Positions 1-39,359 of a stretch of 39,359 nt of DNA are shown here, one piece after another (position 1 is the stretch's first letter; the number at the start of each line of letters is the position of its first letter). The stretch comes from an uncultured Erysipelothrix sp. (GTDB lineage: Bacteria; Bacillota_I; Bacilli_A; Erysipelotrichales; Erysipelotrichaceae): contig CAZWPP010000001.1 of NCBI GenBank assembly GCA_964635335.1, positions 1 through 39,359 on the forward strand, read 5' to 3'. A model generated the notes under the pieces. It did not search any database and had not been told where the DNA came from. It worked only from the letters and a program-made list of their open reading frames with translations. The translations under genes and the position numbers were made by a program.

Positions 1-22
1 AAAAGACGAATAAATCGTCTTT
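1..22 (-). terminator. Rho-independent terminator downstream of ppiB
   Basis: On the minus strand the hairpin AGACGA-TTTAT-TCGTCT followed by TTTT starts right after the stop codon at 23-25. A-run/T-run flanks make it potentially bidirectional. Confidence 0.6.
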
Positions 23-544
23 TTATGCTTTTACAACTTCTGGATATTCAATACCATGTGTTTCAACTGTAACACTGGACATTACAACATCTTCAAGCGG
101 TTTATCTTGACGGTTAGTTGCAGTCGAAGCGATTGCATTGACAACATCCATCCCTTCGATGACTTTCCCAAAGGCTGCGTATTGTCCGTTTAAATGTGGT
201 GAATCCTTATGCATGATAAAGAATTGCGAACCTGCTGAGTTAGGGTTCATTGATCGTGCCATCGATAAGACACCTGCGGTGTGCTGTAGATCATTTTTAA
301 ATCCGTTAGAACTGAATTCACCTTTAATTCCATAACCTGGACCTCCCATTCCTGTTCCAGTAGGATCGCCCCCTTGAAGCATGAAACCATTAATGACACG
401 ATGGAAAATTGTATTGGTATAAAAACCTTGTTGGATTAATGAAATAAAGTTATTGACTGTATTCGGCGCAATCTCTGGATAGAGTTCAGCTTTAATTACA
501 TCGTTGTTATTGATGGTAAATGTGACAATTGGATATTTAGACAT
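23..544 (-). CDS. ppiB: Peptidyl-prolyl cis-trans isomerase, cyclophilin type
   Basis: 173 aa with cyclophilin signatures FHRVINGFMLQGGDP and SMARS..NSAGSQFFI. SD-like GGAGAG lies upstream of the ATG. Confidence 0.95.
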   Translation of the reverse strand: MSKYPIVTFTINNNDVIKAELYPEIAPNTVNNFISLIQQGFYTNTIFHRVINGFMLQGGDPTGTGMGGPGYGIKGEFSSNGFKNDLQHTAGVLSMARSMNPNSAGSQFFIMHKDSPHLNGQYAAFGKVIEGMDVVNAIASTATNRQDKPLEDVVMSSVTVETHGIEYPEVVKA

Positions 545-588
545 AGATTCTCTCCTTTATGTTTTTTTAACTGTGATATCAATCAATA

Positions 589-597
589 TGATATAAT
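589..597 (+). promoter_or_regulatory. Candidate extended -10 promoter (TGATATAAT) for the transporter gene
   Basis: TGaTATAAT at 589-597, about 20 nt upstream of the ATG at 619. Only a weak -35 (TTAACT, 19-nt spacer). Confidence 0.4.
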
Positions 598-618
598 AAT
601 TCGGGAAAGAAGGAAAGT

Positions 619-1926
619 ATGGAACTCAAATTACTTGTACAACTCGTAACCATCGCTGTTACATTACTCATTAGTATCTTTATCTATAAAAAATATAAAT
701 TAACAAAATACCAAGCAATGATTTTTATCTTGTTGTTTCTATTTTGGTCAGCAATTATTATCGTTAGAGCATATCGTAAATCATATGCCAACAATCCAGT
801 TGAGATTGGTGGATTAGCCCTAGGGGCTGCTGCAGCTGCAACTATTGCGAGTGGTTATGGATTTATTTCAATTTTCGCTAGATTTTTAGTCTTCTATTTC
901 TCTGATGTCTTTAAATCGAGAAAACTGCTCATATCGTTTGGTCTTGTTTTAGTAGCTATCACTAGCTACTGGGTATTTATTTCACCAGATTACTATTCAT
1001 TATTGTTTAGTTCTCTCGCATTGGGAGTTGGCGCAAGCATGTTATCGTTGTTTAATGTCTTTTTCGCTCAAACCTTTGAGGCTAAAGATGCTATGAAATC
1101 AGTATCTATTTTATCGATCGCACCGTTATTAGCAGAATTTGTAATGTCTTTATTTCAATTTGCTTACACTGACAAAACTAATACAAACTATGGAATGCTA
1201 TGGTTATTATCAGTAATTTTATCAGTTATTGCTTTTCTCTTTATGATTTTTGTCAAAGACAACAAGCCACCAAAACAATCCATGTCTAAAGAAAAATTCA
1301 AAACCATCATTAGTCATAAAAACACTTGGTATTTTGGAGTAGTTGGAATTTTAGTCTCACTAGTAAAGTTTGCTTTGTCTGGATCAAATACAATTACATA
1401 TTTTCAAACAGATATTGTAGCAATGAATGATTTTATGGTAGCCTATTCTGATTTCTTATATGGAATTGCTCAGATGATCTTTGGTATTCTAGCAGGGCTT
1501 TATTTTGCAAGCAAGATTGGTCTGAAAAAGACATTACTGCTAGGGGTAGCTTTGTCTCTTTGTTACAATGTCGTCTTACTACTCACTACCGACCCTAACA
1601 TTCTTTTCTTTACTCAGGCATTAGGGGGAATGGGGTATGGGTTAACGTATAACTCACTCATTGGTCTTGCGATGGAAAGTGTAGATCTAGATTTGAGAGA
1701 TATGAGTATGGCAATCTTTCAAACTTTCTTTGCGATTGGTATTTTTTATGGTGATCGCATTTATAAAGATATTCTTAAATTATTGGGATCAACTAAAGAG
1801 TCAATGCATTACAATCAAGTTTTTATAACAATCTTAATAATTACCATTGCTTTATACCTAGTTATTCGTTTTGGTATTAAGACAGAAAGAAAGGATGAAT
1901 CACTTGAAAATAATCACACAATATAA
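619..1926 (+). CDS. Polytopic membrane protein, MFS-like transporter (substrate unknown)
   Basis: 435 aa with about 12 hydrophobic segments and no soluble domain. RBS GAAAGAAGGAAAG precedes the ATG. The family call rests on topology only. Confidence 0.5.
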   Translation: MELKLLVQLVTIAVTLLISIFIYKKYKLTKYQAMIFILLFLFWSAIIIVRAYRKSYANNPVEIGGLALGAAAAATIASGYGFISIFARFLVFYFSDVFKSRKLLISFGLVLVAITSYWVFISPDYYSLLFSSLALGVGASMLSLFNVFFAQTFEAKDAMKSVSILSIAPLLAEFVMSLFQFAYTDKTNTNYGMLWLLSVILSVIAFLFMIFVKDNKPPKQSMSKEKFKTIISHKNTWYFGVVGILVSLVKFALSGSNTITYFQTDIVAMNDFMVAYSDFLYGIAQMIFGILAGLYFASKIGLKKTLLLGVALSLCYNVVLLLTTDPNILFFTQALGGMGYGLTYNSLIGLAMESVDLDLRDMSMAIFQTFFAIGIFYGDRIYKDILKLLGSTKESMHYNQVFITILIITIALYLVIRFGIKTERKDESLENNHTI

Positions 1927-2785
1927 AAAAGGACAACCGATTCTTGAAAATATAGATATCTATACACTCAGTGTCAATTCCTTAAGCTCACATCAACCTG
2001 AAGCAATGGAAATTAATGAACTCCTTATTGAAATGAAAAGACTTCAACAAGTAAACAAAAGAGTGTATCTTTTTATTAATCGATTTTTATTTGAACCCGA
2101 ATTAACCAATGCGATTGAAATCGTTAAGATTGTGATTCAAGCTGGTATCGATGGACTCATAGTTAATGACTTTGGTTGGAGTATGATTCTTCAAGAACTA
2201 AACTTTGATAAAGAAGTAATTCTTCAAACCGATACAACTGTTACGAATTCTTTAGAAGCAGCATCAATACTTGCAGAAGGGTTTAACAAAGTAGTGATTG
2301 CCCGAGAATTAACAATTGAAGAAATTATTGAAATGGCTCAAGATTTAGGTGAACAAATCATTGTTCCAATTTTTGGTCATCAAATTATGTCTACTTCACG
2401 ACGACTATTATTAGATGCTTACGGTAATGAAGTAAATCGTGTTTATAAGTCCAATCGCTTCTATCATTTGAAAGAGAGTACTCGACAAGATCCCTATTTA
2501 ATTTATCAAGATGATACGGGGACTCATATTTTTGATGGAACCATTCTATGTGGGTATCACGAGTTAAAAACGCTTGCTAAGAGTGGATGTAATTATGTCC
2601 TTCTGGATTCATTGAATATTGATAGTGACATGATAGAGATGGTATCTACTTCCATTAAAGCAATTCTTAATGGTCAAGATGCAGATACTGAGTTTGAGAG
2701 ACTACAAAATAATTATCCTCATGATGTATTTAGTAATGCCTTATGGTTTAAGAAGACAAGTGATAAGAAGGTGGCAAATGAATAA
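1895..2785 (+). CDS. Peptidase U32 family protein, YrrN-like, lacking the Cys cluster
   Basis: The track ORF 1871-2785 was trimmed to the ATG at 1895 (MNHLKII..). It has a TIM-barrel-like U32 N-terminal pattern (VYLFINRF.., GIDGLIVNDFG, VIARELT). It is paired with, and overlaps by 8 nt, the next U32 gene, as in the Bacillus yrrN-yrrO arrangement. Confidence 0.6.
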   Translation: MNHLKIITQYKKGQPILENIDIYTLSVNSLSSHQPEAMEINELLIEMKRLQQVNKRVYLFINRFLFEPELTNAIEIVKIVIQAGIDGLIVNDFGWSMILQELNFDKEVILQTDTTVTNSLEAASILAEGFNKVVIARELTIEEIIEMAQDLGEQIIVPIFGHQIMSTSRRLLLDAYGNEVNRVYKSNRFYHLKESTRQDPYLIYQDDTGTHIFDGTILCGYHELKTLAKSGCNYVLLDSLNIDSDMIEMVSTSIKAILNGQDADTEFERLQNNYPHDVFSNALWFKKTSDKKVANE

Positions 2786-3980
2786 GATAGAATTATTGGC
2801 ACCTGCAGGTGATTTGGATCGATTAAAAACAGCGGTCTTATTTGGAGCAGATGCGGTTTTTATTGGTGGGAAGCAGTTTTCTTTGAGATCAAGAGCTTCT
2901 AATTTTGATCTAGATACAATTCAACAGGCAGTAAAATTTGCCCATCAACACAACAGTCGTGTTCATGTAACCGTCAATATGATTCCACATCGGGATGATT
3001 TGTTTGGGTTAGATGAATATTTAATTGCTCTTGATACTATTGGAGTTGATGCAATTATTGTTGCTTCTGTGTATATCCTTAAACGGGCAAAAGCTTTAAC
3101 GAAGAACCTCGAGATTCATGTATCAACACAATACTCTATTACAAATTCTAAAACGATTGATTTCTACAAGAAACTTGGTGCAGATCGTGTCGTTCTTGCA
3201 AGAGAAAATACCCTGTCTGAATTAAAACTTCTTAAAGAACAAAGCAGTTTACCTCTGGAAGTTTTTATTCATGGGGGGATGTGTGTGAACTATTCTGGTC
3301 GATGCACACTCAGTAATTACATGACTTTACGAGATGCAAACCGAGGAGGTTGTGCTCAATCTTGTCGTTGGAAATATGAAATATTTGATCAAGATATCGC
3401 AATTAGTGATGAAAAAGTATTATTTTCAATGTCTTCAAAAGATTTAAATGCAATGGATGTCTTACCTGATTTAATTGAGATGGGAATTGCTTCATTAAAA
3501 ATTGAAGGAAGAATGAAGACAGAATACTACATTGCGACGATAGTTAGTGCTTATCGTCGAGCGATTGATGATTTGTATTTAGGAACTCTTGAAAAAGATG
3601 ATGTTGTCTCTGCGGCAAAACGAGAATTACTCAATGCAGAAAATAGAGAAACATTCTCTGGGTTTTACTTGTCTCAACCTAATCGAAGTGGTCACCTCTA
3701 TGGAGTCAATGGAGCGAATGTCAATCAAAACTTTGTAGCTAAAGTGTTGAGTTATGATATAGATACTCATCTTGCGACATTAGAAATACGAAATCACTTT
3801 TCAAAAGATGATGCGTTGGAAGCTTTTGGACCACATTTAAGACCTACATCTTTTGTTTCTACAAAGATGATTAATAGCGAAAATGAGCTAACGAATCGCT
3901 TCTTTAAACCAATGGAAATTGTTACACTTGAAATACCTTTTGTTGTTTCAGAAGGTGATTTCATTAGGAAGACACTATGA
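2778..3980 (+). CDS. Peptidase U32 family protein, YrrO-like, with a predicted [4Fe-4S]-binding Cys motif
   Basis: The track ORF 2670-3980 was trimmed to the ATG at 2778, with RBS AAGAAGGTGG. It starts MNKIELLAPAGD (the typical U32 N-terminus) and has C-x6-C-x15-C-x3-C at 3282-3365. Confidence 0.85.
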   Translation: MNKIELLAPAGDLDRLKTAVLFGADAVFIGGKQFSLRSRASNFDLDTIQQAVKFAHQHNSRVHVTVNMIPHRDDLFGLDEYLIALDTIGVDAIIVASVYILKRAKALTKNLEIHVSTQYSITNSKTIDFYKKLGADRVVLARENTLSELKLLKEQSSLPLEVFIHGGMCVNYSGRCTLSNYMTLRDANRGGCAQSCRWKYEIFDQDIAISDEKVLFSMSSKDLNAMDVLPDLIEMGIASLKIEGRMKTEYYIATIVSAYRRAIDDLYLGTLEKDDVVSAAKRELLNAENRETFSGFYLSQPNRSGHLYGVNGANVNQNFVAKVLSYDIDTHLATLEIRNHFSKDDALEAFGPHLRPTSFVSTKMINSENELTNRFFKPMEIVTLEIPFVVSEGDFIRKTL

Positions 3981-4714
3981 TGATTGTTGAAGGAATAATA
4001 TCTGTTAAAGCAGTCCTTGAATCCAATAAACGAGCTATTCAGCGTTTAATGATTCAAGATGGAAAACGCAGTAAAGACATTAATTACATATTACACTTGG
4101 CTCATACTCAAAATATTCCTATTGAGTTTGTTTCAAAAGAAATTATTGACTCAATGACACTAGGGAAAACACACGGAGGAGTTCTTCTTGAAGTAGGTAG
4201 TAGGGTATATGAACAACTTGAACACAGTCTAGATTCCAATTTTATGTTGTTACTTGAAGGAATAGAAGATCCTTACAATCTAGGGGGTGTTATTCGGACA
4301 GCTTATATTGCAGGGTGCCAAACAATTCTCTTGCCTTATCGTGAATATGTTACAATGGAGATGACCATTTTAAAAAGTAGTGCTGGATACAGTGAACGTC
4401 TAAAGATTGTTTTAATATCAGACTTTGAAGATGGATTAAAACAACTTAAAACTTCTGGATTTACGATTGTAAGTGCTCTTAGAAATGAACAATCCATAAA
4501 CATGTATGATAGTGATTTGAGTCAAAATGTCTGCATCTGTATTGGTGGAGAAAAAAGAGGACTTTCAAAAGAAGTAATTGACCAAAGTGATATTTTTGTT
4601 GAAATTAAGTATCCGATTGCAGCACGAAATGCCTTAAGTGCCTTTTCAAGTGCTAATATCTTATGTTTTGAAGTGGTTCGTCAACGAATGAGAGGTAACA
4701 AACATGAAGGTTAA
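3977..4714 (+). CDS. TrmH/SpoU-family RNA 2'-O-methyltransferase (RlmB-like)
   Basis: 245 aa with SpoU motifs LLEGIEDPYNLGGVIRTAYIAG and IGGEKRGLS. ATGA start/stop overlap with the upstream gene. Confidence 0.8.
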   Translation: MMIVEGIISVKAVLESNKRAIQRLMIQDGKRSKDINYILHLAHTQNIPIEFVSKEIIDSMTLGKTHGGVLLEVGSRVYEQLEHSLDSNFMLLLEGIEDPYNLGGVIRTAYIAGCQTILLPYREYVTMEMTILKSSAGYSERLKIVLISDFEDGLKQLKTSGFTIVSALRNEQSINMYDSDLSQNVCICIGGEKRGLSKEVIDQSDIFVEIKYPIAARNALSAFSSANILCFEVVRQRMRGNKHEG

Positions 4715-6407
4715 GTTAGTTCAAATGAATTCGGTTCAAAACCAGATTGAAACAAATTTGGATTTTGTGTTAAATGAAATAGAAATTGCTAGAGGTACCT
4801 GTGATGTCATTGTTTTTCCGGAGCTTTGTTTGTCTTCAACCATGGCAATGGATAATTTTGAAAACCAATACTTTATTAATGACCTATTGGATGCAAACCA
4901 AAAAATTGTTCAAGCAAGTTCAGGAATTCGTGTGATTTGGGGAAATGTCGATCAACAACAAGGACTATTAATTAACTGCGGTTATGTCGCCTATAATCAA
5001 GCAATTGTTTTTCAAATCAACAAGATGTTTAGTGCAACAAGCACTTTAAGCTCTATTAAACAGTATTTTGTAAACACACCACAAGAAACAGCTAAAACAT
5101 TTATGATTGACGACACGATTTGCTCACTCTTTATTAACCATGATATGAGAGTGTTTAATCACAATAAAGTTGATGTAATTTTCCATTTAGATAGTCATTA
5201 TTATCGTGCACAAGATGATCAACAAACTTTCTTAAATTATGAACTTCGTGAAGATCAAGTGTTAGTTTCAGTGAATGGAGTTAACATTGTCAATAATGGT
5301 AAGCACATAGCAATAAATGATGGCGGAAGTTTTGTGATGAAAAATGGTATCCGAGAGTTACTAAATCAAGAATTTCAAGTTGAATCACGACTCATAGACA
5401 CTAATCACATTGTTCCTACTCCACTAAAAAATAATCGTCTGTTTCTATCTTTGGTAGCAATGATAAGAGAAATGGATCAGCAACTTTTTCCATTTAAACC
5501 TCAATGGATAGTGGGGGTATCTGGAGGACTAGATTCCAGTGTGACTATCGCATTGTTGAGCTATGCTTTAGGGAACAAACGTGTTTTAGGTGCAAATCTT
5601 TCTACCAAGCACAATTCCGATAGAACAAAGAATAACGCAAGGTTTATTACTCAAAAACTTGGGGTTCAGTTAGTTGAAACAAGTATAGAATCTTTAGTTA
5701 ATGAGACACTAAGTTCAATGAATGATTGTGGATTTAATCAAGTAGAAGGGCTTGCGTATGAGAACATTCAAGCAAGACTCAGAGGGCATTTATTATCAAC
5801 ACTTAGTTCTTTGAACAATGGGTTAGTATCCAACAATACTAACAAGATTGAAAGTGCTCTTGGATATGGGACCCTTTATGGCGATACCATAGGAGCGATT
5901 GGATTCTTAGCAGATTGTACGAAAATGGATGTAGTTAAGTTAGCTGTTGAAATAAACAAAGTGTATGATCAAGAGATTGTACCTAAAAATTTAATACCAG
6001 TTGAAACAGAAAAAGGATTAGCGTGGGACTTCATGCCAAGTGCAGAACTTGCGTATAATCAAACTGATCCGATGAAGTGGGGATATCACGATTATCTAGT
6101 GAGTCGTCTACTAAAGGGTCACTCACAACTTGAAGAAATACTAATGGATTATAAGAACAAAGGACTTCAAACAAGTGAGATTGGAAAGTATATTAAAACC
6201 TACGGACTTGAGGATCCTAAAGATTTCATTGATGATTTATTATGGGTAATTAAGAATATGAATCGCAATGTCTTTAAACGGATTCAAGGGGCACCTACAC
6301 TCGTGGTTTCAAATAAAGTAATCGGACTTGATAATCATGAAACTCAAGGTCCGCTTGTCTTGTCATCTAAAGCTAAACAGCTAATAAAGGAGATTGAAAA
6401 TGTTTAA
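4704..6407 (+). CDS. nadE: Glutamine-dependent NAD+ synthetase
   Basis: 567 aa. N-terminal carbon-nitrogen hydrolase-like domain (VIVFPELCLS) plus a C-terminal NAD synthetase with PP-loop VGVSGGLDSSV. Confidence 0.85.
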   Translation: MKVKLVQMNSVQNQIETNLDFVLNEIEIARGTCDVIVFPELCLSSTMAMDNFENQYFINDLLDANQKIVQASSGIRVIWGNVDQQQGLLINCGYVAYNQAIVFQINKMFSATSTLSSIKQYFVNTPQETAKTFMIDDTICSLFINHDMRVFNHNKVDVIFHLDSHYYRAQDDQQTFLNYELREDQVLVSVNGVNIVNNGKHIAINDGGSFVMKNGIRELLNQEFQVESRLIDTNHIVPTPLKNNRLFLSLVAMIREMDQQLFPFKPQWIVGVSGGLDSSVTIALLSYALGNKRVLGANLSTKHNSDRTKNNARFITQKLGVQLVETSIESLVNETLSSMNDCGFNQVEGLAYENIQARLRGHLLSTLSSLNNGLVSNNTNKIESALGYGTLYGDTIGAIGFLADCTKMDVVKLAVEINKVYDQEIVPKNLIPVETEKGLAWDFMPSAELAYNQTDPMKWGYHDYLVSRLLKGHSQLEEILMDYKNKGLQTSEIGKYIKTYGLEDPKDFIDDLLWVIKNMNRNVFKRIQGAPTLVVSNKVIGLDNHETQGPLVLSSKAKQLIKEIENV

Positions 6408-6906
6408 AAAAATAGTATTGGTACTGATGACTTCTTTAATTTTGGTTGGATGCAATACTCCAACTGAAAAAGAACCTGAAGTTAGAGTTCCAAAAGCACT
6501 TGCAGAATTTGATAAGCTACAACACTTAACTTTTGAAGAAGTTGATAAGTTTTATGAAGAAAAGAAGAGTGGTATTCTCTATTTTGGTTGGATTGTTCGT
6601 TGTGGCGATTCAATGAATTTTCAAGAGAATTATCTTGAAAATAAACTTGTAAATAATCAGGAACTTAAAAACAATATTTATGTGGTGAATCTTGAAGTTG
6701 AAAATCCAGATGGACTGATGAATAAAGAGTTACGGAAGACTATGGATGAGAAATACGGGGTGGGGTATTCACCTACCATACTTCTAATAAAAGATGGTGT
6801 TGTTACAATGAAATCTGAGTGGCAAGTTAAAACAAGTGATCCAATTACCGCAATGCCTAAAACTGAACTTGATGCTTTCTTTACAGCAGCTGGTTATACT
6901 AAGTAA
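6394..6906 (+). CDS. Thioredoxin-fold lipoprotein with a monothiol CGDS motif
   Basis: 170 aa. Signal peptide with lipobox LILVGC (Cys20). YFGWIVRCGDSMNF sits where thioredoxin-like proteins carry CxxC. The start overlaps the nadE end by 14 nt. Confidence 0.6.
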   Translation: MKMFKKIVLVLMTSLILVGCNTPTEKEPEVRVPKALAEFDKLQHLTFEEVDKFYEEKKSGILYFGWIVRCGDSMNFQENYLENKLVNNQELKNNIYVVNLEVENPDGLMNKELRKTMDEKYGVGYSPTILLIKDGVVTMKSEWQVKTSDPITAMPKTELDAFFTAAGYTK

Positions 6907-6916
6907 ACTCTGCTAA

Positions 6917-6965
6917 AAAAGTGCATCCTATATTCAAGAATATAAGGTGTACTTTTGTGATTTTT
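6917..6965 (+). terminator. Imperfect hairpin terminator after the lipoprotein gene
   Basis: AAAAGTGCATCCTATATT..AATATAAGGTGTACTTTT forms a bulged stem followed by a GTGATTTTT tail. Confidence 0.45.
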
Positions 6966-7016
6966 AACGCTTTCTAGAAAGAGAACATGAATAATTTGTG
7001 TAAGTGATCAAAGAAA

Positions 7017-7060
7017 AGGACTAATTCCAACAATGTATAGGAATTAGTCCTTCTGTTTTT
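7017..7060. terminator. Bidirectional hairpin terminator (serves nfu on the minus strand)
   Basis: Perfect 12-bp stem AGGACTAATTCC / GGAATTAGTCCT (7017-7028 / 7040-7051). T-rich tracts follow on both strands, and the nfu stop is at 7082. Confidence 0.7.
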
Positions 7061-7081
7061 TATAACCTTTATAATTGTTTG

Positions 7082-7324
7082 TTAACCGTGAGCATCCATT
7101 ACTCTTACTTCAGTTACTTCCAAGATTTCGTCCATAAGGATTGCTTCGATTCCTTGTTTAACGGTGACATCTGCCAACCCACAACCGATACAAGCACCTA
7201 GTAAATCAACATATACTACACCGTTTTCATCAATGTGATTGAAGGCAACATCCCCACCATCGCTTTGGATATAAGGTCTAATCTTATTCAATGTGTAGAT
7301 TACTTTTTCTTCTAATGTCATCAT
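7082..7324 (-). CDS. NifU/Nfu C-terminal-domain Fe-S cluster carrier protein
   Basis: 80 aa with the Nfu signature IRPYIQSDGGDV and LLGACIGCG (CxxC). RBS GGAGGTG. Confidence 0.9.
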   Translation of the reverse strand: MMTLEEKVIYTLNKIRPYIQSDGGDVAFNHIDENGVVYVDLLGACIGCGLADVTVKQGIEAILMDEILEVTEVRVMDAHG

Positions 7325-7431
7325 ACACCTCCTTGTTATAAATATTATAAACTAAAAACAATCAATTTGCATCCGTTTGTATCCTTTATTCTAGTTGAAA
7401 GTTATAGTATAATGATACAAGAGGTGAAGCG

Positions 7432-7815
7432 ATGAACTTACTATACAAAAAAAATGACGTTGTCGAAGGGATAATTACCAACGTAACTAGTTATGGAGCA
7501 TTCGTTCTAATTGATACCAATACTAGTGGACTTATCCATATCTCTGAGATTACTGGTGGATTCGTAAGTGATATTAATCATTTTGTATCAACCGGTCAAC
7601 GGGTTTTTTGTCGTGTACTTTCGGTGGACGAAGACAAAAATCAACTGAAGTTAACACTGAGGAATGTTTCGAAAAAAACCAGTCCGAGGACTCAGCGAAG
7701 AGAAAGGGTGTTAATGAACAAAAAATCATTAGTTCCATCTTCATCAATTGGATTTAAGTCATTGAAAGAGAAAATGCCAGAATGGATAAAGGAGAAACAA
7801 AATGTTGAAGCTTAG
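7432..7815 (+). CDS. S1 RNA-binding domain protein (YabR / general stress protein 13-like)
   Basis: 127 aa with the S1 motif GIITNVTSYGAFVLI....GLIHISEI. RBS AGAGGTGAAG. Confidence 0.85.
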   Translation: MNLLYKKNDVVEGIITNVTSYGAFVLIDTNTSGLIHISEITGGFVSDINHFVSTGQRVFCRVLSVDEDKNQLKLTLRNVSKKTSPRTQRRERVLMNKKSLVPSSSIGFKSLKEKMPEWIKEKQNVEA

Positions 7816-9076
7816 TTTAGACCATGTATTAATGGATGTTCAATGGGATGATTATCAGTCAAAAGTGAGTGAACTTCATCATCAAATACTGAACAAGACA
7901 GGAAAAGGCAATGACTACTTAGGTTGGGTAGACTGGCCGTTTGAATATGACAAAGAAGAGTTTGTACGCATAAAAAAGGCTGGAGAAAAGATTCGTCAAC
8001 AAGCGGATGTTCTACTTGTATGTGGTATTGGTGGATCGTATTTGGGTTCAAAAGCAGCTGTTGAAATGATTAATGGTCACTATAAAGAAGATGGTTTAGA
8101 GTTGATTTTTGTTGGAAATACTTTTTCATCTACAGAAATCGTTAGAGTTCTTGACTACATCAAAGATAAGGAAGTAGCAATTAATGTTATTTCTAAATCA
8201 GGAAGCACAACCGAAACCGCAATTGCTTTTAGAATCTTCAGACAGTTTGTTGAAGAAAAGTATGGTTTAGAAGAATCCGTTAATAGAATCTATGTTACAA
8301 CTGATAAAGAACGTGGTTTATTAAGACCTTTAGTAAACGAAAGAGGCTATGAATCCTTTATAATTCCCGATGATATCGGTGGGCGTTTTTCTGTCATTAC
8401 CGCTGTTGGTTTACTACCTATTGCTGCTGCAGGAATTAATATTGATGACATGATGAAGGGCTTTATTGATGGTAGGCATGATTTTTCAAAAGAAAAGTTA
8501 GCTGAAAACCCAGCGTATCAATATGCACTGTTACGTCGTTTGTTTCAAGAACAAGGAAAAGATGTTGAACTTTTTGTTACTTATGAACCACATTTAAGTT
8601 TTATTGCTGAATGGTTAAAACAACTAGATGGAGAGTCTGAAGGAAAAGAAGGAAAAGGGTTATTTCCAGCATCGGTTACAAACTCAACCGACTTACACTC
8701 CATGGGTCAATTTGTACAAGAAGGAACAAAGTTATTGTTTGAAACAGTGATTACTACTAAAAATCCTTTAGCTGATATGAATTTTCCAGTTGATGAAACC
8801 AATGCAGATGGGATGAGTTATTTAGAACATAAATCACTTCACTGGGTTAACCAACAAGCAATGCTTGGAACACTCGAAGCACATACTATTGAAGGTGGTG
8901 TACCAAACATTCTAGTGGAACTCGAAGACAATAGTGCATATAGCTTTGGTTACATGGTGTATTTCTTCTTTATGGCTTTAGCGATGACTGCTTATTATTT
9001 AGATGTAAATCCATTTGATCAACCAGGTGTTGAAGTTTATAAGAAGAATATGTTTAAGCGTTTAGGAAAAGAATAA
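7802..9076 (+). CDS. pgi: Glucose-6-phosphate isomerase
   Basis: 424 aa with PGI motifs VCGIGGSYLG, ISKSGSTTET, GGRFSV and QLDGESEGK. Confidence 0.95.
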   Translation: MLKLSLDHVLMDVQWDDYQSKVSELHHQILNKTGKGNDYLGWVDWPFEYDKEEFVRIKKAGEKIRQQADVLLVCGIGGSYLGSKAAVEMINGHYKEDGLELIFVGNTFSSTEIVRVLDYIKDKEVAINVISKSGSTTETAIAFRIFRQFVEEKYGLEESVNRIYVTTDKERGLLRPLVNERGYESFIIPDDIGGRFSVITAVGLLPIAAAGINIDDMMKGFIDGRHDFSKEKLAENPAYQYALLRRLFQEQGKDVELFVTYEPHLSFIAEWLKQLDGESEGKEGKGLFPASVTNSTDLHSMGQFVQEGTKLLFETVITTKNPLADMNFPVDETNADGMSYLEHKSLHWVNQQAMLGTLEAHTIEGGVPNILVELEDNSAYSFGYMVYFFFMALAMTAYYLDVNPFDQPGVEVYKKNMFKRLGKE

Positions 9077-9093
9077 TAGAAATAAATTTGAAA

Positions 9094-9130
9094 TAAAAAA
9101 CAACTCTATTGATGTGGAGTTGTTTTTTTT
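9094..9130. terminator. Bidirectional terminator between the convergent pgi and apbE genes
   Basis: AACAACTC-10 nt loop-GAGTTGTT hairpin flanked by an A-run (9094-9100) and a T-run (9123-9130). Confidence 0.75.
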
Positions 9131-9134
9131 GGTG

Positions 9135-10271
9135 CTATTTATTTATTTGAGCACTTGATTGAAGACCTTCAGTCATTGCATATTTTAGTTCCGGAAATTC
9201 TTTCAGAGTTTTGAAATCAGCATGATTGAAGTCTGTATCATTTGACTCATCAATTAACCAAAACACATCAATGTGTTGATCAGGGTTCGTAGCGTTATGA
9301 TCCTTGACAAACTGTTTACCGGTTTCATAGTCCATTAGATAAAGAGCAGTAGAGAATAAGTCCCCAAGCGTTGAATCTTTCGTGTAGATTGTAACACTTC
9401 TAAAATGAAATCCTGGCATATATGTTTCCATATCAATTAAATGAGAAAGACGTCGATTGTTTTCATCTTGATACATTCTTTGATAATCACCTGAAGTTAC
9501 GAGTGAACCACTTTCGCTGATATTGAACAACTCAACATTCTTATCTCTAATTAAAGAGGGATAAGCAATACCAACAACCCAAGGTGAGTTATCTGGTTTG
9601 CTATTAATAACTCGAACGTTGCCACCACCGTTGATAATCCCGTATTTTAGTCCTTTGGCTTCAAGGGTAAGAGCTACTTGTTCGACAGCATATCCTTTAG
9701 CAATGCCCCCCAAATCAATGGAAGCACAAGATTCTGTCAGATATAGGGTATTTTTATCATCATCAATTTCTAAATAATCCCAACTGATACAAGCAGCTGC
9801 TTGATTAAGTTCTTCAGTCGTAGGAACTTTTCCTGGTTCATTGTTTTGATTGAGAAGCATTCCTTCTTCACGATAGTTATGCCAGACTTCTAACAGTGTA
9901 CCAGCAACTGGGTTAAACTTCTTCTTTGTGTACTCATATTCTGACTTTGACAAAAGAAGGACATCAATTAAATTCTGATCAACAACAACGGGTTCAAGCC
10001 CAGCTTTGTCATTGACCATTTTCGCATTATTAACACCTTCATAATCGTTATAGATGTCAAAGATGGCATTGTATTTTGAAAATTCTGATTTCATGAGTTC
10101 AAAGTATTCATTGAACTCAGCTTCATTTTCAGTATAAGCAAGAAGAGTTATCCCTGTATTAAATCCTGAAGTTACCGTTGTGTTTTGATAACGTTGGTAC
10201 TCAGGTTTTTTGTTTGTTTGACAACCTACTAATATGAGTAGTGTCAATATAATTTTTATAGTTTTTTTCAT
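9135..10271 (-). CDS. apbE: FAD:protein FMN transferase (ApbE family), lipoprotein
   Basis: The track ORF was trimmed to MKKTIKIILTLLILVGCQT (lipobox, ATG at 10271). ApbE motifs IDLGGIAKGYA and TSGDYQR. Divergent from rnfC. Confidence 0.9.
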   Translation of the reverse strand: MKKTIKIILTLLILVGCQTNKKPEYQRYQNTTVTSGFNTGITLLAYTENEAEFNEYFELMKSEFSKYNAIFDIYNDYEGVNNAKMVNDKAGLEPVVVDQNLIDVLLLSKSEYEYTKKKFNPVAGTLLEVWHNYREEGMLLNQNNEPGKVPTTEELNQAAACISWDYLEIDDDKNTLYLTESCASIDLGGIAKGYAVEQVALTLEAKGLKYGIINGGGNVRVINSKPDNSPWVVGIAYPSLIRDKNVELFNISESGSLVTSGDYQRMYQDENNRRLSHLIDMETYMPGFHFRSVTIYTKDSTLGDLFSTALYLMDYETGKQFVKDHNATNPDQHIDVFWLIDESNDTDFNHADFKTLKEFPELKYAMTEGLQSSAQINK

Positions 10272-10287
10272 AGTATCACCGAATGTG

Positions 10288-10296
10288 ATTATAGCA
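10288..10296 (-). promoter_or_regulatory. Candidate extended -10 promoter for apbE
   Basis: The minus strand reads TGCTATAAT about 17 nt upstream of the ATG at 10271. I found no convincing -35. Confidence 0.4.
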
Positions 10297-10345
10297 TATT
10301 CCTTGACAATATAATACAAAAAGGTATTTCAAAATAAAGTTAGCG

Positions 10346-10354
10346 TGGTATAAT
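10346..10354 (+). promoter_or_regulatory. Candidate extended -10 promoter for the rnf operon
   Basis: TGGTATAAT at 10346-10354, about 50 nt upstream of the rnfC ATG at 10405. The -35 is weak. Confidence 0.5.
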
Positions 10355-10404
10355 ATTAAAGTGTTGTGGAATGTACAACAAATATAAAGAGGAAGGATGA
10401 GGTT

Positions 10405-11694
10405 ATGTCACTATTATTAGGACCAATGCGTAAGCATATACATGGCTATAAAGAATTGACAGATCATAAACCTGTACTAGTTTGTCCAACACCTGAAGTG
10501 GTAGCTATTCCACTTATGGCAATGGGTAATCCAAATGTCGAGGTCTATGTTCAAGAAGGTGACCGTGTCTTAGTTAATCAAAAGATTGCTAGTCGTAACG
10601 ATCACTTTGTAATCCCACTGTTTTCTTCAGTTTCTGGAACCGTGAAAGGATTTAAAGAAGAATTTCATAGTTGGGGTGGAAGAAAGGCAAAACATATTCT
10701 TATTGAAAATGATGGGAAATACGAAGCTGTTGCGCCAACACCATTAGATGACAAGAAGGCAACAAAAGATGAAATCTGTGAACACATCAAAATGATGGGG
10801 ATTGTTGGTTGTGGGGGAGCAGGTTTCCCAGCTTATATGAAATATCAACCGATGAAACAAACAGATGTGTTGATTATTAATGCTGTAGAATGTGAACCAT
10901 ACTTAACAGGGGACTACATTACTGTTAATTCACATCTCGAAGAATTAGTTCATGGAACAAATATTTTACAAAAAGCAGGGAATTGCTCAAGAGTACTTGT
11001 TTGTATCAAAGAAGATAAAAAAGAATCGATTGCGAAACTAAGAGAAGCTTTCAAAGAATATCCTTCAGTAACAGTTCGTCCAGTTCCTAATGTTTATCCA
11101 ATGGGATGGGAAAGAACACTGGTTTATGAAGTCTTAAAGAAACGATATGATCGTTTACCAAGTGAAGTTGGTGCGATTGTTAACAACTCAACTACAGCAA
11201 TTATGGTTAGTCGTGCCTTTAGAAAAGGGACACCAATCACATCGAAAATTGTTACTGTTTCAGGTAATGGAATCAAAGAACCACAAAACGTTGAAGTTAA
11301 ATTAGGGACACCTCTAAAAGATGTATTGGATACTTGTGGTGGTTTAGTGAGTGATGCAGTTCATGTGTTACATGGTGGACCGATGATGGGTAAAGCAATG
11401 ATTAATGATCAAGTAACTGTCAATTTCACTACAAATGCTTTAACAGTAATTATTGAAGAAAAGATTGATCCAATTGCTTGTTTACGTTGCGGAGCTTGTG
11501 TTGAACACTGTCCAGCTGGTTTAATGCCTGTGAAGATTCAAGATGCAGAAAAAGCGAAAAATTTAGATATGATGGCTAAATTGGATGCGAATTCATGTAT
11601 TGAATGTGGATTGTGTACCTATGTTTGTCCTTCAAAAATTGATGTTACTGAAAATGTTCGTCGTGCAAAAAGTGCACTTCGACTTAGAAATTAG
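10405..11694 (+). CDS. rnfC: Rnf electron transport complex subunit C
   Basis: The track GTG start at 10366 lies only about 12 nt after the -10. The ATG at 10405 has RBS AGGAAGGATGAGG. NADH/FMN site GCGGAGFPAYMKY and two ferredoxin motifs, CLRCGACVEHCP and CIECGLCTYVCP. Confidence 0.95.
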   Translation: MSLLLGPMRKHIHGYKELTDHKPVLVCPTPEVVAIPLMAMGNPNVEVYVQEGDRVLVNQKIASRNDHFVIPLFSSVSGTVKGFKEEFHSWGGRKAKHILIENDGKYEAVAPTPLDDKKATKDEICEHIKMMGIVGCGGAGFPAYMKYQPMKQTDVLIINAVECEPYLTGDYITVNSHLEELVHGTNILQKAGNCSRVLVCIKEDKKESIAKLREAFKEYPSVTVRPVPNVYPMGWERTLVYEVLKKRYDRLPSEVGAIVNNSTTAIMVSRAFRKGTPITSKIVTVSGNGIKEPQNVEVKLGTPLKDVLDTCGGLVSDAVHVLHGGPMMGKAMINDQVTVNFTTNALTVIIEEKIDPIACLRCGACVEHCPAGLMPVKIQDAEKAKNLDMMAKLDANSCIECGLCTYVCPSKIDVTENVRRAKSALRLRN

Positions 11695-11706
11695 GGGGAA
11701 CGAAAA

Positions 11707-13104
11707 ATGAATTTTAAATATCGCGTGTCTCCTAGTATTAAAACCAGAAGAACAACATTACAAATAATGAATGAATTAACTCTAGCGTTACTTGCTGTGT
11801 TAATCTTTACATTAGTTTATTATGGTAGTGCATATGGTATGAACTATGTAGTGCATGCTTTAACACTTCTAGGAGCGTCCTTAGCAACAGCATTCGCAAT
11901 TGAATTTGCTTGGGCAAAATTTTATAAAAAAGATGTCAAGAAATTTCTGTTAAGTAGCTATCCATGGGTAACTGTCTTAATACTATTCTTTACATTATCA
12001 ATCAATACTTCAGTTTATGCTATGGTGATTGGTACTGTGGTAGCAATCGTCTTAGGTAAACTATTATACGGTGGTTTCGGACAAAATATCTTTAACCCTG
12101 CTGCAGTAGGACGTGCAGTTATGTTAACTGCTTTTGGAGCAAGAACGGTTGCTGATATGTCTACGTCAGCTACACCAATCTCAACTGTAAATGCACAAGC
12201 ATGGGCAATCGCACCAGGCGGGTTTGACGTTTTTGTTGAACAATTTGGTGGATTAACAGGACTGTTAACTGGATGGCATCCAGGAGCAATGGGAGAAACA
12301 CCATTTCTTCTCTTATTAGTCATTGGAGTTGTTCTAGCATTTAGAAAAGTCATTGATTGGAGAATTCCAGTCTTCTATATTGGAACAATTTTTGGAATTA
12401 CAACAATCATTTCCTTATTCAGTGGAATGGACTTAACTTATGGGCTATTTCACGTTATAACAGGTGGAGCGATGTTTGCGGCTGTCTTTATGTTAACTGA
12501 CCCAGTAACTTCTCCATTACATCCAGTAGGACGTGCTATCTATGCATCGGGAGCAGGGTTTATTACTGTTTTAATTCGTTTATTAGCAAATACTCCTGGA
12601 GGTGTTTTATTCTCCATACTTATTATGAACATGTTAGTACCATTAATAGATTATCTATTAGCTGGTAATCTAATTAAGGTTCAAAAGAAAGCATTAGGAT
12701 CATTGGCTGTTTTATTAGTTGTCTTTGGTTTAACTAGTATCCTACTTGGTAATACAATGAAAGAAGCAGTTGCTTCAACATTAAAAGATGACAAACTCTT
12801 TATTATTGACCAAAAAGAAGAAGGAACATCAAAAACATATACACTCGAAACAAATGGTTTTGCTAATGGTGTAAACAACGTTGTAACTGTAACAATTACA
12901 GATGGTAAGGTTGACAAAGTTGTCTTTGACAAGAATGTGGACTCTGAAGGATATTCAGATCCAGCAACTAAACCTGAGTTCTTAGATTCCTTTAAGGGAT
13001 TAAGTGATGTATCAGCAGTTGATACTTCAACAGGGGCGACATTCACTTCTAAATCTGTTCAAAAAGCGGTCCAATTAGCTTTGGATGCTTTTGGGGGTAA
13101 ATAG
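11707..13104 (+). CDS. rnfD: Rnf subunit D fused to an extra TM helix and a C-terminal FMN-binding domain
   Basis: 465 aa. The RnfD/NqrB core (GFGQNIFNPAAVGRAV; flavinylation motif DMSTSAT, Thr156 at 12172-12174) ends near aa 322. It is followed by a TM helix (aa 329-348) and a 106-aa domain with DTSTGATFTS (Thr445 at 13039-13041). Confidence 0.9.
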   Translation: MNFKYRVSPSIKTRRTTLQIMNELTLALLAVLIFTLVYYGSAYGMNYVVHALTLLGASLATAFAIEFAWAKFYKKDVKKFLLSSYPWVTVLILFFTLSINTSVYAMVIGTVVAIVLGKLLYGGFGQNIFNPAAVGRAVMLTAFGARTVADMSTSATPISTVNAQAWAIAPGGFDVFVEQFGGLTGLLTGWHPGAMGETPFLLLLVIGVVLAFRKVIDWRIPVFYIGTIFGITTIISLFSGMDLTYGLFHVITGGAMFAAVFMLTDPVTSPLHPVGRAIYASGAGFITVLIRLLANTPGGVLFSILIMNMLVPLIDYLLAGNLIKVQKKALGSLAVLLVVFGLTSILLGNTMKEAVASTLKDDKLFIIDQKEEGTSKTYTLETNGFANGVNNVVTVTITDGKVDKVVFDKNVDSEGYSDPATKPEFLDSFKGLSDVSAVDTSTGATFTSKSVQKAVQLALDAFGGK

Positions 13105-14376
13105 ATGAAAAAAGGAAATAATGTACTTAAATTAACTTTATTTTTAGCAGTGATTGCTGCATTGGCAACAGGATTATTAGCACTTGTTAATCAAATGACA
13201 TATCCAGTTATAGAGGCCAATGCTGGGTCTAAAGAAACCCAAGCGTACAAAGATTTATATCCAGATGCTAAATCAATTGAAAAAGTAGAATTTACCGCAG
13301 ATGCAGATGGACATGTTCTTGAAGCGTATAAGATTGATGATACAGCTTATGCTTTTAAAGCAACTGGACAAGGATATTCTGCACCAATTACATTTATTCT
13401 TGGATACAATGTAGATGGTAGTAACGCAAAATTCAAAATGTTACAAATCAATGATACACCAGGTTATGGTATGAAGTTGAATGAAACAGCATATTCTGAA
13501 GAGTATGCAGGCAAAACTACTTCTGATAGTATTCCTGTTGTCTCTGGAGCAACTGATAGTAGTAATGGTGTAAAAACTGCAGCTAATGCAGTTATCTCTG
13601 TCTTTAATTCCTTAACAGGAAATACAGGTGGACCTGTGGATGAACCTAAAGACGATCGTTTAGTTCTTTCAGAATATACAGAAGGAACAATTGTTGATAA
13701 AAAAGTTGAAGGAAATTTAACAACATTTACTGCAACTGGTGAAGGATTTGAAGGAATTAATAAATTTGATGTTGTTGTCAACACAGAGACCATGAGAGTT
13801 GAAGCGATTACTGTTGTAGAGTTTATTAATAGTGATGATTATGGTACTTCTGCAGGTGAACAAGCTTATTTAGATACATTTATAGGGTTTAGTTTAAAGG
13901 GATCAGAAGTTAAGGCAGATGCTTCAAGTGGAGCGACTGTTGATTCTAAGAGTTTAATGCATGTACTCAATGCGATTGCGATTGATTTAGGTGCAGATAA
14001 ACTTGAACCAGAAAAAGAACCAGAGTTTAAGACTTCAGAATTTACTGATGGTACAGCAACTTTAACCAATGAAGAAGGTTCTCTTTTAACTTTTGAAGCC
14101 ACTGCTGAAGGATTTGAAGGAGACAATACTTTTAAAATTGTTTTAAATATCGATACCAAAACAGTGGACTCAATATCCATTGTCGAATTTGTCAATAGTG
14201 ATGAATATGGAACACCTGCTAGTGAAGAAGCTTATCTTGATTCGTTCAAAGGAATTAGTTTTGCGAGTGGTTCAGCAGGAGTGGATGCTGCATCAGGTGC
14301 AACAGTTGACTCGAAGAGTATCTTTCACGCACTAAATGCTGCTATTGAATTAGCTGTAGAAAAAATTGGAGGTTAA
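13105..14376 (+). CDS. rnfG: Rnf subunit G with three FMN-binding domains
   Basis: 423 aa, about twice my recollection of RnfG size. N-terminal membrane anchor, then SGAT sites at Thr150 (VVSGAT), Thr278 (DASSGAT) and Thr400 (DAASGAT). Domains 2 and 3 are a tandem duplication. Confidence 0.9.
   Translation: MKKGNNVLKLTLFLAVIAALATGLLALVNQMTYPVIEANAGSKETQAYKDLYPDAKSIEKVEFTADADGHVLEAYKIDDTAYAFKATGQGYSAPITFILGYNVDGSNAKFKMLQINDTPGYGMKLNETAYSEEYAGKTTSDSIPVVSGATDSSNGVKTAANAVISVFNSLTGNTGGPVDEPKDDRLVLSEYTEGTIVDKKVEGNLTTFTATGEGFEGINKFDVVVNTETMRVEAITVVEFINSDDYGTSAGEQAYLDTFIGFSLKGSEVKADASSGATVDSKSLMHVLNAIAIDLGADKLEPEKEPEFKTSEFTDGTATLTNEEGSLLTFEATAEGFEGDNTFKIVLNIDTKTVDSISIVEFVNSDEYGTPASEEAYLDSFKGISFASGSAGVDAASGATVDSKSIFHALNAAIELAVEKIGG
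13660..14358 (+). repeat. Intragenic tandem duplication of a ~111-aa FMN-binding module in rnfG (period ~122 aa, including a short linker)
   Basis: Unit 1 is aa 186-296 and unit 2 is aa 308-418. They align colinearly (TF.ATGEGFEG.N.F.vV.N..T..V..I.vVEF.NSD.YGT.A.E.AYLD.F.G......DA.SGATVDSKS..H.LNA). Roughly half the residues are identical, and the DNA is clearly diverged. Confidence 0.85.
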
Positions 14377-14377
14377 T

Positions 14378-15037
14378 ATGAGTCAAAATAAACCGAGCAA
14401 AAAAAGTATCTTGACTGCTGGTTTCTTAAGAGAAAATCCAGTCTTAGTACTAATGATTGGGCTATGTTCAACCTTAGCAATTACAACAAATATTAACAAC
14501 GCTTTGGGAATGGGATTGGCTGTAATTTTTGTTTTAGTGGCTAGTAATGTCATTATTTCTTTGATCAGAAATATTACTCCGAAAGAGATTCGCATTCCTG
14601 TGTATATCGTTGTAATTGCGACACTGGTTAAAGTTGTCGAAATGTTCTTACATGCTTATGTTACATCGTTGTACGATGCTTTAGGAACGTTCTTGGGATT
14701 GATTGTTGTTAACTGTATTATCTTGGGTCGTGCAGAAGCATTCGCTAGTAAGAATGGTCCAGTTGATTCCGCATTAGATGGACTAGGCATGGGAATTGGT
14801 TATTCACTTGTTATTATTTTGATTTCTTTAATCAGACAAGTATTTTCTTCAGGACATTTATCATTGTACAATCCTTTGAATTTAGCACCAATCTTTGATG
14901 TTCAACTAATTCCTGAAGGATTTACAATTAGCACGTTTGCGACACCAGCTGGAGCGTTTATAACGTTTGCTTTAGTTATTGCTGCTTCTGTTGCTTACAC
15001 CAATCATAAAAATGCTAAAGTAAAGGGGGTTAAGTGA
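14378..15037 (+). CDS. rnfE: Rnf subunit E
   Basis: The ATG at 14378 follows GGAGG. RnfE/NqrD motifs include the conserved cysteines in IGLCSTLA and VVNCIILGRAEAFA. Ends in TGA. Confidence 0.95.
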   Translation: MSQNKPSKKSILTAGFLRENPVLVLMIGLCSTLAITTNINNALGMGLAVIFVLVASNVIISLIRNITPKEIRIPVYIVVIATLVKVVEMFLHAYVTSLYDALGTFLGLIVVNCIILGRAEAFASKNGPVDSALDGLGMGIGYSLVIILISLIRQVFSSGHLSLYNPLNLAPIFDVQLIPEGFTISTFATPAGAFITFALVIAASVAYTNHKNAKVKGVK

Positions 15038-15612
15038 TGAGTGAATTATTAACACTAGCTTTCGCAGCTATCTTTATCGAAAACGTTGTTCTTTATAACT
15101 TTTTGGGGATGTGCCCACTTCTTGGAACTACTAAAAAGATGAGCAACGCTATTGGTATGAGCTTAGCGGTAATGTTTGTTATTTTCGGTTCTTCCGTAAT
15201 GACTTACGCAATTTACCACTTCATACTAGTAAATGCAAACATTGTTTATATGGACTTGTTGGTGTTCATCCTAGTTATTGCTGCTTTTGTTCAATTTGTA
15301 GAATTATTTATTAAAAAAACTTCTCCTGCACTTTATAGAGCATTAGGAATCTTCTTACCATTAATCACAACGAACTGTGTTGTATTATTTGTGGCTTTAG
15401 AGAATATAAAGAATGGATTTTCTTGGTCAGAAATGTTAGTATATTCTATAGCAGTTCCAGTTGGATTTATGCTGATTATGGTTATCTTTACCGCTATTCG
15501 TGAACGTCTTGATAGTTCTGAGACTCCAGTTTCATGGAAAGGTGCACCAATTGCTTTAATTACAATGGCTGTTATGGCTATGGCATTTGGTGGTCTTGCA
15601 GGAATCATTTAA
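15037..15612 (+). CDS. rnfA: Rnf subunit A
   Basis: The ATG at 15037 overlaps the rnfE stop (TGATG); the track used the GTG at 15034. RnfA/NqrE motifs ENVVLYNFLGMCPLLG and TTNCVVL. Confidence 0.95.
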   Translation: MSELLTLAFAAIFIENVVLYNFLGMCPLLGTTKKMSNAIGMSLAVMFVIFGSSVMTYAIYHFILVNANIVYMDLLVFILVIAAFVQFVELFIKKTSPALYRALGIFLPLITTNCVVLFVALENIKNGFSWSEMLVYSIAVPVGFMLIMVIFTAIRERLDSSETPVSWKGAPIALITMAVMAMAFGGLAGII

Positions 15613-15773
15613 TGGAACTCCTTATTGCATTAGTTGTCATCTTTACAATCTCTGTTTTTTATAGCTATTCACTTTCTGAAAATGGGTTAACACCTGTACC
15701 AGAAGGATGCTCAGATGCATTAATAGAGTGTAAATCATGTAGTGATATAAGTTGTGATCATCAAGGTCACTAA
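15612..15773 (+). CDS. Small Cys-rich single-pass membrane protein (53 aa) inside the rnf operon
   Basis: The ATG overlaps the rnfA stop (TAATG), with AGGA 8 nt upstream. Sequence is MELLIALVVIFTISVFYSYSL..EGCSDALIECKSCSDISCDHQGH (TM helix plus C-x6-C-x2-C-x4-C and two His). It ends 14 nt before rnfB. Confidence 0.6.
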   Translation: MELLIALVVIFTISVFYSYSLSENGLTPVPEGCSDALIECKSCSDISCDHQGH

Positions 15774-15787
15774 GAAAGGAAGATACT

Positions 15788-16105
15788 ATGAATGAAATTT
15801 TAATTCCTATGGGCATAGTAGGGTTATTAGGAGCAATCCTAGGATTGGTCTTAGCGATAGCATCCCAAGTCTTCTATGTAATGGAAGATCATCGACTAGC
15901 TAGAGTTTCAGAACTTCTACCAGGTTATAACTGTGGTGCTTGTGGTTATCCAGGCTGCGCTGGACTAGCAGAAGCGCTAGTTACCAAAGAAACAAAATCA
16001 GTTAAACTTTGTAAACCAAGCAATCAAGACCAAAGAAATTCTATTGTTGAATTTTTAGCAAATAACGCTGGACCAGATGGAGATACAATTCAAGTACTAG
16101 GATAA
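15788..16105 (+). CDS. rnfB: Rnf subunit B, short form (N-terminal Fe-S domain only)
   Basis: 105 aa. TM helix plus LPGYNCGACGYPGCAGLAEAL...C (C-x2-C-x4-C-x17-C). No CxxCxxCxxxCP ferredoxin repeats. RBS AAAGGAAG. Confidence 0.85.
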   Translation: MNEILIPMGIVGLLGAILGLVLAIASQVFYVMEDHRLARVSELLPGYNCGACGYPGCAGLAEALVTKETKSVKLCKPSNQDQRNSIVEFLANNAGPDGDTIQVLG

Positions 16106-16132
16106 GAATTAACTTCGGTTAATTCTTTTTTT
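16106..16132 (+). terminator. Rho-independent terminator of the rnf operon
   Basis: GAATTAAC-TTCG-GTTAATTC followed by TTTTTTT, immediately after the rnfB stop. Confidence 0.9.
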
Positions 16133-16142
16133 AGTTTATTTT

Positions 16143-16170
16143 AAATAAAAAAAGAACTCAAACGAGTTCC
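16143..16170 (-). terminator. Terminator downstream of tRNA-His
   Basis: The minus strand reads GAACTC-GTTT-GAGTTC followed by TTTTTTTTATTT. Confidence 0.7.
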
Positions 16171-16182
16171 TGAATTTACAAA

Positions 16183-16260
16183 TGGGGTGATCGACGGGAC
16201 TTGAACCCGCGCGTGCCGGAGCCACAACCCGGTGCGTTAACCAACTTCGCCACGACCACC
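16183..16260 (-). tRNA. tRNA-His (anticodon GUG) with encoded G-1 and CCA
   Basis: The reverse complement GGTGGTCGTGGCGAAGTTGGTTAACGCACCGGGTTGTGGCTCCGGCACGCGCGGGTTCAAGTCCCGTCGATCACCCCA folds as a cloverleaf. Anticodon loop TTGTGGC, T-loop GGTTCAAGT, and an extra 5' G pairing with C73 (a His identity feature). Confidence 0.95.
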
Positions 16261-16277
16261 ATTTCAAGTGCCAATAT

Positions 16278-16306
16278 ATAATAACTCAAAGATGGAAATT
16301 TGTAAA
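16278..16306 (-). promoter_or_regulatory. Sigma-70-type promoter for tRNA-His
   Basis: The minus strand reads TTTACA-17 nt-TATTAT, ending about 17 nt upstream of the tRNA 5' end. Confidence 0.6.
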
Positions 16307-16787
16307 GTAAAATTACAAAAAAGAGCAAGTTTTCTATTAAATAAAAGTGTCTATATTTTAATGTATCTTTGTTAATAATATCTTAATTTAATCAGTTGGA
16401 TACTATCCAAATAAGATAGAAATTTAACCAAGGATACTTTAAACAGATTCTCTCTTAAACAGTAATCTTACTTGTAATATGAGATGTTGTATCATCGAAG
16501 CCTAAAAAGGTGATGTATCTTTTGTGAGGCTGAACAAATTAAAGTATGAATGTTTAAGAATAATCCATTGATAATACAAATTATTAGAAACCTTCTAACC
16601 CATCCTAAAAAAGGGAATCTTTTTGAAGCTATAAGCTAGCATCAGGTAGAGTAGTGGTGTTATCATGTGTCATGATTTTACGAATGTTTCAATTTCATCT
16701 GGTTGTATACACAAGAAAATCAGCGAAAATACAAGATTGTTTTTCATAATGATTTATGCTTATTTTCTTTCAACTGACATTACTTTA

Positions 16788-16796
16788 TGATATTAT
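16788..16796 (+). promoter_or_regulatory. Candidate proximal extended -10 promoter for ftsA
   Basis: TGATATTAT at 16788-16796, about 15 nt upstream of the GGAGG RBS. The -35 is poor. Confidence 0.35.
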
Positions 16797-16820
16797 AAGA
16801 AAGAAGTGAAGGAGGAGCTC

Positions 16821-18059
16821 ATGAGAAAAGAAATATATGCTACTTTGCAAGTTGCAGATCATGAGATACGAATTTTGGTCGGTGAATTACACAATGGCCG
16901 TTTGTATATTCTAAAAGTTGAACGCGTCCCTCACACCTCTATTGTAAATAACGAAATTGTATCACAAACATCTATTGTCGAAGCTATTAAAAAGGCTCTT
17001 GTCAATATTGAAAAGAATGTAAAAATTAAAGTAACTCGTGTTTTATTAGTTGTTCCTTCGTTTAATTTGCAACGAATTAATCGTTCTCTTCATGTTGATA
17101 TTAATGATCCATTAAATAGGATCCTTAAAGATAATATTGAGAATCTCTATCGTTTAGCACTGAATCAAAAACCAGTAGAGAATATGGAATTAATAAATGC
17201 TGAAATTTATCGTTATAAAGTAAATGGTGTGCATGTCTATAAAGTTCCGCTGAATGAAAAGGCGGGGCGTTTATTTGCTGAAGCAGACCTCTACTATGTC
17301 AATAGAAACATCGTTTATCAACTAGCAAGTATTGTTGAACAATCAGGGTTAGAAATTCTTGATGTTTGTGTTGATCAAATAGCAGTTGGAAAAGAAGCAT
17401 CTCTTTATGATGTAAACAATCAACAATATATTGTTGCTATGCAAGTTGAAAGACAGGCAACAACGTTAGGACTTTTTTATAAAGGCCGTCTGATTCACAG
17501 CGAAATAATCGACGTATCCTTGGAAAAATGGACACAAAAAATAGTTAAGATGTTTGAGATTCCATACGAAGTCGCTGTGAGGTTGATGTTTAATAATATC
17601 GATTTAGACGCTAAGATTGTTCATACTGACCCCATTTGTTTGTGGTCTAAAGAGAAAAAGAACTATACGTGTTCTCAACAAGATTTAATGGATGTTGTTG
17701 GTGAAGACATCAATGAATTTATTGATAAAATTAAAGAAGCATGTCAAGACATCATTTCTACTAATCAAGCTCGATTTGTTCTAGTCGGTGAAGGGTCCAT
17801 GATCAAAGGCATCAGTAATCGTTTAGCGAAAGAATTAAACTGTCAAGTTGACAAGTACTTACCAAGTACATTAGGTGCAAGAGATGGCTCACTAGTCGCT
17901 ATGCTTGGAACTTTCTACAATCATATTGATCACAGAAATTGGCAAGTATACAAACAAGATAGTATTGATGAACACAAAGATTTAGAATTAGTAAAAAATA
18001 AACAAGATGAAAATAACATAACTAAACGATTAAAAACGATTTTTAATCAAAACAAATAG
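16821..18059 (+). CDS. ftsA: Cell division protein FtsA
   Basis: The ATG at 16821 lies 5 nt after GGAGG, whereas the track GTG at 16806 lies inside the RBS. Actin-like ATPase directly upstream of ftsZ, with typical FtsA length and N-terminus (IYATLQVADHEIRILVGE). Confidence 0.9.
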   Translation: MRKEIYATLQVADHEIRILVGELHNGRLYILKVERVPHTSIVNNEIVSQTSIVEAIKKALVNIEKNVKIKVTRVLLVVPSFNLQRINRSLHVDINDPLNRILKDNIENLYRLALNQKPVENMELINAEIYRYKVNGVHVYKVPLNEKAGRLFAEADLYYVNRNIVYQLASIVEQSGLEILDVCVDQIAVGKEASLYDVNNQQYIVAMQVERQATTLGLFYKGRLIHSEIIDVSLEKWTQKIVKMFEIPYEVAVRLMFNNIDLDAKIVHTDPICLWSKEKKNYTCSQQDLMDVVGEDINEFIDKIKEACQDIISTNQARFVLVGEGSMIKGISNRLAKELNCQVDKYLPSTLGARDGSLVAMLGTFYNHIDHRNWQVYKQDSIDEHKDLELVKNKQDENNITKRLKTIFNQNK

Positions 18060-18073
18060 CGGAGGTTATCAGG

Positions 18074-19135
18074 ATGAACAATTTAGATATGTATCAACAA
18101 GTAGCAAAAATAAAGGTATTTGGTATCGGTGGAGCTGGAAACAATGCCATCAATAGAATGGTTGACGACGGTCTTCAAGGTGTTGAATTTTATGTAGCAA
18201 ACACTGACTTGCAAGTTTTAAACGTTTCACTCGTTAAGAATAAATTAATTCTTGGATCTGATGGTTTAGGTGCTGGAGGTAATCCAGAAAATGGCCGTCG
18301 TGCTGCTCAAGAAAGTGAAAATGAAATAAGAGAAGCTGTAAAAGGCGCTGACATGGTGTTTATTACAACTGGTCTTGGTGGTGGTACTGGAACCGGTGCT
18401 GCTCCTTTGTTTGCGAAAGCAGCAAAAGAATCAGGAGCTCTTACCGTTGCTATCGTGACCAAACCATTTGGTTTTGAAGGCAAACGTCGCATGAGTCAAG
18501 CTGAAGAAGGACTTGAACAACTTAGACAATATACAGATTCATTAATTGTTGTTTCTAATAATCAATTATTAGAAGTCATTGGAAGAATTCCTTTCAAAGA
18601 CGCTTTTAAAGAAGCGGATAATGTTTTAAGACAAGGTGTTCAAACGATTACTGATTTAATCGCTGTACCAGCCCTTATTAACTTAGACTTTGCAGACGTC
18701 AAGAGTGTTATGCAAAATCAAGGAACTGCTTTAATTGGTATTGGGATGGCTTCTGGAGAAGACAAAGCAGTTGAAGCTGCTCAAAACGCTATTACCTCAC
18801 CTTTACTTGAAGCACAAATTGAAGGTGCTTCTAAAGCTATCATTAACGTTACTGGTGGTGAATCGATTACTATTTACGATGCCCATGATGCTGTTGAACA
18901 TATTCGACAAAGCGCTGGAAGAGATATTGATATTATCTTTGGGGTCGCAATTAATGAGCAACTCGGTGATGCTATTATAGTTACTGTTATCGCAACAGGT
19001 TTTGAACTTCCTGCTCAACCTGAAAAAGAACCGATTGGATTTAAGACAACAGTAACCAAACACATTGAACCTCAAGAGCTATTTGAAGATACTGAAGAAG
19101 ATAATTCTATTCCTGATTTCTTTAGAAGAAGATAA
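18074..19135 (+). CDS. ftsZ: Cell division protein FtsZ
   Basis: 353 aa with the tubulin signature GGGTGTGAAP, plus GIGGAGNNAINRM and NLDFADV. C-terminal peptide DIPDFFRRR. Confidence 0.98.
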   Translation: MNNLDMYQQVAKIKVFGIGGAGNNAINRMVDDGLQGVEFYVANTDLQVLNVSLVKNKLILGSDGLGAGGNPENGRRAAQESENEIREAVKGADMVFITTGLGGGTGTGAAPLFAKAAKESGALTVAIVTKPFGFEGKRRMSQAEEGLEQLRQYTDSLIVVSNNQLLEVIGRIPFKDAFKEADNVLRQGVQTITDLIAVPALINLDFADVKSVMQNQGTALIGIGMASGEDKAVEAAQNAITSPLLEAQIEGASKAIINVTGGESITIYDAHDAVEHIRQSAGRDIDIIFGVAINEQLGDAIIVTVIATGFELPAQPEKEPIGFKTTVTKHIEPQELFEDTEEDNSIPDFFRRR

Positions 19136-19136
19136 T

Positions 19137-19170
19137 AAAAATCTCATCGATAATCGATGAGATTTATTTA
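19137..19170. terminator. Bidirectional terminator between the convergent ftsZ and namA genes
   Basis: ATCTCATCG-ATAAT-CGATGAGAT hairpin (19141-19163) with an A-run before and a T-run after. It overlaps the namA stop codon. Confidence 0.8.
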
Positions 19171-20174
19171 TATGCACGATAATAAGAGAATGGAATCTTG
19201 TCACTCAAATCGTGTTCTTTAAGCATTTCTAGCATGATAAATGGATTTCTTAGTAGCTCTCTACCTGAAGCGACTAAATCGCAGTAACCGTCCTCTAAAG
19301 CGCTAATAAAGAGATTTGAATCATTAATAAGACCAACACCAATAGTAGGGAGACCTACTTTTTCTTTTATTGTTTTAGATAAGCCAAGTTGATATCCATC
19401 CTTAAGTTCGATCTTAGCACTAATGACACCCCCTGAAGAAACATGGACTAAATCTATCTGGTCCTTAACTTCAAGTAATGCATTAGCAACATCTTCAGGT
19501 TTTAGTCCATCTTCATGGTAGTCAGTCGCTGAAACTCGAATCCATAATTCTTTTTCTTTTGGCCAAACACTATGAATCGTGTCTAAAAGCTTTTTCAAGA
19601 ATAGATTTCTATCAATTCCATACTCATCATTTCTTTGGTTCGATAGAGGACTTAAGAACTCATGGATTAAATAACCATGGGCTCCATGCAACTCAACACC
19701 ATCAAAACCAGCTTTATCAGCTCGAATGACTGCTTGCTTAAATGCTTCAAGAATGTCGTTTATTTCTTCTTTAGACATTTCTTTATAAGGCATATATGCT
19801 TGATTTGACTCAACAACTGATGGAGCAAAATGCTCAGTGTTTTTAGTCGTTGATTTGCGACCAGCATGAGATAATTGAATCGCTATTTTTGATCCTTGTT
19901 CGTGAACTGCATCAACAATTTTTTTAAGAGGTTCAATTTGTGAATCATCCCATAAACCTAAATCATTGTCAGTGATTCTACCATTAGGAGTAACACCGGT
20001 AGCCTCAACAATTATTAAACCAACTTGTCCAATTGCTCGTGTAACATAGTGTGCAAAATGAAAGTTAGTCGCAAGTCCATCTTCATTGTGGACTTGGTAC
20101 ATACACATTGGTGCCATTACCAATCTATTTTTAAGTGTCATTGTTCGTAAAGAATAGTCGTTAAATAATTTCAT
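19164..20174 (-). CDS. namA: NADPH dehydrogenase, Old Yellow Enzyme family (YqjM/NamA type)
   Basis: 336 aa. N-terminus LKNRLVMAPMCMYQ plus HGAHGYLIHEFLSP, characteristic of YqjM-class OYEs. RBS AAGGAGGAAAAA. Confidence 0.9.
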   Translation of the reverse strand: MKLFNDYSLRTMTLKNRLVMAPMCMYQVHNEDGLATNFHFAHYVTRAIGQVGLIIVEATGVTPNGRITDNDLGLWDDSQIEPLKKIVDAVHEQGSKIAIQLSHAGRKSTTKNTEHFAPSVVESNQAYMPYKEMSKEEINDILEAFKQAVIRADKAGFDGVELHGAHGYLIHEFLSPLSNQRNDEYGIDRNLFLKKLLDTIHSVWPKEKELWIRVSATDYHEDGLKPEDVANALLEVKDQIDLVHVSSGGVISAKIELKDGYQLGLSKTIKEKVGLPTIGVGLINDSNLFISALEDGYCDLVASGRELLRNPFIMLEMLKEHDLSDKIPFSYYRAYK

Positions 20175-20251
20175 TTTTTCCTCCTTGTTTATTATACAAT
20201 ATTTTAGGAAAGAATTGTATTATTTACTATTCAATAGCAAGGAGGTGAATC

Positions 20252-20371
20252 ATGGGAACAGTCGTCATTGGTTTAGGTGTTGTAGCTGGAACAGCAGCAA
20301 TCTACAAAATTTTAATGTCTAAGTCCGGTTCTTTATCAATATTTACGTTTCGTTTCAGTTGGGGAAATTAG
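20252..20371 (+). CDS. Unannotated small hydrophobic peptide (39 aa)
   Basis: Not in the ORF track. AAGGAGGTGAATC precedes the ATG. Sequence is MGTVVIGLGVVAGTAAIYKILMSKSGSLSIFTFRFSWGN, with one predicted TM helix. It ends 20 nt before radC. Confidence 0.45.
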   Translation: MGTVVIGLGVVAGTAAIYKILMSKSGSLSIFTFRFSWGN

Positions 20372-20391
20372 CTCACTAGTTAGGATAGTTA

Positions 20392-21084
20392 ATGAAAATA
20401 AAAGAATTACCTGTAAATATTCGTCCACGTGAAAAAGCATCTTTATACGGTGTAGATTCATTAACCGATCATGAATTACTGATGTTAATTCTACGTCATG
20501 GTAATAAACAAAGTACAGTCCATGATATTGCCCATCAAGTTTTAATTCGTAGTGATGGGTTATCAGCACTTGGATTTATGTCACAAGAAGATTTTATGAT
20601 GATTCCTGGTATCAAACAAGCAAAAGCTTTAGAGTTAATGGCTGTCTTAGAATTATCAAAAAGAATGGGGAGGGCTTCAACAAAAAACTTATCAGTGATG
20701 GAAAATTCTAAAGGAATTGTAAATTGGTTACAACATGAGATTGGCTATGAAAAACAAGAATGCTTTCTCGTTATTCTTCTTAATGTAGCTCAACACATAA
20801 TTGCTCACGAAATAATATTTAAAGGAACATTAGATAGATCACTCGTTCATCCTCGAGAGATATTTAATTTAGCAGTTAAACATCACGCAGCTTCATTTAT
20901 TGCGGTCCATAATCATCCAGCAGGAACATTGATTGCAAGTGATATGGACATCATTGTTACACAATCACTTCAAGAAGCTGGAAAGATGATGGGAATTCCT
21001 CTTATTGACCATCTCATTGTAACCAAAAGTGGTTACCTTAGTATTTTACATCAATTTAATCAGTTTCAAATGGAAGACTCGTAG
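20392..21084 (+). CDS. radC: RadC-like JAB/MPN domain protein (UPF0758)
   Basis: 230 aa with N-terminal helix-hairpin-helix-like region LTDHELLMLILRHG and JAMM motif AVHNHPAGTLIASDMD. It sits upstream of mreC, as in Bacillus. Confidence 0.9.
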   Translation: MKIKELPVNIRPREKASLYGVDSLTDHELLMLILRHGNKQSTVHDIAHQVLIRSDGLSALGFMSQEDFMMIPGIKQAKALELMAVLELSKRMGRASTKNLSVMENSKGIVNWLQHEIGYEKQECFLVILLNVAQHIIAHEIIFKGTLDRSLVHPREIFNLAVKHHAASFIAVHNHPAGTLIASDMDIIVTQSLQEAGKMMGIPLIDHLIVTKSGYLSILHQFNQFQMEDS

Positions 21085-21135
21085 TTCTTCCATTTTTTAG
21101 TGTTGTGACTTATAATGTTTAAAGATAGGTGGCTT

Positions 21136-21978
21136 ATGATCAAAAAAACAAAACTCAACAAATTTCTTAAAATCGTCTTAATTATGGTAGTTGGTCTTAC
21201 TATCTTTTTTCAAGTGATAAAGCCAACCTCTGCTTATCAACAAGCAGATCTATTCTTTTACACAACACTCTCACGCGTTAAGTATATGTTTATTGATAAT
21301 CCAATAAATGTTATTAAAAACACTGTTAACGATTATGTTTCTTTAAGTACAACGTATCAAGAAAACAAAAAACTTAGAGAAAACATGGTTGAAGCCCAAC
21401 GACTCATCGATTTACTGAGTGAATCACGTCGTGATAATTTAGAGCTTAGAGAATTATTGGACTTACGAGAAACGATGACTCAAAACAGAGAAATAGTTGC
21501 TCAAGTCGTTAATCGCAATGCCCAATCCTTCAATGAAAGTGTCTTAATTGATGTAGGAGAAAATGCTGGCATTAAGCAACACATGGCCGTAATTACTCCA
21601 CAAGGACTAGTGGGACAAATCAGTAAGGTCGATGAAAATACATCGGTAGTTAAGTTATTATCATCGCAAACGGGCCTTAATCAGTTTGCTTTAAAAGTGG
21701 TTATTGATGAATCAACAACCGTTGAAGCACTGCTAGAATCCTACAATCCACAAACCAATACGTATTCAGTTCGTTTATTAGATTCAACAACTGCAGTAAC
21801 TGTAGGATCAAAAGTAATCACCTCAGGGTTAGGAAAAATTATCCCTAGTGGAATTAGTGTAGGTGAAATAACGGAAATAACTCAATCGCAGGCAAGTTTT
21901 TCAGTAATCTTGAAAGTAAAACCAACGGTTAATTTTTCTAACTTTAATTATGTTATGGTGGTAAGTAAGGATGATTAA
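21136..21978 (+). CDS. mreC: Rod shape-determining protein MreC
   Basis: The ATG at 21136 follows AGGTGG (alternative start 21115). N-terminal TM helix, coiled coil (ENKKLRENMVEAQRL) and beta-barrel region GLVGQISKV. Confidence 0.85.
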   Translation: MIKKTKLNKFLKIVLIMVVGLTIFFQVIKPTSAYQQADLFFYTTLSRVKYMFIDNPINVIKNTVNDYVSLSTTYQENKKLRENMVEAQRLIDLLSESRRDNLELRELLDLRETMTQNREIVAQVVNRNAQSFNESVLIDVGENAGIKQHMAVITPQGLVGQISKVDENTSVVKLLSSQTGLNQFALKVVIDESTTVEALLESYNPQTNTYSVRLLDSTTAVTVGSKVITSGLGKIIPSGISVGEITEITQSQASFSVILKVKPTVNFSNFNYVMVVSKDD

Positions 21979-22531
21979 AATAAAGAATAGTATTATTGTT
22001 TTGTTAATTGTCATGATGATTGAAGCTTATATTAATCAATTAATTATGTCGCGTGACTGGTTTAGTTTTTCTACCGAGTCATCACTTTCACTATGTGCAT
22101 TTTATTTATTAGCGTATCGTCACATGAAAAAAGATAAATTTATCCTCGCAGTTGTGATGGGGATTGTTATAGAGTTATCCACTTATGATTCAAACCTCAT
22201 TCCAATAGTTATGAGTATTCTTTTAGCTTATTTTGTCGATAGTATCATTAAGCGTTTTGGTGATTCATTACTTGAGAAATCAGTATCAATGATTTTTACT
22301 GTCCTGTTTTTTCACAGTGGGACTTATCTATTTAAGATTCTCTTTAAAATGATAAAAGTGTCATTCATTCATTTTGCGTCAACAACATTGCTAGTTAATC
22401 TGTTTTTTGCTTTGATAAGTACTTTTTTGTGTTTGTGGTTAGAATTATTGATTGATGATAGAATAATTAAGAAAGATTTAAGAAAAAGAAAACAAAGAGA
22501 GCATATTTCTCTTTTAGATAGGATAAAATAG
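21971..22531 (+). CDS. mreD: Rod shape-determining protein MreD (polytopic membrane protein)
   Basis: 186 aa and very hydrophobic. It overlaps the mreC end by 8 nt. The call rests on synteny plus topology. Confidence 0.65.
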   Translation: MIKIKNSIIVLLIVMMIEAYINQLIMSRDWFSFSTESSLSLCAFYLLAYRHMKKDKFILAVVMGIVIELSTYDSNLIPIVMSILLAYFVDSIIKRFGDSLLEKSVSMIFTVLFFHSGTYLFKILFKMIKVSFIHFASTTLLVNLFFALISTFLCLWLELLIDDRIIKKDLRKRKQREHISLLDRIK

Positions 22532-25057
22532 ATGGAAAAAATACTATTAGTCGATGGGAACTCCCTTGTTTTTAGAGCATACTTTGCGACAATGTCACAA
22601 CGCATGAGCACGAAAGAGGGGCAACCTACCAATGCCGTCTATGGTTTTGCGAACATGATGACCAAAGCATTAGAAATAATCAATCCAAACTATTGTTTGG
22701 TCGCATGGGACACTGGTGACAAAACATTTCGTCATGAACTATTCACAGAATATAAAGGAACTCGAAAAGATGTCGATGAATCATTGATATCACAATTTCC
22801 TTTAGTTCGTAGTTATTTAGATCACTTCGTTATAAAACGATTAGAAATTAGTGGGTATGAAGCAGATGATATCATTGGTTCATTGTCACAAAGATTTAGT
22901 GATAAAAAAGTTGTAATATTAACCTCTGATCGAGATATGCTTCAACTTATTAATGAACATGTTAGTGTATTGCTGATGAAAAAAGGAATATCCGAGATGG
23001 AAGAAGTTAACTTGGAAGTTCTTAAAACAAGTTATGGACTTGATCCCAATCAAGTAATTGAACTTAAAAGTTTAATGGGCGATAGTGCCGACAATATCCC
23101 GGGGATAAAAGGGGTTGGTGAAAAGACAGCCATGAAACTGTTGAATGACTATCAAACCTTAGATGGAATATACCAGCATGTTGATGAACTCAAAGGAAAA
23201 CTTAAAGAAAAAATAGTTGAAGGGCAAGAAATTGCTTACTTAAGTAAAACCTTAGCAACCATCATTACTAATGTTGACATAGACATCGAGTTAGAAGAAT
23301 GTGTCATTGAGAAAGATGATATGTTGCTTAGTAAATTCTTTAGACAATACGATATGAACTCATTATTAAAACGTCTTGAATCTCAGAGTGAAAATAATCA
23401 ACAAACTTTTAGTTTTGAAGAGTTTAATAAATCCTTTGTTAAAGATGACGTTATCATTTGTCCATACGTATTAGAAGGACTTGGATATAGTGCAAAAGTA
23501 GATGGTTTTATTGTTTCCTATGACAAACAAGTCAGCTATATCGATAGTGAAAATGCGTTAACGAACTATCATTTTAAAGAACTCATTAATGGAAATTATA
23601 TGAAGAAAGCAATCTATTCAAAAGAGCTTTTTCATGCCTTAAAGAAAATGGGCTTTGTACCAGCGAGCTTTACTGATGATTTGTTAATCTGTGCGTATCT
23701 TGTTGACTCTAATATCACATCTATCGACAAGTTATTAGATAGTTATCAATTGTGGCCTGAATCAAATGATCGAAAAGACATTCTTTTACATTTATGTCAA
23801 AACGCATCAAAATTGTTTAAATCTCTTCATGATTTCTTAGAAGCAAATGAATTAGAAGAACTCTACGACGAAATGGAATTGCCATTAATTGAAATACTTG
23901 TAGATATGGAAATCGTTGGTATTAAGATAGAAAAAGAAGAACTAATCAAACTATCTGATGAAACACTCGCGATTGTTGATGACTTAACCCAACAAATTTA
24001 TGGTTATGCTGGAAAAGAATTTAATATAAACTCACCAAAACAACTCAGTGTCATTCTTTTTGATGAACTTCAGTTACCATCAAAGCGTAAAAAAAGCACG
24101 GCTGTAGATGTACTTGAAGGTTTACGAAACCAACATCCTATTATCAATTTGATTTTAGATTATCGAAAGTATCAAAAGTTTTATAGTACTTATACTCAAG
24201 GTTTACAAAAATATATAACTGACGAAGGAAGAATTCACACAAGTTTCTCTCAAACAACTGCCCAAACAGGAAGACTAAGTTCTTTAGAACCTAACTTACA
24301 AAATATTTCGGTTCGTGATGAAGAAACGAAACAAATTCGAAAAGTTTTTGTAGCAGACTCGGGATATCAATTTCTTTCAGTTGACTACTCACAAATCGAA
24401 TTGCGTGTTCTTGCGCACATGGCTAATGAAGAGCATATGATTGATGCTTTTAATAATCATGTTGACATCCATACGATGACAGCTCAGATGATCTATGAAT
24501 GTGGATCTGATGATGAGATCACATCTTTAATGAGACGAAACGCAAAAGCAGTAAACTTTGGTATTATTTATGGAATTTCGGATTTTGGTTTATCTGAACA
24601 ATTGTCTATTTCACCATCTCAAGCTCATGAATTCATTAACAACTATTTAGAAGCATTTGATGGAATATCAGACTATATGACCAGTATTGTAGATTATTGT
24701 AGAGAACATGGTTATGTCAAAACTATTTTTAATCGACGTCGTTACATTCCAGAAATAAATGATAAGAATTTTGTAGTGAAACAACGAGCCGAAAGAGCAG
24801 CGATGAATGCACCTATTCAAGGGAGTGCTGCAGATCTTATTAAACTAGCAATGGTTAAAATCAGTGATCAATTAAAGAAAAAACAAGTGGAGTCAAAACT
24901 TGTTTTGCAGGTACATGATGAGCTCGTTTTACTTGTGAAAGATAGTGAGATAGAACAGATCAAAAGGTTAGTAATTGATACCATGAAACATATTGTTAAA
25001 CTCAAAGTACCTCTTGATGTAAGTAGTGGAATTGGTAATAACTGGTACGAGGTCTAA
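22532..25057 (+). CDS. polA: DNA polymerase I
   Basis: 841 aa. 5'-nuclease domain (LLVDGNSLVFRAYFA, GDSADNIPGIKGVGEKTA) and polymerase motifs DYSQIELRVLAH and QVHDELV. Confidence 0.98.
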   Translation: MEKILLVDGNSLVFRAYFATMSQRMSTKEGQPTNAVYGFANMMTKALEIINPNYCLVAWDTGDKTFRHELFTEYKGTRKDVDESLISQFPLVRSYLDHFVIKRLEISGYEADDIIGSLSQRFSDKKVVILTSDRDMLQLINEHVSVLLMKKGISEMEEVNLEVLKTSYGLDPNQVIELKSLMGDSADNIPGIKGVGEKTAMKLLNDYQTLDGIYQHVDELKGKLKEKIVEGQEIAYLSKTLATIITNVDIDIELEECVIEKDDMLLSKFFRQYDMNSLLKRLESQSENNQQTFSFEEFNKSFVKDDVIICPYVLEGLGYSAKVDGFIVSYDKQVSYIDSENALTNYHFKELINGNYMKKAIYSKELFHALKKMGFVPASFTDDLLICAYLVDSNITSIDKLLDSYQLWPESNDRKDILLHLCQNASKLFKSLHDFLEANELEELYDEMELPLIEILVDMEIVGIKIEKEELIKLSDETLAIVDDLTQQIYGYAGKEFNINSPKQLSVILFDELQLPSKRKKSTAVDVLEGLRNQHPIINLILDYRKYQKFYSTYTQGLQKYITDEGRIHTSFSQTTAQTGRLSSLEPNLQNISVRDEETKQIRKVFVADSGYQFLSVDYSQIELRVLAHMANEEHMIDAFNNHVDIHTMTAQMIYECGSDDEITSLMRRNAKAVNFGIIYGISDFGLSEQLSISPSQAHEFINNYLEAFDGISDYMTSIVDYCREHGYVKTIFNRRRYIPEINDKNFVVKQRAERAAMNAPIQGSAADLIKLAMVKISDQLKKKQVESKLVLQVHDELVLLVKDSEIEQIKRLVIDTMKHIVKLKVPLDVSSGIGNNWYEV

Positions 25058-25058
25058 T

Positions 25059-25877
25059 ATGCCAGAGTTACCAGAAGTTCAAACAGTACTTGATACATTG
25101 GCGAATCAAATAAAATTAGATACAGTTATTGATATTGAAGTTCATTATGACAACATTGTTAATGGAGATGTTCAAGAATTTAAACAACAATTATTAAATC
25201 AACAGTTTTTAGAATTTCATCGACGTGGAAAGTTTCTTATTTTTAAAATGACTTCACTTTATCTCATTGTTCATTTAAGAATGGAAGGTAAATTCTTTAT
25301 TACAGAACAAGAAGTTCAAAATAAACATGTTCATGTTACCGTTAAACTTAAATCGAATCGGTATTTAAGCTATCATGATGTCAGAAAATTTGGACGTTTG
25401 GAAATCGTTAGCAACTTAACTGATTCATTATCCTTAAATCGTTTGGGTTTAGAGTATAATGATTCAAGATTAACAAGTCTTTACTTGCGAGAAATATTTA
25501 GTAGTAAATCTATTGCGATAAAAACGGCACTTCTTGATCAAAGTATTATCACTGGAATTGGTAATATATATGCTAATGAAATCTTATTTGATTCAAAGAT
25601 TAATCCCAACACCAAATGTAATCAACTAAGTAAAGCTAAATGTCAAAGAATAATTGACTCTACACGAAAGATATTAAGTGAAGCAACGACAATGGGTGGC
25701 ACAACTATTCGCTCTTATACATCCTCATTAGGGGTGACAGGACTATTTCAACAAAAGTTGATGGTCCATCAACAAGCAATCTGTAAAATTTGTCAAAACC
25801 CAATTACCAAAATCAAAATCAATACAAGAGGTACATACTATTGTCAACAATGTCAAAAGCAAAGAAAAAAAGTATAG
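25059..25877 (+). CDS. mutM: Formamidopyrimidine-DNA glycosylase
   Basis: The track ORF was trimmed to MPELPEV (ATG at 25059, 1 nt after the polA stop). C-terminal zinc finger CKICQNP..x16..CQQC. Confidence 0.95.
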   Translation: MPELPEVQTVLDTLANQIKLDTVIDIEVHYDNIVNGDVQEFKQQLLNQQFLEFHRRGKFLIFKMTSLYLIVHLRMEGKFFITEQEVQNKHVHVTVKLKSNRYLSYHDVRKFGRLEIVSNLTDSLSLNRLGLEYNDSRLTSLYLREIFSSKSIAIKTALLDQSIITGIGNIYANEILFDSKINPNTKCNQLSKAKCQRIIDSTRKILSEATTMGGTTIRSYTSSLGVTGLFQQKLMVHQQAICKICQNPITKIKINTRGTYYCQQCQKQRKKV

Positions 25878-26461
25878 CTATTACAGGATCAATTGGGTCT
25901 GGAAAAAGTGCAGTCAGTTTGTACTTAAGAGGCAAAGGATACTGTGTTTTAAGTGCGGATGAAATTGTTAGTAATTTGTATGAAATGGATAACAAACTGA
26001 AGTTTGAACTTCAATCGTTGACAAATCAAGAGTTAATTATTGAAAATAAGATAAATAAGAAGGTAATGTCTCATTTACTGTTTACAAATATAGAGTTCAA
26101 ACAAAAGGCGCAACAACTTATTCATAAACGTGTTTATGAAGAAATATTTAAAGGTGTTGATGAATGCCATCAAGCAATTGTATTTGTTGAAGTGCCTCTT
26201 TTATTTGAAACTCAAATGGAGAAATATTTTGATCAAGTAATTGTAGTGGATATAGATGATCAAACTCGAGTTGATAGACTCATGAAATACAGAGGACTAA
26301 CTTTAGACGTTATCAAAGAACGTTTAAAACATCAAATGGACAGACATATAAAACGTGAAAAAGCAGATATAGTATTTTATAACAATGGTGATATAGACGA
26401 ACTGTTTCTTCAAATCGATGATTACTTGAAAGGAATTCAATATGATACTCTCAACAATTAA
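25850..26461 (+). CDS. coaE: Dephospho-CoA kinase
   Basis: The track ORF was trimmed to the ATG at 25850 (MSKAKKKSIAITGSIGSGKS P-loop). It overlaps the mutM end. The polA-mutM-coaE synteny is typical of Bacillota. Confidence 0.9.
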   Translation: MSKAKKKSIAITGSIGSGKSAVSLYLRGKGYCVLSADEIVSNLYEMDNKLKFELQSLTNQELIIENKINKKVMSHLLFTNIEFKQKAQQLIHKRVYEEIFKGVDECHQAIVFVEVPLLFETQMEKYFDQVIVVDIDDQTRVDRLMKYRGLTLDVIKERLKHQMDRHIKREKADIVFYNNGDIDELFLQIDDYLKGIQYDTLNN

Positions 26462-27572
26462 GTGTGATTTTTATGGAAGAAGTGAGTTACTAAAAGATGA
26501 AACAGCAGTTTTATCTCTTTTGTATGCGCCATTGATGGAAGATTGCAGCTTAAATCTCTACATGAGTATGATTTCACTCAATGCTTTAAAAGTTAATGGA
26601 AACTATGATCTTTTGATGAAACTTAATCACTTGAGTCTTGCTGAGTTAGAAGGCTGTAAAGAAGATTTAGAAAAACTACAGCTAATTAAAACATATTTTC
26701 ATGAAGGAAAACATCAAATAGTAATTCAACCACCGAAATCACTCCAAGAATTTCTAAAACACGAAGTGTTAGCTCGTTTGTATTTACAGAAAATGGGAGC
26801 TGAGCTGTATCATGAACTCATCGCTTACTTCCAATTAAAGACATCTGATAACTTAGGTACTGAAATAAGTTCTTCCTATGATTCGAGTATCTTTAAGAAT
26901 TATTCAAAAAAACAAGAGCAACAGTTACAGGAAGTGTTATCAAATAGTGTTCAATCTAATTTTGATAAACAACTGTTTCTACAGATTGCGACAAATACAA
27001 TGTTTCCGAGTAGTCTTAGAACAAATGAAAATCTAAATATCATCGAAGAATTATTTAATCGATATTCACCTACTTTAAGAGAAATGGTAAATAAAGTTGC
27101 TAATTGTATTGATAAAAACAATAATTTTGATATCGAAGAACTTAGACGATCGATGCTGGATTCATTGATTGATATTCCTGGTGATGTTAGTAATCCACTA
27201 CAATGGAAAGCAGAACAATTCTTACAACAAAAACAACCAGATGTACCAATTATTGAAGCAGATTTAATGATTATTGAGTTACTTCGATCTAAGTATAAAT
27301 TTGATGATTCTATCATTAATGTGATCATTGATTATGCTTTAACAAATGGCAAAGGACAACTCAATAAGAATTACGTAGAAAAGATTGCTACAACATTTAA
27401 ACGTAACAAAGTTAATGATCTTGAAAGCGCAAAAGAATCTCTTTCGTTTGAAAAACCATTCAAAGTAACGAGCAAGTCAGTTAAAAAGGTGCAGTACCAA
27501 ATTGATTCAGAAGAAAAAGCAGATCCTAAAGCGATTGAAGAAGTGTTAGCTAAATTAAAGAAGGGAGATTAA
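26442..27572 (+). CDS. dnaB: Replication initiation / helicase-loading protein DnaB (Bacillus type, DnaD-like domains)
   Basis: 376 aa. The C-terminal DnaD/DnaB-type repeat (IIDYALTNGKGQLNKNYVEKIATTFKRNKV) and its position immediately upstream of dnaI support the call. Confidence 0.7.
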   Translation: MILSTIKCDFYGRSELLKDETAVLSLLYAPLMEDCSLNLYMSMISLNALKVNGNYDLLMKLNHLSLAELEGCKEDLEKLQLIKTYFHEGKHQIVIQPPKSLQEFLKHEVLARLYLQKMGAELYHELIAYFQLKTSDNLGTEISSSYDSSIFKNYSKKQEQQLQEVLSNSVQSNFDKQLFLQIATNTMFPSSLRTNENLNIIEELFNRYSPTLREMVNKVANCIDKNNNFDIEELRRSMLDSLIDIPGDVSNPLQWKAEQFLQQKQPDVPIIEADLMIIELLRSKYKFDDSIINVIIDYALTNGKGQLNKNYVEKIATTFKRNKVNDLESAKESLSFEKPFKVTSKSVKKVQYQIDSEEKADPKAIEEVLAKLKKGD

Positions 27573-27573
27573 C

Positions 27574-28488
27574 ATGGACATTGGTTTGAAGCTAAAGATG
27601 AATAAACAACAAGAAGAGTACAATATTAAACTTCTTAATGAACTTAAAAATCATCCGATGGTCATTCGATTTTTAAAAGATAATGATATTGGAGTTGAGG
27701 TCTTAGAAAAGAATTTGTCTAAATTTGATCGGTATGTTCGTTATCATGAAAATGAACAAACAATGAAAGAATTTAAGATTGATGGATATGATCTACAATT
27801 GTCATATCAAAATAACGTGGTTGATTTCCAATATGTCGTCAATGAGACAATTGCCAAACAGAAAAGTCTAACGAAACATCTTGAGTATTATTTGATTAAC
27901 CATCTACCAGAAAGTTTTTATTTGAATAATTTTGAAAAACTTGATTTAGCAGATGAGTCACCGAATTACTTAAATATTGTTTCTAAGCTAATTGATCTGA
28001 GTGTAAGTTCTAAAAAAAGAGGATTGTTTTTATTTGGTAATGTCGGATGTGGTAAGAGTTATTTAATGGCTTGTTTAGCAAACCGTTTCGCAAGTAATCA
28101 AAAAACAGTATGTTTTGTAAAAGTTAATCGTTTAATTAATGATCTGAAATCATCATTTAACTCCTTTAGTGACTTTAAAGAAAAGACGATGAGACAGATG
28201 ATGGGTTGTAATTTGTTAATACTTGACGATATTGGTGCTGAGAATCCATCGGCTTGGTCTAGAGATGAGATCTTGTTTACAATTTTGGACCACCGAATGG
28301 AAAATGGTTTATTAACATGTTTTACTAGTAATTTAGATAAAGAAGCTATTAAATATCATTATTTACATGCATCTGGAAACACAGATCCGAATAAAACTGA
28401 CCGATTAATGGAACGATTTGTTGTCTTGTCTGAGTTTGTAGAGTTGAAGTCATCTTATCAGTCACGAAGACTAACGAATACTATATAA
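27574..28488 (+). CDS. dnaI: Primosomal helicase loader DnaI (AAA+)
   Basis: 304 aa with Walker A GNVGCGKSY and Walker B LLILDDIGAE. The start is 1 nt after the dnaB stop. Confidence 0.9.
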   Translation: MDIGLKLKMNKQQEEYNIKLLNELKNHPMVIRFLKDNDIGVEVLEKNLSKFDRYVRYHENEQTMKEFKIDGYDLQLSYQNNVVDFQYVVNETIAKQKSLTKHLEYYLINHLPESFYLNNFEKLDLADESPNYLNIVSKLIDLSVSSKKRGLFLFGNVGCGKSYLMACLANRFASNQKTVCFVKVNRLINDLKSSFNSFSDFKEKTMRQMMGCNLLILDDIGAENPSAWSRDEILFTILDHRMENGLLTCFTSNLDKEAIKYHYLHASGNTDPNKTDRLMERFVVLSEFVELKSSYQSRRLTNTI

Positions 28489-28500
28489 TTATGGATTCTA

Positions 28501-28537
28501 AAGGTCCTGTTTCAATTGAATCAGGGCCTTATTTTTG
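28501..28537 (+). terminator. Terminator after dnaI
   Basis: AAGGTCCTG-12 nt loop-CAGGGCCTT (one G-U pair) followed by ATTTTTG. Confidence 0.65.
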
Positions 28538-28563
28538 ATAAAATGATTGTGGAGGAAATTTCA

Positions 28564-29520
28564 ATGAAAATAGGGGTATTAACTTCTGGAGGGGACTCTC
28601 CGGGAATGAATGCTGCCATTCGCGCAGTTGTTCGTTCAGCGACAAGCCAAGGAATTGAAGTCTATGGTATTTATGATGGATACAAAGGACTTGTTGAAAA
28701 TAATATGACTGAGTTAACACGCAAATCTGTTTCTGACATGATTTTAAAGGGTGGAACGATGTTAGGTTCGGCGCGTTTACCTGAGTTCAAAGAAGATAGC
28801 GTTCAATTAAAAGCAGTAGAGGTTTGTCAACAAAGAGGAATTAATGGTATTGTTGTCATTGGAGGAGATGGAACCTATAAAGGAGCTGCAGCACTATCCA
28901 ATCTTGGTATTAATTGTATAGCTTTACCAGCTACGATTGATAATGATATTGCGAGTACTGATTACTCAATAGGTTTTGACACTGCATTAAATACCATAGT
29001 TGAAAATGTGGATAAATTACGAGATACCTCCAGTTCTCACCATCGATGCTCCGTCATTCAAGTAATGGGTAATCGTTGTGGTGACTTGGCACTTTATGCC
29101 GCTTTAAGTACTGGTGCCGAAATAGTGATTACTAAAGAAACTGGCTTTGATGAAGCGGAAATGCTTGAAAGACTTCGTTATTATGAAAACACAAAGAAAA
29201 AGAATCATGCGATAGTTATTCTTTCTGAAAAAATAACAGATGCTGAGTTATTAGCACAAAAGATCAGTAAAAATACTGGATTTTCTGGAAGAGCTACAGT
29301 TCTGGGACACATTCAAAGAGGTGGAAGTCCAACACCATTCGATCGAATTTTAGCAACTAGAATGGGTGATAAAGCAGTTGAACGTTTGATTGAAGGTTAT
29401 CGAAGTGAATGTATTTGTATTCGCGATAATAAAATTATTGCGTTAGATATTGATGAAGCATTGTCAATGACAACTCCTTCTCGTAAAGAGTTGTTTGAAT
29501 TACATGATCGTTTAATTTAG
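28564..29520 (+). CDS. pfkA: ATP-dependent 6-phosphofructokinase
   Basis: The track ORF was trimmed to the ATG at 28564, which follows GGAGGA. It starts MKIGVLTSGGDSPGMNAAIR and also has GGDGTYKGA and TVLGHIQRGG. Confidence 0.97.
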   Translation: MKIGVLTSGGDSPGMNAAIRAVVRSATSQGIEVYGIYDGYKGLVENNMTELTRKSVSDMILKGGTMLGSARLPEFKEDSVQLKAVEVCQQRGINGIVVIGGDGTYKGAAALSNLGINCIALPATIDNDIASTDYSIGFDTALNTIVENVDKLRDTSSSHHRCSVIQVMGNRCGDLALYAALSTGAEIVITKETGFDEAEMLERLRYYENTKKKNHAIVILSEKITDAELLAQKISKNTGFSGRATVLGHIQRGGSPTPFDRILATRMGDKAVERLIEGYRSECICIRDNKIIALDIDEALSMTTPSRKELFELHDRLI

Positions 29521-29535
29521 AAAGAAGGAAAGAAA

Positions 29536-30963
29536 ATGATAGAAGTTAGAAAAACAAAGATTATCTGTACATTAGGACCTGCGACAAATAACGCAGACAT
29601 GGTTTTAAAACTTGCGGAAAGAGGAATGAACATTGTTCGTTTAAATTTTTCACATGGTGACTATGAAAGTCATAAAGCCAATATTGAATTAGTTAAAAAA
29701 GTAGCAAATGATTCTGGATACACATTAGCCATTATGGGAGATACCAAAGGACCTGAAATACGTTGTGGTGACATGGAGAATGGTTCTGTTGAGTTTAAAA
29801 CAGGAGATATTGTAAATGTTGTTAGAGATACTGTAATTGGTAATAAAGATCGTTTTAGTATATCAGTTCCTGAGTTGTTTGATGATGTGAAAGTAAATGA
29901 TTATTTACTAATTGATGATGGAAAAATGCGCTTAACTATTCTAGAAAACAATCAAGCAGGTGTATTAAAGTGTCGAGTTGAAAATTTTGGCGTCATTAAA
30001 ACTCGTAAGGGAGTTAATGTACCTAATGTAAAACTATCGATGCCATTTATTTCTGAAAAAGACAACAGTGATATTCGCTTTATGGCTCAACAAGGTGTTG
30101 ATTTCATTGCATCTAGTTTTGTTCGTAGGGCACAAGATGTTAAAGAAATTAGGGAAATTCTGAAAGATGAAGGTTCTCCAAAAGTTCAAATTATTGCTAA
30201 AATTGAAAACCAAGAAGGATATGACAACCTCGATGAAATTCTGCAAGTAGCTGATGCAATTATGGTGGCTCGTGGAGATCTAGGAGTGGAAATCTCTACT
30301 CAGTTAGTACCTATCTATCAAAAGAAAATGATTGCGATGGCAAACGAGTACGGAAAACCAGTTATTACAGCTACACACATGTTAGAGTCAATGATGGCAA
30401 GTCCGCGACCTACTCGTGCTGAAGCAAGTGATGTTGCCAATGCGATTCTAGATGGCTCCGATGCAATTATGACTTCTGGTGAAACTGCTGCAGGAGCTTA
30501 TCCGTTAGAAGCAGTTGAAACGATGAATACGATTGCCATGGCTATTGAAAAAATTATTCCTTACAAAGAACGTTTGTTACACGCTAAAGAATCATCAGCA
30601 AGAACAGTTCAAGACAGTATCGGTATTTCGGTTGCAGACGTTGCTTTACAACTAGATGAAGTAGAAGCAATTGTAGCATTTACTCAAGGAGGATCAACTG
30701 CAAGAAGAATCTCTAAGTTTAGACCACAAGTGCCAATTCTTGCGGTAACATTTACGGAAGAAGTTCAACGTTCATTGCAAGCATATTGGGGTGTAATTCC
30801 AATCTTTAGTGATATTCAAAACAATATGCACAATGACGATGAGTTAGCGTCGATTATTGCTAAAACATTTGGTATTGAAAAAGGAAAATCTGTAATTATT
30901 ACTGCTGGGTACCCTACTGGTGAGGGAACCGCAAACATGATGAAAATTGTTGAAGTAAAATAA
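29536..30963 (+). CDS. pyk: Pyruvate kinase (no C-terminal PEP-utilizer extension)
   Basis: 475 aa with KIICTLGPA, RLNFSHG, MVARGDLGVE and TQMLESM-like (THMLESM) motifs. Confidence 0.97.
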   Translation: MIEVRKTKIICTLGPATNNADMVLKLAERGMNIVRLNFSHGDYESHKANIELVKKVANDSGYTLAIMGDTKGPEIRCGDMENGSVEFKTGDIVNVVRDTVIGNKDRFSISVPELFDDVKVNDYLLIDDGKMRLTILENNQAGVLKCRVENFGVIKTRKGVNVPNVKLSMPFISEKDNSDIRFMAQQGVDFIASSFVRRAQDVKEIREILKDEGSPKVQIIAKIENQEGYDNLDEILQVADAIMVARGDLGVEISTQLVPIYQKKMIAMANEYGKPVITATHMLESMMASPRPTRAEASDVANAILDGSDAIMTSGETAAGAYPLEAVETMNTIAMAIEKIIPYKERLLHAKESSARTVQDSIGISVADVALQLDEVEAIVAFTQGGSTARRISKFRPQVPILAVTFTEEVQRSLQAYWGVIPIFSDIQNNMHNDDELASIIAKTFGIEKGKSVIITAGYPTGEGTANMMKIVEVK

Positions 30964-30981
30964 ACACAATAGGAGGACACT

Positions 30982-31881
30982 ATGAAGCATTATTTAGGGA
31001 TTGATTTAGGTGGAACTAACATTAGAATTGCTAAAGTAAGTGAAGATGGCCAAATACTACAAGAGGTTAAAGCACCTTCGTTTGCAAGTGAAAGTGCTGA
31101 AGTCATTCTTGAGAATGTATTTAAGCAAATAGACGCTATCAGTGATTTAGATACTGTTTCTGGAATTGGATTTGCGGTACCAGGACCAGTTGATCAAGAA
31201 AAAGGCTGGATGAATATGGCATCCAACATTCCAGCTTTAAAGCATTTTCCACTGGTAGATAGAGTAAAAAGTCGCTATAACCTTGATGTTGTCATGGATA
31301 ATGATGCCAATGTTGCTGGACTTGCTGAAGCATTAGTAGGAGCAGGAAAAGGACAACCAATTGTTGTTTACATTACTTTATCAACAGGTATTGGTGCAGG
31401 GATTGTTATTAATGGTCAGACTATTTCAGGTAAGAATGGTTATGCAGGAGAAATTGCCAACATAATTGTTGATGCGAGTTTGCCTAAACTCAATCACCTT
31501 AATCATGGTGCTGTTGAAAACGAAGCGTCGGGTACTGCACTAGTTCGTAAAGCACGTGCCAGAATTGATGAGAATATTACTCATGCAGGACAACTTTTTG
31601 ATCTAGTTAAAGAAGGAAATGAAGAAGCAATTAAAATAAAGAATGAAATGATTCATGATTTAGCAATCGCACTGTCAGCTATTGCCCATGTTTTAGATCC
31701 TCATGTCTTTGTTTTAGGTGGTGGTGTTATGAAAAGTGCTGATGTCTTTTTAGATGATTTAATTAAAGAGTACAATGAGCGAGTACATCCTCAAATGAGA
31801 AGTGTAGAGTTTAAGAAAGCTCAGTTAGATGAGCCGGGAATTATTGGAGCAGCAATGCTACCTAAATCGAAAGGATATTAA
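30982..31881 (+). CDS. ROK-family sugar kinase (putative glucokinase) lacking the zinc-binding motif
   Basis: 299 aa with GIDLGGTNIRIA, DNDANVAGLAE and LSTGIGAGIV. The GH...CxCGxxGCxE region is replaced by GEIAN...LNHLNHGAVE. It follows pfkA-pyk. Confidence 0.75.
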   Translation: MKHYLGIDLGGTNIRIAKVSEDGQILQEVKAPSFASESAEVILENVFKQIDAISDLDTVSGIGFAVPGPVDQEKGWMNMASNIPALKHFPLVDRVKSRYNLDVVMDNDANVAGLAEALVGAGKGQPIVVYITLSTGIGAGIVINGQTISGKNGYAGEIANIIVDASLPKLNHLNHGAVENEASGTALVRKARARIDENITHAGQLFDLVKEGNEEAIKIKNEMIHDLAIALSAIAHVLDPHVFVLGGGVMKSADVFLDDLIKEYNERVHPQMRSVEFKKAQLDEPGIIGAAMLPKSKGY

Positions 31882-31884
31882 TAG

Positions 31885-33126
31885 ATGGTAAGCCAAAATA
31901 TATTAAGAAAATATGCGCAGTTAGCAGTAGTCATGGGATCTAATGTTCAACCTGGACAAACTTTAATGATTCAAGCCGACACAGATAGTAATTATTTCGT
32001 CCGTTTATGTGTTGAAGAAGCCTATAAAGCAGGAGCAAAAGAAGTATTAGTTGAATGGAATGATCAACTAACCAGTAGAATTCATTATGATCATGCTTCT
32101 ACAGAGACTTTGAAAGAAGTGAAATCTTACATTTTAGATAAAACACAGTATTGGATGGATAATAAAATATGTCGTTTGAATGTTTATTCACCGATCCCTG
32201 GTTTGTTAGAAGGTGTTGATCCTCAAAAGATTCAAGAAGTAGCTATTGCTCAAATGGCACCTAAAGTTCGTCAAGAATTTAAACAATTTTCTATGGCAAA
32301 TAAAACACAATGGTGTTTGATTTCCATCCCAAACAAACAATGGGCAGAAAAATGTTTTCCAAATGAAACAGGTGAAAAAGCAATTGAGCTATTGTGGCAT
32401 TCAATTCTAAGTGCGGTTCATGTCAATGAAGACAATGATCCAATATCAGTGTGGGTAGAACACAATAAAGTTCTTCATGCTCACAATGAAGCTTTGAACA
32501 ACTTCAATTTTAAATCACTCCATTTTAAGAATAGTAAAGGAACAGATTTAGAAGTTGGTCTAGTTAAAGATCACATTTGGTGTGGAGGCTCTGAGATTGG
32601 TCAAAATGGAGTAGAATTTAACCCGAACATGCCTACTGAAGAAAGCTTTACAATGCCTGATAGAGAACGTGTTTATGGTCGTGTTTATAGTACTAAACCT
32701 TTAAATTACGGTGGAGTCTTAATTGATGAATTCTGGTTAGAGTTTAACGACGGAAAAGTTGTTGATTTTGACGCCAAAGAAAACAGAGAAACACTAGCTA
32801 GACTTCTTGATTTTGATGAAGGATCTCGTCATATTGGTGAAATCGCATTAATTTCAGATGATAGTCCAATTTCAAACTCAAAAGTTCTATTTTATAATAC
32901 ATTATTTGATGAAAACGCTAGTTGTCATATGGCACTAGGTGCTGCTTATCCAATGAATGTCAAAGGTGGGTTACAAATGAATGAAGAAGAACTTTTTGAA
33001 GCAAAAGCAAATCGTTCTTCACAACACGAAGATTTTATGTTTGGAAGTAGTGACATGGAAATAATTGGTGAAACCTATGATGGAGAGATGATTCAAGTTT
33101 TTAAAGATGGGAACTTCGTTTTCTAA
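31885..33126 (+). CDS. Aminopeptidase, M29 family (AmpS/PepS-like)
   Basis: 413 aa. N-terminus LRKYAQLAVVMGSNVQPGQTLMI and C-terminal FDENASCHMALGAAY are typical of thermophilic-metalloprotease M29 enzymes. Confidence 0.85.
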   Translation: MVSQNILRKYAQLAVVMGSNVQPGQTLMIQADTDSNYFVRLCVEEAYKAGAKEVLVEWNDQLTSRIHYDHASTETLKEVKSYILDKTQYWMDNKICRLNVYSPIPGLLEGVDPQKIQEVAIAQMAPKVRQEFKQFSMANKTQWCLISIPNKQWAEKCFPNETGEKAIELLWHSILSAVHVNEDNDPISVWVEHNKVLHAHNEALNNFNFKSLHFKNSKGTDLEVGLVKDHIWCGGSEIGQNGVEFNPNMPTEESFTMPDRERVYGRVYSTKPLNYGGVLIDEFWLEFNDGKVVDFDAKENRETLARLLDFDEGSRHIGEIALISDDSPISNSKVLFYNTLFDENASCHMALGAAYPMNVKGGLQMNEEELFEAKANRSSQHEDFMFGSSDMEIIGETYDGEMIQVFKDGNFVF

Positions 33127-34055
33127 TGCTAGTCATTGGAACCTATACAGCTAAAAAGAGTCAAGGACTATATAAGGTAGAAAATAACTCAATCGAGTTG
33201 TTTTCTGCTTTTTCTAATCCAACATATGTCATTAAAAATAACGACTATTATTACACCTATAGCAACGGTAACAATGAAATCAAGATGATTGTCACAGATT
33301 TGAAAGGAAACATTGTTGATTCTTGTGTTTCAACTGAAACAAAAGTACCATGTTTTATTGCTAAACATTCTAAACTTGATTATGTCATCACAGCAAATTA
33401 TCATGAACACAAACTTATTCTATATAATAAGATTGATGGTAAATATTCTATAGTTGATATTTGGCAAACAGAAGATGTACACTCAAAATTACATCATATC
33501 TACTTTAATGAAGATGAATCTTTGTTCTATGTCTGTGATCTTGGATTAAGTAAAATCTATACTTTTGAAGTTGGTGAACGATTTGAAATGGTAGGAAAAA
33601 TTAGTTTACCCAAAGGAAGTGGACCACGGCATATGATTAGTGATAAAAGTCACCGGTTTTATTATGTGTTCACTGAATTAAGCTGTGAAGTATACGTGTT
33701 TGAAAAAATCAATAACACGTTTGTTTTAAAACAAGTTGTTGCTACAACAAAGCGAAATTCTGATAAAAGTGGCGCTGCGATTAGGATAAGTGAAGATAAT
33801 CGGTATCTTTATGTATCAAATCGTATCGAAGATTCTATTGTGTCTTTTTCGATAAAAAAGGGACGTTTGTTTTTTAATCAACGCATTAGTAGCTATGGTC
33901 AACATCCTCGAGATTTTAATTTGATTGAAAAGGGGTTGGTTGTTGCTAATCGGGATAGTGATAATCTTGTCTTTATGAAACGAAATCTTAAAGATGGAAA
34001 ACTAGAGTTTGATAAAGAAATAGAATGTTATGAACCCGTTTCTGTTTGTATATAA
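33126..34055 (+). CDS. Lactonase, 7-bladed beta-propeller (6-phosphogluconolactonase-like)
   Basis: 309 aa. N-terminus LVIGTYT....GLY plus GSGPRHM and a repeating blade pattern. The start overlaps the upstream stop (TAATG). Confidence 0.65.
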   Translation: MLVIGTYTAKKSQGLYKVENNSIELFSAFSNPTYVIKNNDYYYTYSNGNNEIKMIVTDLKGNIVDSCVSTETKVPCFIAKHSKLDYVITANYHEHKLILYNKIDGKYSIVDIWQTEDVHSKLHHIYFNEDESLFYVCDLGLSKIYTFEVGERFEMVGKISLPKGSGPRHMISDKSHRFYYVFTELSCEVYVFEKINNTFVLKQVVATTKRNSDKSGAAIRISEDNRYLYVSNRIEDSIVSFSIKKGRLFFNQRISSYGQHPRDFNLIEKGLVVANRDSDNLVFMKRNLKDGKLEFDKEIECYEPVSVCI

Positions 34056-34059
34056 GTGT

Positions 34060-34088
34060 TTGACACTTGTCTTTTAAACTCTTATAAT
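34060..34088 (+). promoter_or_regulatory. Consensus sigma-70 promoter of the thrS operon
   Basis: TTGACA (34060-34065), 17-nt spacer, TATAAT (34083-34088). Confidence 0.85.
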
Positions 34089-34094
34089 TAACAA

Positions 34095-34312
34095 GTAATA
34101 ACGATGATCAAGACATGAAGTAATAACCCTTGATTTAGAGAGAAGATGGTTGGTGAAAATCTTTGAAGAGGATACTACTTTACTCCTTGTTAGTTGGATA
34201 GCAAAAACTATTCCGTTGCTGGCGTTAACAGAATATAGGTAACGAAACTATCGTTACAAATTAAGGTGGTACCACGGATTCTCGTCCTTATGATGGGGAT
34301 CTTTTATTTTAT
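34095..34312 (+). promoter_or_regulatory. T-box riboswitch leader, threonine specifier (ACU)
   Basis: AG-bulge AGAGA (34137-34141), distal loop GGTTGGTGAAAA, and a specifier region with tandem ACT ACT (34174-34179; the first is followed by the conserved purine). T-box sequence AAATTAAGGTGGTACCACGG (34258-34277), then a weak hairpin and TTTTATTTT (about 34300-34310). Confidence 0.9.
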
Positions 34313-34329
34313 AAAAGGAGGAAGATTGT

Positions 34330-36108
34330 ATGAGTTTTGGTATTGATTTCAGAAAAGATGAACGATTAAATGTGTTGAATCATTCTACTGCCCATGTCAT
34401 GGCACAGGCAATAAAACGTTTGTATCCAAATGCTAAATTTTGGGTAGGACCTGTTGTAGAAGAAGGATTTTATTATGATGTAGATTTAGGGGATGAGATC
34501 ATCTCAGAAGCTGATTTTACGAGAATCGAAAAAGAAATGAAAAAGATTTCTAAAGAGAATAAGCGAATTACTCGAATGGAGTTAAGCAAAGCTGAAGCGT
34601 TGGAATTGTTTAAAGATGATTATTACAAATTAGATTTGATTAATCGTATGGATGAAAATGAAGTCGTCATTTCTGCATACAAACAAGGGGAATTCACTGA
34701 TTTATGCAGAGGTCCACATGTCGAAACTACCAAAGACGTAAAATTTTTTAAGTTGTCGAAAGTTGCTGGGGCTTATTGGAAGGGTGATGCGAATAACCAT
34801 ATTCTTCAAAGAGTGTATGGTTTTAGTTTTGATTCTCAAGAAGCGCTTGATGATTACTTAAATAGAATTGAAGAGGCAAAACAACGGGACCATCGAAAAC
34901 TTGGTAAAGAATTGAAGCTTTTCAATGTTACTCCTGAAGTAGGTTCTGGTTTACCATTCTGGTTGCCACGTGGTGCAACGATTCGTCGAATTATTGAACG
35001 CTATATCGTTGATAAAGAACTAGAACTTGGGTATGAACATGTATATACACCGATTATGGCTAACGTTGAATTGTACAAAACATCAGGGCACTGGGATCAT
35101 TATCATGAAAATATGTTTCCTCCAATGGATATGGGAGATGGGGAGATGTTGGTATTACGCCCAATGAACTGTCCACATCATATGGAGATTTATCGACAAG
35201 ATATTCATTCTTACAGAGAATTACCAATTAGAATTGCCGAATTAGGAATGATGCATCGCTATGAAAAGAGTGGGGCATTATCAGGTTTACAACGAGTTAG
35301 AGAAATGACGTTGAATGATGCTCACATCTTTGTTCGGTCAGATCAAATCAAAGATGAGTTTTTAAGAACACTTGATCTTGTTTTAGCTGTTTATAAAGAT
35401 TTTGATATGAAAGAATATGATTTCAGATTGTCGTATCGTGATCCTGAGAACAAGGAAAAATATTATGATGATGATCTCATGTGGGAAAAAGCTGAAAAGA
35501 TGATTAAAGATGCAATGGATGAACGTGGTGTTAGTTATTTTGAAGCAGTAGGGGAAGCAGCGTTCTATGGTCCAAAACTAGATATTCAAGTTAAAACAGC
35601 GATGGGAATTGATGAAACTTTATCAACCATCCAATTGGATTTCTTGTTACCTGAACGTTTTGATTTAACTTATGTTGGAAGTGATGGTAAGAATAATCAT
35701 CGTCCTGTTGTCATTCATCGTGGTGTCGTTTCTACAATGGAACGGTTTGTGGCATTCTTGATTGAAAAATACAAAGGTGCATTTCCATTATGGCTACATT
35801 TTAATCAAATGACGATTCTTCCAATTTCTAATGATAATCATTTAGAGTATGCTAAACAAGTTGAAAAAGAGCTGAAGAAACAAGGATTTAGAGTAACGTT
35901 GGATGAACGTAATGAAAAATTAGGTTACAAACTTCGTGAAGCTCAAATCCAAAAAACACCTTATCAACTAGTTTTAGGTGACCAAGAAGTTAGTGATAAA
36001 ACAGTTACAATTCGTAAGTATGGTCAACAAGGTAGTGAAACATTATCTTTACAGGAGTTTATTGATCGATGTAAAACTAAAATAGAAAATAAAGAGGTTG
36101 ATTATTAA
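34330..36108 (+). CDS. thrS: Threonine--tRNA ligase, lacking the N-terminal TGS domain
   Basis: 592 aa. It starts at the editing/second-additional domain ([17 protein letters not shown]) and has class II motifs [16 protein letters not shown]-like ([24 protein letters not shown]) and GPKLD. RBS AAAGGAGGAAG. Confidence 0.95.
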
Positions 36109-37004
36109 TGACTAAGAAATTATTAACTGTCTTGTTAATGGCTTTGTTACTAACTGGTTGTGTAAATTCTGAGAAAACTTCTGAATTTAAGAGTATCTTA
36201 AGTCCTGCTGGTGCACCTGCATTAAGCGTAATTCCGTTTGCTCTTGAAGATAAAGAAACGGTATCGATTGTGAGTGGTGCTGAAAATCTACAAGCTGCTT
36301 TTGTTGCTCCTGATAGTGAGTTTTCAATAATAATTGCTCCAATAAATCTAGGAGTTAATTTGATTAATAACAATAAGACAAAATTCAGATTACATTCAGT
36401 TGTAACTTGGGGGAACTTGTTTGTTGTTAAAGATGAGAATAACCAACAGAAGAAAATTGCTTTGTTTGGAGATAAAGCAGTTCCAGGTTTAGTGTATAAC
36501 AACGTAAAAAAAGCTTTAGGCTATAGTGACTATGAAGAATTGTGGTTACCAAGTGTAGCAGATGCACAAAAGGCATTAATTAGTGGAGAGGTTAGTGTAG
36601 CATTGCTGGCTGAACCAGTGGTTAGTGCGACAATGGCTAAGGCGAAAGAACTTAATAAAACGTTTGTGATTGCTAAGGATGTTCAAGAAGTTTATGCAAG
36701 TGTGAGTGGAGTTAGTAATTATCCTCAAGCAGGTTTGTTTGTACTAGAGGGATCAAATTATGATAAGCAAATTAAAATGATCAGTGATTATGTTTCTAAG
36801 GCTAATACAGACAGTACCCAACTTGTTAAAGATATTGAATCACTATCTCCAGAGTACTTAGGTGTACCAAATGCTCAAATTATTGGTAAAGCACTTAAGA
36901 ATATGAATGTAGATGTAAAAAAGGCATCTGATGTTAAACAAGAGTTGGTAGCTTTTTTGAAACTCTTCAATCTTGAGCTATCTGACAATGCAATCGTTAA
37001 ATAA
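36108..37004 (+). CDS. ABC transporter substrate-binding lipoprotein (NMT1/SsuA/TauA-like, substrate unknown)
   Basis: 298 aa with lipobox LLLTGC. The ATG overlaps the thrS stop (TAATG). The periplasmic-binding-protein type-2 look is consistent with the NitT/TauT-family permease next door. Confidence 0.65.
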   Translation: MTKKLLTVLLMALLLTGCVNSEKTSEFKSILSPAGAPALSVIPFALEDKETVSIVSGAENLQAAFVAPDSEFSIIIAPINLGVNLINNNKTKFRLHSVVTWGNLFVVKDENNQQKKIALFGDKAVPGLVYNNVKKALGYSDYEELWLPSVADAQKALISGEVSVALLAEPVVSATMAKAKELNKTFVIAKDVQEVYASVSGVSNYPQAGLFVLEGSNYDKQIKMISDYVSKANTDSTQLVKDIESLSPEYLGVPNAQIIGKALKNMNVDVKKASDVKQELVAFLKLFNLELSDNAIVK

Positions 37005-37016
37005 CTATGTTAAAAT

Positions 37017-37046
37017 AGACCTATGAAAAATAGGTCTTTTTTATTT
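37017..37046 (+). terminator. Intrinsic terminator between the SBP and permease genes, overlapping the permease start codon
   Basis: AGACCTAT-GAAAA-ATAGGTCT (37017-37037) followed by TTTTTTATTT. The ATG at 37023-37025 sits in the stem/loop junction. Confidence 0.8.
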
Positions 37047-37784
37047 AGATTTACATCTGGATTATTACTTATATTAATTTGGCAAGTTTTAGGTATGATA
37101 ATTAACAATGATATCTTTCTTCCGACTCCTGTTCAGACAATTAACACGATGTTCTATCAGCTCTTTGAAGATGAGTTTATCAAGTCACTGATGTTTACTC
37201 TTAATCGATTAGTACTTTCATTTCTTATTGCTATTGTTATTACACTGGTTATGACGATTATTTCAAGAAAGTATCAGTTGATTAGAATTATGGTAGAACA
37301 AGTTTTGTTGGTGATTCGTGTTATTCCTACTGCTGCTTTTATCTTAATTGCATTAATTTGGTTAGGACGAGATAGAAGTGTTTTATTGATTTCAATCATT
37401 GTCATGGTGCCATTGATGTATGATCAGTTGTATCATCGACTTCATGAAATTGATGATAAGTATCGTGATCCACTACTTCTATATGGTGATACATTTATAG
37501 AGAATATCCTTCATGTGTATGTGCCACTGTCATTAAGTTCGTTTTATACAATTTGTAAGAGTGCCTCGTTACTTGGATTAAAGGTTATTGTGACCTCTGA
37601 AGTTATTGTGTCTATTCAGCATGGTTTAGGAAAGGACATGAGTATTGCTTCACGGATTGATTTAAACAATGTGCGATTATTTGCTGATACTGGCTGGATT
37701 TTATTATTCGCGATTGTTGTGTCTTATGGATTTGATTTTTTGATTCAACAAGCTAAGAACAAAGAATTTGAAAATGGAAAGTAA
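37023..37784 (+). CDS. ABC transporter permease (NitT/TauT/SsuC-like)
   Basis: 253 aa with N-terminal pattern LLLILIWQVLG....FLPTPVQT typical of SsuC/TauC-type permeases, and about 6 TM segments. It has no SD, and the start is embedded in the terminator hairpin. Confidence 0.7.
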   Translation: MKNRSFLFRFTSGLLLILIWQVLGMIINNDIFLPTPVQTINTMFYQLFEDEFIKSLMFTLNRLVLSFLIAIVITLVMTIISRKYQLIRIMVEQVLLVIRVIPTAAFILIALIWLGRDRSVLLISIIVMVPLMYDQLYHRLHEIDDKYRDPLLLYGDTFIENILHVYVPLSLSSFYTICKSASLLGLKVIVTSEVIVSIQHGLGKDMSIASRIDLNNVRLFADTGWILLFAIVVSYGFDFLIQQAKNKEFENGK

Positions 37785-37797
37785 GAAGTGAAGTTTA

Positions 37798-38043
37798 ATG
37801 TTTAAAATAAAGTATTCGCCTGAACTTCAGAGACTTATTAATGAACCTGATGGTTCTATTGATGAGAGTACAGCTGAAGTTGTGAGTAGAAAAGAATCGT
37901 CGATGATTCAGTATGATGAGAGGATTAGGGAAATTAGTAAGAATATCTCTTCGGATAAACTTTCTACGTTGAAAAAGAAATCTCCTAATATTGGAAGTAC
38001 AATATCTGAGTTAGTCAAATTAATGAGTGAAAGCAAACGATAA
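37798..38043 (+). CDS. Hypothetical small hydrophilic protein (81 aa)
   Basis: Ser/Lys/Glu-rich ORF with a weak RBS (GAAGTGAAG). I recognise no motif. It occupies the slot where an ABC ATPase gene would be expected. Confidence 0.3.
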   Translation: MFKIKYSPELQRLINEPDGSIDESTAEVVSRKESSMIQYDERIREISKNISSDKLSTLKKKSPNIGSTISELVKLMSESKR

Positions 38044-38048
38044 AAAAA

Positions 38049-38085
38049 CGTAGAGCTATTTAAATAGTTCTACGATTTTATTTTG
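38049..38085. terminator. Bidirectional terminator between the small ORF and proS
   Basis: CGTAGAGCTAT-TTAA-ATAGTTCTACG hairpin (38049-38074) with an A-run before and ATTTTATTTT after. It overlaps the proS stop. Confidence 0.7.
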
Positions 38086-39359
38086 TATGTCATTAACTGA
38101 TACAAGTTCTTTATCACTATTTTGAACTGAAAATTCAACCATGTTCTCAGAGATTGCTTTTCCAACGGTGATTGTTGCATAAGAGCCAATCAGTTCATTA
38201 TCGTTAAACTTAACACCTGGTCTTTCTGGACGATCATCTAAGAGTACATCGAAGCCTTGACTTAATAATGAGGTATAGAGTTGGTTGGCTACTTCCATTT
38301 GTTGGTCGTCTTTTGTATTGATAACTAAAATCGATACTTGAATTGGTGCAATAGCTTTTGGCCAAAGGATTGATTTGTCTGTGTGATTTTGTTCGACGAT
38401 GGCTGCTAAACAGCGACCAATACCAATACCATAAGAACCCATGATAACTGGTTCAAGTTTGTTTTCTTCGTTGGCAAAATATAAATTCGTTGCGATTGAG
38501 TATTTTTCACCAAGTTTGAAAGTATTTCCAATTTCGATTCCTCTTTTGAAAATTACAGGACCATGACCGTTTTCGCACTGATCATTTTCCTTGATGTTTC
38601 TAATATCAGCAAATTGTGAAACAGTAAAATCTTCTAGATTCATGTTAATAAAATGGTGATCTGATTGATTTGCGCCTACGATAAAGTTATGCATCACACT
38701 CAATTGTTGATCAGCAATGACTCTAACTTGTAAGCCTTGTGGCCCAGCAAAGCCGACAGGAGCATTGGTGACATCAAAGACCTCTTGTGGGTTAGCCAGT
38801 TCGATTTCTTGAGCTTTGAGTAGCTTTCGTACTTTTGTTTCATTCACATCATGATCACCACGAACACATAATGCGACAAGTTCGTTGTCTACTTTGTAGA
38901 TTAGTGTCTTTATGAACTTCTTAATATCTTGATTTAGAAAACTTGTAACTTCTTCAATAGTTCTAGAATTAGGTGTCAAGACTAATTCTTTTTGAAGATG
39001 GTCCTCTATTTCAGTTTCTTCAACAACACATCCTGCGATTTCTAAATTAGATGCATAATTTGAGTCTGGTTGGATTACCAGAATATCTTCTCCGATATCT
39101 GATAGTGCTTGAAATTCTTCAGATAATAAACCACCCATAACTCCGGTGTCTGCTTTGACGATAACATAATCTAATCCCATTCGATCAAACGAGTTTTTAT
39201 ATGCTTGAAACATCTTCGAATATGATAAATCCAAACCTTCGAGGTTTTTATCAAATGTATAGGCATCTTTCATAACAAATTCTCTTACTCGAATCAGTCC
39301 ATAGCGAGGTCTTGGTTCATCTCTATATTTAGTTTGAAATTGATAGATACTGAATGGTA
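38056..39359 (-). CDS. proS: Proline--tRNA ligase (bacterial type with INS editing domain), 5'-truncated by the window edge
   Basis: The frame stays open upstream of the track's Met (39273) to the window end, reading ..YQFQTKYRDEPRPRYGLIRVREFVMKDAYTF (class II motif 2). The C-terminal anticodon-binding domain is present. Confidence 0.95.
   Translation of the reverse strand, partial: PFSIYQFQTKYRDEPRPRYGLIRVREFVMKDAYTFDKNLEGLDLSYSKMFQAYKNSFDRMGLDYVIVKADTGVMGGLLSEEFQALSDIGEDILVIQPDSNYASNLEIAGCVVEETEIEDHLQKELVLTPNSRTIEEVTSFLNQDIKKFIKTLIYKVDNELVALCVRGDHDVNETKVRKLLKAQEIELANPQEVFDVTNAPVGFAGPQGLQVRVIADQQLSVMHNFIVGANQSDHHFINMNLEDFTVSQFADIRNIKENDQCENGHGPVIFKRGIEIGNTFKLGEKYSIATNLYFANEENKLEPVIMGSYGIGIGRCLAAIVEQNHTDKSILWPKAIAPIQVSILVINTKDDQQMEVANQLYTSLLSQGFDVLLDDRPERPGVKFNDNELIGSYATITVGKAISENMVEFSVQNSDKELVSVNDIQNKIVELFK

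What the first reader, a model, noticed from the sequence alone, without database searches (positions are those of the whole stretch)
9135..16132. Rnf locus rebuilt around extra extracytoplasmic flavin domains: candidate multi-flavin electron conduit
What the sequence shows: a compact rnfC-D-G-E-A-(53 aa ORF)-B operon with its own promoter and terminator, and a divergently transcribed ApbE flavin-transferase that has a lipoprotein signal (LILVGC).

Established knowledge: Rnf/Nqr complexes carry two covalently bound FMNs, one on RnfD/NqrB and one on RnfG/NqrC. ApbE attaches them on the outer face of the membrane at [S/T]GA[T/S] motifs.

Here I count five such sites:
- RnfD Thr156 (DMSTSAT)
- RnfD C-terminal add-on Thr445 (DTSTGAT)
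- RnfG Thr150 (VVSGAT)
- RnfG Thr278 (DASSGAT)
- RnfG Thr400 (DAASGAT)

The three supernumerary domains are paralogous to one another. They recall the two-FMN-domain lipoprotein PplA, flavinylated by the ApbE homologue FmnB, of the Listeria flavin-based extracellular electron transfer pathway.

RnfC (NADH side) and the RnfA/RnfE cysteines are intact. RnfB, however, has lost the ferredoxin-type domains that normally dock ferredoxin.

Inference: this complex may couple NADH to an extracellular or cell-surface acceptor through a chain of FMNs, or may buffer electrons on those FMNs, instead of or in addition to classical ferredoxin:NAD+ coupling. Multi-flavinylated extracytosolic proteins have been surveyed bioinformatically before. 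As far as I know, an Rnf core carrying three extra flavin modules together with a minimal RnfB has not been characterised.
Basis: partly seen in the sequence, partly recalled or inferred. Interest (0 to 1): 0.7.

Follow-up and report, generated by a model that had tools for sequence, protein, structure and literature searches.

The report
Rnf complex with extra outward flavin domains
This is a real Rnf membrane electron-transport operon with five predicted covalent-flavin sites facing outward, but the layout is normal for its bacterial family, was already catalogued by bioinformatics, and its short RnfB does not imply loss of ferredoxin coupling.

Summary
The locus is apbE (divergent, lipoprotein) and rnfC-D-G-E-A-(53-aa ORF)-B. 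It carries five ApbE-type sites: RnfD T156 and T445, and RnfG T150, T278 and T400. RnfB is 105 aa, with a membrane helix and one [4Fe-4S] domain only.

- The window comes from an uncultured Erysipelotrichaceae bacterium; the nearest genome is an 'Erysipelothrix sp.' MAG with RnfG 97% identical.
- About 30 related species genomes share the layout. RnfD carries 1-2 C-terminal FMN_bind domains and RnfG carries 1-4.
- 109 of the 120 best RnfD homologue clusters carry the RnfD fusion.
- Meheust et al. 2021 already reported multi-flavinylated RnfGs in RNF clusters and proposed the same side path to outside acceptors.
- A one-cluster RnfB is already characterised. Thermotoga maritima Rnf has a 10.6-kDa RnfB and is a Na+-coupled ferredoxin:NAD+ oxidoreductase.
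- Short RnfB also occurs in an rnf operon with no extra flavin domains, so the two features are not a co-evolved rebuild.

Two things were not found in the literature I could search: the RnfD fusion, and the small ORF. The small ORF is a conserved, unnamed one-helix, four-cysteine protein, similar in layout to NqrM and RseC.

Most likely this is a ferredoxin:NAD+ ion pump with a flavin side branch. That function is untested.

The parts
9135..10271 (-). apbE: FAD:protein FMN transferase, a lipoprotein (MKKTIKIILTLLILVGC), transcribed divergently from rnf
   Evidence: PF02424 E 2e-57. The lipobox LVGC is read from the sequence. The same position is conserved in relatives.
10272..10404 (.). Divergent promoter region. 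Extended -10 (TGGTATAAT) for rnf, a promoter-like site for apbE on the minus strand, and the RBS GGAAGGATGAGG before rnfC.
   Evidence: Sequence read; minus-strand site listed. These are consensus matches only.
10405..11694 (+). rnfC: NAD(H)/FMN subunit with two [4Fe-4S] motifs (429 aa from the ATG)
   Evidence: RnfC_N, Complex1_51K, SLBB and Fer4 hits; TIGR01945 377 bits. Cys 359/362/365/369 and 398/401/404/408.
11707..13104 (+). rnfD fused to an extra membrane helix and an FMN_bind domain. Core is aa 1-320 with flavinylation Thr156 (codon 12172-12174). Extra helix is aa 329-347 (12691-12747). FMN_bind domain is aa 361-460 (12787-13086) with Thr445 (codon 13039-13041).
   Evidence: PF03116 plus PF04205. 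Alignment to 7zc6_D and 9eri_D. Hydropathy. AlphaFold2 pLDDT 81.5, helix 322-350, beta domain 365-462. Foldseek to RnfD structures, TM-score normalised to the target 0.76-0.83.
13105..14376 (+). rnfG with an N-terminal anchor and three FMN_bind domains. d1 is aa 67-166 (13303-13602, Thr150). d2 is aa 194-293 (13684-13983, Thr278). d3 is aa 317-416 (14053-14352, Thr400).
   Evidence: Pfam. Custom HMM scores 91-101 bits per domain. The AlphaFold2 model shows three repeats joined by low-confidence linkers, with terminal helices starting at T150, T278 and T400. Foldseek to RnfG of A. woodii and C. tetanomorphum.
14366..15037 (+). rnfE, with Cys34 and Cys117 for the intramembrane Fe-S centre
   Evidence: PF02508 E 7e-62; NF009070 237 bits. 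Cys positions.
15034..15612 (+). rnfA, with Cys27 and Cys115
   Evidence: PF02508 E 1e-53; TIGR01943 220 bits. Cys positions.
15612..15773 (+). Conserved unnamed 53-aa protein: one membrane helix followed by N-x5-P-x2-C33-x6-C40-x2-C43-x4-C48. Its ATG overlaps the rnfA stop codon (TAATG).
   Evidence: Present between rnfA and rnfB in nearly all related loci. In a 19-sequence alignment N24, P30 and the four Cys are invariant. No Pfam, NCBIfam or PDB match. Databases name it 'hypothetical protein'.
15788..16105 (+). rnfB, short form: membrane helix plus a single [4Fe-4S] FdI domain (C49-x2-C52-x4-C57-x17-C75), with no C-terminal polyferredoxin domain
   Evidence: PF04060 only. Aligns to residues 2-95 of the 333-aa A. 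woodii RnfB 9eri_B. All 117 homologue clusters found are 77-114 aa.
16104..16134 (+). Intrinsic-terminator-like hairpin (10-bp stem, UUCG loop) followed by U7
   Evidence: RNA fold -9 kcal/mol, z -3.1. The consensus scan missed it because the stem is A+T-rich.

Best explanation
This is the Rnf complex typical of Erysipelotrichaceae.

Shown by sequence, homology and modelling:
- All six canonical subunits have their cofactor ligands intact.
- A lipoprotein ApbE is available to flavinylate sites on the outer face.
- RnfB is the short, one-cluster form (helix plus FdI), as in Thermotoga maritima.
- Four outward-facing FMN_bind domains are present: the canonical RnfG d1, two extra domains strung on RnfG, and one tethered to RnfD by an added membrane helix.
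- With the RnfD core site this gives five predicted covalent FMNs.

Inferred:
- The core still works as a reversible, ion-translocating ferredoxin (or flavodoxin):NAD+ oxidoreductase. Electrons would pass from the RnfB FdI cluster to the RnfA/E Fe-S centre, then RnfG d1 FMN, RnfD FMN, RnfD riboflavin, RnfC, and finally NAD+.
- The supernumerary FMN domains tap the two outer-face flavins and pass electrons to extracytosolic acceptors. The membrane-proximal RnfD domain would act first and the two distal RnfG domains would act as beads on flexible Pro/Glu/Lys linkers.
- The acceptors are most plausibly flavinylated flavin reductases or soluble or cell-wall oxidants. This would let either NADH or reduced ferredoxin be dumped outside the cell.
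- The 53-aa four-Cys membrane protein is an accessory factor or seventh subunit that binds Fe or an Fe-S cluster next to RnfB and RnfA/E. This would be analogous to NqrM (maturation of the NqrD/E centre) or to RseC/RnfF.
For: Identity of the parts.

Outward topology: the RnfD core C-terminus is cytoplasmic in 7ZC6 (PMC9588780), and one extra helix follows it. RnfG has a single N-terminal anchor.

Selection on the extra flavin sites:
- The terminal Thr/Ser of x-G/S-A-T is kept in almost every extra domain across loci whose RnfG is about 27-46% identical to the window's.
- Domain numbers vary by repeated lineage-specific duplication: window d2-d3 55% identical, L003 RnfD C-terminal domain to d2 58%, L016 d3 = d4 100%.
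- 109 of the 120 best RnfD homologue clusters carry 1-3 such domains.

Ferredoxin coupling with a short RnfB: T. maritima Rnf (PMC7414866; PMC9588780).

Side-branch idea:
- Proposed for multi-flavinylated RnfG by Meheust et al. (PMC8238504).
- A multi-FMN protein has E0' of -184 mV and flexible linkers (PMC10339131).
- One relative encodes a TAT-signal FMN_bind + FAD_binding_2 reductase next to apbE-rnf (L041).
- Erysipelotrichaceae carry large sets of extracytosolic flavin reductases (bioRxiv 10.1101/2022.12.26.521950).

Small ORF:
- Synteny and invariant Cys residues.
- NqrM is a small membrane-bound Fe-S maturation factor for NQR (PMC12174285).
- RseC has CX5CX2CX5C, binds an Fe-S cluster and interacts with RsxB and RsxD (PMC11729352).
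Against: - No biochemical data exist for any member of this clade.
- No acceptor gene lies in the window, which is otherwise housekeeping.
- The reductase neighbour was seen in one locus only.
- The operon sits at a conserved core-genome position between pgi and ftsA/ftsZ. That fits a basic housekeeping role, and the extra domains could serve an internal role.
- The presence of ferredoxin or PFOR in this genome could not be checked.
- The small ORF has no significant match to NqrM, RseC or any other family.
- The orientation of the small ORF is ambiguous in the window's copy, which has no basic residues after the helix.
- At least one lineage has short RnfB without the small ORF (L040).
Confidence: 0.5

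Rival explanations
1. The complex has given up ferredoxin coupling because RnfB is minimal. It works mainly as a one-way NADH-to-extracellular-acceptor conduit through a chain of FMNs, as a Listeria-like EET system built on Rnf.
For: - RnfB lacks the C-terminal polyferredoxin domain.
- There are five outward flavin sites and a lipoprotein ApbE.
- Nqr/Rnf-like two-subunit systems are proposed to carry electrons one way from NAD(P)H to the outside (PMC8238504).
Against: - T. maritima Rnf has the same one-cluster RnfB and is a ferredoxin:NAD+ Na+ pump.
- RnfA, RnfE and RnfB, which an NADH-to-outside path would not need, are all kept with intact Cys ligands in every relative.
- Short RnfB also occurs with a plain RnfD and RnfG (L010).
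- No ndh2, eetA/B, dmk or pplA genes are in the window.
- The PplA model is not met.
Confidence: 0.1
2. The extra FMN domains have an internal role and no dedicated external acceptor. They might act as additional shuttles or an electron buffer between the RnfA/E centre, RnfG FMN and RnfD FMN. Alternatively they might be a safety valve that passes excess electrons to O2 or other adventitious oxidants.
For: - The RnfD-tethered domain sits only about 12 residues after its membrane helix, next to the RnfD and RnfG flavins.
- The operon is in a conserved housekeeping context with no acceptor gene nearby.
- A reduced multi-FMN protein reacts with O2, and its flavins share one potential, so it shows no directionality (PMC10339131).
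Against: - Canonical Rnf and Nqr need no such domains.
- Domain number varies from 1 to 4 on RnfG and 1 to 3 on RnfD. The domains are joined by long flexible linkers, which looks like reach rather than a fixed internal relay.
- One relative has a flavinylated reductase gene next to the cluster.
Confidence: 0.25
3. The appendages work in reverse as an electron intake. Reduced extracellular flavins, humics or partner-derived electrons would enter through the outer FMN domains and be used by Rnf to reduce NAD+, or ferredoxin with the help of the ion gradient.
For: - Rnf is reversible (PMC12174285).
- FMN domains at about -184 mV lie between typical donors and acceptors.
- The nearest genome record is an environmental MAG. 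That such samples offer syntrophic electron exchange is my own assumption, not tested here.
Against: - There is no direct evidence.
- Moving electrons from about -184 mV to NAD+ (-320 mV) is uphill and would consume the ion gradient.
- No uptake-related genes are nearby.
Confidence: 0.08

Closest known systems
Canonical Rnf complexes with solved structures (Clostridium tetanomorphum 7ZC6, Acetobacterium woodii 9ERI, Azotobacter vinelandii 8AHX)
   Same: - Same six subunits and the gene order rnfCDGEAB.
- The RnfD core aligns over its whole length, and the flavinylated Thr aligns too.
- RnfG d1, the RnfA/E Cys pairs, the RnfC cofactor motifs, and the RnfB membrane helix plus FdI domain all match.
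   Different: - RnfB lacks the C-terminal domain of 2-7 clusters.
- RnfD has an added membrane helix and an outward FMN_bind domain.
- RnfG has two extra FMN_bind domains.
- An extra 53-aa four-Cys membrane protein is encoded between rnfA and rnfB.
Thermotoga maritima Rnf (Kuhns et al. 2020, PMC7414866)
   Same: RnfB is about 10.6 kDa with a single predicted [4Fe-4S] (FdI only), and the gene order is rnfCDGEAB. The purified enzyme is a Na+-dependent ferredoxin:NAD+ oxidoreductase, which shows that a minimal RnfB is compatible with classical activity.
   Different: [quoted passage not shown] Whether it has the small four-Cys ORF was not checked here.
Multi-flavinylated RnfG / RNF clusters catalogued by Meheust et al. 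2021 (eLife, PMC8238504)
   Same: An RNF gene cluster with ApbE and an RnfG carrying more than one FMN_bind domain. The same hypothesis of a second electron path to alternative extracytosolic acceptors.
   Different: That paper does not describe the RnfD C-terminal FMN_bind fusion, the short RnfB or the small four-Cys ORF in the text I could search. None of these complexes has been studied experimentally.
Listeria monocytogenes flavin-based EET (FmnB/ApbE, PplA, Ndh2, EetA/B, DmkA)
   Same: A lipoprotein ApbE-type flavin transferase, and an extracytosolic protein with several FMN_bind domains proposed to hand electrons to outside acceptors.
   Different: - Electron input here would come from Rnf, not from Ndh2 and a quinone.
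- The flavin domains are parts of RnfG and RnfD, not a lipoprotein.
- The NCBIfam PplA model scores 16.5 bits against a cut-off of 325.
- No EET genes are in the window.
NqrM (DUF539) of Na+-NQR, and RseC/RnfF of Rsx/Rnf
   Same: These are small membrane proteins with a cluster of conserved cysteines, genetically tied to Nqr or Rnf. NqrM is a small membrane-bound Fe-S maturation protein thought to be needed to insert the intramembrane NqrD/E cluster; that it has one helix and four Cys is from my own recollection of Kostyrko et al. 2016, which was not held. RseC has CX5CX2CX5C, binds an O2-sensitive Fe-S cluster and interacts with RsxB and RsxD. The window ORF has one helix followed by C-x6-C-x2-C-x4-C.
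   Different: - There is no detectable sequence similarity to either family.
- In RseC the Cys motif precedes two membrane helices, whereas here it follows a single helix.
- Function and orientation are untested.
Methanosarcina acetivorans Rnf with the multi-haem cytochrome MmcA
   Same: An Rnf complex with an added multi-cofactor extracytoplasmic module. Meheust et al. cite a multi-haem cytochrome-based bifurcated transfer suggested for a methanogen RNF, and Gupta et al. 2024 is listed by title only. That the module is MmcA of M. acetivorans is my own knowledge.
   Different: The cofactors there are c-type haems on a separate protein, not covalent FMNs on RnfG and RnfD.

Membership tests
Rnf complex (RnfCDGEAB ion-translocating ferredoxin:NAD+ oxidoreductase) | All six subunit genes in one operon | tested here: met
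   Pfam and NCBIfam hits for C, D, G, E, A and B in the order CDGEAB.
Rnf complex (RnfCDGEAB ion-translocating ferredoxin:NAD+ oxidoreductase) | RnfD covalent-FMN threonine in the outer-face loop | tested here: met
   T156 in STSAT aligns with the TTAT motif of 7zc6_D; Thr153 of that protein is the flavinylated residue (PMC9588780). It is nearly invariant in a 57-sequence alignment.
Rnf complex (RnfCDGEAB ion-translocating ferredoxin:NAD+ oxidoreductase) | RnfG: N-terminal anchor plus an FMN_bind domain with an SGAT threonine | tested here: met
   d1 scores 44.4 bits. T150 sits at the start of the terminal helix. Foldseek to 9eri_G and 7zc6_G.
Rnf complex (RnfCDGEAB ion-translocating ferredoxin:NAD+ oxidoreductase) | Two Cys each in RnfA and RnfE for the intramembrane Fe-S centre | tested here: met
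   RnfE C34 and C117; RnfA C27 and C115.
Rnf complex (RnfCDGEAB ion-translocating ferredoxin:NAD+ oxidoreductase) | RnfB membrane helix plus an FdI [4Fe-4S] domain | tested here: met
   PF04060; Cx2Cx4Cx17C; aligns to 9eri_B residues 2-95.
Rnf complex (RnfCDGEAB ion-translocating ferredoxin:NAD+ oxidoreductase) | RnfB C-terminal polyferredoxin domain (2-7 clusters) that docks ferredoxin | tested here: not met
   The protein ends at residue 105. This is not a strictly defining feature, because the active T. maritima enzyme also lacks it.
Rnf complex (RnfCDGEAB ion-translocating ferredoxin:NAD+ oxidoreductase) | Ferredoxin:NAD+ oxidoreductase activity coupled to Na+/H+ transport | not testable with these tools
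   Needs membranes or purified enzyme.
Multi-flavinylated extracytosolic proteins / multi-flavinylated RNF clusters (Meheust et al. 2021) | More than one FMN_bind domain with a flavinylation motif in an extracytosolic protein, with ApbE in the cluster | tested here: met
   RnfG has three domains, and RnfD has its core site plus one domain. ApbE is adjacent. Outward topology is inferred.
Multi-flavinylated extracytosolic proteins / multi-flavinylated RNF clusters (Meheust et al. 2021) | Actual covalent FMN at each site | not testable with these tools
   Needs UV-fluorescent SDS-PAGE bands or intact mass (+438 Da per FMN).
Listeria-type flavin-based EET (PplA/FmnB/Ndh2/EetAB/DmkA) | A PplA-family lipoprotein | tested here: not met
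   NF041941 scores 16.5 bits against a cut-off of 325, and only on the RnfD C-terminal domain. RnfG has a membrane-helix anchor, not a lipobox.
Listeria-type flavin-based EET (PplA/FmnB/Ndh2/EetAB/DmkA) | ndh2, eetA, eetB and dmkA/B in the locus | tested here: not met
   None among the window ORFs of 100 aa or more that were scanned against Pfam. The rest of the genome was not searchable.
NqrM (PF04400) / RseC_MucC (PF04246) | Sequence match to the family model | tested here: not met
   No hit for any of 19 orthologues even at E up to 10. The only weak hits were FeoB_associated (3 of 19, best E 3e-4) and Fer2 (1 of 19, 19.7 bits against a cut-off of 21).
NqrM (PF04400) / RseC_MucC (PF04246) | Small membrane protein with conserved Cys residues encoded with the nqr/rnf genes | tested here: met
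   One helix plus four invariant Cys. The gene always lies between rnfA and rnfB. This is a resemblance in architecture, not proof of membership.

The most novel reading that the evidence does not exclude
Erysipelotrichaceae and their relatives run a quinone-independent respiratory-like chain. In it, an Rnf pump hands electrons directly, through FMN domains fused to RnfD and RnfG, to extracytosolic flavin reductases or other outside acceptors. These Rnf complexes would also contain a previously unrecognised seventh component: the conserved one-helix, four-Cys protein encoded between rnfA and rnfB. It would bind Fe or an Fe-S cluster and serve either as the docking or entry site next to the one-cluster RnfB, or as the Rnf counterpart of NqrM.
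Probability: 0.3. Interest if true: 0.7.

Novelty: new variant of a known kind. Interest (0 to 1): 0.42.

Why it matters
If the side branch is real, Rnf would be more than a closed ferredoxin/NAD+ loop. It would be a direct, ion-pumping feeder of electrons to the cell surface in a large family of gut and anaerobic-digester Firmicutes.

That could explain how bacteria without an obvious quinone chain power their many extracytosolic flavin reductases.

The locus and its cultured relatives (for example Bulleidia sp. zg-1006) give a compact system to test whether strings of covalent flavins carry electrons over distance the way multi-haem cytochromes do.

The small four-Cys protein is a cheap, testable candidate for a missing Rnf assembly factor or subunit.

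As it stands, the main idea is already in the literature as a bioinformatic hypothesis, and this locus is one ordinary member of that class.

Tried and rejected
- PplA membership: rejected. The NCBIfam model scores 16.5 bits against a cut-off of 325.
- Homology of the small ORF to NqrM, RseC or any Pfam/PDB family: nothing significant in 19 orthologues or in a profile search. I keep this only as an analogy.
- phmmer of the 53-aa ORF against 1.8 billion representatives: only five true small homologues, the other hits being spurious matches in long repetitive proteins. Synteny was far more informative.
- 'Short RnfB and the extra flavin domains evolved together': rejected. L010 has short RnfB and the small ORF with a plain RnfD and RnfG. 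L009 and L028-L036 have a single-domain RnfG.
- 'The small ORF always accompanies short RnfB': not strictly true. L040 lacks it.
- Apparent loss of the flavinylation motif in some extra domains: this was an artefact of my narrow regular expression. Those sites read AGAT, ASAT, NGAT, NSAT or VGAT and keep the Thr.
- Meheust supplementary tables searched for Erysipelotrichaceae entries: nothing in the text that is held.
- The NqrM paper (PMC4751810) is not held. My description of NqrM rests on the RNF/NQR review and on my own recollection of its abstract.
- A second, long rnfB, or ferredoxin, PFOR and EET genes elsewhere in the genome: could not be tested.
- The AlphaFold2 tool returns no coordinates, so flavin-to-flavin distances could not be measured. 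Multimer modelling was not available.

Full report
**What is there.** apbE lies on the minus strand at 9135-10271. On the plus strand lie rnfC (10405-11694), rnfD (11707-13104, 465 aa), rnfG (13105-14376, 423 aa), rnfE (14366-15037) and rnfA (15034-15612). A 53-aa ORF follows at 15612-15773, with its ATG overlapping the rnfA stop codon. Then comes rnfB (15788-16105, 105 aa).

Pfam and NCBIfam assign every subunit. RnfD carries PF03116 over residues 6-319 plus an FMN_bind domain at 393-460. RnfB matches only PF04060, which covers the first ~100 positions of RnfB models that are 190-290 positions long. The 53-aa ORF matches nothing.

An extended -10 element (TGGTATAAT) precedes rnfC. A 10-bp hairpin with a UUCG loop and U7 follows rnfB (-9 kcal/mol, z -3.1). 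tRNA-His lies convergently just downstream.

**The five flavin sites.** The positions are exactly as stated: RnfD T156 and T445, and RnfG T150, T278 and T400.
- Scanned on their own, RnfG d1, RnfG d3 and the RnfD C-terminal domain pass the Pfam FMN_bind cut-off of 22 bits, with 44.4, 29.4 and 40.3 bits. RnfG d2 does not, at 16.5 bits.
- However, d2 is 55% identical to d3.
- In an AlphaFold2 model of RnfG (pLDDT 76.8), all three units have the same four-to-five-stranded sheet plus a long terminal helix. That helix begins exactly at T150, T278 or T400. The units are joined by linkers with pLDDT below 50, giving a beads-on-a-string arrangement.
- The RnfD model (pLDDT 81.5) shows the RnfD core, an added helix at 322-350, a disordered linker, and a beta domain whose terminal helix starts right after T445.
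- The models match solved RnfD and RnfG chains.

The extra domains form one paralogous class. The RnfD C-terminal domain is 34% identical to RnfG d2 and d3, while all three are only 18-28% identical to the canonical RnfG d1.

**Topology.** RnfG has a single N-terminal hydrophobic segment, so everything after it lies outside, as in canonical RnfG. The RnfD core (residues 7-319) aligns with 7zc6_D residues 11-302 of 310. In that structure the last ~10 residues are cytoplasmic (PMC9588780). The extension begins with KVQKK, crosses the membrane once through the most hydrophobic segment in the protein (329-347, Kyte-Doolittle 2.47), and so places the FMN_bind domain outside. ApbE has a lipobox (LVGC). 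All five sites are therefore predicted to face outward. This rests on homology and hydropathy, not on experiment.

**Origin and how common the layout is.** The nearest genome record is a MAG named Erysipelothrix sp. isolate AS07pgkLD_216, with RnfG 97% identical. Nearly all of the 29 related loci in the species-representative genome set are MAGs labelled Erysipelotrichaceae, Erysipelothrix or Holdemania; a few carry broader or different labels (Bacillota, Firmicutes, Clostridia, Muribaculaceae).

Their operons have the same plan:
- apbE next to the operon.
- RnfD of 450-612 aa with one or two C-terminal FMN_bind domains.
- RnfG with one to four FMN_bind domains.
- A 49-72-aa ORF.
- An RnfB of about 100 aa.

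In many loci the operon sits between pgi and ftsA/ftsZ. Among the 120 best RnfD homologue clusters in the 5.8-billion-protein set, 109 carry one to three such domains (85, 20 and 4 clusters respectively). Named examples include Bulleidia sp. zg-1006. All 117 RnfB homologue clusters retrieved are 77-114 aa. A Clostridia outgroup locus has an ordinary RnfD (329 aa), a long RnfB (263 aa) and no small ORF (L038).

Extra domains are often most similar to another extra domain of the same genome. Examples are L003 RnfD C-terminal domain to RnfG d2 at 58%, L004 d2-d3 at 74%, and L016 d3 = d4 at 100%. Their number has therefore changed repeatedly by local duplication. The flavinylated Thr/Ser is kept almost everywhere. 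Both points argue that the flavins are functional and under selection.

**Why the interpretation needs correcting.**

First, the minimal RnfB is not tied to the extra flavins. A 'Mollicutes bacterium' locus has short RnfB and the small ORF together with a plain RnfD (374 aa) and a single-domain RnfG (L010). Many Erysipelotrichaceae also have a single-domain RnfG.

Second, a one-cluster RnfB is already characterised. T. maritima RnfB is 10.56 kDa with one predicted [4Fe-4S]. The purified complex still accepts clostridial ferredoxin, is Na+-dependent and pumps Na+ (PMC7414866). The C. tetanomorphum structure paper makes the same point about the FdI-only RnfB. Loss of the polyferredoxin domain is therefore no evidence for loss of ferredoxin coupling. 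RnfA, RnfE and RnfB keep all their ligands here.

Third, the central idea is published. Meheust et al. [quoted passage not shown] Multi-FMN proteins have since been shown to be flavinylated, to sit at about -184 mV and to have flexible linkers (PMC10339131).

Fourth, the PplA likeness is only at the domain level. The window, otherwise made of housekeeping and glycolytic genes, holds no EET genes.

**What may be new.** I found no description of the RnfD-FMN_bind fusion in the literature I could search.

The 53-aa ORF is a real, conserved gene.
- Nearly all related loci have it in the same place, including two loci where gene callers missed it or mis-called it.
- Nineteen orthologues, 19-51% identical to the window's copy, keep one membrane helix followed by N-x-[KR]-T-P-x-P-x-G-C-x6-C-x2-C-x4-C. 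N24, P30 and all four Cys are invariant.
- Databases call it 'hypothetical protein'. It matches no Pfam, NCBIfam or PDB family.
- The only weak hints are to FeoB-associated Cys-rich membrane proteins and to the Cys region of plant-type [2Fe-2S] ferredoxins.

Its architecture recalls two known proteins. NqrM is the small membrane-bound factor needed to build the intramembrane NqrD/E Fe-S centre (PMC12174285; the one-helix, four-Cys detail is from my own recollection of Kostyrko et al. 2016). RseC/RnfF has a CX5CX2CX5C motif, binds an O2-sensitive Fe-S cluster and interacts with RsxB and RsxD (PMC11729352). This is an analogy, not demonstrated homology. One lineage with short RnfB lacks the small ORF (L040).

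**Most likely mechanism.** The identity of the parts is shown; the rest is inferred. The core probably remains a reversible ion-translocating ferredoxin (or flavodoxin):NAD+ oxidoreductase of the T. maritima type.

The membrane-proximal RnfD domain and the two distal RnfG domains probably take electrons from the two outer-face flavins and pass them to extracytosolic acceptors. Context gives limited support for this. One relative encodes a TAT-signal FMN_bind + FAD_binding_2 reductase beside apbE-rnf (L041). Another has a separate 369-aa FMN_bind gene between rnfD and rnfG (L040). Erysipelotrichaceae are also known for large sets of secreted flavin reductases.

An internal buffering or safety-valve role, or inward electron flow, cannot be excluded.

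**Verdict.** This is a typical member of a clade-wide, already catalogued but biochemically untested class of multi-flavinylated Rnf complexes. The RnfD fusion and the four-Cys small protein are undescribed variations. Interest is moderate.

Noticed in passing
window 15612-15773 (+); also L001 10146-10325, L009 9829-10008, L010 9795-10001, L041 ~7790-8000, L042 ~7810-7985: A conserved, unnamed 49-72-aa protein is encoded between rnfA and rnfB. It has one membrane helix followed by N-x-[KR]-T-P-x-P-x-G-C-x6-C-x2-C-x4-C. It matches no known family and is annotated 'hypothetical protein'. It may be an Rnf accessory factor similar in layout to NqrM or RseC.
   Followed up: partly
L041 1-1290 (GCA_965350925.1): In one relative, a TAT-signal protein with FMN_bind and FAD_binding_2 domains (a fumarate-reductase-like extracytosolic flavin reductase) lies next to apbE and the rnf operon. 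It is a possible acceptor for the extra flavin domains.
   Followed up: no
L040 5124-6233 (GCA_964422445.1, 'Bacilli bacterium'): In this lineage the extra FMN-binding module is a separate 369-aa membrane-anchored gene between rnfD and rnfG. RnfD is unfused, and short RnfB follows rnfA directly with no small ORF.
   Followed up: partly
window 16152-16259 (-): tRNA-His (GTG) has its own terminator-like hairpin at 16171-16152. It is convergent with the rnf terminator, so the 16106-16182 spacer holds two back-to-back terminators.
   Followed up: no
window 1871-3980 (+): Two adjacent genes of peptidase family U32 (304 aa and 436 aa, the second with the U32 C-terminal domain). This is a pairing of the kind linked in other bacteria to O2-independent hydroxylation reactions. 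Their function here is unknown.
   Followed up: no
window 19164-20174 (-): An Old-Yellow-Enzyme-type NADH:flavin oxidoreductase (PF00724, E 8e-76) lies downstream of ftsZ. It is at the same position in several relatives (L001, L006-L008).
   Followed up: no
window 16806-18059 (+): A 417-aa protein sits upstream of ftsZ at the position of ftsA. It has no Pfam hit at E 1e-3, and the same is true of its 412-425-aa counterparts in relatives. It is probably a divergent FtsA.
   Followed up: no
window 36108-37784 (+): Two consecutive ORFs (298 aa and 253 aa) after thrS have no Pfam match.
   Followed up: no
L008 1348-5229 (GCA_001513565.1): In this close relative's assembly, rnfC and rnfG are each split into two called genes (275 + 115 aa and 161 + 246 aa). 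This is probably frameshifts or assembly errors rather than biology.
   Followed up: no
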